A stretch of DNA of 64,000 nt from an uncultured Terriglobales bacterium (lineage in GTDB: Bacteria > Acidobacteriota > Terriglobia > Terriglobales > Acidobacteriaceae), in contig CAYWSH010000002.1 in assembly GCA_964460655.1 (NCBI GenBank), positions 1,377 through 65,376 of the forward strand. Reading direction: 5' to 3'. A program made the position numbers and the translations under genes. A model generated the notes under the pieces. That model was not told the origin of the DNA and ran no database searches. It saw nothing but the letters and a program-made list of their open reading frames with translations. Positions 1 through 64,000 of the stretch are shown in pieces (position 1 is the first letter of the stretch; the number at the start of each line of letters is the position of its first letter).

Positions 1-2210
1 CCAGCGACCCGAAAGGCGTCATGCTCACGCACCAGAACCTGCTGGCGGAGTCGCAGGCGGTGTTCGGATTTGTTGCGATCGGACCAAAAGACGCGCTGCT
101 CGGCGTGTTGCCGCTGTTCCACGCACTGGCGCAGATGGCAAACCTGTTACTGCCGCTTGCTGCCGGCGCGCGCGTCGTATTCCTCGAAGCGCTCAACACC
201 AGCGAGCTGATGCGCGCACTGGGCGAGCGTGACATCACCCTCTTCGCCTGCGTGCCGCAGTTCTTCTACCTCATCCACGAGCGCATCGGTCACAAGGTGG
301 AGCAGCGCGGCGCGGGGGCCAAGATCGTATTCGATTGGCTGAAGGGACTCTCAGCGTTCGCGCGGAGACTCGGGCTGAATCCCGGCAGAGGCCTGTTCCG
401 CGAGGCGCACAAAGCGCTGGGGCCGCGGATGCGCTATCTCGTCACCGGCGGGTCGCGCTTCGATCCGGTGATTGCGCGCGACCTGCACGCGATGGGCTTC
501 GACATCTTGCAGGCCTACGGGCTCACGGAGACCTCGGGCGGAGCGTGCGCCACGCCGCCGGGAAAGAACGTTCTCGGCTCGGTCGGACCACCATTGCCGG
601 GGAATGAAGTGCGCATCGTCGATCCGCAACCTCAGCCGGAAGGACCGCCGGTGGGCGAGGTCGCGCTGCGCGGCGGCATCATCATGAAGGGCTACTACAA
701 CCGTCCGGAAGCGACTGCGGAAGTCCTGCGCGACGGCTGGTTGTATACCGGCGATCTCGGCTATGTCGACCCGCGCGGCAACCTGTTTATTACCGGGCGC
801 AAGAAGGACGTCATCGTCCTCAGCAACGGGAAAAACATCTATCCCGAAGAGATCGAGTCGCACTACCAGCGCTCGCCGTTCATCAAGGAACTGTGTGTCA
901 TGGGCTTGCGCAACCGCCCGGGCGAGCCTTTCAGCGAGCGCCTGCACGCCGTCATCGTGCCGGACTTCGAAGCACTGCGCGCGCGCAAGATCGTGAACGC
1001 CGGAGAGGTCATCCGCTTCGACATCGAAAGCCTCTCCTCGCAAATGCCGAGCACGAAGCGCATCCTCAGTTATGACATCTGGCAGCACGAGCTGCCGCGC
1101 ACCACCACGCGCAAGCTGAAACGCTTCGTCATTCAGAAGGAAGTGGAACAGCGACGCGTCAGCGGCACAACGAGCGACGAAGCAGCGGTTCCGGCTCGTC
1201 AACTCACTGAGGCCGATATCGCATGGCTGGAAGAACCGGATTCTGCACGTGCACTACCGGCGATCCGCGCGGCGGCGAAGATCAAGAAGCCGCAGTACCA
1301 TCCCGACGATTCGCTTGAACTCGACCTCGGGCTCGATTCGATGGAGCGCGTGGAGTTGTTGGTCGCAGTCGAGGAAGCGCTGGGCGCGCACGTGGAAGAC
1401 AGCGTGGTCAGCGAGGTCTACACCATCCGCGAGTTGGTGGAGGCCGTCAAAGGAGGGAAGGGAGCGGCGAAAGACGCGGCAGGATGGGAATCGGTGCTCG
1501 CGGTCGCTCCTCCGCCGGAAGATGTGCACGAGTTCGAGCGTGCGCGGACATTCAGCGCGCCGCTGTGGTATGCGCTGGGCCGCGTCGCCAATCTTTTCGT
1601 GCGCATTTTCTTCCGCCTGGAAGTGAGCGGGCTGGAGAATCTGCCGCGGGAGGGTGCATACCTCATCTGCCCCAATCACCAGAGCTTCATGGATCCGCCG
1701 GTCGTCGGCTGCGTGCTGCCTTGGCACGTCTTCCGCCGGCTGTTCACCGTGGGCACGAGCGAGATCTTCGGCGCAGGCTTCTTCCGTTCGCTGGCGCGCT
1801 CGCTGCGCCTATTCCCTGTGGATCCTGACGCGAACCTCGTGCCCGCGATGCGCATCGGCGCCTTCGGCCTGCGCCGTGGCATGGTGCTGATGCTCTATCC
1901 CGAAGGCGAACGCTCCATCGACGGTGCGCCCAAGCGCTTCAAGAAAGGCGCCGGCATTCTCGCCACGCACCTGCGCGTGCCCATCGTACCGGTCGCGATG
2001 GAGGGATTCTTTGACGCCTGGCCGCGCGGCAAGAGCTTCCAGACGTTCGCCAAGCTGAAGCTACGATTCGGCAAGCCGGTTCCGCCGCCAGAGATCACCA
2101 CGACTCCCGAGGCCGCCTACGACGCGATGATGCAGGAAGTGCGCGCGCGCATTGTCACCATGTGGGAGGAGTTGCGGAACGGTAAAGCACGCGGGGCCGC
2201 AGCCGGCTGA
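1..2210 (+). CDS. Tri-domain acyl-AMP ligase / acyl-carrier (PP-binding) / PlsC-type acyltransferase; 5' end lies outside the window
   Basis: ORF 21..2210, but the frame is open back to nt 3 and reads ..SDPKGVMLTHQNL (AMP-binding core motif), so the N-terminus is cut by the window edge. Ligase motifs YGLTETSG and TGDLGY..GRKKD. Carrier motif LGLDSMERVEL. Acyltransferase motifs NHQSFMDPP (HX4D) and YPEGERS. Confidence 0.85.
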   Translation, partial: SDPKGVMLTHQNLLAESQAVFGFVAIGPKDALLGVLPLFHALAQMANLLLPLAAGARVVFLEALNTSELMRALGERDITLFACVPQFFYLIHERIGHKVEQRGAGAKIVFDWLKGLSAFARRLGLNPGRGLFREAHKALGPRMRYLVTGGSRFDPVIARDLHAMGFDILQAYGLTETSGGACATPPGKNVLGSVGPPLPGNEVRIVDPQPQPEGPPVGEVALRGGIIMKGYYNRPEATAEVLRDGWLYTGDLGYVDPRGNLFITGRKKDVIVLSNGKNIYPEEIESHYQRSPFIKELCVMGLRNRPGEPFSERLHAVIVPDFEALRARKIVNAGEVIRFDIESLSSQMPSTKRILSYDIWQHELPRTTTRKLKRFVIQKEVEQRRVSGTTSDEAAVPARQLTEADIAWLEEPDSARALPAIRAAAKIKKPQYHPDDSLELDLGLDSMERVELLVAVEEALGAHVEDSVVSEVYTIRELVEAVKGGKGAAKDAAGWESVLAVAPPPEDVHEFERARTFSAPLWYALGRVANLFVRIFFRLEVSGLENLPREGAYLICPNHQSFMDPPVVGCVLPWHVFRRLFTVGTSEIFGAGFFRSLARSLRLFPVDPDANLVPAMRIGAFGLRRGMVLMLYPEGERSIDGAPKRFKKGAGILATHLRVPIVPVAMEGFFDAWPRGKSFQTFAKLKLRFGKPVPPPEITTTPEAAYDAMMQEVRARIVTMWEELRNGKARGAAAG

Positions 2211-2213
2211 AGC

Positions 2214-3104
2214 CTACCGCGCCTTCGGGTGGGTGCGGTCGTAGACCTCAAGCACTTGCTTGACCGAGAGCTGCGTGTAGCGCTGCGTGGTGGAGAGGCG
2301 CTCGTGGCCGAGCAATTCCTGGATGGCGCGCAGGTCCGCGCCTTCTTCCAATAAGTGCGTTCCAAAAGCATGGCGCAGGGTGTGCGGATGGACGTCACTC
2401 GGCAGGCCGCGGGCGACCGCGATGCGCTTGACGATGCGGCCGACGCTGCGCGTCGTCAGCCGGCCACCGCGACGATTGATGAGTAGCGCGGGTGTCGTCT
2501 TACGTAGTGTCCTCAATAGCTCGGCACGCGCGGGGAGGTACTTTTCTAGCGCGGCGCGCGACGCGCCACTAAACGGCACGTAGCGTTGCTTGCGTCCTTT
2601 GCCGTGTACCAGTAGCGAGTCACCCGCAAAGTTGGCGTGGCCGAGGTCAAGCCCCACGAGTTCCGAGTTGCGCAATCCGCAGCCGTAGAGCAGCTCGAGG
2701 ATCGCGAGGTCGCGCTCGGGGAAAGCCGCTTCCTCGGCGGGTGACGCGTCGAGCACGGTGTTCATCTCCTCGATCGTGGGTACGCGCGGCAACTGCTTCG
2801 GCAGGCGCGGCGTGGCGACCAGCGCCGCCGGATTCTGCTCGACCACGCCTTCGCGCGCCAGAAAACGGAACAACGACCGCAGAGCGGCCAGCGACCGCGC
2901 CACCGACGTTTTGCCGAGCCCGCGCTCGTATTGGTGCGCCAGGAAAGCGCGGATGCGCAGATGGTCGATCTGTCGCGCGTCGGGATCACCAGCAAAGGCA
3001 GTGAACTGTGCGAGGTCTTTTTTGTAAGCGAGCTGTGTGTTGGGGCTCGCGTTGCGCTGGTGGAGTGCGGCGAGAAAGCGGTCCGAGGCGCGCGCGAGCT
3101 TCAT
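2214..3104 (-). CDS. xerC: Tyrosine site-specific recombinase, XerC-like
   Basis: ORF 2214..3329 trimmed to [16 protein letters not shown].. (ATG 3104..3102), which overlaps the upstream stop as ATGA. N-terminal SAM-like region (..[13 protein letters not shown]..). Catalytic region [39 protein letters not shown]. The Xer subtype assignment is by resemblance only. Confidence 0.75.
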
Positions 3105-4045
3105 GAGCGCCGTCCGCGTGGGTGATGGTTCTGCACCACGCTCTTGAGCCGATCGAGGGCGACGTGCGTGTAGACCTGCGTGGTCGAGATGTCGGCGTGA
3201 CCGAGGATGGTCTGCACCGTACGCAGATCGGCCCCACGCTCGACCATGTGGGTGGCGCAACTGTGACGCAGCATGTGCGGGCTCGCCGGGCGACCCGACT
3301 TGCGTGCCGCCGCCCGTACCATCTGCCATACGCGTTGCCGCGTAAGCTTGTGTGCGCCACGAGCAAGGAACAATTGCGGCGAAGTCTTTTCGCCGGCGAG
3401 TAGCGGCCGAGCGGACTGCAGATAAGAAGTGAGCGCCGCTTGTGCAGCCGCGCCGAGCGGAACGATGCGCTCTTTGTCACCCTTACCGCGCACCAGCATG
3501 TAGCCGAGATCAAGTTTCAGGTCACCACTGCGCGCGTTCACGAGTTCGGAAACGCGCAGCGCACCGGCGTACAAAACCTCGAGCATCGCACGATCGCGTA
3601 CGGCCTGCGCTTCGGAGATTACATCGGGCCGGGTGGGCTGGGGCGCGGCCACCAGCGCATCGACCTCTCCGGTCGCCAGCGCCTTGGGCAAGACCTTCCA
3701 CTGCCGCGGCGAGTCGATGTTGACTGTCGGATCGTGCGCGATGCGGCCATCGAGCAGAAGATGTTTGTAGAAGTGGCGCAGAGCACTCAGCTTGCGGGCC
3801 GCGGAGCGAGCGTCGAAGCCGGCAAGTAATTGCCGCTGGTGGGCGGCAACATCGTCACGCCGCGCGCTGCCGAGCGTACGCCGCCGCCTAGCCACGAATG
3901 CCGCGAACTGCCGCAGATCGCGCGCGTAGGCCGAGAGGGTAAGCGGCGCCAACCCTTTTTCGACGCGCAGGTAATCGAGGAAGGAGGCGAGCAGCGCGTC
4001 GTTGACCGGAGCGGCCACGCAAAACATTATCGGACGCGCGAGCAT
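3101..4045 (-). CDS. xerD: Tyrosine site-specific recombinase, XerD-like
   Basis: ORF 3101..4117. The start is uncertain: candidates are TTG 4117, ATG 4045 and ATG 4027, and 4045 was chosen. Motifs [26 protein letters not shown] and [39 protein letters not shown]. Confidence 0.75.
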
Positions 4046-4123
4046 CACCCAGGTTAACCAGTCAGGTTCGTAGCACGAGAAAACGCGGGCGTTGCCGCCC
4101 GCGTCCATCCCGATCAAGCAACG

Positions 4124-6406
4124 TCAGCCGACTTTCAGGGCGTCCATCAGCTTCTTGATGTCGCCTGCGTCCGGTCCTTGCGGCGCCAGTTCCAGGGCAC
4201 GCTGTAACTCCTGGCGTGCCTTGGCTGCCTGGTTGTTCTTCGAGTACGCCATCCCCAGGTGATAGTGGAAGCTGGCGTTCTGCGGTGTTTTCTTCACGAT
4301 CGGCTCCAGCAAGTCGATGGCACTGCGGTATGCACCTTTTTTAAAGTAGGCCAGTGCCAGCGTGTCGCCGGTCTCCGGCAGTTCGGGCATGCCGTGGTGT
4401 GCCGTTTGCGCCAGCGTGAGGGCCACGTCATCCTCGCCGCCGCGCTGGAGCAGCAGATATGCAAGGTTATTGGCCGCCAGCGCATTCTCCGGCTGGATCT
4501 CCAGGACCTTCTTGTACGTCTGTTCGGCCTTGGCCTTGTCGCCCGAGCGCGCATACAGCACGCCGAGCGAGAGCAGCACGCCGGGATCGTTCGGCCGCAA
4601 CTGGATGTAATGCTCGAAGCTGGCGATGGCCTGCGGGAGCTGCTCTTGCGCATACTGGATCTGCGCCAGGAGGAGCGTACCCGCAAAGTTCGTGGGCTCC
4701 ATCTGGATGGCTCTGCGCGCCAGCGGTTCTGCCTCGGCGAACTGCTTCGCTTGGGCCAGGCGCTGCGCCTTCATGATGATGAATCCCGCGTTGTTCGGCG
4801 CGCGCTCGATCTGCGCCGACAGACGCGGCAGCACCTTGTCGCCCTGCTTCAGCGCTTCATACAAGCCGAGGAGGTTCTGCAGGGCTTCCAGGTTGTTCGG
4901 GTCGCTCTGCAGCGCCCGCTCGAAGAGCTGCTCGGAATCAGTGGCGCGACCTTGGCCGGCGCGGACCTCCGCCAGCTGCGTCAAGGCCTGCGCATGGTTC
5001 GGTTGCAGCTCCAAGACCTTGTTCAGGTCGTTCTCCGCATCCTGCGGGAGCTTGCGCCAGTACTCGGAGCGCGCCCGTATCAGATAGCCATCCACCAGCT
5101 TCGGACGCTCCCGCACGATCACGTCGGCCAGGGTGCCAGCCAGGGCCCACGCCTGGTGATTCAACGCCGCCGGGGCCAGCCGCAGGTGGGCATCGACCAG
5201 TTGGGGCCAGATGCGCATCGCTTCGCGCCACTCCACCTCAGCTTCGGTGGGCTTGTTGGTCGACGCCAGCGCATCACCGTAGTAAAGGTGCGCGGGCGCG
5301 TTGGTGGCATCGTCCTTGATGAGGTCGGTCAGGTTGGCGATCGCGTCCTCCGGCTTCTTCTGCGCCAACAGGATCCGCGCCTGGTTGACGCGCGCGTCGA
5401 TGTACCTTGGGTTCCGCTTCAACAAGGCCTTATTAAGCCCATCCGCCTCGTCCACCTGGTTCTTGCGGATCAGCACATCGATCAAGGCCGCGGCGACGGT
5501 GTTATCCGAGGGGTGATCCTTGGCGAGAGAACGCAACTCGGGCAAGGCCCGATCGAACTCTCCGCGGTTGAGCAGGTACTGCACCAACGCCGTATAGGCG
5601 GCCGGGCTATCGGGCTCAGCGCTCCGTGCCTCGCGCAACACGCGCTCCGCGTCGGCGTCGCGTCCTTGTGCACCGTAGAAAGATGCCAGCTGCGTGCGCG
5701 TGGCCGTGTCCTTCGGGCGGGTGATCAGGATGCGCTTCAGGATCTGCTCGGCCTCGTCATTGCGTTTCTGTTGCTGGTACAGCTTGCTGAGCTCCTGCAT
5801 GGCCTGCTGGGAGGCTGGGTCGATCTCCAGCACCTTCTTGAAGCTGGCTTCAGCGTCCGCCAGCTCTCCGGCGTTCCGCTGCAGGACACCCTGATTGAGG
5901 AAGAGATTGGGGTTACGGGGCTGCGACTCCATCGCCTTCTTCATCTCGGCATAGGCATTCTGCTTGTTGCCGAGCAAGGCGTAAGCGTTGGCCAGCAGAG
6001 CGCGGGCCTGCACATTGTCCGGGTCGCGTTTGAGGATCTCTTCCGCCCGTTCTTGTGCTTCCTTGCCCATGCGTGCGCCGACGTAGAGATTGCCCAGGTC
6101 GAGCTGCGCCTGTAGGTTGCTGGGATCGAGCTCGACCGTTTTCAGCAACTCGCGGAATGCGCCCTGCCAGCCCTGCGTGCGCAAGTACATCGTCGCCAAC
6201 TCATAGTGCGCGTCGGCGTACATCGGGTCGGTCTGCACCGCGTTGGCGAACTGGATCATCGCTTCGCGGTATTGACCCTTCTCGGCGAAGCGGCGACCAC
6301 TATCCATATAACGCTGCTTGCGGACGTTGGGATCGCGGCTGCATCCGATGGCAAAGGCCAGCAGGAGCGCCACGGCGGCGACGCTCCAGAACCTCGACTT
6401 ACGCAT
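4124..6406 (-). CDS. TPR-repeat lipoprotein, PEP-CTERM-system PrsT-like (copy 1)
   Basis: 760-aa ORF. Signal peptide plus lipobox LLAFAIG|C. The remainder is TPR-like helical repeats (..A.YNLG..Y...G....A...). It shares the post-lipobox string CSRDPNVRKQ.Y.DSG.R with the next gene and lies next to xrtA/epsI. Confidence 0.8.
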   Translation of the reverse strand: MRKSRFWSVAAVALLLAFAIGCSRDPNVRKQRYMDSGRRFAEKGQYREAMIQFANAVQTDPMYADAHYELATMYLRTQGWQGAFRELLKTVELDPSNLQAQLDLGNLYVGARMGKEAQERAEEILKRDPDNVQARALLANAYALLGNKQNAYAEMKKAMESQPRNPNLFLNQGVLQRNAGELADAEASFKKVLEIDPASQQAMQELSKLYQQQKRNDEAEQILKRILITRPKDTATRTQLASFYGAQGRDADAERVLREARSAEPDSPAAYTALVQYLLNRGEFDRALPELRSLAKDHPSDNTVAAALIDVLIRKNQVDEADGLNKALLKRNPRYIDARVNQARILLAQKKPEDAIANLTDLIKDDATNAPAHLYYGDALASTNKPTEAEVEWREAMRIWPQLVDAHLRLAPAALNHQAWALAGTLADVIVRERPKLVDGYLIRARSEYWRKLPQDAENDLNKVLELQPNHAQALTQLAEVRAGQGRATDSEQLFERALQSDPNNLEALQNLLGLYEALKQGDKVLPRLSAQIERAPNNAGFIIMKAQRLAQAKQFAEAEPLARRAIQMEPTNFAGTLLLAQIQYAQEQLPQAIASFEHYIQLRPNDPGVLLSLGVLYARSGDKAKAEQTYKKVLEIQPENALAANNLAYLLLQRGGEDDVALTLAQTAHHGMPELPETGDTLALAYFKKGAYRSAIDLLEPIVKKTPQNASFHYHLGMAYSKNNQAAKARQELQRALELAPQGPDAGDIKKLMDALKVG

Positions 6407-6425
6407 TGCTAGCTCCGTTCTGTTG

Positions 6426-6445
6426 GGGCGCCGTGCCCGGCGCCC
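6426..6445. other. GC-rich stem-loop between the two TPR genes
   Basis: GGGCGCCG-TGCC-CGGCGCCC is a perfect 8-bp stem with a 4-nt loop. There is no U-tract on the transcribed (minus) strand, so it is not called a terminator. Confidence 0.35.
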
Positions 6446-6465
6446 AGCTGTGCGGCGTGGCCTTC

Positions 6466-8751
6466 CTAGCTCTTCCCCAGTTCGTCGAGCGCCTTGCGCG
6501 CATCGTCAGCGTGCACGAACTTTGGGTCCAACTGCAGCGCTTTCTGCAGATGCACACGCGCGCTCGTCTTATCGCTGTTCTTTTGATACGCCAGACCGAG
6601 GTGATAGTGGAAGCTGGGGTTGTTGGGTTCTTTCTTCAAGGCCTCTTCCAGCAGGTCGATGGCGTTGCGGTACGCGCCCTTGTGATAGTACGCCCAGGCG
6701 AGCGTGTCGGCCGTGCTCGTTATGTTGGGCAATCCGGTGCGGGCCGTCTGCGCCAGGGTGAGCGCCACATCATCGCTGCCGCCGCGCTCCAGCAGTAGGA
6801 ACGCGAGATTGTTCGCGGCAATAGCGTTGTCCGGCTGCCGCTCCAGCACCTTCTTGTACGCTGCTTCTGCCTTGGTCTTGTCGCCGGCGTTATCTTGCGC
6901 CGAGCCTAGTAACAGCTGCAGGCCGATGTCGGACGGGTTGATCTGCAGCGCGTCCTCGTAAGTCTTGATCGCCGCGGCCGCTTCGCCGCGGTTCAACTGC
7001 ACGGCGGCCAGCGCGCGGGCGGCTTCGACGTTGTTCCGATTCACCTCGACCGCCTTCTGCAGCGCGGTCTCCGCATTCGGAAGGTCCTTCATGACCTCGG
7101 CGTACACGCGGCCCTTCATGTAGTAGAGCGTCGAGCTGTTCGGAGTCTTGGCGATCTGCTGGTCGAGCGCGTCCAGCGCCTTTTGCGGCTGCTTCTGCAT
7201 TACGTGCATCCGCACGATCGCCTGCAGCACGTCGGGGCTTGCCGGCGCGATCTCATGCGCCTTTTCCAGCATGCTGGCCGCCTCGGCGAACTTCTGCTGC
7301 GACAGCCGCATCTCGCCCATCATCAGGTATCCCTGCGCGTTCTTCGGGGCGACCTCGATGGCCTTTTTCAGGTCGTCTTCCGCTTGCTTCTCCTGCTTGT
7401 GCCCGAGCGCAGCACGCGCGCGGTAGATGTAGCCGGTGGGAAGATTCGGTCGCGCGCTGATCAGTTGTTCAGCGCTGATGGAGAGCTGGTCCATGTTGTT
7501 GGTCGCCAGCGCACGCTCCGCCAGGCGCTGATGGGCCTCCAGATATGCGGGACGCAGACGCACGGCTTCGCGCCACTCCGTCTCGGCGCTCTCGGGCTTC
7601 CCCGCCAACATGTAGGCATTTCCGAGGTAATAGTGCGCCACGGGATTGTCGGCCTCGCGCTTGATCACGGCCGCGAGGGCGTCCACGGCGTCGTTCGGCT
7701 TGCCGCGCTCCAACTGCACCTGCGCCTTGAACAGCGTGGCTTCCAGGTCCTTGGGATTGTCTTTCAGGATCTCGTCGGCGAGTTTGCCGGCCTCGTCGAA
7801 GCGACCCCGCAGCAGCAGCATCTCGGTGTACGACTTCTTCACCTTGACGTCTTTCGGATGGTCTTTCAGCAGCGAGCCGAACTCTTCCAGCGCCTTGTCG
7901 AAGTTTCCGCGGCCCACGTAGAAGTCGCCGAGCATGCGGTAGCCCTCAGGCACGTCGGGCATCGCCGCCTTGGCTTCGCGGAGCGACTGCTCTGCCTTGT
8001 CGGGTTGCTCCTGGGAAAGGTAGAAGCGGGCCAGTTCCATGCGGGGGCCGGCGTTCTTCGGCGCGATCTGTACTGCTTGTTTGAATTCCTGCTCGGCCTC
8101 GGGTACTCGCTTCTGCCGGACATAGAAGTGCGCTAGCGCCAACGGTGCGGTCACTGACTTGCTATCGAGCGAGATGGACTTCTTGAAGTTTGCTTCGGCT
8201 TCCGCCAGCTGATTGTTGTTGGTCTGCAGCACCGCGAGGTTCATGTAGAACCCGGCGTTGTCGGGCTTCAACTGCAGCGCTCTGTTCATCTCCTCCAGCG
8301 AGTCGGCGCCCTTGCCTTGCGCCGCCATGAGGTTCGCCGCCAGGGCGTGCGCCTCGGGGTTGTTGGGTTCCCGCTTCAGGACCATCTCGACGCGCTCGGT
8401 GGCGCGCTTGTAATCGCGGCCGACCAGCAGGAGGTTGCCGAGGTCGAGCTGCGCCTTCGTGTGATTGGGGTCGATCTCCACCGTGCGCAGCAGCTCGCGG
8501 TACGCGTTCGTGAGGGCACCCATCTTCGCGTATGCCTGCGAGAGCTGATAGTGCCCCTCGGCGAACTTGGAGTCGATCTGCACCGCGTTGGCGAACTGGA
8601 TCGACGCCTCGCGGTACTTTTCCTGCTCCATGTACCGCTTGCCGCTGTCGAGGTATTTCTGCTTGCGGACGTTGGGATCGCGCGAGCATCCCGTCAACGC
8701 TCCGAAAGTGATCGCAAGAAGAACGAATACTACCCAATAACGATTGCGCAT
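6466..8751 (-). CDS. TPR-repeat lipoprotein, PEP-CTERM-system PrsT-like (copy 2)
   Basis: ORF 6466..8829 trimmed to MRNRYWVVFVLLAITFGALTG|CSRDPNVRKQKY.. (ATG 8751..8749, GGAG 7 nt upstream). It has a lipobox and TPR repeats throughout, and is a paralogue of 4124..6406. Confidence 0.8.
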   Translation of the reverse strand: MRNRYWVVFVLLAITFGALTGCSRDPNVRKQKYLDSGKRYMEQEKYREASIQFANAVQIDSKFAEGHYQLSQAYAKMGALTNAYRELLRTVEIDPNHTKAQLDLGNLLLVGRDYKRATERVEMVLKREPNNPEAHALAANLMAAQGKGADSLEEMNRALQLKPDNAGFYMNLAVLQTNNNQLAEAEANFKKSISLDSKSVTAPLALAHFYVRQKRVPEAEQEFKQAVQIAPKNAGPRMELARFYLSQEQPDKAEQSLREAKAAMPDVPEGYRMLGDFYVGRGNFDKALEEFGSLLKDHPKDVKVKKSYTEMLLLRGRFDEAGKLADEILKDNPKDLEATLFKAQVQLERGKPNDAVDALAAVIKREADNPVAHYYLGNAYMLAGKPESAETEWREAVRLRPAYLEAHQRLAERALATNNMDQLSISAEQLISARPNLPTGYIYRARAALGHKQEKQAEDDLKKAIEVAPKNAQGYLMMGEMRLSQQKFAEAASMLEKAHEIAPASPDVLQAIVRMHVMQKQPQKALDALDQQIAKTPNSSTLYYMKGRVYAEVMKDLPNAETALQKAVEVNRNNVEAARALAAVQLNRGEAAAAIKTYEDALQINPSDIGLQLLLGSAQDNAGDKTKAEAAYKKVLERQPDNAIAANNLAFLLLERGGSDDVALTLAQTARTGLPNITSTADTLAWAYYHKGAYRNAIDLLEEALKKEPNNPSFHYHLGLAYQKNSDKTSARVHLQKALQLDPKFVHADDARKALDELGKS

Positions 8752-8812
8752 CCTTTGGCTCCAACTAGATATTTGCCGATCAGCAGGCAAGATTCGAGAC
8801 ATTGCAATTATT

Positions 8813-8828
8813 TGCAATCCGTCCGCCA
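8813..8828 (-). promoter_or_regulatory. Candidate sigma-54 (-24/-12) promoter for the TPR lipoprotein gene
   Basis: The minus strand reads TGGCGGA-CGGA-TTGCA, compared with the consensus TGGCACG-N4-TTGCW. The GG and GC dinucleotides have canonical spacing. It lies about 60 nt upstream of the ATG at 8751. Confidence 0.5.
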
Positions 8829-8933
8829 CTCGCGGCGGGTTTGGGGGATAGTGGAACTCCTTATATCACAACTCTTTGGCGGTGATGCAGCGAAAATCAG
8901 CCCCGTCGGGCCGTGCAGTCGCTTGTCAGTCAA

Positions 8934-8951
8934 TATGCAGCGTCTTGCACA
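8934..8951. promoter_or_regulatory. Imperfect dyad TATGCAGC-GT-CTTGCACA (TGCA-N6-TGCA), candidate activator site
   Basis: It is centred about 115 bp upstream of the TGGC of the 8813..8828 element. It has the same core and a similar distance as the perfect dyad at 9891..9908. Confidence 0.35.
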
Positions 8952-8971
8952 CACAAGAAGCGGATTTCAGC

Positions 8972-9006
8972 CAGAAAACGAAACCCCCGGCCGCGGCCGG
9001 GGGTTT
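8972..9006 (-). terminator. Rho-independent terminator of the PEP-CTERM protein gene
   Basis: Perfect palindrome AAACCCCCGGCCG/CGGCCGGGGGTTT (8981..9006). On the minus strand it is followed by TTTCGTTTTCT. It starts 16 nt after the stop codon at 9022. Confidence 0.8.
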
Positions 9007-9021
9007 GACGACTCGTTCTGT

Positions 9022-9738
9022 TTACGCGCGACGACGACGCGCGCGGATCAAGCCGGCGAGGCCGCCGAACATCAGCGCCATGCTGCCCGGCTCGGGAACC
9101 TGGCCGCAGTTGGAAACGCAGACTTGCGTACCCGTCTGGCTGTCGGGTCCCGTACCAAACAGGAAGGTCACGGAAGCAATGTCCGGTGCACTGTTGAATC
9201 CCGAATAAGTGACTACGAATTGCACATTGCCGAGGAGATACGGATTGTGCGGCCCGTTATCCAGACCACCGGTGCAGCTTCCTGTGCAGGCAGCATTGAT
9301 TGTGCTGTTGACGATCTCGTAGGGATGCGTACCAGTGCCGCCGCCGGGTCGCAAGGAAACGTTGCTACCGTTCTGTGCTGTACCCCACGTGTAGGGCGAG
9401 CTTCCCGACGTTGCGACGCAGGTACCGCTGGTGCAATCAATCACGCCGCCACTGGCGCTGACAGAACTAAGGCTGATGCTCGACGCCGTTCCGCTGGAGA
9501 AGGCAAAAATGATCCCGGTGAGCGTTTCGCCGATGGCGTGCATGGTCGGCGAAGTGTTCGTCAGGGTGATCGTCATGCCGGTGGAGGTGATGCTGGAAAA
9601 TGTCGCTTGCGCGGCAGCGGTGTATCCCGGGTCGGATGGTGCGGGACCGGAGGCCGTGAAGATAGTGGTCGCCAGCGCCGAGCTTGCTACCAAAGCGACC
9701 ACAGTCAAAGCCATCGCTACGATGCGGAACGTCTTCAT
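9022..9738 (-). CDS. PEP-CTERM sorting-domain protein (exosortase cargo)
   Basis: 238 aa. N-terminal signal peptide (..VASSALA|TT). Thr/Ser/Gly-rich body with Cys pairs. The C-terminus VPEPGSMALMFGGLAGLIRARRRRA has the PEP motif, a TM helix and an Arg cluster. Confidence 0.9.
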   Translation of the reverse strand: MKTFRIVAMALTVVALVASSALATTIFTASGPAPSDPGYTAAAQATFSSITSTGMTITLTNTSPTMHAIGETLTGIIFAFSSGTASSISLSSVSASGGVIDCTSGTCVATSGSSPYTWGTAQNGSNVSLRPGGGTGTHPYEIVNSTINAACTGSCTGGLDNGPHNPYLLGNVQFVVTYSGFNSAPDIASVTFLFGTGPDSQTGTQVCVSNCGQVPEPGSMALMFGGLAGLIRARRRRA

Positions 9739-9774
9739 TGAACCCCCATCAGGACACCAAACTAGCCCAGTAAC

Positions 9775-9790
9775 TGCATTTTGGGGGCCA
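9775..9790 (-). promoter_or_regulatory. Candidate sigma-54 (-24/-12) promoter for the PEP-CTERM protein gene
   Basis: The minus strand reads TGGCCCC-CAAA-ATGCA with correct GG/GC spacing. It lies about 37 nt upstream of the ATG at 9738. Confidence 0.4.
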
Positions 9791-9890
9791 CGATGGGAAT
9801 ATCTGCCGCACCAATAGGCCTGCGTAAGCGATTGATAATAAAATGGTTACAGCATCCACAGGAAGCGCCCGGCGAGGCTGCACCTGCGTG

Positions 9891-9908
9891 TATGCAACCC
9901 GTTGCATA
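9891..9908. promoter_or_regulatory. Perfect dyad TATGCAAC-CC-GTTGCATA, candidate activator (UAS) site
   Basis: 8-nt arms with a 2-nt spacer. That is too short a loop for an RNA hairpin, so a protein-binding site is more likely. It is centred about 110 bp upstream of the TGGC at 9790. Confidence 0.4.
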
Positions 9909-9948
9909 CTTGGCGGTCGCTTTTCCGAGGCCCTGGGGGGACGCCGAC

Positions 9949-10593
9949 CTAGCGTGGGATGTACTCATCCAAGGTCGGCATGAGTGACTGCGCGAAGTTG
10001 ATGGCACGTTTCTCAGCCATCGCCAATTCCTCACCGCGCGGCAACGGCGTCACCAATCGCACCAGCGAACCGTCGCTGCGATTCATGCTTATGGCATCCG
10101 TCGTCATGTAGATCTTGGCCCAATACTCACTGGCAACGATGCGCCCATGGGCTTGATACCAATACAGGACGAGCTGCCGGTCCAAGCCTTTCGCCACGAT
10201 GTAACGGTTCACCAGCACGGTATGGCCGTGCGAATCGCGCAGCGGGATGCGCGCGTCTTCGATCGGAGTCCATCCCGAGCCGGGCAGGCAATTCTTCGGC
10301 GAGTGGATGGTTGAGCCGGTGCGTTGCGTGGGGAAGTAGGCCAGAAAGACGTCCATCGGCGGCTCACCCGCACGGGCGAAGCCTCGCTCCGCGAATTCCC
10401 CGTCACCGAGGATGTCGCGCGTCGCCTGGTCTATCGAGATGTCGTGACCTTCCCACCCGTTGAACTGCACCGGGAAACTCGCCACCGGTTTACGCAGCGG
10501 AATGCGTTCGGGCTGGCTGCGCGCGTAGAGGAACGCACCCGTGCCGGCCAGCAAAGCAGTCATCATGGCAAAACGCAGCCATCCGGGTCGCAT
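9949..10593 (-). CDS. epsI: EpsI family protein (exosortase-associated)
   Basis: 214 aa with an N-terminal TM helix. Its start overlaps the xrtA stop by 1 nt (TGATG). Family-typical strings F..W.G.D..I.. and STIHSPKNCLPGSGW. Confidence 0.75.
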   Translation of the reverse strand: MRPGWLRFAMMTALLAGTGAFLYARSQPERIPLRKPVASFPVQFNGWEGHDISIDQATRDILGDGEFAERGFARAGEPPMDVFLAYFPTQRTGSTIHSPKNCLPGSGWTPIEDARIPLRDSHGHTVLVNRYIVAKGLDRQLVLYWYQAHGRIVASEYWAKIYMTTDAISMNRSDGSLVRLVTPLPRGEELAMAEKRAINFAQSLMPTLDEYIPR

Positions 10594-11483
10594 CAGGCAG
10601 GCACCTCGCGCTTGCGGCCGATCAAGCTCAGCAGTTGATGAACACCTAATAGCAAGCCTACCGAGAGCACGAAGATGATCCAGCCGGAGAATTCATGAAA
10701 GAAACCCTCGGCTTTCGCTGGGTCCCAGTACTCGACGCAGAGGCCCGTGCCAAAAATGCGCAGCGCGTTGGCCGCCACCGCGATCGGGATCGAGGAGAAA
10801 GCGAGCACGACGCGCTTCCATATCTTCGGCTCCAGGAAGTAGCCGTACATGACGGCGAGCGTGCCGAGGGTCATCAAGGAGCGAACGCCGCTGCACGCCT
10901 CCGCCACTTCCAGTTTCATGGCGGCGAGCGATAAGACATTGCCTTCCCGCAACACCGCAACGCCGACGTTGCTCAGCAGACCGGCAGCCAGTTGCGACGC
11001 CAGGAACTGCAGCGGGAAAGTGATCTGGTTAAAGATGATGTTCGGGATCGGGATCATCAAAAGCAGGCAGGCCCAGGGAAACAGGAGTGCCTTGAAATGC
11101 TCCCAGCCGAGAAAATTGAGAATCAGGCCGGCGATCAGCACTACGATAGAGAACCGCGCCAGGAAGAGTTCAGCCCCCAAGGTCCCAAGCACTAGGATCA
11201 TCAGCGCCAGACCCGATATCGCGATCCCCCACCACGACGGGCGGGGCACTATTTTGGCTAGTTCCTCACGGCGCTGCCACGCCACGAAAGCGGAGAAGGC
11301 CGGCACAAAGAAGCCGTGGGAGAAATTGGGGTCTTCCCACCATTGATTGACCAGGCGGACCAGTGTGGGGTAGTAAAGAATGCCGGCAAGGCCCGCCAGG
11401 ACTCCCAGTTGCACCAGCCAAATGCGCGACCCGGATTCGAACGGCGAGGCGGGTTTGGCGGCAGACGTAGCGGCGGCGTTCAT
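10593..11483 (-). CDS. xrtA: Exosortase A (EpsH/XrtA family)
   Basis: 296-aa polytopic membrane protein. Conserved exosortase Cys motif EACSGVRSL. Adjacent EpsI, PEP-CTERM cargo and PEP-CTERM-type EPS genes. Confidence 0.8.
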   Translation of the reverse strand: MNAAATSAAKPASPFESGSRIWLVQLGVLAGLAGILYYPTLVRLVNQWWEDPNFSHGFFVPAFSAFVAWQRREELAKIVPRPSWWGIAISGLALMILVLGTLGAELFLARFSIVVLIAGLILNFLGWEHFKALLFPWACLLLMIPIPNIIFNQITFPLQFLASQLAAGLLSNVGVAVLREGNVLSLAAMKLEVAEACSGVRSLMTLGTLAVMYGYFLEPKIWKRVVLAFSSIPIAVAANALRIFGTGLCVEYWDPAKAEGFFHEFSGWIIFVLSVGLLLGVHQLLSLIGRKREVPA

Positions 11484-11852
11484 TGACCCTTGTTTTGTAC
11501 GGCCGGATTCTGTCGCATCCTACTACAGCTGCCGCGAGCGATTCTACGGGTCTGAACGGCCATGAAGGGCCTCGGCGACCATGTGCTTGCGACAAATGTG
11601 AAAAGTATTTCATCTACGTCCATCGGTTTTCCACTCGCCAGAAGTGCTGCGAGCCACTGAAAACAAAGCCTTTGGCGATTTGTGCTGCTGCAGCTACCAC
11701 CGCTTCATCTCAAAAGGGTAATAGTTTTCTCTCTTTGAGAGGAAAAGATTTGTCCTTTTTTCCCCATCCCGTCGCCGTGATTGGAGCGCTAAACCATTCT
11801 AGAAAAACGGCTTACCTTGAGTACACCAAAGTAACTTCCACTTCTTGTCCAT

Positions 11853-11868
11853 TGGCCCCGGGAGTGCA
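11853..11868 (+). promoter_or_regulatory. Weak candidate sigma-54 (-24/-12) element upstream of the regulator gene
   Basis: TGGCCCC-GGGA-GTGCA with correct GG/GC spacing, about 65 nt upstream of the ATG at 11934. It has more mismatches to the consensus than the other two elements. Confidence 0.25.
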
Positions 11869-11933
11869 TTAGAGTAGAGCGAACATCCGGTCAGGGCCCC
11901 ATAATCCAGTAAAAGTGCCTTCCGGGAGGAAGC

Positions 11934-12899
11934 ATGCAATCGTCTGTCGCCAACGGCGCAACCGCGCCCGCGCACAGCGCTTGGACGCCGGCGTCGTTCG
12001 TCTACGGAAACAGCGCAGCGATGCGCGCCGTGGAGCGCGTGATCGCGAACCTCGCCGCCGCCGATGTGCCGGTATTGATCGTCGGCGAAAGCGGTACGGG
12101 CAAGCGAACGGCGGCCTACCAGATCCATCAGCGTTCCGCCGCGAACCAGCGGCCTTTTGTGAACGTAGCATGCTCGACCCTGGGTGCCGATTTCTTCTCC
12201 AATCCTCACAACGGCAACGGACACAACGGTGAAACGCTCCATGCGCACAACTTCCTGGCGCGGGGCACGATCCTGCTGGAAGAGATAGCGGACCTGGATG
12301 GTTCGCTGCAGCCGCGTCTGTTGCACGCCATCCTGGGCGCCGAGCGCGAGGGCCAAGCCGGGCGATTAATCTGCTGCTCGCGCAAGAACCTGGAACAGGA
12401 AGTGCGAAATGGTCGCTTCCGCGAAGACCTTTATTACCGCCTGAACGGCGTTTGTCTGCGCATGCCGCCGCTGCGCCATCGCAAGGAAGATATCCCTGAA
12501 CTCACACAGTTCTTCCTGCGGAAGTACGCCGCGCAGTTCCAGCGCCCCGAGCCGGTGCTGAGCGCCGATGGCATGGCGCTGTTAGTGGAGCATAGCTGGC
12601 CCGGCAATGTCCGCGAGCTGGAGAACACGGCCCGCGCCCTCGTCGCCATGGGCGAAGAGGAGATGGCGCTGAGTGCGCTGCGCCGGCCGGCGCGGCGCGC
12701 ACACCGTGCGGTGGAAGGGGTTTCGCTGAAAGAGGCTTCGCGCGCGGCTTCGCGCCAGGCGGAGCGCGAACTGATCCTCAAGGCGCTCTCGAAAACGCGC
12801 TGGAACCGCAAGCGCGCAGCGCAGGAGCTACAGATCAGCTACAAGGCATTGCTCTACAAGCTCAAGCAGATCGGCCTCGACGACTACGCGACGTCGTGA
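11934..12899 (+). CDS. Enhancer-binding-protein-like AAA+ transcriptional regulator (Fis-type HTH) lacking a receiver domain and the GAFTGA loop
   Basis: Walker A GESGTGKR, Walker B ILLEEI, RFREDLYYRL, PLRHRKEDIP, WPGNVRELEN, and C-terminal HTH RKRAAQELQISYKALLYKLKQ. Where GAFTGA is expected, the protein reads FFSNPHNGNGHNGETLHAHNF. Good RBS (GGGAGGAAGC before the ATG). Confidence 0.85.
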   Translation: MQSSVANGATAPAHSAWTPASFVYGNSAAMRAVERVIANLAAADVPVLIVGESGTGKRTAAYQIHQRSAANQRPFVNVACSTLGADFFSNPHNGNGHNGETLHAHNFLARGTILLEEIADLDGSLQPRLLHAILGAEREGQAGRLICCSRKNLEQEVRNGRFREDLYYRLNGVCLRMPPLRHRKEDIPELTQFFLRKYAAQFQRPEPVLSADGMALLVEHSWPGNVRELENTARALVAMGEEEMALSALRRPARRAHRAVEGVSLKEASRAASRQAERELILKALSKTRWNRKRAAQELQISYKALLYKLKQIGLDDYATS

Positions 12900-12919
12900 C
12901 CGGACAAAAGGAGACACAG

Positions 12920-13567
12920 ATGGCATTCATCCCCAATCCGAAATGGCTCGCGGTAGCGGCGCTCACCGCCGGCCTTGCGTTGAGTGTAGCGGCGCAGGAA
13001 AAGCCCAAGGAAGACAAGAAGGACAAGTCCGACAAGCCTGCGGCCGCGGCGCCCGCGCCGGAGGCACCGCAAGCCCCTACGGAAGGCGAGTACAAGCTGG
13101 GAGCGAATGACGTCCTGACGATCAACGTATGGAAAGAACCCGACTTCAGCACGCAAGCGATCGTGCGTTCGGACGGGAAGATCACGCTGAACCTGCTGGG
13201 CGACATCCAGGCGACCGGACTGACGCCGGCGCAGCTGGGCGAGTCGGTCACCGAAAAGCTGAAGAAGTACCTCAGTGAGCCGCGCGTTACGGTGACGGTG
13301 ACGCAGATGAACAGCCAGCGGATCTTTGTGATGGGCCAGGTGGGCCGCGGCGGTGCGTTCCCGCTGCTGCCGGGAACCACGATCATGCAAGCCTTGTCGT
13401 ATGCAGGCGGCCCGAACCAGAACGCCAATCCGAAGAAGATCTATCTGCTCCGTAAGGAGAACGGGAAGGAAACGAAGTATCCCTTCAACTACGAGCAGGT
13501 GCTGAAGGGTGTGCACTGGGAGCAGAACCTGCAATTGAAGCCGGGCGACACCATCGTTGTTCCGTAA
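12920..13567 (+). CDS. Polysaccharide export protein (Wza/Poly_export + SLBB; PEP-CTERM locus type)
   Basis: ORF 12896..13567 trimmed to MAFIPNPKW.. (AAGGAGA 6 nt upstream). It has a signal peptide. Motifs NDVLTINVWKEPD, DGKITLNLLGDIQATGLTPAQL and PGDTIVVP. Confidence 0.85.
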   Translation: MAFIPNPKWLAVAALTAGLALSVAAQEKPKEDKKDKSDKPAAAAPAPEAPQAPTEGEYKLGANDVLTINVWKEPDFSTQAIVRSDGKITLNLLGDIQATGLTPAQLGESVTEKLKKYLSEPRVTVTVTQMNSQRIFVMGQVGRGGAFPLLPGTTIMQALSYAGGPNQNANPKKIYLLRKENGKETKYPFNYEQVLKGVHWEQNLQLKPGDTIVVP

Positions 13568-13591
13568 GGACCGACGCGAGCAGGAGCGCAT

Positions 13592-15166
13592 ATGAAGCGA
13601 TTGACGATGATCTTGATGCTGACGGTGGCCGTGAGCCTGCCGATGGCAGGGCAGCAGCCGGCGCCGAAGACGGATCCCAAGGCGGCGCCTAAGACGGATA
13701 CGAAGACGGATGCTAAACCGGCATCGCCCGCGCAGCCGACGAACAGCGCGAGCCAGAAGACGGAGCCGTCGACTACCGACAAGCCCGCGTCCGCGACGCC
13801 GCAAGCGATGCAGCCGGATCAACCGCTGCAGCCGCTGCCCGGTGACCCGGCTGGTGCGTCGTCCACGCCGGCGACTCCGGAAGGCTTCGATGCTGAGACC
13901 GCGGCCGCGAGCGACGATGTGACGGAGATGCGCCCGTTGTCCGGCTCGCTGGCGCAGACTCTCACCCCGGCGGGGCGGAGTCGCGACATCGGGCACGTCA
14001 TGTTCATGCCCTCATTCAGCGCGGGAACATCGTGGGACAGTGCCGCGCAGCAAACGCCCAGCGGCGCCCGCAAGGGCGATATCGTTAACAATTTTGGTGG
14101 TCAGCTTGAGCTGCAGCGCGTCACCCGGGCATCGCAGACGGCTTTGCGCTACAGCGGCGGTGGCACCATCTATCAGGAGAATGACAGCTTCAACAGCAGC
14201 TATCACCGCGTGGCGGCGCACCAGGCGTTCCGGAATCGCCGCTGGACGGTGACGTTCGGCGACCAGGCCGAGTATCTGCCGCAATCACCGTTCGGCTACA
14301 GCCACTTCTTGCCCAGCGAGCGTCCCATCGATCTGGGATCCAGTTTCGCGCCCGACCAATCCATCGGGGCGACTGAAGAGAAACGCCTCAGCAACACTGC
14401 GCTGGGTGAAGTGACGTATCGCTTCTCGAAGCGTATCTCGGGGACGGCTTCGGGCGGCTACGGCTTCCTGCACTTTCTGAACGACCGTAGCGCGCTGTTC
14501 GATTCCTGGCAGGCGAACGGTAAGGCGGGACTGGACTTTACGCTGACGCGACGCGATTCCATCGCCCTGGCCTACGACACGATGCTCCAGCACTTCGAGA
14601 ACACCGGGCTCGAGATGCGGACGCACGCCGTCCAGCTCACCTATGCGCGCCGCCTGGCAGCCCGGATGAACTTCAGCATCGGCGGCGGCCCGCAGTTGAC
14701 GCGCATCGATGACCCGCGATTCAAGAATCGCCTGGGCGAAGCAGTGAGTGCGCAGTGGCAGTACGCGTTTCAGCGTGCCGGCCAGGTCGGTTTCAATTAC
14801 AGCCGCGGCGTGACCGGAGGTTCGGGCGTGCTGCAGGGTGCGATCAATGATTCGGCCGGCGCCAGCTACTCGTTCTCCCGCCGCGGATGGAGCACGAGCT
14901 GGCACTTTGGCTACACGCACAGCGAGCAGCTGACACAGCTTCGGGCAGCGACGACTGCGACCGCGCTGGGATACTCCGGCTTCACCGGCGGCGTCTCGGT
15001 GTCGCGCAACCTCGCGCGTGGCATGTCGCTCTACTTCGGCTACACCGCGACCCAACAGGACAATCTGATAGGGATCCCGTGCACGGGCCCGGGCTGTACG
15101 AATGACATCCGTCACAACGTGAATGTGGGCTTGAGCTGGCGGCCCGAACCGATCCGGTTGCAGTAA
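13592..15166 (+). CDS. Putative outer-membrane beta-barrel protein, PEP-CTERM-locus associated
   Basis: 524 aa. Signal peptide, then a Pro/Lys/Thr/Asp-rich low-complexity stretch. About 400 aa follow with alternating-hydrophobic, Gly/Tyr/Ser/Arg-rich segments typical of barrel strands. Its position between wza-like and wzz-like genes matches XrtA loci. The family name is not certain. Confidence 0.55.
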   Translation: MKRLTMILMLTVAVSLPMAGQQPAPKTDPKAAPKTDTKTDAKPASPAQPTNSASQKTEPSTTDKPASATPQAMQPDQPLQPLPGDPAGASSTPATPEGFDAETAAASDDVTEMRPLSGSLAQTLTPAGRSRDIGHVMFMPSFSAGTSWDSAAQQTPSGARKGDIVNNFGGQLELQRVTRASQTALRYSGGGTIYQENDSFNSSYHRVAAHQAFRNRRWTVTFGDQAEYLPQSPFGYSHFLPSERPIDLGSSFAPDQSIGATEEKRLSNTALGEVTYRFSKRISGTASGGYGFLHFLNDRSALFDSWQANGKAGLDFTLTRRDSIALAYDTMLQHFENTGLEMRTHAVQLTYARRLAARMNFSIGGGPQLTRIDDPRFKNRLGEAVSAQWQYAFQRAGQVGFNYSRGVTGGSGVLQGAINDSAGASYSFSRRGWSTSWHFGYTHSEQLTQLRAATTATALGYSGFTGGVSVSRNLARGMSLYFGYTATQQDNLIGIPCTGPGCTNDIRHNVNVGLSWRPEPIRLQ

Positions 15167-15201
15167 CTCCTTAAGGAAGAGAACGAGACAGGACAAGAGA
15201 G

Positions 15202-16875
15202 ATGCTTGGACACCGAGAACTGAACGTCGAAGATTATCTGCTGATGCTGCGCCGCCGCGTGTGGTGGATCATGGCCCCGATCGTCGTTGTGGCCATCCTG
15301 GGCGCCGGTGTGTCCCTCTCCATCCCCAACCGCTACACGTCACAGACGCTGGTGATGGTGGAGGGCCAGAAGGTCCCGGAGCAGTTCGTGAAGTCAGTGG
15401 TGACCGAGGAACTGAACCAGCGGCTGGGCACGATGAAAGAGCAGATCATGAGCCGCACGCGCCTGCAGCCGCTCATCGAGCGCTTCGGCCTGTTCAAGGA
15501 AGACGTGGGCCGCGTGCCGATGGAAGACCTCGTCGATCGCATGCGCCGCATGATCGACGTCACCGCCATCCGCCAGGACGTCTCGTTCCGCGGGACATCG
15601 GGTGTGCCGGGCTTCTACATCAAGTTCACCGGTGACAATCCGCGTCTTTCGCAGCAGGTCTGCCAGGAGATCACCGGCATGTTCATCTCCGAGAACCTGA
15701 AGCTGCGCGAGCAGCGCGCTCAGGGTACGACGGACTTTTTGAAGAGCCAACTCGAGGATGCCAAGCGCAACCTCGACACGCTCGACGCCAAGGTGCGCGA
15801 TTTCCGCACCAAGTACATCGGCCAGATGGGTGGCTCCGAACAGAGCAACCTGGCGATGATCCAGGGCCAGACGGCCCGCCTGGAGGCGGTGAACCAGGCG
15901 CTCACGAGGGCGCAGCAGGACAAGGCCTTTGCCGACCAGATCCTGGCGCAGGGCCTGGAGAAGTGGCAGGCCTCGCAAGCGACCGGCGACACGCCGGCCT
16001 CCGTGGTCCCCACCGAGAAGATGGAGCAGCAGCTGTCGGTGCTGCAAAACAACCTCGACTTCATGCTGCAGCGCTACACGCCGGACCATCCCGATGTGGT
16101 CAAGACCAAGGCGGACATTGCGGCCTTGAAGAAGCGCATCGAGGAGGCCAATAACGCGACCAACGCGGCCAAGCCCCCGATGACCGCAGCGGCAACGGGC
16201 AAGGGGAAGACGGAACCGCCGCAGATCCAGCAGATGCGTTATCAGGTGCAGTTGCTCGACCAATCGATCAAGGACAAGCAGCACGAGCAGGATCAACTGA
16301 AGCGTGATATCGCCACGTACCAGGCGCGCATCGCCATGAGCCCGAAGATCGAGGAAGAGGGCAAGGCCATCATGCGCGACTATCAGGTCGCACTGACGAC
16401 GTATAACGACATGCTGAACAAGCAAACGCAGTCGGAGATCTCGACCGCGCTGGAACGCCGTCAGGAAGGCGAGCAGTTCCGCATCATGGACCCGGCGAAC
16501 CTGCCGGAAAAGCCCAGCTATCCGAACCGGCCGGCGTTTGCCGGCGGCGGCGCCGCGGCGGGATTCATGATCGGGCTGGTCATCGCGGGCTTGCTGGAAT
16601 TGCGCGACAAAGCCATCTACACCGAGCGCGACGTCGAGCTCTATCTCAACCTGCCGTTGCTCATCATGCTGCCCCAACTGGGCGCCAAGCGTCCCCGCAG
16701 CGCCTTCGTGCGGCGTGGTGAGTCGAAGAGGAAGGGTGGTGGAGTCGGCGACGATGAGAAGCGCGGCTGGCGCTTCTGGCGGCGCAAGAAGAAACCCGCG
16801 GTCGCGCCCGCCGCCGCCGCGCGCGTCGCGCAACCGGCCGAGAAGCTGGACGCCGTTCCGGCGGAGGCCAAGTAA
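15202..16875 (+). CDS. Polysaccharide chain-length determinant (Wzz/GumC-like; PEP-CTERM locus type)
   Basis: N-terminal TM (WWIMAPIVVVAILGAGV) plus the Wzz motif, a long coiled-coil periplasmic region, a second TM (AAAGFMIGLVIAGLL) and a Lys/Arg-rich tail. Confidence 0.85.
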   Translation: MLGHRELNVEDYLLMLRRRVWWIMAPIVVVAILGAGVSLSIPNRYTSQTLVMVEGQKVPEQFVKSVVTEELNQRLGTMKEQIMSRTRLQPLIERFGLFKEDVGRVPMEDLVDRMRRMIDVTAIRQDVSFRGTSGVPGFYIKFTGDNPRLSQQVCQEITGMFISENLKLREQRAQGTTDFLKSQLEDAKRNLDTLDAKVRDFRTKYIGQMGGSEQSNLAMIQGQTARLEAVNQALTRAQQDKAFADQILAQGLEKWQASQATGDTPASVVPTEKMEQQLSVLQNNLDFMLQRYTPDHPDVVKTKADIAALKKRIEEANNATNAAKPPMTAAATGKGKTEPPQIQQMRYQVQLLDQSIKDKQHEQDQLKRDIATYQARIAMSPKIEEEGKAIMRDYQVALTTYNDMLNKQTQSEISTALERRQEGEQFRIMDPANLPEKPSYPNRPAFAGGGAAAGFMIGLVIAGLLELRDKAIYTERDVELYLNLPLLIMLPQLGAKRPRSAFVRRGESKRKGGGVGDDEKRGWRFWRRKKKPAVAPAAAARVAQPAEKLDAVPAEAK

Positions 16876-16877
16876 GC

Positions 16878-17837
16878 ATGTACAAACAGTTCTTCGGATT
16901 GCGCGCCAATCCGTTCAACGTCAACCCGGACCCGCGGTTCCTCTTCCTGACGCAGCACGCCAAGGAAGCGCTGGCCTGCCTCACCTACGGCATCCAGACG
17001 CGCAAAGGTTTTGTGCTGCTCACCGGCGAAGTCGGCACCGGCAAGACCACCCTGCTGAACAAGATGCAGGACTGGCTCATGCGGCAGCGTGTGAAGACCG
17101 CTTTCATCTTCAATCCGCGGCTCGATGCAGAAGGGTTCCTCGATTTCATGATGACCGACTTCGGCATTCCGGGCGGTGGCTCGGGACCGAAGAGCCAGGT
17201 GCTGTTCCGCTTGAACCAGTGGCTGCTCGAGCGTTTCCGTTCCGGCGAGACGGCAGTCCTCATTGTTGATGAGGCGCAGAACCTCACCGCCGAAGTGCTG
17301 GAAGAGATCCGGTTGCTGACGAATCTGGAGACCTCGACCGAGAAGCTGTTGCAGATCGTGCTCTCCGGCCAGCCCGAGCTGGAGTCGAAGCTCAACACGC
17401 CCGAACTGCGGCAGTTGCGGCAGCGCATCACGCTGCGCTGCCGGACGCACGCGCTGACCTTGGAAGAGACGCGCAGCTACGTGCAGCAGCGGTTGACCAT
17501 CGCGGGCGCGCAGACGCAGATCTTTTCGCCGGAGGCCATCGAGAACGTGCACCTGTTCGCGCGCGGCATCCCGCGCGTCACCAACCTGTTGTGCGAGCAC
17601 GCGCTCATCAGCGCCTTCGCCGACCAGCAGAAAGTGATCTCCGGAGAAGTCGTCGAAGCGGTGGCACGCGAGTTCGACCTGCATGAGATCGCTCCCACTG
17701 CGGCGTTGCAGACCGGCCTGAGCTCAGGCGAGAACCTCACCATGATGGATGCACTGAAGAACCTGAACACACTGGCCGAACGCCTGCGTCGTGAGCAATT
17801 GGCGATCGCCGAAGCGAAAGGGACGGGTACGAAATGA
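16878..17837 (+). CDS. ExeA-like AAA ATPase (putative secretion ATPase, PEP-CTERM locus subfamily)
   Basis: FGLRANPFNVNPDPRFLF.., Walker A GEVGTGKTTL, Walker B VLIVDEAQNL, LLQIVLSGQPEL. Confidence 0.85.
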   Translation: MYKQFFGLRANPFNVNPDPRFLFLTQHAKEALACLTYGIQTRKGFVLLTGEVGTGKTTLLNKMQDWLMRQRVKTAFIFNPRLDAEGFLDFMMTDFGIPGGGSGPKSQVLFRLNQWLLERFRSGETAVLIVDEAQNLTAEVLEEIRLLTNLETSTEKLLQIVLSGQPELESKLNTPELRQLRQRITLRCRTHALTLEETRSYVQQRLTIAGAQTQIFSPEAIENVHLFARGIPRVTNLLCEHALISAFADQQKVISGEVVEAVAREFDLHEIAPTAALQTGLSSGENLTMMDALKNLNTLAERLRREQLAIAEAKGTGTK

Positions 17838-18841
17838 GCCGCATTCACGATGCATTGCTGAAGGCCGAACAGGAGCGCCGCTCCGGTACGGCGGCGCCGG
17901 TGGAGACGCCGGCTGAGCCGCTGCTCGCTAACATGCCGCCGCTGCCGCCGGAAATGGCGTTGCCGGCGCCGGCGGTCGAGATGCCGCTGCCGCCCCCGCC
18001 GGCTCCCGCGGTCAACGTCTCCACGTCGGTACTAGAGAGCGCGGCCGCCGCCGCGTCGCCCACACCCGTGCGCCCCCCCGTCACGTTCGACGAACTGCAG
18101 AAGCGCTGCAAAGTGCGCGAGTGGAAGCTCGATCCGGCCAAGCTCCTCGACTTCAATGTTCCCCGGCCGCCGGTGGGTGCGGAAGAACTGCGCACGCTGC
18201 GTTCGCGCTTGTATCAACTGCGCGGGCAGATGCCGCTCAAGCGCCTGCTCGTAGCGAGTGCGCTCCCTGGCGAAGGCAAAACGTTCTGCTCCGCCAACCT
18301 GGCACAGACGTTCGTGCGCCAGCGCGGGCGCCGCGTATTGCTGATCGATGGCGACCTGCGCTATCCGCGGTTGCACCAGGCCTTCAACACCACGCGCGAG
18401 CCCGGGCTTTCGGATTTCTTGAAGGGCGAGTGCGATGAGTTCACCGCCATCCAGAAGGGCCCGCTCGAGAACCTCTTTCTGATGACGGGTGGGCGCACCG
18501 TCTCGAATCCGGCGGAGCTGATCGGTGGCACGGCCATCAAGAAGCTGCTCGACGCGCTGGAATCGTGCTTCGACTGGATCATCGTCGATTCGCCCGCGGC
18601 GCTGCCGCTGGCTGACGCGAGCATGCTCGCCAACTTCTGCGACGGTGTCCTGATGGTCGTTGATTCGGGCTCGACCCCGTATCACCTGGCGCAGAAAGCG
18701 CGCAATGAGTTCCAGCACCGCCCTATCGTCGGTGTGGTGCTCAACCGCATGAGCAGCAAGTCGATGTACAGCAGCTACTACTACTACGGCTCCTACGGCG
18801 AGCCGGGCAAAGAAACGAACGCGGACGCGAACAAGGATTAA
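17834..18841 (+). CDS. BY-kinase (CpsD/CapB-type tyrosine autokinase; EpsG-like)
   Basis: ATGA overlap with the upstream gene. Walker A' LPGEGKTFCSANLA, LLIDGDLRYP, IIVDSPA, and a C-terminal Tyr cluster MYSSYYYYGSYG. The N-terminal roughly 90 aa are a Pro/Ala-rich linker with no TM, so this is the kinase half of a split Wzc. Confidence 0.85.
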   Translation: MSRIHDALLKAEQERRSGTAAPVETPAEPLLANMPPLPPEMALPAPAVEMPLPPPPAPAVNVSTSVLESAAAAASPTPVRPPVTFDELQKRCKVREWKLDPAKLLDFNVPRPPVGAEELRTLRSRLYQLRGQMPLKRLLVASALPGEGKTFCSANLAQTFVRQRGRRVLLIDGDLRYPRLHQAFNTTREPGLSDFLKGECDEFTAIQKGPLENLFLMTGGRTVSNPAELIGGTAIKKLLDALESCFDWIIVDSPAALPLADASMLANFCDGVLMVVDSGSTPYHLAQKARNEFQHRPIVGVVLNRMSSKSMYSSYYYYGSYGEPGKETNADANKD

Positions 18842-18847
18842 CGAGCC

Positions 18848-20221
18848 ATGGTGCGGTTGTTCCAAGTCTATTACCCGATGCGCACGGTGGTTCTGTTCAC
18901 CGGCGAAGTGATGATCATCGCCGGTTGTTTTCTTGCCGCCGTGTTCCTGCAGTCGGGGCCCGACTCGGCCATCGTTCTGAACTATGAGAACGGTTGGTAC
19001 CGCATCCTCGCGGTGACGGCGATCGCGCTCATCACCTCGCATTACTTCGATCTCTATGACCTGCAGCAACTCACTTCGAGTGCCGAGACCTATTTCCGAC
19101 TGCTGGTAGTGCTCGGCCTGCTCTCGTTCGCGATCTCGGGGATCGGCTTGGTGTTCCCCGATTTCATGTTCGGGAACAACATCTTTCTGGTCGGGCTGAT
19201 CTTCCTTACGTTCGCGCTCTTGAGCTGGCGCTGGGCCTACGGCTGGCTGGTGCGACAGCCGTTCCTGCGGGAGAAGATCTATGTGGTAGGCGACGGCGAG
19301 CGGGCGCAGAGCCTGGTGCAAGGCATCCGCCGCCGCGCTGAGCTGGGCATGGAGGTCATCGGCTGGACCGGTCAAGAAGGACCGGCCGAAACGGGCGAAG
19401 AAGTGGGGCGCCGTTTGGTGGCAGCCACCAGCGACCGCCAGATCGATGGCGTGATCGTGGCGATACGGGACCGGCGCAACAAGCTACCGACGGAAGCGCT
19501 GCTGCAGTTGCGCCTGCGCGGCATCCGCGTCGAAGAAGCGACCACGCTGCTGGAGCGCATCTCGGGCAAGATCGAGGTGCAGGGTATCTACCCCAGCGCG
19601 CTCATTTTCTCCGATGGCTTTGCCGTCTCGAGCGTGTATCCGGTGGTGATGCGCGTCATCTCGTGCCTGGTGGCGGCGTTAGGACTCGTGCTCACCCTGC
19701 CCTTGCTGGCGATCGTGTACCTCGCCATCCGGTGGGACTCGCCGGGGCCTGCGCTGTTCGTGCAAAAGCGCGTTGGCAAGGGTGGCAAGCAGTTCGCGCT
19801 TTACAAGTTCCGCTCGATGCGAGTGGATGCCGATAAGGACGGTAACTTCCGGCCTGCCACCCGCAATGACCAGCGCTTCACCGGCATCGGTCAGTTCCTG
19901 CGGCGCACACGGCTCGACGAACTGCCGCAGCTGTGGAACATCCTAAAAGGCGACATGAACCTGGTCGGTCCGCGGCCGTTCGTGCCCAACCAGGAAGCGG
20001 AACTCGTCGAGAAGATCCCGTTCTACTCGCTGCGCTGGACGGTGAAACCCGGCGCCAGTGGCTGGGCCCAGATCAACATGGGATATAACGCCACGGTCGA
20101 GGACAACATCGAGAAGCTTAGCTATGATTTGTTCTATATCAAGAACATGTCGGTGGGGCTGGACCTGTTGATCATTTTCCAGACGTTGAAGACGCTGTTG
20201 CTGGGACGAGGCGGCCGCTAG
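18848..20221 (+). CDS. Priming undecaprenyl-phosphate sugar-phosphate transferase (WcaJ/EpsB-like)
   Basis: N-terminal TM bundle, a central Rossmann-like region, and the C-terminal bacterial sugar-transferase domain (RVGKGGKQFALYKFRSM, DELPQLWNILKGDMNLVGPRP, SVGLDLLI). Confidence 0.9.
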   Translation: MVRLFQVYYPMRTVVLFTGEVMIIAGCFLAAVFLQSGPDSAIVLNYENGWYRILAVTAIALITSHYFDLYDLQQLTSSAETYFRLLVVLGLLSFAISGIGLVFPDFMFGNNIFLVGLIFLTFALLSWRWAYGWLVRQPFLREKIYVVGDGERAQSLVQGIRRRAELGMEVIGWTGQEGPAETGEEVGRRLVAATSDRQIDGVIVAIRDRRNKLPTEALLQLRLRGIRVEEATTLLERISGKIEVQGIYPSALIFSDGFAVSSVYPVVMRVISCLVAALGLVLTLPLLAIVYLAIRWDSPGPALFVQKRVGKGGKQFALYKFRSMRVDADKDGNFRPATRNDQRFTGIGQFLRRTRLDELPQLWNILKGDMNLVGPRPFVPNQEAELVEKIPFYSLRWTVKPGASGWAQINMGYNATVEDNIEKLSYDLFYIKNMSVGLDLLIIFQTLKTLLLGRGGR

Positions 20222-20246
20222 AGCCGGCCGTTCGACAGGAAGCAAT

Positions 20247-21419
20247 GTGCAAGTGATGCAGTACATCTTCTGGGTATGTGCCGGCACGATCGTGTTCACT
20301 TACGCGGTCTATCCGCTGGTGTTGCTGGCTACGTACCTGGTGGTGCAGACCGGGCGCGAACTGAAGTACCTGTTCGCGCGCCGCGATCGGCGGCTGCGCG
20401 ATTTCGCCGCCGGGGAGGAGCCCGCGCTCACCATCATCATTCCCGCCTACAACGAAGAGGCGCGGTTGGGAGCAAAGATCGCGAACCTGTCGCGGCTGGA
20501 CTACCCCAAGTCAAAGTTGCACGTCATCTTCGTCTCCGATGGCTCGACGGATGGCACCAATTCCATCCTGCAGGAGCTCAAGGACCCGGAGATCGAGATC
20601 ATCTTCCTGCCCACCCGGACCGGTAAGCCGAGCGCGTTGAACGAGGCGGTCAGCCGGGCGCGCACCGAGATCCTGGTCTTCTCGGATGCGGCAACCCTCT
20701 TCGCGACCGATGCACTGCGCAAGCTGGTGCGTCACTTCGCCGACCCGCGCGTCGGCGTCGTCTGCGGGGCGCTGCAGTTCGAGGGCACGCCGCAGTCGGT
20801 GGCGACGGAAGGCATCTACTGGAAGTTCGAGAGCATGCTGCGGCTCATGGAAGGGCGCTTGGGCGCGACCCTCACGGCGAGCGGCGCCTGCTATGCCGCG
20901 CGCCGGCAGTGTGTGCCGCAACTGGCAGCTGAGGCGCTCATCGATGACCTGATCGTGCCGATGCACGCCCGCCGCGAGCGCTACCGCGTGGTCTACGACC
21001 CGGAAGCGACGGCGTGCGAACTGGCAGCGGCCACGATCGACGGCGAATTCATCCGGCGCGTGCGCATCGGCGCCGGCAGCTTCCGTGCGTTGCACGAACT
21101 TTCCCTGATCCGCCTGCCCTTCCTCACGCTGCTGGCGTTCCTCTGCCACAAGGTGCTGCGCTGGATCGTGCCGTTCCTGTTGGTGGGACTCCTTATCTCC
21201 AGCGCCGTGCTGTGGAGCGCCTTGCCTTACAGCGCGCTGCTGGCGCTGCAGCTGGTCTTCTACTTGTGGGCGGCAGTCGGCTTCCTGTTGCGCGGACGCA
21301 AGCCGCTGCGCTACATGCTGATGGGCTATTTCCTGCTGGCGATGAACGTCGCCTTTCTGATCGGCTTCGTGCGCTTCCTCCGCGGCCGCCAGACGGTGAC
21401 TTGGGAGCGCGTGCACTAG
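20247..21419 (+). CDS. Family 2 glycosyltransferase, membrane-embedded
   Basis: GTG start (ATG alternative at 20256). N-terminal TM, then LTIIIPAYNEE, VSDGSTDGT, FSDAAT (DxD-like), and C-terminal TM helices. Confidence 0.85.
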   Translation: MQVMQYIFWVCAGTIVFTYAVYPLVLLATYLVVQTGRELKYLFARRDRRLRDFAAGEEPALTIIIPAYNEEARLGAKIANLSRLDYPKSKLHVIFVSDGSTDGTNSILQELKDPEIEIIFLPTRTGKPSALNEAVSRARTEILVFSDAATLFATDALRKLVRHFADPRVGVVCGALQFEGTPQSVATEGIYWKFESMLRLMEGRLGATLTASGACYAARRQCVPQLAAEALIDDLIVPMHARRERYRVVYDPEATACELAAATIDGEFIRRVRIGAGSFRALHELSLIRLPFLTLLAFLCHKVLRWIVPFLLVGLLISSAVLWSALPYSALLALQLVFYLWAAVGFLLRGRKPLRYMLMGYFLLAMNVAFLIGFVRFLRGRQTVTWERVH

Positions 21420-21420
21420 C

Positions 21421-22803
21421 ATGACCTCACCGGCCACTACCTGGAAACCGCAGGCGCTGCCGTTGCGGCCCCTCACGGCCGTGGCGAAGGAGCGTGTGTT
21501 CTACGGCGGCACTGGGCTGCTGATCGCGATCGTGATCTGGGTCCCGCTCGCGCTGAAGACCGGGATGCGGCTGGAGAAGTTCGTCGAACTGGACCTGCCG
21601 ACCGGATTTGAGTTCATCAACCTGCTCCTGCTCATCGGTCTCGGGCGCCTGCTCGCCGGCGATGCGGATGCGAAGAAGAAGCAGACTGACAGCCGCGTGA
21701 CCATGATGTCGGTCGCGCTGGTGACGATGTTCGTGGTGGCGTTGGTGTCGTGTTTCACCGCCGGCTTCCTGGGTGGCGGCGATGCCATGTGGTACTGCAT
21801 CGTCATGCTCAAGCGCTGGGCCACGATGATGTTGATGTTTGCCTTCGCCCGGCGTTTCCTGCACAGCCGCAAGCAAGTGGTGTGGCTGTTCTACGCCATG
21901 ACGCTGATCCTGACCTATGCCTCCTACAACCTGCTGCGCGAAAGTCTGGACATGGGCCTGGGGCATGAGCACTTCAAGAACGGCATGCGGTTCGGCGGCA
22001 TCTTCGATTACGGCGGCGAGAATGACCTGGCCGCCTTCTTTGCCGAGTTCATCTTCATCCCGCTTGCCCTGCTTAAGTTGGAGACGCGACGTCTCGCAAA
22101 ATGGATCCTGCGCGGCGCCATCTTCGTCATCGCGTTAGGGTGCATGTTCTGCTACTCGCGCGGCGCGTGGATCGGCATCGTGGCGGGTACGTTCGTTTAC
22201 CTGGTGCGCCGCCAGGGAGCCAAAGGATTGCTCGTCCTGCTGCTGCTTGCAGTGGTGATCGCGCCCTTCCTGCCGCACAGCGTGATCGACCGCTGGACGA
22301 TGACGGAAGACGACAGCGGTCAACTGGAGGCCAGCGCCGCCAGCCGTGTCATCGTGTGGAACCAGGGCCTGCAGATCCTGAAGGACAACATAATTCTGGG
22401 CGTCGGTTTTGCGCGCTTTGTGGAATACACCGCGCACATGGAACTCGCGCTTGACGCTCACAATCAGTATCTGAAGCTGGCGTGCGAGCTTGGTATCCCC
22501 GGCCTCGTCGTCTTCATTTTCCTCATCCTGTGCTGCTTCGGGCTGACGAGCAAACCGCGCGATCAGTTCGAGCGTGAGATCTTCATTGCCTTGAGCGCTT
22601 GCATGACGGCGTTCGTGATCGTCAACTTCTTTGGCAACCGCTTCGTTCGTGAGCCGCTCACCTGCTACTTGTGGATGTTCGTGGGAGCGGTGGCGTGGTT
22701 GCGCACCTGGCGGCAGGAGCCGCTGCCCGCGGCCGACTTCGTTGCGCAGCAGGCATCGCTGACGGAAGCCGGCTTCAATCGGGGCAGAGAGACCGCGGGC
22801 TAG
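21421..22803 (+). CDS. O-antigen ligase/polymerase-like (Wzy_C) membrane protein, exosortase-locus type
   Basis: 460 aa with at least 10 TM segments. Wzy_C-type loop CYSRGAWIGI..., HNQYLKLACELGIPGL. Confidence 0.75.
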   Translation: MTSPATTWKPQALPLRPLTAVAKERVFYGGTGLLIAIVIWVPLALKTGMRLEKFVELDLPTGFEFINLLLLIGLGRLLAGDADAKKKQTDSRVTMMSVALVTMFVVALVSCFTAGFLGGGDAMWYCIVMLKRWATMMLMFAFARRFLHSRKQVVWLFYAMTLILTYASYNLLRESLDMGLGHEHFKNGMRFGGIFDYGGENDLAAFFAEFIFIPLALLKLETRRLAKWILRGAIFVIALGCMFCYSRGAWIGIVAGTFVYLVRRQGAKGLLVLLLLAVVIAPFLPHSVIDRWTMTEDDSGQLEASAASRVIVWNQGLQILKDNIILGVGFARFVEYTAHMELALDAHNQYLKLACELGIPGLVVFIFLILCCFGLTSKPRDQFEREIFIALSACMTAFVIVNFFGNRFVREPLTCYLWMFVGAVAWLRTWRQEPLPAADFVAQQASLTEAGFNRGRETAG

Positions 22804-23999
22804 TGCCCCCGCAGGGCCGCGCCCTGGTCGGAGGGCTCGGCGGCACGCACCGTCTGCCACACCACATACTTCTTGCCGCGGATCAGCTCCATCAGGCTGA
22901 AGAGCACCGCCGTGTTCAGCGTGCAGAAATACAGCGGCAGGCCGAGCGGTCTTAGCCATCGCTGCACCGGCAGCACCAGCGAAAGCGCCGCAAAGCCATA
23001 GAACGCCAGTTGGACGTAGAACGTGCCGCGGAAGAACGGCACATGGAGCAGGAACAGGTTGCTGAGGAACATGAAGACCAGGTAGAGCGCCACCATCCAG
23101 CGCATGATCTTGTGCGAGAGGAGCTGGAACGACACCCAAGGGAACCGGAACGGGTTGAGCAGCTCGGAGAAGCTCGCCAGGCCGCGGATGGAGCGCGTGA
23201 TGTTGCGCACCCGCATGGAGAATTCCTGCTTCGAAGAACGCGTGGTCTCCTCGTAAGCGAGGGCACGGTCCTCGAAGATCAGCCGGTAACCCTGCTTGAT
23301 GACGCACAACGGCTGGATGAGATCGCTCACGATGTCATCCGCCAGCTCGGTGTATGCGCTCTTGCGCACGGAATAGATGCATCCGGAAAAGCCGGTGATG
23401 GTGCGGATGCGCGATTGCAAAGTCTTGATCATGTTCTCGTAGCTCCAGAACGTGATCGTGCCCGGCCCGGTGGGCGAATCGCCCCGGGCGTCGAAGAACT
23501 CGATCCGCCCGCCAGCAGCGCCCACCGCGGTATCGCGATAATTGGAGACGAGGTAACGCAGCGCCATCGGGTGATAGACGGTTGTGGCGTCGGAAAAGAT
23601 CAAGACGTCGGACTTGGCATGCTTGACGCCGACGTTTTGCGCGAAGGTTTTGCCGCGCCGCTCCTCCATGCGCAACAGTTGCACGCGCGGATCGCCGAAG
23701 TTCCGGACGATCGTGTCCGTCTGGTCAGTCGAGCAGTCGGAGAGTACGAGGATCTCTTTTTCGCCGGGATAATCCAGGTCCAGCGTCTCGCGCAGCTTCT
23801 TCGCGATGCTGTTCTCTTCGTTGTAGGCCGCGATCAGGATCGAGATGGGCGGGGTGTAATCGGGCGCCGGCTGTTTTCGCCGATGGAACGCGGCCACCAC
23901 CATCAGGAGCAGCGGGTACCCCAGGTAGACGTACACGAGCAGCGCAGCGCAGACCCAGAAAGCGATCTGCGCGAATTCTTGGACACTGCTCCCCAGCAT
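22800..23999 (-). CDS. Family 2 glycosyltransferase, membrane-embedded (paralogue of 20247..21419)
   Basis: ORF 22800..24125 trimmed to MLGSSVQEFAQIAFWVCAALL.. (ATG 23999). Motifs ISILIAAYNEE, LSDCSTDQT, FSDATT, and C-terminal TM helices. Its stop overlaps the stop of the convergent gene (CTAG at 22800..22803). Confidence 0.85.
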   Translation of the reverse strand: MLGSSVQEFAQIAFWVCAALLVYVYLGYPLLLMVVAAFHRRKQPAPDYTPPISILIAAYNEENSIAKKLRETLDLDYPGEKEILVLSDCSTDQTDTIVRNFGDPRVQLLRMEERRGKTFAQNVGVKHAKSDVLIFSDATTVYHPMALRYLVSNYRDTAVGAAGGRIEFFDARGDSPTGPGTITFWSYENMIKTLQSRIRTITGFSGCIYSVRKSAYTELADDIVSDLIQPLCVIKQGYRLIFEDRALAYEETTRSSKQEFSMRVRNITRSIRGLASFSELLNPFRFPWVSFQLLSHKIMRWMVALYLVFMFLSNLFLLHVPFFRGTFYVQLAFYGFAALSLVLPVQRWLRPLGLPLYFCTLNTAVLFSLMELIRGKKYVVWQTVRAAEPSDQGAALRGH

Positions 24000-24178
24000 A
24001 GCGACTCTTGTCCTTTGGTAAACCGTCCGGCGCGAAGTCGCGACCGGCACACGTCTGCCCAAGCGCCTGACTCTTGGCCAAACGCACCCGTAACTTATCT
24101 CAATATAGCGCAGCAGTTGCGGCATTTCTAGGACTACGAGTAACTCGCCAGCGGTGACGGACGCGCTGCTGCGGCGTG

Positions 24179-24203
24179 AAAAAACGGCGCGCCTAAGGCG
24201 CCG
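24179..24203 (-). terminator. Terminator-like hairpin with U6 tail, with no annotated gene upstream of it
   Basis: The minus strand reads CGGCGC-CTTAGGC-GCGCCG followed by TTTTTT. It lies in the divergent intergenic region 24000..24422, upstream of the GT2 gene. Confidence 0.35.
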
Positions 24204-24267
24204 GTTCCGGCAGAATAGGGACGCAGACCGGCGTGCTCACAGGATTCAGTAATGGGCTGTAAGCCCC

Positions 24268-24282
24268 TTTTGATGCTATGAT
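24268..24282 (+). promoter_or_regulatory. Candidate promoter; 15-mer TTTTGATGCTATGAT containing an extended -10-like TGCTATGAT
   Basis: The identical 15-mer recurs at 58868..58882. Both copies are on the coding strand upstream of a plus-strand operon head; this one is about 140 nt before the ATG at 24423. Confidence 0.45.
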
Positions 24283-24422
24283 TTGCCTGTCCCCCCAGAA
24301 AGCACTGGAGAGTCGCGGGCAGAGGATGAAGCCAGCTTGATTCCGGGTGCGTGCCACAACCGCTTTGCGAGCGGCGAGCCGCTTCTGGGCTTCGACCGGC
24401 TCGGTACCGTTCCGTTAACAGA

Positions 24423-25199
24423 ATGAGTACTTCGCAGAGCCAATCCGCCATCCTGTGTTACCACGCGCTGACCGCTGCGGGAGAAGCCAAACCTGCGGAA
24501 GCCGGCTCGGGATTCTATGCGGTCGAAGCTACGAACTTCGAGCAACAGCTGGCCTACCTGCAACGCAGCGCCTTTCGCGCGTTGCTCCCGCAGGAGTTTC
24601 TAGACGGGGCGCGTCCCGAAAGAGCGGTCTTGATCACGTTCGATGACGGCCACGCCAGCGACGTCACGCTGGCACTGCCGTTGCTTGAGCGCTATGGCAT
24701 GCGCGCCACGTTCTTCGTGGTTGTGGACTACATCGGCCGCCCCGGATACATGAGTTGGGACGATGCACGGCGCCTGCGCGATGCCGGCATGGCCGTCGAA
24801 TCGCACGGGCTGGTCCATCAGGACCTCCGTCTGGTGCCGGAAGAGGAACTACGAGAGCAATTGCTGTGGGCACGGCGATGTCTGACGGCGCAGCTCAAGC
24901 AGGAAGTCCGTTACCTGGCCCTGCCGGGAGGCCTGGCGTCGCCGGCGGTTTATCGCGCGGCCTTCGCCGCTGGTCATCAGGCGGTGTTCAACTCACAGTC
25001 AGCAAGCGCGCGACCGGGCAAGATCATGCCACGGCTCGTGGTGCGGCGCGCGACGTCGCTACCGGAGTTCGTCAGCCTCGCCGAGGCGCGCAGCAGCGCC
25101 TTGTGGCGGCGACGGACCCAGGAGAACGCGATTGCGCTGGTGAAGTCAGCCTTGGGCCGCGAACGCTACGATGCGCTAAAGCGCAGACTGTGGGCGTGA
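24423..25199 (+). CDS. Polysaccharide deacetylase (NodB homology domain)
   Basis: ORF 24351..25199 trimmed to MSTSQSQSAILCYHAL... Motifs VLITFDDGHASD, ATFFVV and ESHGLVHQDL. Confidence 0.85.
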   Translation: MSTSQSQSAILCYHALTAAGEAKPAEAGSGFYAVEATNFEQQLAYLQRSAFRALLPQEFLDGARPERAVLITFDDGHASDVTLALPLLERYGMRATFFVVVDYIGRPGYMSWDDARRLRDAGMAVESHGLVHQDLRLVPEEELREQLLWARRCLTAQLKQEVRYLALPGGLASPAVYRAAFAAGHQAVFNSQSASARPGKIMPRLVVRRATSLPEFVSLAEARSSALWRRRTQENAIALVKSALGRERYDALKRRLWA

Positions 25200-25257
25200 T
25201 GTCCGCCAGCGCTCCCGAACCATTCAACCGCAACGCAAGCTTACCGATCATGGGGAA

Positions 25258-26772
25258 GTGAAAGAGTTGGCGACCGTAGCTCGGGAAGAAACGACGCAGC
25301 GCGCGCCACGAGGCCGCGCGCAGCAGGTATTTCAGCAGGCCCTTCTCTATGGGTCCGGTAGCGGGCTCACTATTCTCGCGAGCCTGATCTCGTTCCCGGC
25401 GCTTACCCGCGCATTGTCGTTGGCCGATTACGGGTTGATGGCGATCGTCTCGACCACCATCAATGTGGCCGTCGCGGTCGCTAAGCTGGGACTGCAGAAC
25501 GCCGCAGTCCGCTTCTACGCCGAGTACGACGACAAGGGAGACCGGGACCGCACCCTCCGCTCGACCCTGACGCTGGCTCCGTTCCTCAACGCAGTGGCCA
25601 TCCTCAGCCTCATCTGGTTGTTCTGCGGGTTGCTGCCCGATCGCGTGCTGGCGCAACAGCTGAGCCTGGTGATCGCGATCGCTGCTCCCATCCTGGTGTG
25701 CGAGACCGTGAAGCTCATGCTCCTGAACTTCATGCGCGCGGCCCGTACTGCCGGACGCTTCACCACCTTGACCGTCGTGGACAAATACGGCGTGCTGGTG
25801 GCGGCGCTGGCGGGCGTCATCTTCTGGCGGCGCGACCTGGTCGGTTACTACAGCGGCTGGCTGGCCTGGAGCCTGGGGCTCACCATCTTCCTGGTGGTCC
25901 AGGCGGTGGCTGCCGGACAGCTGCGCTTCGGGGCGATGGACAGAGGCCTGCTGGGCGCCGCCCTGCGCTTCAGTTCGCCGCTGATGTTCATGGAGCTGGG
26001 AAACCTGGTCCTCACTTATGGCGACCGCTATCTCGTGGCACGATATTTGGGTGCGAGTGCCACCGGGATCTACGCCGCCGCGTACAACTTCAGTATGGCG
26101 ATCCAGTCACTGCTGATCGTGCCATTGTCGTCGGTCGTGTTCCCGTGGGCGAGCGAGATCTGGACGCGCGACGGCAAGGCCGAGACATCACGCTTCGCCT
26201 CGCAGATCCTGAATTACTACCTGGTGGTGGCCATCCCGGTCGTCCTGGGGGTTTCGGTGCTGCGACAGGCGATCATGGTCGCGTTCGCGTCGTCGAAATA
26301 CAACGACGCGGCCGGTCTGCTGCCGACGCTCATGGTAGCGATGGTGCTGTTCGGCGTCTATCAGGTCACCGCGCTTGCGCTCTTTCTGGAGAAGCGCACC
26401 ATCACGATGGCGGTGCAACTGGTGGGAGCGACCGTGCTCAACATGGCGGCTAACTTCTGGGTGATACCGCGCTGGGGATTGCTGGCCGCGGCGCTGACGA
26501 CCGCCGGTGCGAACCTGGCATTGATCGCGTTCTCTGCCTTTACTGCGTTGCCGCGCTTGCCGATGCGCCTGGATGTAACGTTGCTCGCAAGGTCCATACT
26601 CGCAGGCGCAGTGATGTACGCCGCCATCCTGTTACTGCCGGCGATGGGGAATTGGGCCACGCTGGCGGCCGGGGTCAGCCTGGGGACCGTCGTTTACTGC
26701 GGCCTGATGCTGATGCTCGACCGCGGGCTCTATCGCCTGAGCACGCGTTTGCTGACGCAACGGTCGGCATAA
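25258..26772 (+). CDS. Wzx-type polysaccharide flippase (MOP superfamily)
   Basis: 504 aa with about 12-14 TM helices. Typical polysaccharide-biosynthesis-protein N-terminus (..ALLYGSGSGLTILASLISFPALTRAL). GTG start. Confidence 0.8.
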   Translation: MKELATVAREETTQRAPRGRAQQVFQQALLYGSGSGLTILASLISFPALTRALSLADYGLMAIVSTTINVAVAVAKLGLQNAAVRFYAEYDDKGDRDRTLRSTLTLAPFLNAVAILSLIWLFCGLLPDRVLAQQLSLVIAIAAPILVCETVKLMLLNFMRAARTAGRFTTLTVVDKYGVLVAALAGVIFWRRDLVGYYSGWLAWSLGLTIFLVVQAVAAGQLRFGAMDRGLLGAALRFSSPLMFMELGNLVLTYGDRYLVARYLGASATGIYAAAYNFSMAIQSLLIVPLSSVVFPWASEIWTRDGKAETSRFASQILNYYLVVAIPVVLGVSVLRQAIMVAFASSKYNDAAGLLPTLMVAMVLFGVYQVTALALFLEKRTITMAVQLVGATVLNMAANFWVIPRWGLLAAALTTAGANLALIAFSAFTALPRLPMRLDVTLLARSILAGAVMYAAILLLPAMGNWATLAAGVSLGTVVYCGLMLMLDRGLYRLSTRLLTQRSA

Positions 26773-26782
26773 GGGAGAAGCA

Positions 26783-28603
26783 TTGCCGGGTATCTTCGGC
26801 CAGATCGATCTCACCGCTGAGCAGCTGACGCCGCCGCCGGCGGAGCACGCCAGCGAAGTCCTGCACCGCGTCCGGCTGCGTGGCCTCGAGATGGGCGTGT
26901 GGTCGCCCGCTGGTACGCGGGAAGCCGATGCTGTTTTTTCGGACAGTGCGGACCTGGCCTGTGTGTGCGACGCCGAGATTGTGAACCGCCCGGAGCTGCT
27001 GGCCGCGTTGGGCACCGATGTGCCCCCTCCGAACGGGATGGCCGAACTGCTGGCACGCTTGGTGGCTCGGGAAGGCGAGCACGCGTTTGCGCGTCTGCGC
27101 GGTGCGTTCAGCATCGCTGTCTGGGATCGCGGCGTGTTCTGGGCGGTAGTTGACCGCTTCACTATGAAGCGCCTTGCCTATGCGCAAACCGGCAGAGGAC
27201 TGCGTTTTGGCGCGCGCACGCGCTGGGTCGGGGCCGGGCGCAGCGTCGCGAACCACGCGCTCTATCACTACCTGAATCTCTCTTTTGTCCCTTCGCCGGA
27301 AACGATCTTCACTGGCGTGAACAAGCTCGCCCCGGGCTGCTGGCTGCGCCACGAGCAGGGAAGCGTGCGTACGGGGTGCTATTGGGAGATGCAGTATCCC
27401 GAGGCGCGTCGCGGATCGGAGCAACAACTCGGCGCGGCACTGAAGGAAACATTGCGCGGCGCGGTAGGCGCCAGCCTGGCGGAGATCGATCCGCAACGCA
27501 CGGGCTGCTTTCTGAGCGGCGGCACCGATAGCTCCAGCGTCGTCGGGATGGTAGGCGAAGTCTCCGGCAAATCGACCGATGCCTTCTCCATCGGCTTTGC
27601 CGAGGAAGCATTCAGCGAACTGTTCTACGCGCGCACCGCGGTCAAACACTTTGGCGCGCGCGGGCATGAACGCATCGTGAATGCCGACGATGCGTGGCGC
27701 ATCCTGCCGGCGATGGTGCGTGGCTTCGACGAGCCGTTCGGGAACTCTTCGGGTATCGGCGGCTACCTGTGCGCCGAGATGGCGGTGCAGAGCGGCATGA
27801 CCACGCTGCTCGCCGGTGACGGCGGCGACGAGATCTTTGGCGGCAACGAGCGCTATCGCAAAGACAAGATCTATGCCTGGGCACACGTCGTGCCGCGTCC
27901 GCTACTGGCGAATCCGGTGTGGGACGCGCTGGCGCGTGTGCCCATGATGCACGCCGGGCGCGCGCGGCAGATCCTGTATCGCGCATCGTTGCGCAATCCC
28001 GAGCGCTTTTACCTCGAAGATTGTTTGACCGCCGACCTGAACGGCAATCTCCTCGCGCCTGAGCTGGCTGACGGCGCCGTGCCGCCGCTCGAGATCATGC
28101 GGCGCTACTACGAGGGAGTGAAGGCGCACTCGGACTTGAATCGGCTGCTCTTCATCGACCTGAAGCTGACGATCTCGGACAATGATCTGGTGAAAGTCGG
28201 CTCCACGGCGGCCGCTTGCGGCCTGCGTGTGCGCTATCCCATGCTCGACCACCCGCTGGTCGAGTTCACGGGCGACATCGGCGCTGACATGAAGGTCAAG
28301 GGCCTGGAGAAGCGCTATCTCTTCAAGCGCGCTTTGCGCGGCTTCCTGCCGGCCGAGATCATTCGCAAGAAGAAGCAGGGATTTGGCGTGCCGGTATCGG
28401 TGTGGTTCCGCGAGGATGAACGGTTCCGCGGGCTGTTGCTCGAGGTGATCCACGATCCCGGCTTCGCGCAGCGTGGCTGGTTCCGTGCGGGCGCGGTCGA
28501 GCGCATGGCTGAGGAACACATGCGCGGCGTGCGCGAATGGGGAAATCTGCTGTGGGCCGTGCTGATGCTGGAACTGTGGCAACGCGAGGTAGCGCATGCC
28601 TGA
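26783..28603 (+). CDS. Asparagine-synthase-family amidotransferase lacking the N-terminal Cys nucleophile
   Basis: TTG start after a GGGAGAAG RBS. The N-terminus is M-PGIFG instead of M-CGI. The synthetase-domain PP-loop FLSGGTDSSSV is present. It lies in the EPS operon. Confidence 0.85.
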   Translation: MPGIFGQIDLTAEQLTPPPAEHASEVLHRVRLRGLEMGVWSPAGTREADAVFSDSADLACVCDAEIVNRPELLAALGTDVPPPNGMAELLARLVAREGEHAFARLRGAFSIAVWDRGVFWAVVDRFTMKRLAYAQTGRGLRFGARTRWVGAGRSVANHALYHYLNLSFVPSPETIFTGVNKLAPGCWLRHEQGSVRTGCYWEMQYPEARRGSEQQLGAALKETLRGAVGASLAEIDPQRTGCFLSGGTDSSSVVGMVGEVSGKSTDAFSIGFAEEAFSELFYARTAVKHFGARGHERIVNADDAWRILPAMVRGFDEPFGNSSGIGGYLCAEMAVQSGMTTLLAGDGGDEIFGGNERYRKDKIYAWAHVVPRPLLANPVWDALARVPMMHAGRARQILYRASLRNPERFYLEDCLTADLNGNLLAPELADGAVPPLEIMRRYYEGVKAHSDLNRLLFIDLKLTISDNDLVKVGSTAAACGLRVRYPMLDHPLVEFTGDIGADMKVKGLEKRYLFKRALRGFLPAEIIRKKKQGFGVPVSVWFREDERFRGLLLEVIHDPGFAQRGWFRAGAVERMAEEHMRGVREWGNLLWAVLMLELWQREVAHA

Positions 28604-29786
28604 GACGCGCGGCAAGCGGCTCCTGATGGTGGTGCACTCGGTGTTCCCGGCCACCGGCGGCGCCGAGATCCAGGCAGCCACCCTGGCGCGTCGCTTGCGG
28701 CAACGCAACTGGAACGTACGCTTCGTCGCGCTGTACTCCGCCGACACGGTCGGGGTCGAGTTCGAGGGCACGCCCGTGACCCGGCTGCGTGTGCCCGTCT
28801 TTCCTGGTCTTGCCGGCGCGCTCCTCATGCTGCGCATGGCCTGGCTGCTGTGGCGCGAGCGCCGTCGCTACGACGTGGTCCATGTACACATCATGAAGTC
28901 GCTGGCATTCGTCGCTGCCGTCGTCGCGCCGATGCTGGGCAAGCGCGTGGTCATGAAAGCGTCAGGCATCGACGAGCTGAATTGGGGGCTGCTCGCCGAG
29001 CAGCATCGCAACCGTCCGTTCTGGCGGCTGATGAACTGGGGCTGCCGCCGGGCCGACCATGTCGCGGCCATCAGTGGACGTATCCAGCGTCGCTTGTTTG
29101 CCTTCGGCTACGATGCCGCGCGCGTGGTGTACTTGCCGAATGGTGTCGAGATCGAGAAGTTCGCACGCGGCCTGGAGCGCTCCGCACAGCGCCAGACGCT
29201 CGGCCTGAAAGGCGAGCGCATCGCGGTCTACGTGGGACGATTTGAGGCGCCGAAGGGACTATTCGATCTGCTGACGGCGTGGATCGACGTCCGGCAACAG
29301 TTGCCGCAGGCGTTGCTCGTCATGGTGGGCTACGGGACGCTCGAACCGGCGTTGGCCGCGATCGTGCGCAGCCATCCTGCGTTGCAGGGCGGCGTGTACT
29401 TTGCGGGAAAGCAGACTGACGTGGCGCCATACCTGGCGGCGGCAGATGTGTACGTAGGTGCATCGCGCGAAGAAGGCCTATCCAACACGATGCTCGAAGC
29501 GATGGCGGCTGGCCTGCCGGTGGTGTCCACGGCTGTAAGTGGCGCGGAAGACATGGTGGAAGACGGTGTTACGGGCTACCTGGCGCCGATCGGCGATGCC
29601 GAGCAGTTGGCGGCGGCGTTGCTGCGCACGCTGAGCGATGTGGAGCACGCACGCCGCATGGGAGCGCGCGCCGCAGCCCTGGCGCGTGAACGCTTTGCCA
29701 TCGAGCGCGTCGTAGAGCGCTACGAAGAGCTATATACCGGGAAGCCGGCGGCGAATCCGGCGCCGGCGCTGGCGGTGCGCGCATGA
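28596..29786 (+). CDS. GT4-family glycosyltransferase
   Basis: RLLMVVHSVFPATGGAEIQ.. N-domain. C-domain with ..EEGLSNTMLEAMAAGLPVVSTAVSGAEDMVEDGVTG (EX7E). Confidence 0.85.
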   Translation: MPETRGKRLLMVVHSVFPATGGAEIQAATLARRLRQRNWNVRFVALYSADTVGVEFEGTPVTRLRVPVFPGLAGALLMLRMAWLLWRERRRYDVVHVHIMKSLAFVAAVVAPMLGKRVVMKASGIDELNWGLLAEQHRNRPFWRLMNWGCRRADHVAAISGRIQRRLFAFGYDAARVVYLPNGVEIEKFARGLERSAQRQTLGLKGERIAVYVGRFEAPKGLFDLLTAWIDVRQQLPQALLVMVGYGTLEPALAAIVRSHPALQGGVYFAGKQTDVAPYLAAADVYVGASREEGLSNTMLEAMAAGLPVVSTAVSGAEDMVEDGVTGYLAPIGDAEQLAAALLRTLSDVEHARRMGARAAALARERFAIERVVERYEELYTGKPAANPAPALAVRA

Positions 29787-31015
29787 CCGCGTCCTCGTCC
29801 GTCCCGGCCGCCGCGCGTCCGCGCGTCCCCTACATGGTTTCGATGTTCCCCTGTTGGTCCGAGACGTTCATCGCGGAGGAGATCCATCATCTGCGCGAGC
29901 AGGGCTTCGACGTCCCGATCTTCTCTTTACGTCCCGCCAACGAGCCAGACGTGCACACGCTGGCGCAGCAACTCCTGCCCCAGGTCCGCTACGCGTCGAA
30001 GAGCGACGTTATCAAGGCGCAGTTCTACTGGCTATCACGCCGCCCGCTGCGTTACGTGGGACAACTGCTGCACGTCGCACTCGGCGCCGGCTTCGTGCCC
30101 GTGGAATGGGCGAAGCAAGTGGCGAGCTTCGCGCTCGGCGCGTACTTCGGGCGCGTGATGGAAGCCGAAGACCTGCCGCGGCTGCACGCGCACTGGCTCA
30201 CCTACTCCGCTACTGGCGCCTGGACAGCGCACGCGCTCACCGGCCGGCCGTTCAGCATCACGACACACGCGCACGACCTGTTTCATCCCGATCGCCTCGC
30301 GGTGCGCAAGTGCCGTGCTGCGCAGTACGTGATCACCATCTCGGAATACAACCGGCGTCGCCTGCAGCAGATGGGTGTTGCCGCCGAGAAGATCCGCGTG
30401 GTCCATTGTGGTGTCGACACGCGGAAGTTCGTGGCCGCACCGCGCCGCAACGGCGACGTGCCGAAGCTGATGTCGGTGGGCCGCCTCATCCCTATGAAGG
30501 GTTTCGCTACGCTGATCGACGCGTGCGGCCTGCTGCGCGACCGGGGCGTGCGCGTTGCGTGCGAGATCGTGGGCGACGGCGAACTGGCCGGTGCGCTGCG
30601 CCGCCAGGTAGCGGAGCGCAAGCTGGAAGGGGTCGTTACACTCAGCGGCTTTGCGCCGCAGGAAGCGGTGAAGGAGAAGCTGACGCAGGCCGCGGCGTTC
30701 GTGCTGCCGTCGCAGACGGAAGCCACTGGCGTACAGGACGGCATCCCCGTGGCCCTGATGGAAGCCATGTGCATGGGCGTACCGGCTATTTCCACCACGA
30801 TCTCTGGTATCCCCGAGCTGATCGAGAATGGCGTCTCGGGCCTACTGGTACCGCCGGCGGATCCGGCGGCACTGGCGGACGCGATCGCGCGCCTGCTCCG
30901 CGCGCCGGACGAAGCCGTTCGCATGGCCGAGCGCGGACGCCAGCGTGTAATGGAAGACTTCGACGTGCGTACGAACTCCGCCCAACTGGCTGCGCTGCTG
31001 GGGGACAAGCAGTGA
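29783..31015 (+). CDS. GT4-family glycosyltransferase (WcaL-like)
   Basis: ATGA overlap with the upstream gene. Motifs VSMFPCWSETFI..E, and ..TGVQDGIPVALMEAMCMGVPAISTTISGIPELIENGVSG. Confidence 0.85.
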   Translation: MTASSSVPAAARPRVPYMVSMFPCWSETFIAEEIHHLREQGFDVPIFSLRPANEPDVHTLAQQLLPQVRYASKSDVIKAQFYWLSRRPLRYVGQLLHVALGAGFVPVEWAKQVASFALGAYFGRVMEAEDLPRLHAHWLTYSATGAWTAHALTGRPFSITTHAHDLFHPDRLAVRKCRAAQYVITISEYNRRRLQQMGVAAEKIRVVHCGVDTRKFVAAPRRNGDVPKLMSVGRLIPMKGFATLIDACGLLRDRGVRVACEIVGDGELAGALRRQVAERKLEGVVTLSGFAPQEAVKEKLTQAAAFVLPSQTEATGVQDGIPVALMEAMCMGVPAISTTISGIPELIENGVSGLLVPPADPAALADAIARLLRAPDEAVRMAERGRQRVMEDFDVRTNSAQLAALLGDKQ

Positions 31016-32178
31016 CGCGCGTCGTCCTCATCATCGGCGAATTGGAGATCGGCGGGACACAGCGCCAGATGCTGGAATTAGCGCGTCGCCTCGACCGTGA
31101 CCGGTTCACCGCCGAGATATGCGGCCTTTCGCGCAGCCTGGCCTTTGCCGGAGAAGTGGAACGCGCGGGCGTCGCGTTGCACGTGGTCGAGAAGCGTTCG
31201 CGCTACGACGTCGGCATCATCCCGCGCCTGCGGCGGCATCTGCGCGGCGCGGGCGTAGTCATCACCTTCGGTTCGACTGCAGATCTCTGGGGAAGAGTGG
31301 CGGCGCGTGCTGCCGGCGTTCCGGTCGTGATGTCGTCCGTCCGTACTTCGCGCGAAGACCTGCGGCTGGTGAACTGGACGAACCGCTGCTTGCGCGCCCT
31401 AGGCGACGCTTACATCGCCAATTCACAAGCGGTTGCGAAGTATCTGCTCGACCTTGGCGTACCCAACGAGCGGATCGCGGTCATCCCGAACGGGATTGAC
31501 CTCGAACGCTTTCGCGCGACGCCCGAACGTGCCACAGTCCGCCATGAGCTTGGCTTGCCGGGAGGATCCTTTGTAGTGGGGATGGTGAGCCGTTTGTCGC
31601 CCGAAAAGGATCCGGTAGGCTTCGTGCGCGTTGCCGCCCGCGTGGCGCCCGCGTTGCCGCAGGTACACTTCGTACTCATCGGCGATGGCCCGCTGCGCGG
31701 GGCGGTGGAAGCCGAGGTTGCCGCGTCGAACTTGCAGGCAAGTTTCCACTGTCTGGGTGCGCGCAGCGATGTACCGCACATTTTGCCCGCCTTCGACCTG
31801 GCGATGCTGACATCACGGCGCGAGGGTCTCTCCAACACCCTGCTGGAGTACATGGCTGCGTCGCTCCCGATCGTAGCGACGAACGTGGGTGGCAATCCGG
31901 AAGTGCTGCGCGAGGGCGAGACCGGGATGTTGTACGCTGGTGACGACGTCGCCGCAGGCGCGGCTGTCGTGCTGCAGCTGGCGCGTGACGACGACCGACG
32001 GAAGAAGATGGGAAGCGCCGCGCGGCGTGCGGTGGAAGAGCGCTTTTCGATGACGGCCATGGTGAACAGCACCGCAGCGTTGCTGGAGCACTGGTTGGCA
32101 AGCAAACCAGCTCGGGCGGAATCCCGCGCAGCAGGTGCGACCGCGAGTCTAGACGCAGATCAAGGACGGCGACCCTAG
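31012..32178 (+). CDS. GT4-family glycosyltransferase
   Basis: GTG at 31012 (GTGA overlap with the upstream stop) inside the run-on ORF 29854..32178. Starts VTRVVLIIGELEIGGTQRQ.. Also REGLSNTLLEYMAASLPIVATNVGGNPEVLREGETG. Confidence 0.8.
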   Translation: MTRVVLIIGELEIGGTQRQMLELARRLDRDRFTAEICGLSRSLAFAGEVERAGVALHVVEKRSRYDVGIIPRLRRHLRGAGVVITFGSTADLWGRVAARAAGVPVVMSSVRTSREDLRLVNWTNRCLRALGDAYIANSQAVAKYLLDLGVPNERIAVIPNGIDLERFRATPERATVRHELGLPGGSFVVGMVSRLSPEKDPVGFVRVAARVAPALPQVHFVLIGDGPLRGAVEAEVAASNLQASFHCLGARSDVPHILPAFDLAMLTSRREGLSNTLLEYMAASLPIVATNVGGNPEVLREGETGMLYAGDDVAAGAAVVLQLARDDDRRKKMGSAARRAVEERFSMTAMVNSTAALLEHWLASKPARAESRAAGATASLDADQGRRP

Positions 32179-32181
32179 GCT

Positions 32182-34086
32182 ATGTGTGGCATTTGTGGCA
32201 TCGTCGGAACGAAACCAGGGCAGGCCTCGAAGGAGGCGCTGACCCCGATGGCCGCGTCGATCCAGCATCGCGGGCCCGACGACGACGGCTTTTACGTTTC
32301 GCCTGACCGCACCGCCGGTCTCGGCTTCCGCCGGCTCTCGATCATCGATCTCCACACCGGCCACCAGCCCATCAGCAACGAGACGGGCGACATCTGGATC
32401 GTCTTCAACGGCGAGGTCTATAACTTCCACGCGCTGCGCGACGAGCTTACGGCCGCGGGGCACAGCTTCCGCACCCAGACCGACACCGAAGCCATCGTCC
32501 ACCTCTACGAGCAGTATGGCGAAGGCTGCGTGGAGAAGTTGCGCGGCATGTTCGCGTTCGCCATCTGGGACGAGCCGCGGCGTCGCCTTTTCCTGGCGCG
32601 TGACCGCGTCGGCAAGAAGCCCGTGTTCTACGCCTTCGACCGCGGCCGGTTGCTCTTCGCTTCCGAGATGAAGGCGCTGCTCACGCAACTGGAGCGCGCG
32701 CCGCAGATCGATCCCGAGGCGGTGGACCTCTATCTCGCGTTCGGGAATGTGCCGCCGCCGCGCACCATCTACCAGGATGTGCATCGCCTCCAGCCCGGGC
32801 ACTGGCTGCGTTACGACGCTAGCGGGCTCGAGGTCCGGCGTTACTGGGACCTGGACTTCACGCCGCACGCCATGCCCAGCGAGCCCGAGCTGCTGCGCCA
32901 GATCGAGGACCTGCTGCGCGAGTCGGTGCGGCTGCGGTTGATCAGCGACGTGCCGTTGGGTGCGCTGCTCTCCGGCGGTGTGGATTCGTCGAGCGTGGTG
33001 GCGCTGATGGCGCATGAGAGCGGGCGTCCGCCGAAAACGTTCTCCGTCGGCTTCGAGGAAGACGACTTCAGCGAGCTGGCGCATGCTCGGCGCGTCGCTA
33101 AGCACCTCGGCACCGAGCACTACGAGCAGATCGTGCACCCCAACATCGAGCAGCTGATGTACGAGTTGGTGGAGCACTTCGATGAGCCCTTCGGCGATTC
33201 CTCGATCATTCCCACGTTCCTGGTGTGCCAGCACGCGCGGCAGCACATCACCGTGGCGCTGAGCGGCGACGGGGGCGACGAAACATTCGCCGGCTATCCC
33301 CGATATCTCTACGAGCGCTGGGTGGGCCGCGCAGCCAGCATTCCGGGCGTCTCCGCGCTCGCCAGTTCCGTGTCGCTTCTCTGGCCGGCGCAGTGGCGCG
33401 GCAAGCGCCAGATGCGCAAGATGCGGTGGGGTAGCGGACTGCGCTACGCGGAAGCCGTGTCGGTCGTGGACACGGAGATGCGGCACGAGCTGTGGGGCAA
33501 CGGCCGCGCGCCGCAGACCGCGCGCGAGTTCATACGCCGGCACTACTCGCCGCGCGGCATGGACAGCGTTTCACATGCCCAATACGCCGATTCGCTGGTG
33601 AACTACCTGCCCGGCGACATCCTCCCCAAGGTCGATATCGCCAGCATGAAAGTGTCACTCGAGGTGCGCAGCCCTCTGCTCGATCATCAGCTGATGGAGT
33701 TCATGGCGCACGTGCCCATCGGGCTGAAGATGCGCGGTGCGAACCCGAAATACCTGCTGAAGAAGATCGCCGAGCGCTACGTCCCGCCGGAAGTGTTGTA
33801 CCGGCCGAAGCAGGGCTTCACGCTGCCGCTGCGCTGGTGGTTCTCCGAGAGCCTGCGGCCGTTCATGGAGTCGTTGCTGGTGGGGAAGGAATCGAGGGTT
33901 GCCGCCATCCTGCGCGGCGATGTGGTGGAGCGGCTCATCCACGAGCACGTGACACGTGGCGTACAGCATACGGATGCGCTCTATGCATTGCTGGCGCTCG
34001 AGATCTGGCTCCGACGGCGCGACATCAGCGTGCCGGAGTTACACGAACGGTTCCACCGTCAACCGGCGGCGCAGCCCGCGTCCTAA
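32182..34086 (+). CDS. Asparagine synthase (glutamine-hydrolysing) family amidotransferase, intact
   Basis: N-terminus MCGICGIVG (Cys2 nucleophile), RGPDD, LLSGGVDSSSV PP-loop. Confidence 0.9.
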   Translation: MCGICGIVGTKPGQASKEALTPMAASIQHRGPDDDGFYVSPDRTAGLGFRRLSIIDLHTGHQPISNETGDIWIVFNGEVYNFHALRDELTAAGHSFRTQTDTEAIVHLYEQYGEGCVEKLRGMFAFAIWDEPRRRLFLARDRVGKKPVFYAFDRGRLLFASEMKALLTQLERAPQIDPEAVDLYLAFGNVPPPRTIYQDVHRLQPGHWLRYDASGLEVRRYWDLDFTPHAMPSEPELLRQIEDLLRESVRLRLISDVPLGALLSGGVDSSSVVALMAHESGRPPKTFSVGFEEDDFSELAHARRVAKHLGTEHYEQIVHPNIEQLMYELVEHFDEPFGDSSIIPTFLVCQHARQHITVALSGDGGDETFAGYPRYLYERWVGRAASIPGVSALASSVSLLWPAQWRGKRQMRKMRWGSGLRYAEAVSVVDTEMRHELWGNGRAPQTAREFIRRHYSPRGMDSVSHAQYADSLVNYLPGDILPKVDIASMKVSLEVRSPLLDHQLMEFMAHVPIGLKMRGANPKYLLKKIAERYVPPEVLYRPKQGFTLPLRWWFSESLRPFMESLLVGKESRVAAILRGDVVERLIHEHVTRGVQHTDALYALLALEIWLRRRDISVPELHERFHRQPAAQPAS

Positions 34087-34868
34087 GCGGGCTTGGGCGC
34101 GGCTTGCGCGCGCCGCTCGCGGCGTTTGCCCATCCACTCCAGGTAGCGCACCGACAGCTTGCCCTTGAGCGTGATGCCGTGCAGCGAGTAATACGAATCG
34201 ACCACCACGCCGCCGAACTCTTCCTTCAACGCGTTGATCTGCAGCATGTGCTTGTCGTCCGTGCCGGCGTACCAACCGCCGAAATCCACGGTGGCAATCC
34301 CCGCTGTCTGGAAGGCCTCGATGTCGCGCCAATGCAGAAAACGATTCGCACGTCCCACTGCCTGCCGGAAAGCAGGAGCGGCGGCAGCCCGATGGAGTGA
34401 GGCCGAGTACAGGAGCACAGCGTTGCGGGCGTCGTTGTAGTAGGCGTGCCAGACCGCTGGTGCGCCTTCGATCTGCGCGTAGCTGACCGTGAGCAGGTTC
34501 GCCTCGGCCATGCCGCGCAGCCAGCCACGGTCCGCGGGGCGGAGCTGGATGGCGCGGCCGGCATCGTCATAGAAATCACAGAAACGCTCGACCTCACCCC
34601 TTGCTTCTGTGCCGCTGAAGCGCTGGTCGGTGACGCCGTCCTTTTGCGCCCGCCGCACCGAATAGCGGACTTCCTTGTCCGTCTTCTCCAGCAGCTCGGC
34701 TGCCGGTCGCGTCATGTCGAGGGCAAGCGAATGCCGGTTCGTACGCTGCCAGCCCGGCGATGACGCCGGCCACGCGTTGTAACGCACCACGTCGGCCCTG
34801 CCGGGCGCGAAGGTCTCGCCGCAGAAGACATCGGCGATGAGCACACCCTGCTTGCGCGAGAGGAACAT
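34083..34868 (-). CDS. FemAB/GNAT-like protein (PEP-CTERM-system-associated FemAB-related family)
   Basis: 261 aa. Acetyltransf_6/FemAB-like segments (..LLYSASL.., ..ANRFLHWRDIE.., FDFGG-like VDFGGW). Its stop overlaps the convergent asnB-like stop. The family call is based partly on context. Confidence 0.6.
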   Translation of the reverse strand: MFLSRKQGVLIADVFCGETFAPGRADVVRYNAWPASSPGWQRTNRHSLALDMTRPAAELLEKTDKEVRYSVRRAQKDGVTDQRFSGTEARGEVERFCDFYDDAGRAIQLRPADRGWLRGMAEANLLTVSYAQIEGAPAVWHAYYNDARNAVLLYSASLHRAAAAPAFRQAVGRANRFLHWRDIEAFQTAGIATVDFGGWYAGTDDKHMLQINALKEEFGGVVVDSYYSLHGITLKGKLSVRYLEWMGKRRERRAQAAPKPA

Positions 34869-34912
34869 TCCTTATGAGCTTAGGGGCGTAGGTGCCCGGA
34901 GACAAGTAACGT

Positions 34913-35950
34913 TCAGCGGTCGTGGTGGATCTGCGGGCTCAACCCCATGGATGCCTTGGCCATGTAGAACTGCACTGATTGCGGGCTGAAGTCGCCTCTG
35001 CCGTTCACGATGGAAGAGCTGCTCACGCCGATGCGCGGCAAGGCGAAGACGTCTTCGCTCTTGTGCAGCAATTGCGCGCGCGTCGTTACGCCGACCTTGT
35101 AACCGGCAGCCGCGACCGCTTTGCGCAGCTCTGGCGTGTTGGCGCCGAAGGGATAGCAGAATGTGTCCACGGTGTGTCCCAGGAGAGCGCCCAAAGCGGC
35201 GCGCGAGCCCCTTATCTCCTGTTCGGCGGCGGGCAGGGCTACGCGCGTGAGTGTGACGTGATTGGTGGTGTGCGAGCCAAAAGTGAAGCCGCCTCTTTCC
35301 ATCTCGCGGACCTGCTCCCAATCGATAAAAACCCGCTGTTGCGCCTCCGGCGGTAGTCCAATCGCCGACCGTACGCGATCGAGGAACTCATCCACTTCCT
35401 GCGGCCAGTGCAGCAGGATGTGCTTGCGGATGGGTTCGAATTCGAGCGCGCGCGTCGCCAGCGGCCACCACGGCGCGGGCAGGTCGTCGGGAATGGCTGT
35501 GATGCCCCGTTGCGCGGCATCAGTGATGAGGTTCCACAGGCGGTCCTGCCAGAAGCGGCGCGTCGTCCCGATGTAATTCACCGGGAGGAAGACGGTCGCG
35601 GGCAGACTCAGGTCGCGCAGCACCGGGTACGCATGGTTGTAGGTGTCGAGCCAGCCGTCGTCGAAGGTGAGGGCGCACTTGGGGCGGCGAGCGCGCCGGC
35701 CGGCGTACTGCGGGAGCTCCGCCAGCGGTACCACGTCGAAACGGCTCTTCAGCCACTCCGCCATCGCAATGAACAGGTCTCTCCCCGTGACCATGCCGTG
35801 CGAATAGAAGGGTTCACCGGCTGGCAGCACGCGGTGGTACATGAAGATGGCCGGCGCAGAGCGGCTCAGCCACGCCGCCGTGGTGTTGAAGAGCGGCATG
35901 CGTAGCAGCTTCTGCCGGACCGAGGACCGCAACTTTACGTTCTTGGCCAT
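34913..35950 (-). CDS. Polysaccharide deacetylase (NodB homology domain)
   Basis: CALTFDDGWLDTYNHAYPVLRDLSLPATVFLPVNYIG, FGSHTTNHVTL. Confidence 0.85.
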   Translation of the reverse strand: MAKNVKLRSSVRQKLLRMPLFNTTAAWLSRSAPAIFMYHRVLPAGEPFYSHGMVTGRDLFIAMAEWLKSRFDVVPLAELPQYAGRRARRPKCALTFDDGWLDTYNHAYPVLRDLSLPATVFLPVNYIGTTRRFWQDRLWNLITDAAQRGITAIPDDLPAPWWPLATRALEFEPIRKHILLHWPQEVDEFLDRVRSAIGLPPEAQQRVFIDWEQVREMERGGFTFGSHTTNHVTLTRVALPAAEQEIRGSRAALGALLGHTVDTFCYPFGANTPELRKAVAAAGYKVGVTTRAQLLHKSEDVFALPRIGVSSSSIVNGRGDFSPQSVQFYMAKASMGLSPQIHHDR

Positions 35951-35953
35951 TAT

Positions 35954-37474
35954 TCAGGGGCGCAATTCGACCACGTAGGTGTCTTTTGTGTTGCGTGCCG
36001 CAGTGCCCGCCCAGTTCGAGCCGAAGATGATCTTCGTCAGGTCACGATTCGGCGCGGCGTGCGGCTCGTCCCAGTACTCGCGCCGCACGCTGTGGTGGTG
36101 CGCGATGCGCCTCACCTCGCCGGAGCCGTCGAGCTTTACGGCGAAGATCTCGTCCGCCAGTGTATGCAAATGGGTGTCACCCGTCGCGCCACTTTCGTGG
36201 TAGGTGGACATCAGGAGCCAACCCTTGGCATCCCTCGCGCGCATGGAAACATGCCAGCCGTTGCCGTGGAAACTCTCGGGCAAAACGGCCTTCACGACGC
36301 TCATGTCACGGAAGCGCGTGGCAAAGATGGTGTTGTAGTCGGCGTGCTGCGACTGATGCGCCTGGTTGACGAAGACCTCGCTGCCGTCGGCGAGCCACCC
36401 CGAATCGCTGTGCGTGTCGTAGGGAGCATCGGCGGCGCGCCGCATGTTGCGATAGTCCACGTCAAAGAACTCCGTTCCCCAGTGCTCCGGCGACTGGTCC
36501 GGACGCAGGGCCCACTGCACGTAAACGTACTTGCCGCTGGGTGAGATGCAGTTGGCGAGCGGGACTTTTACCTGGGGTGAGCGCAGGATCGGCATGTCGC
36601 CGCTCTGCGCGGCCACATTCCGCACGCCGAGGACGGTGTTGGAGGGGATGTCGTAGGTGAAGATGCCGTAGACGATGCCCTGGCCGTCGAGGATGGTGAA
36701 GGCGCCGCGGCGATTGTCGTCGGAGTAGTTGCAGTAGTCGCGCATCTTGATCTTCTTGTGCGCGAGCGCGATGCCGTCGAACGGGCTGTTCTCGGCGAAT
36801 TCGTGCACCGTTCGGCTCTGATCGCGGCGCACAGAATAGACCTTCAGAGCGGTGTCGCACGTGTACCAGATCGTATCGGCGTCGATATTGTCCCAGTGCG
36901 GGTTCGGATCGGAGCCGTCGTAGCAAAAGACGTCGCGGCCGAGCTTGCGCACGTACCGATAGCTGTTTCCGTCGTAGAGGTGAAGGAATCCGTTGCCGGC
37001 CTGGAGAAACAAGAGGGAGCCGTCAGCGTTCCAAGCTTGCAGCGGCGAGTAGACAGGTACGACGCCCCAGCCAGTGTCTTCGCCCGCGGGTAGAGGCAAA
37101 CGCTTCACCAGGGTATGAAAAGTCGGATCGCGATACACGTTCGCTGCATCGCCCGTGAAAGGTGGCAGCGCGGCAACCGGGGGCATGCTCAGTAGCTCAC
37201 AGTCGTCGCGTGCAGCGACGCGTCGACAAGTGCGCAGGTGCGCGAGTTGTGCGGGGACAGCCGTTCCGGGGACGGTCTGTGGAGCTTCGTACAGGCCGGT
37301 GGCGCGCGCCCGTAGCATGATGGCAGCACGCCGTCCCCAGCGCGTGCTCCGCAATCCCCATGTGGCCAGCAACAGCAGCAAGAGCGCGGCGACGACAACG
37401 GCGCTACGCCGCGCACCGCCGGTGAAGCGCCGTTCGTGCCCGTGCACTATCCTTGTGTCGGGCTCCAGCGTCAT
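35954..37474 (-). CDS. Membrane-anchored protein with an unassigned roughly 420-aa domain shared with the C-terminus of the giant lipoprotein
   Basis: ORF 35954..37546 trimmed to MTLEPD.. (ATG 37474..37472 forms ATGA with the methyltransferase stop). One TM (AVVVAALLLLLLATWGL). It shares C-x8-C, Y-x-DP-x-F, LQAWNADGS, RRIAHH and EPHA.PNRD.TKI.FGS.W with 42138..43487. Confidence 0.7.
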   Translation of the reverse strand: MTLEPDTRIVHGHERRFTGGARRSAVVVAALLLLLLATWGLRSTRWGRRAAIMLRARATGLYEAPQTVPGTAVPAQLAHLRTCRRVAARDDCELLSMPPVAALPPFTGDAANVYRDPTFHTLVKRLPLPAGEDTGWGVVPVYSPLQAWNADGSLLFLQAGNGFLHLYDGNSYRYVRKLGRDVFCYDGSDPNPHWDNIDADTIWYTCDTALKVYSVRRDQSRTVHEFAENSPFDGIALAHKKIKMRDYCNYSDDNRRGAFTILDGQGIVYGIFTYDIPSNTVLGVRNVAAQSGDMPILRSPQVKVPLANCISPSGKYVYVQWALRPDQSPEHWGTEFFDVDYRNMRRAADAPYDTHSDSGWLADGSEVFVNQAHQSQHADYNTIFATRFRDMSVVKAVLPESFHGNGWHVSMRARDAKGWLLMSTYHESGATGDTHLHTLADEIFAVKLDGSGEVRRIAHHHSVRREYWDEPHAAPNRDLTKIIFGSNWAGTAARNTKDTYVVELRP

Positions 37475-38214
37475 GGCTTTTCCAGGATGGCGATGATGTT
37501 CGGCCGCAGATGCCGCAGACGTTTGCTGCTCAAGGCACGGATCCACATCAGTTCCAAGACTGGCGCAAAGGGAATCACCACGAGTTCGGCAGTCGACCTT
37601 ATCAGTCGCACTTCCTGGACGGCAAAGCCCGACGTGGCGGCAACCTGGCGGATCTGCGCCTCTGTGTTCGCCCGATAGTGCGTCAGGAAAACGTCGTGCG
37701 CTTCGCGCGCGTTGATGACTCTGACGATCTTCTTCTTCAAGCCTTCAGGGGTCAGACTAGCCAGCTGCGTGGAGTACCCCGAGGTGTTCGGTGTGTGAAA
37801 AATGAATCTGCCGCCGGGTTTTAGGACGCGCAACACCTCGCGGAACTGCACCTCCGGCTGGTCGAGGTGTTCGACCACCATGTTCGCCGTGGCCAGGTCG
37901 AAGGTGTTGTCGCGGAAGGGCAACTCCTCGAGTTTGCCGGCCACACGCCGGGCGATGGTCTTGTGCCAGGAGAGGGCTTGCTCCACTGGATCGAGACCCA
38001 CGACCATGTGGGCGCGCCGCGTGAGCTCGGCTTCATCCTGCGCGCGGTTCGCTTCGAACAGTTGATGTCCGCAGCCGAGGTCGACCCAGGTCGCGCCCTT
38101 CGGTACTTCGCGCAGCAGCGTGTCGGCGTACTCATCGGCGGCGAATCTCAGGCCCGGCACGAGCAAGGCTTCTATCGGCCGGTAGACCGCCCACATGAAT
38201 CGTCGGTATCTCAT
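37471..38214 (-). CDS. Class I SAM-dependent methyltransferase
   Basis: VDLGCGHQLF (motif I), FDLATANMVVEHL, LKPGGRFIFHTPN. Confidence 0.85.
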   Translation of the reverse strand: MRYRRFMWAVYRPIEALLVPGLRFAADEYADTLLREVPKGATWVDLGCGHQLFEANRAQDEAELTRRAHMVVGLDPVEQALSWHKTIARRVAGKLEELPFRDNTFDLATANMVVEHLDQPEVQFREVLRVLKPGGRFIFHTPNTSGYSTQLASLTPEGLKKKIVRVINAREAHDVFLTHYRANTEAQIRQVAATSGFAVQEVRLIRSTAELVVIPFAPVLELMWIRALSSKRLRHLRPNIIAILEKP

Positions 38215-38226
38215 GGAGTGTTCTGT

Positions 38227-39357
38227 TTATTCGCGTCCGGCGGCGGCCTCGGCCAAGGGTTGCGCTTTCGGAGTGACCACCGCGAGCTCCGGCGCGAGCA
38301 GAGCGGGACGTCGTGCCAGGCGAGGCACCACCTGCTTCACCACACGTCCACCTACGCGGATCAGCGGCGCTTCGATGGTGTGAAACAGCACCACCGGCAC
38401 GCTCACGATCAGCACGGTGAACACGCTCCACCGCAGTGCCAGCGGCCAGGCTTGCAGCACGCCGAAGCCGACCCAGATGGCGAAGTAATGGCACAGATAA
38501 ATGCCGTACGAATACTTGGCGATGAGGTGCGCAACTGTCTTTGCCACGCCCGCAGGTAATTCGGCGAAAAACGGAATACCGAGTCCCAATGCCAGGCAAC
38601 ATCCCCAGCCCAGGTACACCGCGATGCTCGCGTGCGTGGCGGCCTGCACGATGAAGCCGACCACCAGCACTGCCAGAAAGATCGGCCACAGCCAGAACGG
38701 CAACTTCCGTTGCGCACTGCTGCTGAGCTTGTAAGCGATGACGCCGGGGATAAAGTTGGGCATGTACTGCGCGAGCTCGAAGAAGTAGCTCACCGGCAGC
38801 CGCATCAGGCCGAGATTGAGAAGCAATGCCGCCAGCCAGATCCCGATCACCGGGAACGCGCGACGGCTGCGCGTTGCCATCAGGTAGAGCGCGGGCAGCA
38901 GGCAATACATCTGGATCTCGAACGGCAAGCTCCACAACACACCGAGAACGGATGGTGTGCGAATGAGATTCTGCATCAGGAGGAAATTTGCCAGCCAACC
39001 ACCGGGCGAGATCACCGTCCAGCTGAGCGAGTGCGGCTCGAGGTTCGTCTGCGGGATGCGGAATAAGAGAATGGCGCCGACTACGACGATGCTCAACGGG
39101 TAGATGCGGAAGATGCGGCGCAGCATGAAACCGGAAAAGATCGGCATCCCCGGGTACTGCTGCTGCTGGCGTCGCAGCGAGAGCATGAGAACGAGCGTCG
39201 TATGGACAAAGAACAGCAGCACGCCGAGCAGGCCCATGGGCCGGATGCTGACTCCGGCGATGCTTATAACCCCCTGAAATAAAAGAAGATGGAACACAAG
39301 GACCAGCATTACCGCGGTCGCGCGGAGGACGTCGAGATTGGCCGATTCCTGCGTCAT
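38227..39357 (-). CDS. Acyltransferase family 3 (membrane O-acyltransferase)
   Basis: 376 aa with about 10 TM helices. N-terminal LDVLRATAVMLVLVFHL, typical of the Acyl_transf_3 family. Confidence 0.8.
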   Translation of the reverse strand: MTQESANLDVLRATAVMLVLVFHLLLFQGVISIAGVSIRPMGLLGVLLFFVHTTLVLMLSLRRQQQQYPGMPIFSGFMLRRIFRIYPLSIVVVGAILLFRIPQTNLEPHSLSWTVISPGGWLANFLLMQNLIRTPSVLGVLWSLPFEIQMYCLLPALYLMATRSRRAFPVIGIWLAALLLNLGLMRLPVSYFFELAQYMPNFIPGVIAYKLSSSAQRKLPFWLWPIFLAVLVVGFIVQAATHASIAVYLGWGCCLALGLGIPFFAELPAGVAKTVAHLIAKYSYGIYLCHYFAIWVGFGVLQAWPLALRWSVFTVLIVSVPVVLFHTIEAPLIRVGGRVVKQVVPRLARRPALLAPELAVVTPKAQPLAEAAAGRE

Positions 39358-39479
39358 TCAGCGGGGTGGCGCGGGGGCGCACACGGTAGGGGATAGCCGC
39401 GATATTAGCATCAAAAAACGCCAAAACGGTATTGCTTGCTGAGGTTTGCGGCGTTACCAGCGGGTGTGCCTGAGTTACG

Positions 39480-41519
39480 ATGACCGCGATGTGCAAGGTC
39501 CGCTGGATCACCCTGTTTCTCATGCTCGAGGCGCTGCCGCTGTGGGCCGCGCCACCGCACGTCTTGTTTATTGACCTCGACTCCGGCCCGAAAACCGGCG
39601 GTGAGCATAATCAGGGCGTCTACGTCACCATCTTCGGGAAGCGCTTCGGCGCGGCGCCCCAGGTCACAATCGGGGGCGGCGAAGTGGCCCGGATCGTCGC
39701 CCATTGTGAGGCCTGCTCCAACGCGCAACTCGGACCTGCGCCCAGCGACCGGATGGACGTCGTCGTGGTCGAGCTTGGGGCGCGCGTCGCTACGGGCGAC
39801 GTTGTAGTCACCACTCCTGACGGCCAGAGCAGTGGCGGCCCAACATTCACGGTGCGGCCGGGCAGGGTCTTCTGCGTCAGTCCTGCCGGCAAAGACGCCG
39901 CGTCACATGGGACGTTCGCCGCTGGCTGCTGGCAATCGGTGATCTTCGCCCGCAACGCGATCGCGCCCGGCGATACGGTCTATGTGCGGGCGGGTGTGCT
40001 CACTACGGGCCGAGACCCCACGCAGGCCGAGGCCTGGTGCGCGGCGCTCGTCATCGGCAAAGATGCCGGCGATGCGGGTACGGCGGGAAATCCAAAGGCG
40101 CTGGTGGCGTACCCAGGCGAAACGGTCACCATCGGCGACACCAGCGGCTCGTTCGATCCCAATGGGCGATTGCTTCGGCCGCGGCAGACGTGCGCGCAAG
40201 TGACCGCGCCGCTCTCACAGAGCGGCAAGGCCGGCAGCATCAAGCGTACGAGCGGCCTTACGCGCGTCCGCATCGCCGGCACCGACTTCCACGCTTCGCT
40301 GCGGGGCGCGCGTGTCGGCGCGTGGGTCAGCGTCACCGGCACGCGGAACTACAACCGCGTTCTCCGTATCCGTTCTCTCACGCTCGACTGCATGGGCTCG
40401 GGGCGCGATGCCGACCACTGCTGGAAGGACGACCTCACGCTTCTGGACCCGGGCGATGACCTGCCGGAAGAAACCACGGCAACGCTCGGCGTGGTGAGCG
40501 TGTACGACACCGGCATTCGCAGCAAAGGAGGGTCGGACTACTGGACCATCGCCGGCTTCCAGGTGCGCGGCGTCACCGACGCGATCAACTGGAAGGGCGC
40601 ACACACGCGCCTCATCAACCTCGATCTCTCAGCTCCCGGCGGAGACAATGAGGCCGCCTGCCAGGATGGCGCCGGCGATATCGACGATCTCAAGTGGTAC
40701 GGCGTCAAGGTCCACGACTGCGGTATCGCACGCAGTTCGACGGCGAAGTTCTTTCACCAGGTCTACTGGTGTTGCGGCAATAACCACGGCATCGACCAGG
40801 GGTGGTTCGAGATCGGCGGGAACAACTGGGGTTGTAGCGGCATCCAGGACAATGCTTCGGCGAGTCACGCCACCGCCGATTACGACTGGCAGATCCACGA
40901 TGGCTATCTGCATGACAATCGTTGCGCCGCCATCGCGCTGCAGACCGTTGATCCCGCGAAGGGCGCGGTCCGGCTCTGGAACCTCATCATTCAGCGCAGC
41001 GGCATCGGGCCGTCACCGATCGACGGCGGCGGTTCGTACAGCTGTATCCGAGCCAACCAGGTCGCGCCCGGGCAGGGCACGACCTCGGGCAACATCGAGA
41101 TCTACAACAGCACCTTTCAGGATTGCGGTGCGCTCGATATTCACCAGCGCGGCACGCGTGGCATCATCACGAACGATGGTCGCGTAGCTGCGATCGGCAT
41201 AACGGCGTCGAACCTGCTTGTTCTCCAGCCTGTGGGCCAGCCTTATCTGGAGAGCGCCGGCCCAATCACCGTCACCCACAGTCATTGCTTCGGCAACGGC
41301 GAGTGTCCCGGGGATTGGCAGAACAGTTCCTCCGGGGATCCCAACTTGGCTGATAGGTCGGGCAAGGTCGATTTTCACCTTACCAGCGCGAGCCCTTTGT
41401 CCGTGCAAGACAGCGGACAAGCAACCTCGGCAAAGGTTGATCTTGATGGCGTGAACCGGCCGCAGCGTTCGGCCCACTCCCGTGGTGCTTACGAGCTGCC
41501 GGCCCGGAAGAAGGAGTGA
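39480..41519 (+). CDS. Secreted IPT/TIG-like + right-handed parallel beta-helix protein (paralogue of giant lipoprotein residues ~1286-1939)
   Basis: Signal peptide (..EALPLWA|AP). DLDSGPKTGGEHN..VTIFG (IPT-like). Repetitive beta-helix-type segments (KGGSDYWTIAGF, KFFHQVYW, GWFEIGGNNWGC, HDGYLHDNRC). An alternative start exists at 39489. Confidence 0.75.
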   Translation: MTAMCKVRWITLFLMLEALPLWAAPPHVLFIDLDSGPKTGGEHNQGVYVTIFGKRFGAAPQVTIGGGEVARIVAHCEACSNAQLGPAPSDRMDVVVVELGARVATGDVVVTTPDGQSSGGPTFTVRPGRVFCVSPAGKDAASHGTFAAGCWQSVIFARNAIAPGDTVYVRAGVLTTGRDPTQAEAWCAALVIGKDAGDAGTAGNPKALVAYPGETVTIGDTSGSFDPNGRLLRPRQTCAQVTAPLSQSGKAGSIKRTSGLTRVRIAGTDFHASLRGARVGAWVSVTGTRNYNRVLRIRSLTLDCMGSGRDADHCWKDDLTLLDPGDDLPEETTATLGVVSVYDTGIRSKGGSDYWTIAGFQVRGVTDAINWKGAHTRLINLDLSAPGGDNEAACQDGAGDIDDLKWYGVKVHDCGIARSSTAKFFHQVYWCCGNNHGIDQGWFEIGGNNWGCSGIQDNASASHATADYDWQIHDGYLHDNRCAAIALQTVDPAKGAVRLWNLIIQRSGIGPSPIDGGGSYSCIRANQVAPGQGTTSGNIEIYNSTFQDCGALDIHQRGTRGIITNDGRVAAIGITASNLLVLQPVGQPYLESAGPITVTHSHCFGNGECPGDWQNSSSGDPNLADRSGKVDFHLTSASPLSVQDSGQATSAKVDLDGVNRPQRSAHSRGAYELPARKKE

Positions 41520-41522
41520 CAA

Positions 41523-42125
41523 CTAAGCGCCTGGCCGATTGCTATAGATATGCCAATCGAGCGTGTGGGCACTGCCCCCAGCGATCTCCGTAAGCAAGCC
41601 CCCCTCTTCAATCGAGGCTCGCACATGCTCGGCGTTGACCACCACGAGCCAACGTTCTTCCCCATCGCGCATCAAGGCTTTGATGTTCCCGATCACCTGC
41701 TTGGCGACGGCGCCGCGAAACGGATTGAAGAGGAAGATCACCCTGACGTCTGCCGGGAGGGGGTAATCCGCGGCGTCGGCACAGACGACCTCGATGTTCT
41801 TCTTTCCGGCTGTAACGTGGCGACAGTACGCCGCCAGCCTTTCCGATAATTCCACTCCGATCACGCGGTGAAATCCAAAGCGCGCGGCGACCAGCAGCGC
41901 ACGGCCCTTGCCGCAACCGATATCTAGAAAGCCCTTGCGACGCAGCTCTGGCGGGAAGCGGCGCATCAGGTCATGCAAGAGCCAATACGGGGTCGCAGGG
42001 TAGGGCCGGGCGTCGGGCCCGGTGCCAAGTTCTTCGGTAGTCAGGGTGCCGCCGGTCTCGGCGTGGTAGCGCCAGTCATTCACGCGCTCAGCTAAGTTTC
42101 GCGCCTTGCGGGCCAGGTAATTCAT
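41523..42125 (-). CDS. Class I SAM-dependent methyltransferase
   Basis: FLDIGCGKGRALLVAARFG (motif I), VIGVELS, VIFLFNPF. It lies 9 nt downstream of the giant gene on the same strand. Confidence 0.8.
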   Translation of the reverse strand: MNYLARKARNLAERVNDWRYHAETGGTLTTEELGTGPDARPYPATPYWLLHDLMRRFPPELRRKGFLDIGCGKGRALLVAARFGFHRVIGVELSERLAAYCRHVTAGKKNIEVVCADAADYPLPADVRVIFLFNPFRGAVAKQVIGNIKALMRDGEERWLVVVNAEHVRASIEEGGLLTEIAGGSAHTLDWHIYSNRPGA

Positions 42126-42134
42126 CTCGGCAGC

Positions 42135-45100
42135 CTACGGCAGCTCGATGACGTAAGCGAAGTGCGAATCAGGATTCGCACCCGCGCTCGTTCTCCATGT
42201 GGATCCGAACACGATCTTCGTGCAATCGCGATTCGGTGTTGCATGGGGTTCCGCGAATGAATCGGTCACGATCGATTGGTGGTGCGCGATGCGCCGGAAT
42301 TCATTGCTGCCGTCGAGCTTCGCGGCGAAGATCTCGTCCTGCATCGGCTGCGCCGCGCTAGGATCGGGATTGCTGCCATTCGGCGGGCTCGTGAAGGACG
42401 ACATGATCGCCCAGCCACGCAACTGCTGGCAGCGCATCGACGCGCTCATCGCGCCGCCGTTGAACGAACCGTTCGGCCGCACCGAGTTCACCATGCTGAG
42501 GTCGTTGAAGCGCACGGCGTTCAGCGTGCGATCGTCATCGGGCACTGCCTGGTTGATCTGGGCCACGAACGCTTCGCTACCGTCGCCCAGGAAGCCGACG
42601 TCGAGCGTGCCTGAGTGGTCGCCGTTGCCCGCCTGCCGCTTGCCCGTGAAGTTGTTGTTGAAGACCTGATAGCCGTGGAAGGTCGGCGACTGCGCCAGCG
42701 ACAGGTTCCAATCGATCACTATGTTGTTGCCGCTGGGCGACATGCACACGGCAGCGGGCACTCCGCCTTGCGGCGAGCCCGGGACCTGCGTATCGCCGCC
42801 TTGCTGGAAGTTCATCGCGCCCAGGATGCTGTCGGTCCCGATATCGTAGGCCGCCACACCGATGATGTTCCCCGCCCCCGGAGCGACGATGCGGAACGCC
42901 ACGCGGTTATTGTTCGAGGAGAAGTCGCAGTTGTCTCCCATGCGCAGCTTGTTATTGGTCATGGCGATGCCGTCGATGGTGAGCGGGCAGAAATCTTTGA
43001 CCAGCGTAGAGCGGTCGGTCCCCACGTGATACTGCAGCAGCTTGCAGCCGCTGGTGTACCAGATAACGTCGGGATCGCCGTTGTCCCACTTGAAGGCCGA
43101 TTCGCTGTCGTAGCTGACGCCGGGATTGGCGGTGCTGCCGTTGTTGTTCGCCACCGAGCGGAACAGGGTGTACGCGGTCCCGCTGAAGATGTGGATCGTC
43201 CCCGTGGCCGCGCTCAGCATCAGCTTGCTGCCGTCAGCGTTCCACGCCTGCACGCTCGAGTGCGCCGGTACCAGGCCCACGCCGACTTGCCCGATCAGGG
43301 TCTGCGGGATGGAAATACGACGGATCCTGGTGCTGAACACCGGGTCGGTGTAGATCGTTGCGGCTGTGCCATCGAACAGCGGTGGATTGAGGTCCGGCGG
43401 ACTATTCAAGGTGGTGCAGTTGTCCGTCGCGCCATTGCGCTGACACACGATGAGCGACTGGAACTGCGACGGCGTGGACGAAGGCTGCGGTCCCACGCTG
43501 ATGGTCATGGTCCGAGTCGCCGCTTGCGGCGTCGTCGGACTCCCGTCGTTCACCTGGTAATTGGCGGTAAAGATCCCGCTCGCGGTCGGCGTGCCGGTGA
43601 GGATGCCTCCGCTCGACAGGTTGACGCCCGGAGGCAGGGAACCGGCGCCGATCGACCACGTGTACGGCGGGGTGCCGCCGCTCGCACTGAGCGACGCGTT
43701 GTAGGCCGCTCCGGTAGTGGCGCCCGGCAGGCTCGTTGTGTTGATGGTGAGGAGCGGCGGCGGTGAAGCGACGCTGACGGTGATGGGTATTGCCAGCACC
43801 GTGCTTTGTTGCGCCTGCGCCGCAGAATCGCGCGCCTGCACCGTGAAGTTGAAGCCGCCCGTCGTGGTCGGCACGCCGGTGATCGCACCCGTCGTCCCAT
43901 TCAGGCTCAGGCCCGGCGGCAACGCACCCAGCACGATGGTCCAGGTGTACGGCGGAGCCCCGCCGGCGGCGACCAGACTGGTTGCGTAGTTCGCGCCCAC
44001 GATGCCAGTCGGAAGTGAAGTCGTGGTGATCCGCAGCAGCGACGACTGGACGCTCAAGCCCAGCGTGCTCGTTACGCTGGCCCCGACTGCGTCGGTCACT
44101 TTGAACTGCAACGTAAAGAAGCCGGTGACGTTCGGCGTGCCGGAGAGCACGCCGTTATTGGCGCCCAGGCTCAGCCCGCCCGGCAGCGCCGTGAGCGCCG
44201 TCCAGGTGTAGGGCGAAGTGCCGCCGGTGGCGGTCAGAGTGGTGCTGTACAGCGCATTCAGCTGCGCGTTCGGCAGGAAGCTGGTCGCGATGGCGAGCGT
44301 CGGCGGCAATACTTGGATACTCAAGACGCCGCTTTGCTGCGCCTGGCCGGTGGCATCCACTACGCGCAGCGCGAAAGAATACGTTCCGGCGATCGACGGT
44401 ATGCCGCTCAGCACGCCGCTCGTGGACAACGTGATGCCCGGGGGCAGGCTGCCGCTCAACAGTGACCAGGTGAACGGCGCCGTTCCGCCATTGGCGGCGA
44501 GCGTGACCGAATACGTGCTGCCGATGCTCGTGTTCGGCAGGGTGGCCGTGGTGCTGGTGGCGCCCGAGGGTATCAGTTCGTAGGCGCCCATCGAGTTGGT
44601 AGTGCCCTGCGGGCGTGGCAGGCCGTCATGGTCAAAGCTGACGGCAGCATTGAAACCGCTGGTGACGATGGCGGCTGGCGTGGAAGACGTTAGGTGCAGG
44701 TCGCTGTAGCCGGTGTTGTCCTGCAATTGCGGATCGAGGCTGATGGTGCTCGTCCACGTGAGCGGACACGCCCCGGTAACGCCGTTCGTACCGCCGGTAC
44801 AGTTGCTGAACGAGCCTGTGACGACGCCGAGACCATCAACGTACTTCTCGCCGGAAGTGTTGACGATGACGGTGTCCCGCACGTCGATGCTGATGGCGGG
44901 CCGCGCATTGCCGTTGTCGATGGCGCCGCGCGAGTTCGAGCCGCCAAGTGTTTCTCTGCCGCAATCGATCAGCGTGTTGTTGAAGGTTTGGATCGCGCCC
45001 GATGCGCCGGGCGTGGTCGCAGCCGCGATGTTGTTGGCCTCGATACAGGCATAGACGCCGCCACCATCCACCGGCGTCGGCCCCATGCCGGCGCGCTGCA

Positions 45101-48100
45101 CGATCATGTTGTAGAACTTCGCCGGCCCTTGCGACGGGTCCATGGAAGCGAAATCGACCGCGCTGCAGCGATTGTCGTGGATATAGCCGTCGTGGAAGGC
45201 CCAATCGACATCGGCGCCGTGGCTCTGGCCGTTGCCTTGAATGCCGTGGCAGCCCCAGTTGTTGCCGCCGATCTCGAACCACCCCATGTCGATACCGCGG
45301 TTATCGCCGTTCGACCAATACACCTGGTGGAAGAACTTCACCGTCGATTCGCGCGAGATCCCGGAATCGTGGATCCTGATGCCGTACACCTTGATGCCGT
45401 TGATGGTCGTACCATCGAGCGTGGCAGCTTCAAAATCACCACCCGGCGCGGACATGTCGACGTTAACGATGCGGCCGCCCGCTCCCGACCAATCCATCGC
45501 CGCCTGCGTGCCGCGTGCGTTCAGGTTCGCGAACGTCCAGTAGTCCGATCCGCCCTTACTCTTGATGCCATTTATATACAGCTGCTTGACCTGGATGTTG
45601 CCCGACGCTTCGGCCGCAAGGTTCGCTCCGGGATCGGTCAAGGTGAAGCGGTTCAAGGCGCAATGATCGGCATCGATGCACGTCGGGGTGACGCTGGCGA
45701 TCTGCAAGATGCGGTTGTAGTTCGTGGTGCTGGTGATCTGGACCCAGGTGCCGACTTTCACGCCGCGCAATGCTCCGCCGAAGTTCGTCGGCGTGGTGGC
45801 CACTTGCACCGCCGTAACGTTGTTGGAGCGCTGGATCGATAGGATCGGCTGACCGGGAGGGTTCTCCAGGTAGCAGCCGGTGGTGGCAGTCGGCTGTCCG
45901 CCAGACGTGTCGCCGATGGTCGGCATCTCGCCCGGGTAACCCACCAAGGCCTTAGGACTGCCCGGCGAACCCGAGCCGCCGGCGAACGAGCCGATCACCA
46001 AGGTCGCGCAGAAACCAGCGTTCTGCGTGGTGTCGGAACCATTCGTCGTGACGTTGCCGCGGATGTAAACGGTGTCGCCGGCCGCGATGTTGTCGCGCGC
46101 AAAGATGACCGTCTTCCAGCATCCGGCAGAGAACGTGCCGTGGCTAGCGGTATCCAGGCCGCTCGCCGAGACGCAATCGATGTTTCCGCTGCGCACCGTG
46201 AACTGCGGGCCGTTGCTGCTACTGACGCCGCCCACCGTGACCTTGACCTCACCCGAAGCGACCGCAGCCCCCAACTCGACGACGATTACGTCCATCTTGT
46301 CGGGCGAAGCAGGGCCGAGTTGCGCGTTAGAGCATGCCTGGCACCAGGAGACGTAGTTCACCACCTGGCCGCCGCCGATGGTCACGGTTGAAGTGCCGCG
46401 CGTCGCGCCAAAGTTGCGGCCAAAGATGGTCACGTAGACGCCGTTGTTGTGCTCGCCACCAGTCTTCGGGCCCGAATCCAGGTCGGTGAAGAACACGACC
46501 GGAGGCAGCGTCGTAACGCTTGCGCCGGCAATACGCAGGGGCGCGGGCGAGATGGTGATTGGCAGGGTCACCGACTGCGTCTGCACGGGCGTGCTGTTGT
46601 CGGCGACACGCAGACCCACGGTGAAAGTCCCGCTCGCCGTGGGCGTGCCCGAGATGGTGCCGTTGCTGGCCAGCGACAGGCCGCCGGGCAGCGCGCCGGA
46701 AAGGACCGTCCACGTCCGGGGCGTCGTCCCACCCGAAGAACTCAACACGAAGTTGTAAGCGACACCGATGGCGCCCGACGGCAAGGCGTTCGTAGCGATG
46801 GTCAAGCCCGACGCGATGACGGTGATGTTCAGGTTGGCCGTAGCGAACTGCTGCGTGGTAGCGCTGTCGGCGACGCGCACCGTGAAACTGCTGGTCCCTC
46901 CGGTTGACGGTGTGCCGCTGATGGCGCCACTGGTCGACATGCTCAGGCCCGCCGGAAGCGCGCCGCCCGAGATCGTGAACGTATAGGGGACGGTTCCGCC
47001 GGCCGCCGCCACGGTCGCGCTGTACGGCGAGCCGACGCTGCCCGGGCCGAGGTTGATGGTGGTGATGGTGACGGCCGCGGGTGCGATCGTGATGTTAAGC
47101 GTGGTGACCGTCTGCTGTGCTGCAGCGTCGGTCACGCGGATGCCGACGCTCGTTGCCCCCGGCACAGTCGGCACACCGGTCACGCTGCCGTTCGTCGCCA
47201 ACGCCAGGCCGTTCGGCAGGGAGCCCGCTGCGATCGTCCAGGTGTAAGGAGCGGTCCCACCGGAAGCTGCCACTACGGTCGTGTAGGCCGCGCCTACCTG
47301 TCCGGCCGGCAGCGAAATGGTAGTGATGACGAGCGGCGCCGGCACGATCACGATACTCAGGTTGACGCTCGCTGAGCCTGCGCTCCCGTCCGTCACGCGC
47401 GCCGTGATGTTCGCTGTGCCGGCCGCGGTCGGTGTACCTGTGATGTCGCCCGTGCTGGTGTTGAGCGTGAGGCCGGCGGGCAGCGTACCGGAGGTAAGCG
47501 CCCACGTATAAGGCGCAGTTCCGCCCGAAGCGAGCAGCGTGGTTGCGTAGGCAGTGCCCACCGTACCGCCAGGCAGAGCGACGCTCGTCACAAAGACAGG
47601 CTGCGCCGCAGCGGTGATCGTGATACTGAACGCGCGCGTCGTGGTCTGCGCAGTAGGCGTACCTTGGTCGGTCACGCGCAACGTGAAGTTGCTCGTGCCG
47701 GCGACACTGGGCGTGCCGGAGATGCTTCCGCTGGCAGCCAGGTTGAGGCCGGTGGGCAAGGTGCCGCTGGCGATCGTCCAGGTGTAACTGCCGGTCCCAC
47801 CCGTTGCTGCCAGAGCCGCCAGATAGTTAGATCCAGAGCCGCCGCCCGGTAACGTCGTCGTCGTGATGGTCAGCGGCGCCGGAGCGATGGTGATGGAGAG
47901 TGAAGCGGTGAGCGCCGTCAGGTTCGCAGCATCACGCACCTGTGCGACAAACGACGACGTGCCAGGTGTCGTCGGCGTGCCCGAAAGCGTGCCCGTGGGC
48001 GATAGTGAGACGCCCGCCGGCAATGCGCCGGTCGAGACGGTCCAAGTGTACGGAGTCGTGCCTCCGCTGGCAGCGAGCGAAGCGCTATACGCTGTGCCCG

Positions 48101-50390
48101 CCGTTCCGCCGGCCAGTGACGTCGTAGTGGCGACGAGCGGAGCGGGCGTGATGCTGATGGCGAGCGTGACGGTGCGCTGTTGGGTCGAAGCGTCCTGTAC
48201 CTGGAACGTCGCGGTCGCGGTTCCGGCGGCGGTCGGCGTTCCTGAGAGACCACCTGTTGCGGCATTCAGTACCACGCCTGCGGGCAGGGTGCCGGCGATC
48301 ACCGACCAGCTGAACGGTGCTGAGCCCCCCGTTGCCGCCAGCGTCGCACTGTAGGACGTTCCGACCGTGCCTCCGAGAAGGGAAGACGTTGTGATGTTGA
48401 GCGCCGCCGGAGCGATCGTGATAGTGAGCGAACCCGTCGCGGTCTGGCTGGCGCTGTCGCTCACGCGCACGGTAAACGCTGATGTCCCGATTGTCGTCGG
48501 CGTTCCGCCGATCCCGCCGGTGACGGCGTTGAGCGCCAAGCCTGCTGGCAGGTTGCCCGAAGTGAGCGCCCAATTGTAGGGCGGCGTTCCACCCGCGGCG
48601 ACCAGCTGAGTGCTGTAGACCACGCCTACGGCGCCACCGGCGAGCGAGGTGGTGCTAACGATCAGGCCGGGCGCTGATACTGCGATGGTGAGCGTGACGC
48701 GCTGCGATTGGGCGCCTCCGTCTGCCACCTGCACGACGACAGTGAAGTTACCTGCCGCTGTCGGTGTGCCTGTGAGAGCGCCGGTCGTTGCATTCAGGCT
48801 GATGCCCGGCGGCAACGCACCGGTGAGGATGCTCCAGGCGTAAGGCTGCGTGCCGCCGTTGGCCGTCAGGCTTCCGCTATAAGCGGATCCGACCGCGCCA
48901 TTGGGCAGTGAAGCAGTCTGGATCACCAGCGGCGCTGCTGCCACACTGATGCTGAGCGACGACGATGTCCTGGTTTGCGCATTCGAGTCCACCACTCTGA
49001 CGGTGAACGTGAAAGTACCGGGCGACGAGGGAGCGCCGGTGATGGCGCCGGTGGCGGCGCCGAGCGTCAGGCCTGGCGGCAACGCGCCACTCGCCACGTT
49101 CCAGGTGTAGGGCAACGTCCCGCCGGTGGCGTTCATGACGGCGGTATACGGCACGCCGACGCCTCCGCCCGGGAGCACGGGTGGCTGCAAGACCAATGCC
49201 TGCGCGCCGATCGTGATGCTGTAGGTGACGGTGCGCAGTTGCAGCCCGGCATCGTGCACCTGCACCGTGACGGAAGACGTGCCGGCAGTAGTAGGAACGC
49301 CGCTGATGGTGCCGTCCGCCGCGAGGCTCAGACCATTCGGCAGTGATCCGCCTACGACGCTCCACGTCAGCGGGGCCAGCCCGCCTTGCGCGATCAACTG
49401 GGTGCTGTACTGAGTGCCCACGCTGCCCGACGGCAACGGATTAGTCGTGGTAACGGTCAACGGACCGGAGCCGATGCTGATGGTGAGCGAGACCGTCTGC
49501 GAAGCGCTCGCGCTATCGGTGACGCGCGCGAGGAACGATGAGCTTCCCGTCTGTGACGGTGTTCCCACGATGTCGCCCGTCGCGTTCAGGACCAGGCCGG
49601 CGGGCAGGCTTCCCGAGCTGAGTGACCAGTTGTAGGGAGTCGTGCCTCCTGTGGCGGTCAGCGTGGCGGTGTAGCCGAGTTGCACGGTGCCGTTCGGCAC
49701 CTGAGTGGTTGTGATGGCGAGGGGATGGGTGCCCGCGCCCGAACTTTGCGCGATGTTCATCGTGATGCTGGGCGATTGCGCGGTGACGTTGTTGGCGTCG
49801 CGCACTTCGATCACGAAGGTGTAGTTGCCGGGCGTCGTCGGATTCCCGCTGATGGCCCCCGTCGTCGAGTCCAGGAACAGACCCGGCGGCAGCGCGCCGG
49901 AAGCGACGCGGAAGAAGAATGGGGCGGTGCCGCCCGTGACGGAGATCCCCGCCGAATACGTTGAACCTTGCGTCCCTGCAGGCACGCTGGAAGTGGAGAT
50001 CGTGGGCGATGCGCTCTGGCTCACCGTGAGCGCCATGCTGTTCGAAACAGCTCCAGTGCTTACTTCTCTGACCGTGATCGTTCCAGTGCCCGTGGCCGCA
50101 ATATCGCTGCCGAGGATCGTCCCCTTGATCTGCGACGAATTGACGAACGTCGTGCTGCGCGCCGCGCCGTTGTAACGGACTTCAGACTGCGTGGTAAACC
50201 CGGTGCCGTTTACGGTCAGGAGGAAAGTTTGGCCGCCAGCGGCCACGGTCGATGGGCTCAGGCTGGTAACTGTCGGCGGGCTGGAGGTCAGGGCGCTCTT
50301 CGTTGCTGTGCTCGTGCTGCCGCCATTTCCACAGCCTGTGACAAAGGACACGAGGGGCAATACGAACGCCAGAATGAGTAGCTTGCGCAT
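42135..50390 (-). CDS. Giant (2751 aa) mosaic surface lipoprotein: IPT, 13 Ig-like repeats, IPT + beta-helix module, 4 Ig-like repeats, unassigned C-terminal domain
   Basis: Single uninterrupted ORF with lipobox LVSFVTG|C (Cys20). The domain order was read directly from the translation. See the repeat features and findings for module boundaries. Confidence 0.85.
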   Translation of the reverse strand: MRKLLILAFVLPLVSFVTGCGNGGSTSTATKSALTSSPPTVTSLSPSTVAAGGQTFLLTVNGTGFTTQSEVRYNGAARSTTFVNSSQIKGTILGSDIAATGTGTITVREVSTGAVSNSMALTVSQSASPTISTSSVPAGTQGSTYSAGISVTGGTAPFFFRVASGALPPGLFLDSTTGAISGNPTTPGNYTFVIEVRDANNVTAQSPSITMNIAQSSGAGTHPLAITTTQVPNGTVQLGYTATLTATGGTTPYNWSLSSGSLPAGLVLNATGDIVGTPSQTGSSSFLARVTDSASASQTVSLTISIGSGPLTVTTTNPLPSGSVGTQYSTQLIAQGGLAPLTWSVVGGSLPNGLSLAADGTISGVPTTAGTSSVTVQVHDAGLQLRTVTYSITIGAQALVLQPPVLPGGGVGVPYTAVMNATGGTLPYTWNVASGALPPGLTLGAATGAITGAPSSPGTFTFTVRVVDSNAQTRTSSSLSISVAAAPLVIQTASLPNGAVGSAYSGSLTANGGTQPYAWSILTGALPPGISLNATTGALTGTPTAAGNFTVVVQVADGGAQSQRVTLTIAVSAPGLIVSTTSLAGGAVGVVYSTQLVAAGGTPPYNWALTSGNLPAGLALNAVTGGIGGTPTTIGTSAFTVRVSDSASQTATGSLTITIAPAALNITTSSLLGGTVGTSYSATLAATGGSAPFSWSVIAGTLPAGVVLNAATGGLSGTPTAAGTATATFQVQDASTQQRTVTLAISITPAPLVATTTSLAGGTAGTAYSASLAASGGTTPYTWTVSTGALPAGVSLSPTGTLSGTPTTPGTSSFVAQVRDAANLTALTASLSITIAPAPLTITTTTLPGGGSGSNYLAALAATGGTGSYTWTIASGTLPTGLNLAASGSISGTPSVAGTSNFTLRVTDQGTPTAQTTTRAFSITITAAAQPVFVTSVALPGGTVGTAYATTLLASGGTAPYTWALTSGTLPAGLTLNTSTGDITGTPTAAGTANITARVTDGSAGSASVNLSIVIVPAPLVITTISLPAGQVGAAYTTVVAASGGTAPYTWTIAAGSLPNGLALATNGSVTGVPTVPGATSVGIRVTDAAAQQTVTTLNITIAPAAVTITTINLGPGSVGSPYSATVAAAGGTVPYTFTISGGALPAGLSMSTSGAISGTPSTGGTSSFTVRVADSATTQQFATANLNITVIASGLTIATNALPSGAIGVAYNFVLSSSGGTTPRTWTVLSGALPGGLSLASNGTISGTPTASGTFTVGLRVADNSTPVQTQSVTLPITISPAPLRIAGASVTTLPPVVFFTDLDSGPKTGGEHNNGVYVTIFGRNFGATRGTSTVTIGGGQVVNYVSWCQACSNAQLGPASPDKMDVIVVELGAAVASGEVKVTVGGVSSSNGPQFTVRSGNIDCVSASGLDTASHGTFSAGCWKTVIFARDNIAAGDTVYIRGNVTTNGSDTTQNAGFCATLVIGSFAGGSGSPGSPKALVGYPGEMPTIGDTSGGQPTATTGCYLENPPGQPILSIQRSNNVTAVQVATTPTNFGGALRGVKVGTWVQITSTTNYNRILQIASVTPTCIDADHCALNRFTLTDPGANLAAEASGNIQVKQLYINGIKSKGGSDYWTFANLNARGTQAAMDWSGAGGRIVNVDMSAPGGDFEAATLDGTTINGIKVYGIRIHDSGISRESTVKFFHQVYWSNGDNRGIDMGWFEIGGNNWGCHGIQGNGQSHGADVDWAFHDGYIHDNRCSAVDFASMDPSQGPAKFYNMIVQRAGMGPTPVDGGGVYACIEANNIAAATTPGASGAIQTFNNTLIDCGRETLGGSNSRGAIDNGNARPAISIDVRDTVIVNTSGEKYVDGLGVVTGSFSNCTGGTNGVTGACPLTWTSTISLDPQLQDNTGYSDLHLTSSTPAAIVTSGFNAAVSFDHDGLPRPQGTTNSMGAYELIPSGATSTTATLPNTSIGSTYSVTLAANGGTAPFTWSLLSGSLPPGITLSTSGVLSGIPSIAGTYSFALRVVDATGQAQQSGVLSIQVLPPTLAIATSFLPNAQLNALYSTTLTATGGTSPYTWTALTALPGGLSLGANNGVLSGTPNVTGFFTLQFKVTDAVGASVTSTLGLSVQSSLLRITTTSLPTGIVGANYATSLVAAGGAPPYTWTIVLGALPPGLSLNGTTGAITGVPTTTGGFNFTVQARDSAAQAQQSTVLAIPITVSVASPPPLLTINTTSLPGATTGAAYNASLSASGGTPPYTWSIGAGSLPPGVNLSSGGILTGTPTASGIFTANYQVNDGSPTTPQAATRTMTISVGPQPSSTPSQFQSLIVCQRNGATDNCTTLNSPPDLNPPLFDGTAATIYTDPVFSTRIRRISIPQTLIGQVGVGLVPAHSSVQAWNADGSKLMLSAATGTIHIFSGTAYTLFRSVANNNGSTANPGVSYDSESAFKWDNGDPDVIWYTSGCKLLQYHVGTDRSTLVKDFCPLTIDGIAMTNNKLRMGDNCDFSSNNNRVAFRIVAPGAGNIIGVAAYDIGTDSILGAMNFQQGGDTQVPGSPQGGVPAAVCMSPSGNNIVIDWNLSLAQSPTFHGYQVFNNNFTGKRQAGNGDHSGTLDVGFLGDGSEAFVAQINQAVPDDDRTLNAVRFNDLSMVNSVRPNGSFNGGAMSASMRCQQLRGWAIMSSFTSPPNGSNPDPSAAQPMQDEIFAAKLDGSNEFRRIAHHQSIVTDSFAEPHATPNRDCTKIVFGSTWRTSAGANPDSHFAYVIELP
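43497..44558 (-). repeat. 4 further tandem Ig-like (He_PIG-type) coding repeats
   Basis: The same motif occurs four times between aa ~1945 and ~2298 (SGSLPPGITL.., TALPGGLSL.., LGALPPGLSL.., AGSLPPGVNL..). Confidence 0.8.
46536..50006 (-). repeat. 13 tandem coding repeats (~85-90 aa each) of He_PIG/dystroglycan-cadherin-like 'putative Ig' type
   Basis: Each unit carries G-x-LP-x-G-[LVI]-x-[LM]-(4-6)-G-x-[ILV]-[STG]-G-x-P-(3)-G and ..Y...L.A.GG..P[YF].[WF]. I counted 13 occurrences between aa ~129 and ~1285. The copies are diverged at the DNA level. Confidence 0.8.
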
Positions 50391-50540
50391 CAGCCTGCCT
50401 ATTGTGGGTCTGGGCGGCTACTTTAGCTCAGTTCTGGGTTAGGGACTATTGACTAGTTGATAAAACAGCCCTCCCTAGGTATGTGAACCCTGGTCACCTA
50501 AGTAACTTACTTGATTCGTCGCCTTTTCGCCGGGGAAGAG

Positions 50541-51242
50541 TTACGGTTGAGGTGGGGTAAGTGACCCGGATTCGCCAGAACCGTCGCACATGGGCAATCT
50601 GGGTTGACCCCCGGGCTGAGGGATGGGGGACGTGCCCTGCGTGAGAAAGCGCCAGCGTTCGATGGCGGTCCACCACACGAGCTTTTCCCACTCCTGGTAG
50701 GTGGTCTTCATCCAGCGTCGCTGACGCCACCAGGCAGTGCCGAATTCGCGCGGATCTTCGATTCCCACAACCGACCATTGGTACTGGGGCAGCACCTTGG
50801 AGAAGATGTCGCGAGCACGCCGCGAATGGTATGCCGAGGTCACGATCACCACCGACCGCGCGTTCATTTGCTGGAGGCACCCACCGACGTGTTGTGACTC
50901 CACGAATGTGGAATCACCGGTGTAGCGACAGACCCCAGTGCGGCTTTCGATGTCGGGAGTCGCCTGATGTACATATTCGTCCGCTAGCTGTGCGGGGGTG
51001 CGGCCGTAATAGACCTCATCTGCGCTTGCGCTCAGCAGCAGGCAGCGGCCAAAGCCTTTGCGCACGTAATCAACGGCCGTCCAGTAGCGCAGGTCGCGGG
51101 CATCGCCGGAGAGGACGAGAACAACATCTGACTTGCGCGGATCGCTGACGACAAGGAACCGGCCTGCCCAGCGCAAACCTACCGCCGCAAGCAGCAACGC
51201 GGCGACGACGATGGCGAGAATGCGAGTTCGTTTCGTGCGCAA
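50541..51242 (-). CDS. YdcF/ElyC (DUF218) family protein
   Basis: N-terminal TM anchor. DVVLVLSGD, VIVTSAYHSRRA motifs. Confidence 0.75.
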   Translation of the reverse strand: MRTKRTRILAIVVAALLLAAVGLRWAGRFLVVSDPRKSDVVLVLSGDARDLRYWTAVDYVRKGFGRCLLLSASADEVYYGRTPAQLADEYVHQATPDIESRTGVCRYTGDSTFVESQHVGGCLQQMNARSVVIVTSAYHSRRARDIFSKVLPQYQWSVVGIEDPREFGTAWWRQRRWMKTTYQEWEKLVWWTAIERWRFLTQGTSPIPQPGGQPRLPMCDGSGESGSLTPPQP

Positions 51243-51288
51243 GCGGGCTCATCTTAACCCGCGAGCCCGCTTGTTGCCGAGTATGAGA

Positions 51289-51805
51289 TCACAAAGGCGG
51301 TTCATACGCACCGAGTGAAGTGCCCGTACCCGGGCGGCTTTTGCCATCCAGATCAGTCGTTGCCCCCGTCGCGTGTCCGCTCGACTTCGCTGCCGCAGGG
51401 CTGGCACTCGTGAAATGAAGGTCGCCGAAACGGGCATTGTCAACGAAGACCGGATCGAGGCTGAGGGAGCTGCTCCAGCCCGCCGGGCACGCGCCGTTGC
51501 CGTAGCAATCGGTAAAGCTCATCGAGACGGGGCCGTAGGGGTTATCGAGGTAGGGCTGGCCCGCGGGTTGGACCGCGAGGTTGTTGTAGCCCACGACATG
51601 CACCGCGCTGTAGGCGCCATCATTGACGACGATGCCCCGTGTGCCGCCATAGCCGATGTTGAACGCACCACTGTCCTGGAACGTGTTGTTGTACAACTCG
51701 ACCGTACCCGAAGGGCTGCCGGAGGCAACGGTGGTTCCATTGCTTGCGCACGCAGGCATATTCGCCCCCGCCATCGATCGGCGACGGACCCTTGCCTGGT
51801 TCCAA
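51289..51805 (-). pseudogene. 5'-truncated, frameshifted remnant of a beta-helix paralogue (C-terminal ~170 codons only)
   Basis: Frame of ORF 51620..51805 reads GKGPSPIDGGGEYAC (compare GIGPSPIDGGGSYSC in 39480..41519). Homology then continues in the frame of ORF 51289..51864 (YNNTFQD.GA, GTRGI, QPAGQPYL, DLHFTSASP, DLDGKSRP, GAYE). The frame switch is near 51745..51755. No homology is seen upstream of about 51800. Confidence 0.7.
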
Positions 51806-52030
51806 GTTTTCTCATGATGGGTTAGCTTTGGGCGAGGTGGCGTTGTCCGGGAGCTTGGGATCACGTGCCGGTTACGACCAGATTGGGGCGCGCAGCACGC
51901 GCGGCGAATCCGGCAAAAGGCGCACTGGGCGCAGCTTTTCCTCCTAGCGCGTGCGAATTTGGGGCTAGTCGAAAGTAACCGTGGTCATACGGCCCATGCG
52001 CCGGGAATAGAATCCGAGGGCGGGGAGAAC

Positions 52031-52972
52031 ATGAAGATCCTGATCACCGGTGGTGCCGGCTTTATCGCTTCGCATGTGGCCGAGGGTTTTCTCGCCGCGG
52101 GACACGATGTTGCCATCGTCGACGACCTCTCGACCGGTAAGCGGGAGAACGTCCCTGCGAAAGCCCGGTTCTATCAGCAGGACATCTGCGATACGGCGAA
52201 GCTGGACGAGATCATCGCCACCGAGCGCCCCGAGATCATCGATCATCACGCGGCCCAGATGGACGTGCGGCGCTCGGTCCGCGAGCCGCTGTTCGATGCG
52301 CGCGTCAATATCGTCGCCGCGCTTGCCCTGCTCGAGCTCGCCGTCAAGCACCAGGTCCGCAAGATCGTGTACGCCTCCACCGGCGGCGCCAGCTATGGCG
52401 ACGTGGACCGCGTCCCGGTTGACGAGAACTATCCCGCCAATCCCATCTGCCATTACGGCGTCAGCAAGCTCACGCTGGAAAAGTATTTGTTCCTGTATCG
52501 CTATCTGTACAAGCTCGATTACACCGTGCTGCGTTATCCCAATGTTTACGGGCCGCGGCAGAATCCGCACGGTGAGGCGGGCGTGACGGCGATCTTTGCG
52601 CTGCTGATGCTGAGCGGCCAACAGCCTACGATCTTCGGTGACGGCTCGAAGACACGCGATTACGTCTACGTCGCCGACATCGTGAAGGCCAATCTGGCGG
52701 CGCTCGACCGCGCCGGCGGCGAAGCCATCAATCTTGGCTGGGGCAAGCCGGTCTCTGACTTCCAAGTATTCGACGCGGTCCGTACCGCGACCGGCTATCA
52801 GGGTGAACCCAGGTACGCACCCGTACGCCCGGGCGAGGTCGAGCACATTGCACTCGACGCCACCAAGGCGAAGCGCCTGCTCGATTGGCAACCGGAGACG
52901 CCGTTCGCCGCCGGCATCGGCAAGACGGTCGCGCATATCCGCGCCGCGCAAGCCAAGCCCGCTACGGTGTGA
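52031..52972 (+). CDS. NAD-dependent sugar epimerase (GalE-like extended SDR)
   Basis: ORF 51959..52972 trimmed to MKILITGGAGFIASH (GGGGAGAAC before the ATG). Catalytic YGVSK. Also GDGSKTRDYVYV. Confidence 0.85.
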   Translation: MKILITGGAGFIASHVAEGFLAAGHDVAIVDDLSTGKRENVPAKARFYQQDICDTAKLDEIIATERPEIIDHHAAQMDVRRSVREPLFDARVNIVAALALLELAVKHQVRKIVYASTGGASYGDVDRVPVDENYPANPICHYGVSKLTLEKYLFLYRYLYKLDYTVLRYPNVYGPRQNPHGEAGVTAIFALLMLSGQQPTIFGDGSKTRDYVYVADIVKANLAALDRAGGEAINLGWGKPVSDFQVFDAVRTATGYQGEPRYAPVRPGEVEHIALDATKAKRLLDWQPETPFAAGIGKTVAHIRAAQAKPATV

Positions 52973-52978
52973 ACCGCC

Positions 52979-54502
52979 GTGCCAGAGCCACACTCATCAT
53001 CGTCGAATAACGCTGCGACGTCGCTCAGCGTCCTCGTTCCCGTTTACAACGAGCAGTTCCTGGTGGCCGCGAGTCTCACGCGGTTGAAGACGCTCGCGGC
53101 CTCGTCGCTGCTCGAGCGCATCCAGGTCATCGTGGTGGACGACTGCTCGCGCGATGAGACGCCCGTCGCGCTCGCCCGCTTCCGCGCGTCCGTCGAAGAG
53201 ACGCCGTTGCGCAAGGTCGAATGGGAATTCCATCGCCACGAACGCAATCAGGGCAAAGGCGGCGCCGTCCGCACAGCGATCGAGCGGGCGGAGTGCGAAC
53301 TTACCGTTATCCACGACGCCGACCTCGAATATCACCCGGCGGACTTGCTGAAAATGGTCCCACTCTTCCTGGAGGAAGGCGCCGACGCCGTGTTCGGCTC
53401 GCGCTTCCTCGCCGGCGAGTTCCGGCGCACGCTTTTCTTCAAGCACGAGCTCGGCAACAAGCTGCTGACGTTCCTGTGCGACCTGGCGTGCGACCTCAAC
53501 CTCTCCGACATGGAGACTTGTTACAAGATGGTTCGCACCGATCTGTTGCGCTCCATCCCACTCGTCAGCCGCGACTTCCGCATCGAGCCGGAGCTCACCA
53601 TCAAGCTGGCGAAGCGTGGCGCGCGCGTGTATGAGGTGCCGATCCGCTACAGCGGCCGCACGTATCAGGAAGGGAAGAAAATCCGCTGGACCGACGGTGT
53701 CAAGGCGTTGGGCGCCATCCTGCGGTTCCGGCTATCCGACCGCATCTTCAAGCCCGATCAGTACGGCTCCGAGCTTTCGCCGCGCCTGGCGCGTGCGCCG
53801 CGCTACACCGGTTGGCTGGCTGATGTCGTACGTCCGCATCTTGGCCAGCATGTGCTCGAGCTCGGCGCGGGCGTCGGGCATCTGACGCTCTCGCTGGTCC
53901 CGCGCACCGAGTACTGCGTCGCCGATCCGAATCCGCTGTTCGTGCGCGAGCTGCGCAAACTCGATGACACGCGCCCGTACCTGCGCGCCGAGCAGCTCGA
54001 TCCCGCCGCCGTGCAGCAGATCGCGCCGCCGGGATCGTTCGATACGGTCCTGTTGCAGAACGTGCTCGAGCACGTAGAAGACGATGCGGCAGTGATGCAG
54101 CGTGTGTTCGCTGTGCTGCAGCCCGGTGGGCGCACCGTCGTGCTCCTGCCGAAAGGGAAGCACCTTTTCGGTTCGCTCGATCGCGTCCTCGGCCATCGTC
54201 GGCGCTACACGCGCGCCGACGTGGCACGACTGGCGGGAGCTGCTGGATTCCGCGTGTTGAGCATTCGCGGCTTCAATCGCACGGGCTCGCTCGGTTGGTG
54301 GACGAACGCGCGCCTGCTCCGCCGCAAGACCTTCGGTCTGCTGCAGATCAAGCTGCTGAACCTGCTCGTGCCGTTGTTGCGGCGGCTGGAGTGGTTGCCG
54401 CTTCCGCCTTTGACGCTCTTGGCTGTGCTGGAGAAGCCGGTCGGTTCAGCGAAGCCTGCGGAGACGGTGCAACCCGCTACGACTGGTTCTCTGTTCGGGT
54501 GA
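52979..54502 (+). CDS. GT2 glycosyltransferase fused to a class I SAM-dependent methyltransferase
   Basis: N-half: LSVLVPVYNE, VVDDCSRDET, HDADLEY (DxD). C-half: VLELGAGVGHL, FDTVLLQNVLEHVEDD, LQPGGRTVVLLP. Confidence 0.8.
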   Translation: MPEPHSSSSNNAATSLSVLVPVYNEQFLVAASLTRLKTLAASSLLERIQVIVVDDCSRDETPVALARFRASVEETPLRKVEWEFHRHERNQGKGGAVRTAIERAECELTVIHDADLEYHPADLLKMVPLFLEEGADAVFGSRFLAGEFRRTLFFKHELGNKLLTFLCDLACDLNLSDMETCYKMVRTDLLRSIPLVSRDFRIEPELTIKLAKRGARVYEVPIRYSGRTYQEGKKIRWTDGVKALGAILRFRLSDRIFKPDQYGSELSPRLARAPRYTGWLADVVRPHLGQHVLELGAGVGHLTLSLVPRTEYCVADPNPLFVRELRKLDDTRPYLRAEQLDPAAVQQIAPPGSFDTVLLQNVLEHVEDDAAVMQRVFAVLQPGGRTVVLLPKGKHLFGSLDRVLGHRRRYTRADVARLAGAAGFRVLSIRGFNRTGSLGWWTNARLLRRKTFGLLQIKLLNLLVPLLRRLEWLPLPPLTLLAVLEKPVGSAKPAETVQPATTGSLFG

Positions 54503-54506
54503 TCTT

Positions 54507-55529
54507 CTAGGCTCTCGATGACAACGTCTGCTCGCGCCGCGTGTAGTGCCGTTCGTAGTAGGCGCGGTACTCGCCACCGCGCGCCTCCGCCAGCCACTCT
54601 GCGTTCTCGCGATACCACGCGATCGTGGTCGCCAGGCCTTCGCCGAACGAGATGCGCGGAGTCCAGCCCAGTTCCGCTTTGATCTTGCCGCAATCGAGCG
54701 CGTACCGGCGGTCGTGTCGCGGGCGGTCGGCGACCGATTCGATCAGCGATTCGGGGCGGTCGACGGCGCGCGCAATGTATTGCGCGACTTCGCGGTTCGT
54801 GATCTCGGCTCCGCCGCCCACGTTGTAGGCCTCGCCCGTGCGTCCTTGCTCGAGCAACAGCAGGAGCGCGCGGCAGCAATCCTCTACGTGCAGCCAGTCG
54901 CGCACTTGCAGGCCATCGCCATAGAGCGGCAAGGGCTGGCCGTCGAGCGCCTGCGCGATCATCAGCGGGATGAATTTCTCGGGAAACTGATACGGCCCGT
55001 AATTATTCGAACAGCGTGCGATCACGGCAGGGAAGCCATGGGTTGCCACAAACTCGTGCACCAACCGGTCAGCCTCTGCCTTGCTCTGCGCATAGGGGCT
55101 GGTGGGCGCGAAGGGCGCGCGTTCATCCGCGCGTCCCGCGGCGATCGGGCCGTAGATCTCGTCGGTGCTCACGTGCAGGAAGCGTTGCACACCGCAGCGC
55201 TGCGCCACCGCCAGCAGATTGCTCGTGCCTTCCAGGTTAGTGCGGAAGAATGGCTCGTCATCTTCGAGGCTGCGGTCCACGTGCGTCTCGGCCGCGAGGT
55301 GGGCCACGGCATCGCATTCGCCCAGGACGTCGCCGATCGCCGCGTCGCAGATATCGAGGCGCACGAAGCGAAAACGCTCGTCAGTGCGGCAAGGGTCGAG
55401 ATTGCGCAGGTTGCCCGCGTACGTCAGCTTGTCGATGACGGTGACGCGCCAGCCCGTGCGCTCGCGCAGGACGTGCTGTACGAAGTTGGCGCCGATGAAA
55501 CCTGCGCCCCCCGTTACGGCCAGCCTCAT
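54507..55529 (-). CDS. rfbB: dTDP-glucose 4,6-dehydratase
   Basis: ORF 54507..55640 trimmed to MRLAVTGGAGFIGANF (ATGA overlap with the rfbA stop). SPYAQSKAEAD (YxxxK). Last gene of the rml cluster. Confidence 0.9.
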   Translation of the reverse strand: MRLAVTGGAGFIGANFVQHVLRERTGWRVTVIDKLTYAGNLRNLDPCRTDERFRFVRLDICDAAIGDVLGECDAVAHLAAETHVDRSLEDDEPFFRTNLEGTSNLLAVAQRCGVQRFLHVSTDEIYGPIAAGRADERAPFAPTSPYAQSKAEADRLVHEFVATHGFPAVIARCSNNYGPYQFPEKFIPLMIAQALDGQPLPLYGDGLQVRDWLHVEDCCRALLLLLEQGRTGEAYNVGGGAEITNREVAQYIARAVDRPESLIESVADRPRHDRRYALDCGKIKAELGWTPRISFGEGLATTIAWYRENAEWLAEARGGEYRAYYERHYTRREQTLSSRA

Positions 55530-56290
55530 CGGCCGATCTCCGCCGCTGCCTGCAGCGACGCGGCGAACTGCGCCTCGCGCTTGGCGCGCACCAGCGTCGA
55601 GGCGCGATACAGCGATTCGAATGTGCCGGCGTCGCTCCACCAGCCTTCCAGGATGCTGTGCTCCAGGTTGCCTTCGGCGAGGTACGAGTTGTTCACGTCG
55701 GTGATCTCGTACTCCTGCCGTCCGGAAGGTTTCAGCGCGCGGATCCGGCTGAACACGCTGGCGTCGTAGAAGTACACGCCGACCACGGCATAGGGCGACG
55801 CCGGTTTCGTCGGTTTTTCCTCTATCCGCACCAGCCGGTCGCGGCTGAAGACCGGCACTCCGAAGCGCTGCGGATCGGGCACCTCTTTGAGCAAGATGCG
55901 CGCGCCGGCTTCCTGCTGCTCGAATGCCGCCTTCGGTTCGCGGATGCTGCCCTCGAGGATGTTGTCCCCGAGTGCGACGCAGATCTTTTCGCCGCGCGCG
56001 AAATACTCTGCCAGGCGCAGCGCGTCGGCGATGCCCGCCTCGCCCTCCTGATACGCGAAGTCGAGTTGCTGCAGGCCAAAGTCTTTGCCGTTGCGCAGCA
56101 GGCGCAGGAAGTCGCCGGCGTTGTTGCCGCCGGTGACGATCAGGATGTCGCGAATGCCCGCCTCGACCAGCGTTTCCAGCGGGTAGTAGATCATCGGCCG
56201 GTCATAGACCGGCAGCAGGTGCTTGTTGGTGACTCGCGTCAGCGGATACAAGCGCGAACCCGTGCCGCCTGCGAGGATGACGCCCCTCAT
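55526..56290 (-). CDS. rfbA: Glucose-1-phosphate thymidylyltransferase (short form)
   Basis: MRGVILAGGTGSRLYPLTRVTNKHLLPVYDRPMIYYPLETL. Confidence 0.85.
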   Translation of the reverse strand: MRGVILAGGTGSRLYPLTRVTNKHLLPVYDRPMIYYPLETLVEAGIRDILIVTGGNNAGDFLRLLRNGKDFGLQQLDFAYQEGEAGIADALRLAEYFARGEKICVALGDNILEGSIREPKAAFEQQEAGARILLKEVPDPQRFGVPVFSRDRLVRIEEKPTKPASPYAVVGVYFYDASVFSRIRALKPSGRQEYEITDVNNSYLAEGNLEHSILEGWWSDAGTFESLYRASTLVRAKREAQFAASLQAAAEIGR

Positions 56291-57165
56291 GCGGTCACCT
56301 TCGCGCGCTGCGGCGCTTCATGCTGCACCAGCGCGACGTACTCGCGCAGCGCTTCCTGCCAGGGCCGCATGCGGATGCCGAGCTGCTCGATCGACCGCAG
56401 CGAGAGCACCGAATTGCGCGGCCGCGGCGCCTTCCACGGTAGATCGGCCATGCGCTGCGGAACCACGCGCACGTCTTCGATGCCGGCGGCGCGCAGCGTC
56501 TCGACCGCAATGTCGTACCACGATGCTTTGCCGGCGTTGGTCACGTGCAACACTCCGGGCGCGCCCGCATCGATCAGTTTCATCAACGTGGCAGCGGCAT
56601 CAGGAGCGAAGGTCGGGGTGGAGAATTTGTCGGCGATAGCCGGTATCTCAGGTTGTGTGGTCGCTTGCGCGAGCACACGGTCGGGGAACGCCTTTGGCTT
56701 CGAGTGCTGCCCGAAGACCCAAGCCACGCGCACCACCATCGCGTCCTGCAGCGTCGCGAGCACGCGGTCTTCACCTTCGGACTTTGTCCGCGGATATTGC
56801 GCCAGCGGCCGCTTCACGTCGTCGACCTCGTAGGACGTGTCTTTTTCGCCGTCAAAAACGTAATCAGTCGAAATGTGCACCAGCCGTGAGCCTTGTTCAC
56901 CACACGCGCGCGCCACGTTTTCCGCGCCGAGCGCGTTCACCGCGAAAGCCGTCTCCGGATCGCGCTCGCACGCCTCCACGTCGGTCACGGCTGCTGTCAA
57001 CACCGTGACTTCCGGTCTCACTCGTGCCAGGAGAGTGCGCACCGCCGCAGCGTCGCGGATATCGCAATCGCGCGAGCCGGTACCGGTGACCTCGTGCCCG
57101 GGTGACCACGTACGCACCAGGTTACCGCCGAGCAAACCAGTCGCGCCGATGACAAGGATGCGCAT
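56287..57165 (-). CDS. rfbD: dTDP-4-dehydrorhamnose reductase
   Basis: MRILVIGATGLLGGNL, STDYVFDG, YPRTKSEGE. ATGA overlap with rfbA. Confidence 0.85.
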   Translation of the reverse strand: MRILVIGATGLLGGNLVRTWSPGHEVTGTGSRDCDIRDAAAVRTLLARVRPEVTVLTAAVTDVEACERDPETAFAVNALGAENVARACGEQGSRLVHISTDYVFDGEKDTSYEVDDVKRPLAQYPRTKSEGEDRVLATLQDAMVVRVAWVFGQHSKPKAFPDRVLAQATTQPEIPAIADKFSTPTFAPDAAATLMKLIDAGAPGVLHVTNAGKASWYDIAVETLRAAGIEDVRVVPQRMADLPWKAPRPRNSVLSLRSIEQLGIRMRPWQEALREYVALVQHEAPQRAKVTA

Positions 57166-57217
57166 AGGCGAACCGCCATGATACCCGGAAACCAGCCAGA
57201 ATCGCGGCTTTCGCGAG

Positions 57218-57775
57218 CTACACCTGCGGCAGATCCGTCGCCTTGATCTCCCGCAAGCGCGGCTGCTTGCGGTCCTTCGGGCTGAGCAGCGGCGTCGTCA
57301 CGGGCCAGACGATGCCGACATCGGGATCGTCCCACGCGAGCCCGAGTTGGTCGCTGGGGTCGTAGAAGCGCGTCGTTTTGTAAATGACGTCGGCCTCGTC
57401 GCTCAGCACGCAGAAGCCGTGCGCGAAGCCGGCAGGTACATAGATCTGTGCCGGTCGCTGGCCGCAAAGGTTGACGCCAGTCCATTTTCCGAACGTGGGC
57501 GAGCCGGTCCGGACATCCACCGCAACGTCAAACACCTCGCCGCGCAGCACGCAGAACAACTTCGCCTGCGGGTGGCGCGCCTGATAGTGCAGACCGCGGA
57601 GCGTGTGCCGAACCGAGTGCGAGTGGTTGTCCTGTACGAAGCCATCCGGGATCCCCAACTCGGCGAAGCGTTCTTTCTGGTAGCTCTCCAGCAGGAAGCC
57701 GCGTTCGTCGCTCATGACGTCGAGTTCGATGAGGCAGAAACCAGGCAGGTCGAGATCGATTCGGCGCACGCACAA
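57218..57775 (-). CDS. rfbC: dTDP-4-dehydrorhamnose 3,5-epimerase
   Basis: DERGFLLESYQ, LRGLHYQ, KLFCVLRGEVFDVAVDVR, GFAHGFCVLSDEADVIYK. TTG start (GTG at 57769 is an alternative). Confidence 0.9.
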   Translation of the reverse strand: MCVRRIDLDLPGFCLIELDVMSDERGFLLESYQKERFAELGIPDGFVQDNHSHSVRHTLRGLHYQARHPQAKLFCVLRGEVFDVAVDVRTGSPTFGKWTGVNLCGQRPAQIYVPAGFAHGFCVLSDEADVIYKTTRFYDPSDQLGLAWDDPDVGIVWPVTTPLLSPKDRKQPRLREIKATDLPQV

Positions 57776-57848
57776 GAGTACCTCAGCCGCCTACTTGTTC
57801 AATTCCCTATTGCCACTGAGTTACTATGCGCAACCTGGGAATCGAGAG

Positions 57849-58799
57849 ATGGCGAAGCCTTACACGATTAGGATCTTTATTGCTGACGGCGATCCCGATG
57901 GTCTCAAGGTCGTGGATCAAATGAATTGGACGGGCAAGGCACTTGCCTTTCCCCGCCACAAGTGGCCGGACGTTCGTAACCGCAAGGAGTTCTGGAGCGC
58001 CGGTGCGGCAGTTTATGTTCTGTTGGGTTACGCAGCAGACGAAGATCCAGTGCCGCGCATTTATGTGGGCCAGGGAGATGTTGTTGGCGATCGACTCGAC
58101 GAACATATTAAGAACAAGAAATTCTGGGAGCGAGGCGTTGTTTTCGTCTCTACAAATTCAGGACTTAATAAGGCCCACACAACTTGGCTCGAACATGCGC
58201 TTGTGAAACGTGCAGTTCAGGCAAACGGTTGCTTACTGGACAACGCGACTGAACCGAAGGAGCCCCCACTTAGCGAGCCAGAGCGGGCCGACACGGAAGC
58301 GTTCTTTGCGGAAGTTCTGCGGATCTTACCCGTACTTGGAATTCACGCCTTCGAGATTTCATCCAAGCCTGTATCTATTAATGCTGAGGCGACGAAACCC
58401 AGTCCCCAGCCGGCGGCCTCCGACGAAATTGATACGGTTGTTGTTCCCGCTTACGAGGAGGGTTTTAAGAAGGTCTTCCTCGGCCAAAACTGCTGGTACG
58501 AGATTCGAATCGCTTCAGAGAGGCTGGACAAGATCAAGTACATCGCCGCATATCAGACGTGGCCGGTTTGCTCGATAACGCACTTTGCTTCTGTACATCA
58601 CATTGAGCCATACGGTGATTCCGGGAAGTACAAGCTCGTCTTCGCTGAGCCTGCGCAACCCTTGCCGTCTCCTGTCCCCTTTGGCGACGCGCCACAAGGA
58701 TCGATGCAGGGAATTCGCTACACGACGCTTAAGCGACTAAAGGCTGCGAAGCAGGTTACGGATCTGAGCGCTAAGTCCGTTGCGACTACGGCGAACTGA
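57849..58799 (+). CDS. GIY-YIG-nuclease-like protein with an unassigned C-terminal domain, in a lower-GC segment
   Basis: ORF 57714..58799 trimmed to MAKPYTIRIFIADGDPDGLKVVDQMNWTGKALAFPR... Central VYVLLG..RIYVGQGDVVGDRLDEHIKNKKFWERGVVFVS..LNKAHTTWLEHAL resembles the stand-alone GIY-YIG family that starts ..I.IFLPDGDP.G... The DNA here is visibly AT-richer than its flanks. Confidence 0.65.
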   Translation: MAKPYTIRIFIADGDPDGLKVVDQMNWTGKALAFPRHKWPDVRNRKEFWSAGAAVYVLLGYAADEDPVPRIYVGQGDVVGDRLDEHIKNKKFWERGVVFVSTNSGLNKAHTTWLEHALVKRAVQANGCLLDNATEPKEPPLSEPERADTEAFFAEVLRILPVLGIHAFEISSKPVSINAEATKPSPQPAASDEIDTVVVPAYEEGFKKVFLGQNCWYEIRIASERLDKIKYIAAYQTWPVCSITHFASVHHIEPYGDSGKYKLVFAEPAQPLPSPVPFGDAPQGSMQGIRYTTLKRLKAAKQVTDLSAKSVATTAN

Positions 58800-58867
58800 G
58801 TGCGCCCTCATCAACAGAAGCAGTTTAGGGTGCACGCCTTACGCGGAAACCCGCTCAGAATCAACGG

Positions 58868-58882
58868 TTTTGATGCTATGAT
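58868..58882 (+). promoter_or_regulatory. Candidate promoter; second copy of TTTTGATGCTATGAT (extended -10-like)
   Basis: Identical to 24268..24282. It lies 30 nt upstream of the ATG at 58912. Confidence 0.45.
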
Positions 58883-58911
58883 ATCAGCGCAACACTTCCA
58901 CGAAAAACCTC

Positions 58912-60267
58912 ATGGGCACTCTTCCGAAAACAGCACCCGCCAGTTCTGTCTCTGAGTTCCAAGCCAAGATCGAGGCGCGCACCGCGCGGATCGGCATCAT
59001 CGGTCTGGGCTACGTCGGCCTGCCGCTCGGCCTGCTCTACAGCGCGCAGAAGTTCAAGATCACCGGCTTCGACATCGACAAGAAGAAGGTCGACACACTT
59101 AACGCCGGCGGTTCTTACATCTTCCGCATCACGAAAGATGAGATCGCCGATGCGCGCAAGGAAGGCTTCGCCGCGACAGCCGATTACGCCAACATCTCGC
59201 AGATGGACGCGATCATCATCTGCGTGCCGACGCCGCTCGACGAGCACCACGAGCCTGACCTGAGCTTCATCGTCAATACGGCGGAGAACATCGCGCCGCA
59301 TCTGCGCGCGGGGCAACTCGTTGTACTGGAGAGCACGACGTATCCGGGCACGACCGAAGAAGTCATGGTGCCGATCCTGGAGAAGACCGGCCTGAAGGCT
59401 GCGCGCAACGGCTCGAGCGGCGCCAACGAGTTTTTCGTCGCCTTCTCACCCGAGCGTGAGGACCCGGGCAATGACACCGTGGCGCGCCACGACATCCCCA
59501 AAGTCGTCGGCGGGCTCGATACGCGGGCTTCGCAGATGGCGAGCGCGATGTACAACTCGATCTTCCGCCGCGTGGTGCCGGTCTCGTCGCCCGCAGCCGC
59601 GGAGATGACGAAGCTGCTGGAGAACATCTATCGCTGCGTGAACATCGCGCTGGTCAACGAGCTGAAGATGCTCTCGCTGCGCATGGGCATCGACATCTGG
59701 GAAGTGATCGACGCGGCCAAGACCAAGCCGTTCGGTTTCCAGGCGTTCTACCCCGGCCCCGGCCTCGGCGGGCATTGCATACCCATCGATCCGTTCTATC
59801 TTTCGTGGAAGGCGAAGCAGTACGACTTCCACACCAAGTTCATCGAGTTGGCCGGCGAAGTGAACGTCGCCATGCCGTATCACGTGGTGACGGCTGTCGC
59901 GCGCGCACTCAACCAGCACAAGAAGGCGATGAACGGCTCCAAGGTCCTGGTGCTCGGCGTCGCGTACAAGAAAGACATCGACGACCTGCGCGAATCGCCG
60001 GCGCTCACCATCATCGAGCAACTGCAGAAGGAGGGCGCGACGGTCAGCTACAACGATCCATACTTTGCCACCGTCGGACGCGGCCGCCACTACGACCTGC
60101 AGATGAAGAACACACCGCTCGAGAAGGTCGGCGAGTTCGATTGTGTCGTCATCGTCACGGACCACACCAGCTACGACTACCAGAAGATCGTGAACGAAGC
60201 GAAGCTGGTGGTCGATACGCGTGGCGCGACGCGCAAGCTCGAATCGCCCAAGATCGTGCGCTGCTGA
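58912..60267 (+). CDS. Nucleotide-sugar 6-dehydrogenase (UDP-GlcNAc/GalNAc dehydrogenase-like, WbpO/TviB group)
   Basis: IGIIGLGYVGLPLGL (NAD fold), ICVPTPL, catalytic GLGGHCIPIDP, VLGVAYKKDIDDLRESPA. The substrate assignment is inferred from its pairing with the next gene. Confidence 0.75.
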   Translation: MGTLPKTAPASSVSEFQAKIEARTARIGIIGLGYVGLPLGLLYSAQKFKITGFDIDKKKVDTLNAGGSYIFRITKDEIADARKEGFAATADYANISQMDAIIICVPTPLDEHHEPDLSFIVNTAENIAPHLRAGQLVVLESTTYPGTTEEVMVPILEKTGLKAARNGSSGANEFFVAFSPEREDPGNDTVARHDIPKVVGGLDTRASQMASAMYNSIFRRVVPVSSPAAAEMTKLLENIYRCVNIALVNELKMLSLRMGIDIWEVIDAAKTKPFGFQAFYPGPGLGGHCIPIDPFYLSWKAKQYDFHTKFIELAGEVNVAMPYHVVTAVARALNQHKKAMNGSKVLVLGVAYKKDIDDLRESPALTIIEQLQKEGATVSYNDPYFATVGRGRHYDLQMKNTPLEKVGEFDCVVIVTDHTSYDYQKIVNEAKLVVDTRGATRKLESPKIVRC

Positions 60268-61226
60268 TGGCTACTTACTGCATCACCGGCATCGGGGGCT
60301 TCATCGGCTCCTCGATCGCGCGTGAATTGCTGCGCCGCGGCGAGACCGTGCGCGGCATCGACGATTTCTCCACTGGCCGCCGCGAGAACCTTGCCGATAT
60401 CCGCGCGCAGCTCGACCTGCGCGAAGATTCTATCCTCGACGTCGCTGCGGTGAACGATGCCGTGAAGGGCGCGGACTACGTCCTGCACCAGGCGGCGATC
60501 CCGTCGGTCCCGCGCTCGGTCGCCGATCCTGTCGGCACGTGCACGGTGAACCTGCTCGGGACGCTGAATGTTCTGGTCGCGGCGCGCGACGCCAAGGTGA
60601 AGCGCGTAGTGTATGCCGCGTCGTCATCCGCCTATGGCGATACGCCGACTCTGCCGAAGTACGAAGCCATGACGCCGAACCCGATCTCGCCGTACGCGGT
60701 TGCGAAGCTCGGCGGCGAGCATTTCATGGTGTCGTTCTTCCGCTGCTACGGCCTGCCGACCGTGTGCTTGCGCTACTTCAACATCTTCGGCCCGCACCAG
60801 GACCCGAACTCGATGTACTCGGCCGTCTCAGCAAAGTTCATCACCCAGATGCTGAACGGCCAGACGCCCACCATCTTCGGTGACGGTGAGACCAGCCGCG
60901 ACTTCACCTACATTGACAATGCCGTCAGTGCGAACCTGCTGGCGTGCTCCGCGCCCGAAGAGAAAGTCGCCGGGCGCGTCTTTAACATCGCCACCGGTAC
61001 GCGTATCACGCTGAACGAGGTGTATGCGCAGCTGCAGCAGATCATCGGCTTCACGAAGCCGGCGAATTACGGGCCGTCACGTCCCGGCGATGTGAAGCAC
61101 TCTCTCGCCGACATCACGCAGGCGCAGGAGCGGCTCGGCTACAAGGTGCTCGTCCCGTTCGAAGAGGGTCTGCGCCGCACCGTGGCCTGGTACAAAGAAA
61201 GCGCCACGCACGCCGCCAAGGCGTGA
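60267..61226 (+). CDS. UDP-GlcNAc(A) C4-epimerase-like extended SDR (WbpP/TviC group)
   Basis: The ATG overlaps the upstream TGA (TGATG) inside ORF 59775..61226. CITGIGGFIGSS, HQAAIPSVPRS, SSSAYGD, SPYAVAKL (YxxxK), RYFNIFGPHQDP, GDGETSRDFTYIDN, GDVKHSLADI. It reads as close to my recollection of WbpP. Confidence 0.75.
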   Translation: MATYCITGIGGFIGSSIARELLRRGETVRGIDDFSTGRRENLADIRAQLDLREDSILDVAAVNDAVKGADYVLHQAAIPSVPRSVADPVGTCTVNLLGTLNVLVAARDAKVKRVVYAASSSAYGDTPTLPKYEAMTPNPISPYAVAKLGGEHFMVSFFRCYGLPTVCLRYFNIFGPHQDPNSMYSAVSAKFITQMLNGQTPTIFGDGETSRDFTYIDNAVSANLLACSAPEEKVAGRVFNIATGTRITLNEVYAQLQQIIGFTKPANYGPSRPGDVKHSLADITQAQERLGYKVLVPFEEGLRRTVAWYKESATHAAKA

Positions 61227-61283
61227 GCGTAACTTCGCGCTAGACGCCGCTTTTCCTTCACGCCATAATTCCGCTGGATTCTC

Positions 61284-62954
61284 ATGTCTAATCCGCCCAC
61301 TGCCGCGACCATGACCATCAGCTCCAGCGCCTTGCCGGTGCTGGTGATGGTGTCGGGCGCCGAACAGACGCGCGTGCCCATCATGCGCACGCCTTTCGGC
61401 ATCGGGCGCAAGACAGACAAAGACCTGGTCATCGCCGATCCGCGCGTTTCGCGCGATCACGCCAACATCGTGATGGAGCAGGGCGACTTCGTCCTGATCG
61501 ACCTGGGCAGCAAGCACGGCACCTTCGTCAACGGCAACAAGATCGACCGCCACCGTCTGCAGAAGAACGACCGCATGGAGTTCGGCGCGGGCGACAAGGT
61601 CTTCGTCATCTTCAATCCCGACCGCGCCGATACGAATGCGGCGCGCGAGTTCCTCAGCCAGATTTCGGCCATGCCGGCGACGCCTTCGGGCGCCGCGTCG
61701 GACCTGGAAAAGCTGAAGCTATTCCTTGAGGCCGCACGCAAGCTGAACACGTCAGGCGTGGTGGATGAGGTCCTGGTCACGCTGATCGACGCCACGCTGC
61801 GCATCACGCACGCCGAACGCGGCTTCGTCTACCTGCGGCAGGACGATGCTTCGCTACGGCTCGTGGCGGCGCGCAGCGCGAAGGGCGAGACGCTGGTCGA
61901 CGACAAGAACATCTCGCACTCCATCGTGCAGGACGCGGTGAAGGGTGCGAGCGAATTCCTCATCACCGACACGAGCAAGAGCTCGAACATGGCCGGACGC
62001 GACAGCATCGTGGCGTTCGACCTGCGTACCGTCATTTGCATCCCGCTGCGCCGCACGCAGTTCTACGAGAAGAAGGGAGAGGATGGCACGCCGGGCAGTA
62101 CCGAGATCATGGGCGTGCTCTATCTCGACAGCCGCTTTGCGTCGCGCGAGATCACCGAGGTGAGCAACGACATCCTGCGCGCGATCGCGACGGAAGCAGC
62201 CGCGCTCGTGGAGAACGCGAAGCTGGTGCAGACGGAAGCGGCCGCGCGTCAGATGCAGCAGGAGCTTGCCATCGCGGCCTCGATCCAGCAGCGGCTCATG
62301 ACCGTGACGATCCCTGACGTGCCCTACGCCGGCGTGCGCGCCAAGAACTTGCCGTGCCGCGAGATCGGAGGCGACTTCTACGACGCCGTCCTCACCGACC
62401 ACGGACTCGCCATCATCCTCGCCGACGTGTGCGGCAAGGGAGTATCCGCCGCTATCCTCGGCTCGATCCTGCAGGGCATGGTTTATTCGCAGCTGCAGGC
62501 CGGCGCCAGCACTCTGGTGGAGATCGTCGCCGCGGCGAACAAATTCCTCTGCCTGAAGAGCGTCGGCGAAAAATACGCGACCATGCTCGTGGCGCTGCTA
62601 CGCCCTGACGGCACGCTCGAGTTCGTCAATTGCGGCCACGTCCCCCCCGTGTTGCTGCAGCAAGGCAAGCCGACGCGCCCAAGCGAAGGCAATCTGCCCG
62701 TTGGCCTCCTGCCCATCGCGCAGTACGAGAGCGCGACCTATAAGCTCAATGCGGGCGATCGTCTCATCGTCGTGACGGACGGCGTCACCGAGGCAGAAGA
62801 CGTGACCGGCGAATTCTTCGGCAACGAGCGGCTCGAGTCCGCGGCGGCCTGCGACAGTCCCTTCGACCAGATCTTCCGTCGCGTTGCCGAATTCTGCGGT
62901 CCCGTGCCGTTCAACGACGACTGCACGGTGCTCGAGCTCACCTACAAGGGTTGA
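61284..62954 (+). CDS. FHA - GAF - PP2C/SpoIIE-type Ser/Thr phosphatase
   Basis: FHA: FGIGRK..DLVIADPRVSRDHANI..GSKHGTFVNG. A central GAF-like segment. C-terminal: GGDFYDAV, ILADVCGKGVSAA, VVTDGVTEA. Confidence 0.8.
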   Translation: MSNPPTAATMTISSSALPVLVMVSGAEQTRVPIMRTPFGIGRKTDKDLVIADPRVSRDHANIVMEQGDFVLIDLGSKHGTFVNGNKIDRHRLQKNDRMEFGAGDKVFVIFNPDRADTNAAREFLSQISAMPATPSGAASDLEKLKLFLEAARKLNTSGVVDEVLVTLIDATLRITHAERGFVYLRQDDASLRLVAARSAKGETLVDDKNISHSIVQDAVKGASEFLITDTSKSSNMAGRDSIVAFDLRTVICIPLRRTQFYEKKGEDGTPGSTEIMGVLYLDSRFASREITEVSNDILRAIATEAAALVENAKLVQTEAAARQMQQELAIAASIQQRLMTVTIPDVPYAGVRAKNLPCREIGGDFYDAVLTDHGLAIILADVCGKGVSAAILGSILQGMVYSQLQAGASTLVEIVAAANKFLCLKSVGEKYATMLVALLRPDGTLEFVNCGHVPPVLLQQGKPTRPSEGNLPVGLLPIAQYESATYKLNAGDRLIVVTDGVTEAEDVTGEFFGNERLESAAACDSPFDQIFRRVAEFCGPVPFNDDCTVLELTYKG

Positions 62955-62975
62955 CCCGCCGCATCGAATAGACAT

Positions 62976-63002
62976 CTCTGCGTCCTCTGCGTACTCTGCG
63001 TC
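62976..63002 (+). repeat. Three tandem 9-bp repeats CTCTGCGTC / CTCTGCGTA / CTCTGCGTC
   Basis: Read directly from the sequence. They end 2 nt before the GTG start at 63005. Confidence 0.9.
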
Positions 63003-63004
63003 AG

Positions 63005-64000
63005 GTGTCGAACAAGTCCCATCAACTCATCCTCGCGCTGGCGCTCCTGCTCACCGCGCTCGTCTTCGGTGCGACGCTGCGCTTTGATTTCATCTACGAC
63101 GACTGGCCACAGATCGTCAGCAATCCTGTGGTACAGGCGTGGCATTTCGTACCCGGCTACTTCATCCATCACGTCTGGAGCCACATCTACCCGACGTGGC
63201 CCGGCAACTACTACCGTCCGCTGTTTCTGGTGTGGCTGCGGTTGAACCACGCGCTCTTCGGATTGCAGCCTTTCGGCTGGCACCTGACCACCGTGCTCGC
63301 GCACCTCGGTGTGACATGGATGGTGTATTGGCTGGCGTTGCGCCTCACGCGCGACCGCGTGACGTCCGCGATCGCCGCGCTGCTCTTCGGTGTGCATCCC
63401 ACGCACATCGAGACCGTCGCCTGGGTCTCCGGCGTGAGCGAGCCGTTGCTCGCGCTTTTCTTCATCCCGGCATTCGTCCTCTACCTCGAATCGCGCGAAA
63501 CAACGGGGATGGGTGGACGTGGGCGACTCGCCCGCGTGCTCTCGTATCTCTGCTATGCCGGCGCGTTGCTCTCGAAAGAGACTTCGATCGTTTTGCCTGG
63601 CCTGGTCTTCGGGTATGAATGGTTACGTGTGGACACGGGCGACTCGCGCGTGTCACGGATCGGGAGGGCAATCCGCGGCACTATCCCGTACATCCTCCTC
63701 TCGGTTGCTTATCTCGTCGCCCGCCAGCTAGTGCTGAAGAGCGTTGCCCATCCGGAGGCCGGCGTCACGCCGCTGACGGTCGTGCTGACGTGGCCGTCGC
63801 TCGTCATCTTTTATTTATGGCATCTCGTCGCGCCGGTGGCGGTGAATTTGTTCTACGACGTCGGTTATGTGACGTCCGCCGGCTTGATGTTCTGGCTGCC
63901 GTTGCTGGTAGTGCTCGCGATCGTGTTCGGCCTCTCGCGCTGGGCGAAAGCCTCAAGCGCAGCCGCCATGGCTGCGCTGTGGCTCTTCCTGCCGCTGGTG
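63005..64000 (+). CDS. Polytopic membrane protein of the TMTC/PMT_2-like (GT-C, DUF1736-type) family; 3' end outside the window
   Basis: Not in the ORF track because it is open-ended. Own translation from GTG 63005: VSNKSHQLILALALLLTALVFGATLRFDFIYDDWPQIVSNP..YYRPLF..LLFGVHPTHIETVAWVSG..LLSKETSIVLPGL... There is no stop to nt 64000 (332 codons). Confidence 0.7.
   Translation, partial: MSNKSHQLILALALLLTALVFGATLRFDFIYDDWPQIVSNPVVQAWHFVPGYFIHHVWSHIYPTWPGNYYRPLFLVWLRLNHALFGLQPFGWHLTTVLAHLGVTWMVYWLALRLTRDRVTSAIAALLFGVHPTHIETVAWVSGVSEPLLALFFIPAFVLYLESRETTGMGGRGRLARVLSYLCYAGALLSKETSIVLPGLVFGYEWLRVDTGDSRVSRIGRAIRGTIPYILLSVAYLVARQLVLKSVAHPEAGVTPLTVVLTWPSLVIFYLWHLVAPVAVNLFYDVGYVTSAGLMFWLPLLVVLAIVFGLSRWAKASSAAAMAALWLFLPLV

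Follow-up and report, generated by a model that had tools for sequence, protein, structure and literature searches.

A predicted giant lipoprotein in an exosortase-type EPS locus joins diverged copies of two neighbouring proteins through Ig-like repeats

The window analysed here, a stretch of 64,000 nucleotides from an uncultured Terriglobales bacterium (GCA_964460655.1, contig CAYWSH010000002.1), encodes a giant predicted lipoprotein in which copies of two proteins encoded nearby are strung together on 17 He_PIG Ig-like domains. We refer to these copies as modules A and B, and to their relatives as families A and B. Module A is modelled as a TIG domain followed by a right-handed β-helix. Module B is a remote homologue, at the superfamily level, of the PL22 oligogalacturonate lyases, and several residues conserved in its family are replaced in the fused copy. 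We tentatively propose, at slightly less than an even chance, an envelope-anchored lipoprotein that trims and/or tethers EPS made by the same cell, module B being more likely to bind than to cleave.

The gene (ORF 42135..50390, minus strand) is a single unbroken frame of 2,751 codons with a uniform GC3 of 0.81, similar to that of the adjoining genes. Pfam, a motif scan and BLASTP bear out the domain order that the first-pass annotation had read from the translation, namely lipobox (Cys20), TIG domain, 13 He_PIG repeats, module A, four He_PIG repeats and module B (Table 1). The lipobox claimed in that annotation stands as a pattern match made by eye on the translation: the N-terminus MRKLLILAFVLPLVSFVTG-C20 fits [LVI][ASTVI][GAS]C, and the protein is predicted on this basis to be a bacterial lipoprotein. 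The first Ig-like domain matches TIG (PF01833) at aa 39-121 with 27.2 bits (cut-off 20.9 bits). At the opposite end the protein closes with …HFAYVIELP, the conserved end of the propeller, and the PEP-CTERM signal of exosortase substrates (PEP motif, TM helix and basic tail) is absent from this C-terminus.

Table 1. Features of the giant lipoprotein gene and of related genes in the window
Feature	Coordinates	Strand	Basis or remark
Lipoprotein signal peptide, lipobox VTG-C, aa 1-20	50331..50390	-	By-eye pattern match on translation
Cys20 codon of the giant lipoprotein	50331-50333	-	Translation
Gly/Ser/Thr-rich tether after Cys20, aa 21-38		-	Translation
IPT/TIG Ig-like domain, aa 39-123	50022..50276	-	Pfam PF01833
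He_PIG repeats 1-13, aa 127-1282	46545..50012	-	Pfam PF05345 and motif scan
Module A, aa 1286-1945	44556..46535	-	Paralogue of 39480..41519, BLASTP
TIG-like domain of module A, about aa 1297-1400		-	TIG match, E = 2e-4
Insert of ~105 aa in the right-handed parallel β-helix of module A, aa 1499-1603	45582..45896	-	AF2
Choice-of-anchor-Q motif at the C-terminus of module A		-	NF041518
He_PIG repeats 14-17, aa 1942-2300	43491..44567	-	Pfam PF05345 and motif scan
Module B, predicted 7-bladed β-propeller, aa 2302-2751	42138..43487	-	Paralogue of 35954..37474
SAM-dependent methyltransferase gene	41523..42125	-	Pfam Methyltransf_25/11
Stand-alone paralogue of module A, P0054, 679 aa	39480..41519	+	Sec-type signal peptide (…LPLWA-AP)
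Stand-alone paralogue of module B, P0001, 506 aa from ATG 37474	35954..37474	-	N-terminal membrane anchor RRSAVVVAALLLLLLATWGL; conserved site intact
5'-truncated relic, third family-A copy	51289..51864	-	C-terminal ~170 residues only, without signal peptide

The 13 + 4 Ig-like repeats described earlier are recovered as 17 He_PIG stretches by Pfam (PF05345, E = 5.4e-183, 594.6 bits against a cut-off of 24 bits) together with the motif scan, which set the repeat boundaries except in one repeat delimited by eye (aa 838-925, 'GGTGSYTW'). These repeats share on average 45% of their residues (maximum 56%) and 59% of their nucleotides (maximum 66%). No exact repeat within the gene is longer than 18 nt, and a tandem array is not detected by TRF. 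Because the repeats are so diverged and exact repeats so short, collapse or expansion during assembly, which the first-pass annotation had listed as a possible refutation, is unlikely. A false fusion might also arise if the contig were chimeric or the repeats wrongly counted. In favour of this, the source seems to be a single 89-kb contig and the giant protein forms a singleton cluster; however, the frame stays open throughout 8.25 kb at uniform GC3, the repeats have diverged as described, and the modules are only 50% and 40% identical to the nearby genes, too little for them to be mis-joined copies. We consider an artefact very improbable.

Both modules have stand-alone counterparts in the window. 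Residues 1269-1939 align with the whole 679-aa product of the plus-strand gene over 691 columns at 50% identity (BLASTP, E = 0), and residues 2304-2750 align with residues 95-528 of ORF 35954..37546(-) over 453 columns at 40% identity (BLASTP, E = 1e-103). The annotated start of the latter protein, P0001, is ATG 37474 and not the upstream GTG of that ORF. The colinearity suggested for each pair is confirmed by these alignments, and the shared strings quoted in its favour are all present. The truncated relic of family A shares 48% of its residues with the 679-aa paralogue and 37% with fused module A.

Profile matches assign the locus to the XrtA-type exosortase EPS clusters, in agreement with the setting proposed at first pass: exosortase, EpsI, PrsT and Wzz/Wzy/flippase genes are all found. 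The exosortase match to TIGR03109 (XrtA) is marginal, with 208.9 bits against a cut-off of 208 bits. EpsI reaches 113 bits (cut-off 42.8) and two PrsT proteins reach 349 and 387 bits (cut-off 312), whereas the chain-length determinant, ATPase, exporter and amidotransferase fall below their equivalog cut-offs. The EPS genes of the window comprise Wzz/tyrosine-kinase, Bac_transf, glycosyltransferase, Wzy and flippase genes, two AsnB-type amidotransferases, two deacetylases, an acyltransferase, methyltransferases and a UDP-glucose dehydrogenase. The gene for P0001 stands in the order acyltransferase-3, methyltransferase, P0001, polysaccharide deacetylase. On either side of the giant gene lie a DUF218 gene and the methyltransferase gene; the latter starts 9 nt past the stop codon of the giant gene and is probably co-transcribed with it. 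A DUF218 gene also lies beside a family-A member in a biosynthetic locus elsewhere (L090). No tRNA or Rfam elements were found in the window.

The AF2 model of module A (pLDDT 82, falling below 50 in the insert) places a PL9-like right-handed parallel β-helix behind the TIG domain. All of its best fold matches in the PDB are carbohydrate-active: Foldseek retrieves the GH136 lacto-N-biosidase LnbX (5gqc, E = 1.2e-6) and the PL9 enzyme Pel9A (1ru4, E = 1.3e-6, TMt 0.64), followed by GH28 and by the PL9 protein BT4170 (5olr). Compared with PL9 and GH136, module A adds the N-terminal TIG domain and the insert of ~105 residues. The choice-of-anchor-Q match at its C-terminus scores 28.3 bits (cut-off 25 bits). 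The Pel9A-like_beta_helix family PF22842 matches relatives of module A weakly and in the N-terminal cap only (24.2-24.7 bits, cut-off 25.2 bits), and neither family-A copy in the window matches it at E ≤ 10, short of the gathering threshold. The PL9 site consists of a Ca2+-binding Asp cluster and a Lys base.

The polar residues conserved among 52 family-A members (Arg, His, Tyr, Gln and His-Asp) are present in both module A and its paralogue; in the former they are Arg1640, His1688, Tyr1691, Gln1718 and His1733-Asp1734. Because all of them are retained, we predict that module A is probably still active. Seven Asn positions conserved elsewhere in the family are missing from both copies in the window, which by their sequences appear to form a divergent subclade. 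These losses, being common to fused module A and the secreted paralogue, are not specific to the fusion. Four of the five family-A relatives that were looked up lie in Wzx/Wzy-type loci beside GT2, Polysacc_deac_1, flippase or DUF218 genes.

Module B, to which the first-pass annotation could give no family name, is modelled by AF2 as a propeller with a pLDDT of 82 and a pTM of 0.88. The top Foldseek match is the PL22 structure 3c5m (E = 4.6e-15, TMt 0.67), and the next are WD40 proteins (1.6e-11). When the family-B and PL22 profiles are aligned with hhalign, the N-terminal half reaches 96.2% in one alignment and 97.6% (E = 4e-12) in another, and the C-terminal half, aligned by itself, reaches 94.3% (E = 1e-7). 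In direct searches, the family-B profile reaches PDB entry 3pe7 at E = 0.037 only, PDB sequence searches with either module return no matches, and no Pfam family, PF14583 included, matches module B or P0001 at E ≤ 10. The first-pass annotation had looked to profile searches to place the modules among carbohydrate families. Pfam and NCBIfam do not do so, yielding TIG and choice-of-anchor-Q matches only for the two modules, whereas Foldseek gives GH136 and PL9 as fold matches of module A, and Foldseek and hhalign tie module B remotely to PL22. In their models, both modules look carbohydrate-active.

PL22 (PF14583; YeOGL 3pe7, VPA0088 3c5m) shares with family B the 7-bladed β-propeller and, at a sequence identity to module B of ~10%, the same order of motifs: Y.DP..G..[IV].R[IL][ST], a tyrosine (37 and 82, respectively), His287 or His354, LA.H, [HE]-P-H followed by SP.G..[IV].F.S, and a C-terminal Y[LV].E[IL]P. 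In the alignment, His354 of family B pairs with His287 of PL22, Glu419-Pro-His421 with His353-Pro-His355, and AHH with His338. Across five PL22 sequences from bacteria and archaea, the PL22 residues of these pairs do not vary; full-length PL22 genes for the comparison were taken from plasmid records. The Mn2+ ligands of YeOGL are presumably His287, Gln350, His353 and His355, and its base His242. The 'DG[ST]' blade motif that follows PL22 His242 also follows His300 of family B (His2592 in fused module B), but the two histidines are 5-8 columns out of register in a region that is not significantly aligned. The families also differ in several respects. PL22 His353 is replaced by Glu in family B. 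The PL22 enzymes are small and serve pectin catabolism in the cytoplasm, whereas members of family B are exported, by a membrane anchor, a signal peptide, a T9SS domain or a lipoprotein fusion, and, unlike PL22, are often encoded within polysaccharide biosynthesis loci.

In ~10% of family B, Tyr82, His300, His354, Tyr416, Glu419 and His421 have disappeared as a group, suggesting that they form one site and may cluster in space. At the columns of PL22 His287, His353 and His355, family B and P0001 carry His, Glu and His, and the fused copy Ser2649, Glu2714 and His2716; as aligned, the three metal-binding histidines of PL22 are found as a set neither in family B nor in fused module B. The histidine replaced by Ser2649 (nt 42444-42446) is present in 130 of 148 family representatives (88%). 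Two conserved tyrosines have become His2377 (nt 43260-43262) and Ser2711 (nt 42258-42260), and an aspartate has become Phe2744, while His2592, Arg2700, Glu2714 and His2716 are kept. A further loss, of His300 to Thr2595, was suggested by MAFFT and a first HMM and was rejected, as a second HMM aligns His2592 and fits a 3-residue indel. Overall, the fused copy deviates at five of 11 key positions and the stand-alone paralogue at none, and the fused copy scores 48 bits lower than the paralogue with the family-B HMM (271 against 319 bits). In one of the two first-pass readings the C-terminal module was part of a glycan-editing enzyme; with Ser2649 in place of the histidine, both tyrosines gone and the paralogue intact, fused module B is unlikely to be one of the ancestral type. 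The loss of the His287 equivalent and of the two tyrosines makes it more likely to grip a polymer than to cleave it.

Family B is widespread, with 5,332 cluster representatives at E ≤ 1e-3, and no Pfam or NCBIfam model was found for it. Recurrent polysaccharide-synthesis or export genes accompany it in 38 of 80 sampled genomic loci, from several bacterial classes; about half of the 80 lie outside recognisable polysaccharide clusters. Its fusion partners include GH114, glucuronyl C5-epimerase β-sandwich and β-helix domains, and T9SS cargo proteins and proteins with dockerin, PKD or Big domains are numerous among its members. The family also occurs in phages, where a copy with an intact site adjoins the host-specificity gene of the Xanthomonas jumbo phage LucasX. 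Limited support emerges for the Rosetta-stone argument that modules A and B share a substrate. Two others of the 150 best representatives (P0369 and P0333) join a family-B propeller to a Pel9A-like β-helix, in reverse order and with only the start of the helix in P0333. Against it, none of the 80 loci has a relative of module A within 10 kb, and the exact fusion of modules A and B is a singleton in the protein collection.

These observations are consistent with an old duplication within the locus, in which two accessory polysaccharide-processing proteins of the XrtA-type EPS cluster, a secreted TIG and β-helix protein (family A) and a membrane-anchored propeller (family B), would have been copied and strung on 17 diverged He_PIG domains to give the giant gene. 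Its acylated N-terminus would fix the protein to a membrane, 14 Ig-like domains (TIG and 13 He_PIG) would hold the β-helix ~50 nm off at an assumed ~4 nm per domain, and four further repeats would bring the propeller to the tip. It is probable that the β-helix has kept the ability to cut or modify EPS of the same cell, in which it would resemble WceF, PslG or AlgL, and the propeller may hold the polymer rather than cut it.

Other readings of the protein have to be weighed against this one. The first-pass annotation mainly favoured a surface-tethered glycan enzyme, and in its strongest form both modules would be catalytic, as in a two-headed EPS depolymerase or editing enzyme. The carbohydrate-enzyme folds of both modules uphold part of that proposal, as do the retention of all conserved polar residues in module A and the independent fusions of propeller and β-helix; His2592, Arg2700, Glu2714 and His2716 would even allow a modified active site in module B. 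The replaced site residues tell against module B as an enzyme of the ancestral type: a serine aligns with PL22 His287, the position is histidine in most representatives, Tyr82 and Tyr416 belong to the residues that degenerate family members lose together, and the HMM score is well below that of the paralogue. We regard two active modules as unlikely. The same degeneration sits well with a matrix protein or adhesin, in which both modules would bind EPS in the manner of lectins and cross-link it to the cell. Vibrio RbmC and Bap1 would be functional analogues of such an EPS-cross-linking adhesin. A long Ig-like stalk with a lipid anchor is fitting for this role, the missing asparagines set both family-A copies apart as a divergent subclade, and WceF aggregates with its own EPS (PMC7949094). 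As far as the tip module is concerned, the first-pass alternative of an adhesin borne by an Ig-repeat stalk if anything gains weight. For module A, however, the residues conserved in 52 members argue for a maintained active site, and the asparagine losses extend to the secreted paralogue; a wholly non-catalytic protein seems improbable to us.

A target other than the cell's own EPS, be it for nutrient acquisition or for attack on the polysaccharides of competitors or hosts, would fit the many family-B members that are T9SS cargo or have domains often seen in degradative enzymes (dockerin, PKD, Big), the half of the loci that lack biosynthesis genes, and the phage copies, which target the surfaces of other cells. 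Yet the EPS cluster itself houses the two source paralogues, between modification genes, the giant gene is itself flanked by DUF218 and methyltransferase genes (the former recurring in L090), and transporter or catabolic genes for released sugars were not found nearby. Foreign glycans are therefore a distinctly unlikely target, and we retain the envelope-anchored protein acting on its own EPS as the preferred reading.

Family B is a concrete candidate for a new polysaccharide lyase family, given its tie to PL22 by profile and fold, its conserved His/Glu/His site, and its occurrence in phage genomes and in the polysaccharide loci of many phyla. A bolder and rather unlikely extension is that the family comprises widespread metal-dependent lyases, or mechanistically related uronate C5-epimerases, serving as a hitherto unrecognised processing component of Wzx/Wzy and exosortase EPS pathways and borrowed by phages as a depolymerase, the giant lipoprotein then containing a duplicated and disarmed pseudo-enzyme 'hand' that ties the cell's EPS to the envelope beside an active β-helix 'blade'. 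With the site intact in the stand-alone protein and degraded in the fused one, this single genome offers a natural experiment that could show whether an enzyme has become a binder. As for the fusion, it is a curiosity that occurs once, and its general plan of enzyme modules carried by an Ig-like stalk is familiar.

Commonly, an EPS cluster codes for an enzyme of its own that cleaves or edits the product polymer, and such enzymes set chain length, release and biofilm mechanics. AlgL, PslG, PelA, BcsZ and PgaB are such self-EPS-processing enzymes encoded in biosynthetic operons. These periplasmic or secreted enzymes each stand alone and belong to unrelated folds and families, none of them being a multi-module lipoprotein on an Ig stalk, and the logic they share with the present locus is that of a degrading or modifying enzyme encoded among synthesis and export genes and acting on nascent or surface polymer. 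WceF is not among the top 50 Foldseek matches of module A; this trimeric, Tat-exported protein consists of one module with a tailspike-like fold and lacks an Ig stalk, a lipid anchor and a second module. It is nevertheless a right-handed β-helix encoded in a Wzx/Wzy-type EPS cluster, that of Pantoea stewartii, and acts on the EPS of its own cell: knock-outs produce longer polymer, and the protein shows lectin-like aggregation with its EPS (PMC7949094).

The giant protein is encoded in a single frame of 2,751 codons, with a GC3 of 0.81, the usual value for genes in the window. Pfam places a TIG domain at aa 39–121 and finds 17 He_PIG stretches (E=5.4e-183), which form one block of 13 repeats at aa 127–1282 and another of four at aa 1942–2300, all behind a predicted lipobox read from the sequence pattern (MRKLLILAFVLPLVSFVTG-C20). 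The order given in the first-pass annotation (lipobox, TIG, 13 + 4 Ig-like repeats) holds. The two remaining segments had been described as paralogues of neighbouring proteins, and both alignments are significant: the inter-block segment (module A) matches the whole 679-aa product of one neighbour (50% identity, 691 columns, E=0), and the last 450 residues (module B) match the product of the other (40% identity, E=1e-103). The protein ends in …YVIELP, the conserved propeller terminus, and therefore carries no PEP-CTERM signal at its C-terminus.

Profile matches of the window genes define an exosortase-linked EPS cluster, although the exosortase itself is barely over the XrtA model cut-off (208.9 vs 208 bits). 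The EPS setting proposed at first pass holds, with exosortase, EpsI, PrsT, a polysaccharide exporter, a Wzz-like chain-length determinant, a priming sugar transferase, GT2 and GT4 glycosyltransferases, a Wzy-like polymerase and a flippase all in the window. The cluster also encodes a sigma-54 activator, an ATPase, a tyrosine kinase, two AsnB-type amidotransferases, two polysaccharide deacetylases, an acyltransferase-3, methyltransferases, DUF218, an epimerase, a dTDP-glucose dehydratase and a UDP-glucose dehydrogenase. DUF218 lies upstream of the giant gene on the same strand, with a gap of 150 nt, and a methyltransferase gene follows 9 nt downstream; the module B paralogue belongs to an acyltransferase–methyltransferase–propeller–deacetylase run. 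Three cluster ORFs have no Pfam match, and two of them no NCBIfam match, all with coding-like GC3 (0.75–0.81). At the cluster edge, between an AMP-binding/ACP/acyltransferase fusion and the PrsT genes, we observe a recombinase ORF pair, which might be a sign that this boundary is mobile or recombined.

Coordinates of the features discussed (window positions unless a record is named)
Feature	Position	Strand	Remark
AMP-binding/ACP/acyltransferase fusion	21..2210		
Two overlapping ORFs (2214..3329, 3101..4117)	2214..4117	-	each with a tyrosine recombinase/integrase profile match
Two tandem PrsT-type TPR proteins; XDD4 exosortase-dependent surface protein	4124..8829 and 9022..9738	-	760 and 787 aa, both over NCBIfam cut-off; XDD4 adjoins split exosortase/EpsI pair
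ORF	13592..15166	+	no Pfam or NCBIfam match
ORF	31410..32105	-	no Pfam match
ORF	34083..34868	-	no Pfam or NCBIfam match
Module B paralogue	35954..37474	-	stand-alone
Module A paralogue	39480..41519	+	stand-alone
Giant gene	42135..50390	-	
Module B	42138..43487	-	fused copy
Module A	44556..46535	-	fused copy
Relic of third family-A copy (TIG + beta-helix)	51289..51864	-	191-codon ORF, 5'-truncated
GT2 glycosyltransferase fused to SAM methyltransferase domain	52979..54502	+	
FHA–SpoIIE (PP2C-type) phosphatase	61284..62954	+	distal cluster end
P0055 gene	L087 10001..13006 (GCA_964456235.1); L088		
LucasX gp246, 1,172-aa 'hypothetical protein'	L093, MW825358.1 213340..216858		family-B propeller aa 338-763, HMM E=1.4e-52

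Module B is a PL22-like propeller of a large unannotated family (family B). It has no match in Pfam, NCBIfam or PDB sequence searches; its predicted fold is a 7-bladed propeller (AF2, pLDDT 82, pTM 0.88). The best PDB match to this model is the PL22 oligogalacturonate lyase 3c5m (E=4.6e-15); the E-values of generic WD40 proteins are almost four orders of magnitude poorer. For comparison, we used five full-length bacterial and archaeal PL22 genes from plasmid records, of which the Rahnella sequence has the same numbering as YeOGL. By hhalign, family B matches PL22 at 96.2%, the N-terminal half of a 145-sequence family-B profile at 97.6% (E=4e-12) and the C-terminal half alone at 94.3% (E=1e-7). 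In the N-terminal alignment Tyr82 pairs with PL22 Tyr37; in the C-terminal one His354 pairs with His287, the AHH motif with His338, Glu419-Pro-His421 with His353-Pro-His355, and YVxELP with YLxEIP, and the aligned PL22 residues are invariant across the set. We take the Mn2+ ligands in YeOGL to be His287, His353, His355 and Gln350.

Among 139 full-length family-B representatives, 113 have the complete His300/His354/Glu419/His421 set, and about 10% have jointly lost Tyr82, His300, His354, Tyr416, Glu419 and His421; this joint loss points to a single functional site made up of the six, none of which is missing from the stand-alone paralogue. In the fused copy, Tyr82 is replaced by His2377, His354 by Ser2649, Tyr416 by Ser2711, Asp449 by Phe2744 and Asp198 by Asn2493, and a family-B HMM from which both window copies were left out gives it 271 bits, against 319 for the paralogue. 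Ancestral catalysis has thus probably been lost or altered in a retained fold, and such a module would most simply serve for binding.

An exhaustive profile search returned 5,332 family-B representatives at E<=1e-3, of which 1,578 reach E<=1e-30. Recurrent polysaccharide genes (GT4, NAD-epimerase, AsnB, DegT, Poly_export, NTP-transferase, Bac_transf) occur at 38 of 80 family-B loci, from Alphaproteobacteria, Flavobacteriia, Myxococcota, Gammaproteobacteria, Acidobacteriota and Paenibacillus, with the epimerase and exporter genes as a rule directly adjacent. Multi-domain members combine the propeller with PKD, fn3, Big or cadherin domains, with T9SS or dockerin domains and, in occasional cases, with GH114, a beta-helix or a glucuronyl C5-epimerase beta-sandwich. 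Six IMG/VR contigs encode family B. Furthermore, gp246 of the Xanthomonas jumbo phage vB_XciM_LucasX (305 kb) has the complete conserved site and adjoins a 'gene transfer agent host specificity protein' gene; it may be a tail-associated depolymerase. Another member, P0004, lies among small unannotated genes on a phage-like contig (L094, ENA ERZ27314131, k141_707817) that also has a GTA-type holin and an SU10-type portal gene.

Profile searches of module A give only the choice-of-anchor-Q motif and a weak TIG match, and its predicted fold is a right-handed beta-helix (AF2, pLDDT 82); a segment of ~105 aa in both window copies, beyond AF2 modelling (pLDDT below 50), appears to be an insert. Its best PDB matches, all carbohydrate-active, are GH136 LnbX, PL9 Pel9A (TMt 0.64), GH28 and PL9 rhamnogalacturonan lyase. 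Family-A relatives, of which there are 67, show weak Pel9A-like, Beta_helix, DUF5123 or chondroitinase-B matches. The relic, which abuts the divergently transcribed epimerase gene, keeps just the C-terminal ~170 residues, has no signal peptide and shares 48% identity with the 679-aa paralogue, so family A has duplicated repeatedly within the locus. Four of the five relatives with contigs examined lie in Wzx/Wzy-type loci, beside GT2, Polysacc_deac_1, flippase or DUF218 genes. The fifth, P0055 (1,001 aa; fn3 and Big_7 domains), is closer to module A than any other full-length relative that is not a paralogue, and its gene stands between ftsA and ftsZ within a cell-division cluster, an odd site for a beta-helix protein. 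At two loci (L091, L092) a trio of GT2 (Glyco_transf_21-like), Polysacc_deac_1 and Pel9A-like beta-helix genes recurs, and a few kb from it lies another beta-helix paralogue; this combination of synthase, deacetylase and glycanase recalls the PNAG and Pel systems.

The first-pass annotation had argued from the fusion that both modules probably act on one substrate. The exact fusion proved unique: the two match lists share no protein besides the window's, and none of the 80 family-B loci has a family-A gene within 10 kb. Among the 150 best family-B representatives, however, P0369 (884 aa, lipobox-like N-terminus, family-A HMM E=5e-44) carries a propeller followed by a beta-helix, the reverse of the window order, and P0333 has the beginning of such an arrangement; P0003 is a complete He_PIG + propeller protein of 606 aa. 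These independent propeller–helix fusions lend modest support to a common substrate. Families A and B are also each tied separately to polysaccharide biosynthesis loci.

The analysis shows the domain architecture, both paralogies, the folds, the homology to PL22, the altered residues and the genomic setting. Beyond these, we propose that a lipid-anchored stalk would set the beta-helix ~50 nm off the membrane (if each Ig-like domain spans about 4 nm), with module A as a probably active glycanase or lyase and a probably non-catalytic propeller at the tip. Both would target the EPS of the locus itself, trimming it and/or holding it at the cell surface.

Several alternatives bear on this proposal. 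The giant protein is a singleton in the public protein collection, from an 89-kb NCBI contig, and an assembly artefact is a remote possibility for its gene; the He_PIG repeats have diverged (mean identity 45% in protein and 59% in DNA, maximum 66% in DNA), no exact repeat in the gene exceeds 18 nt and TRF detects no tandem array in it, so that the repeat number is not prone to assembly error. A bifunctional enzyme with both modules fully active would fit the retention of His2592, Arg2700, Glu2714 and His2716 in fused module B, but not its substitutions. In a purely non-catalytic adhesin, module A too would be an EPS binder. In family A, seven Asn conserved in 48–51 of 52 relatives, which may form an asparagine ladder, are replaced in both window copies, placing these in their own subclade, while the family-conserved Arg, His, Tyr, Trp, Gln and His-Asp are kept in both. 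Action on foreign glycans would suit the phage members of family B, whereas both source paralogues lie inside the EPS cluster.

Neither enzyme modules borne on Ig-like stalks nor biosynthetic clusters that encode enzymes for processing their own EPS are new in kind, and the giant fusion itself is unique yet anecdotal. Of more value are the PL22-like family, large and unannotated, with its links to phages and to loci of polysaccharide biosynthesis, and the pair of intact and degenerate module B paralogues in a single locus. For our proposal of a protein processing or retaining the cell's own EPS, the nearest precedent in function is WceF, a beta-helix glycosidase within the stewartan cluster, whose loss leads to longer EPS and which also aggregates with EPS (PMC7949094).
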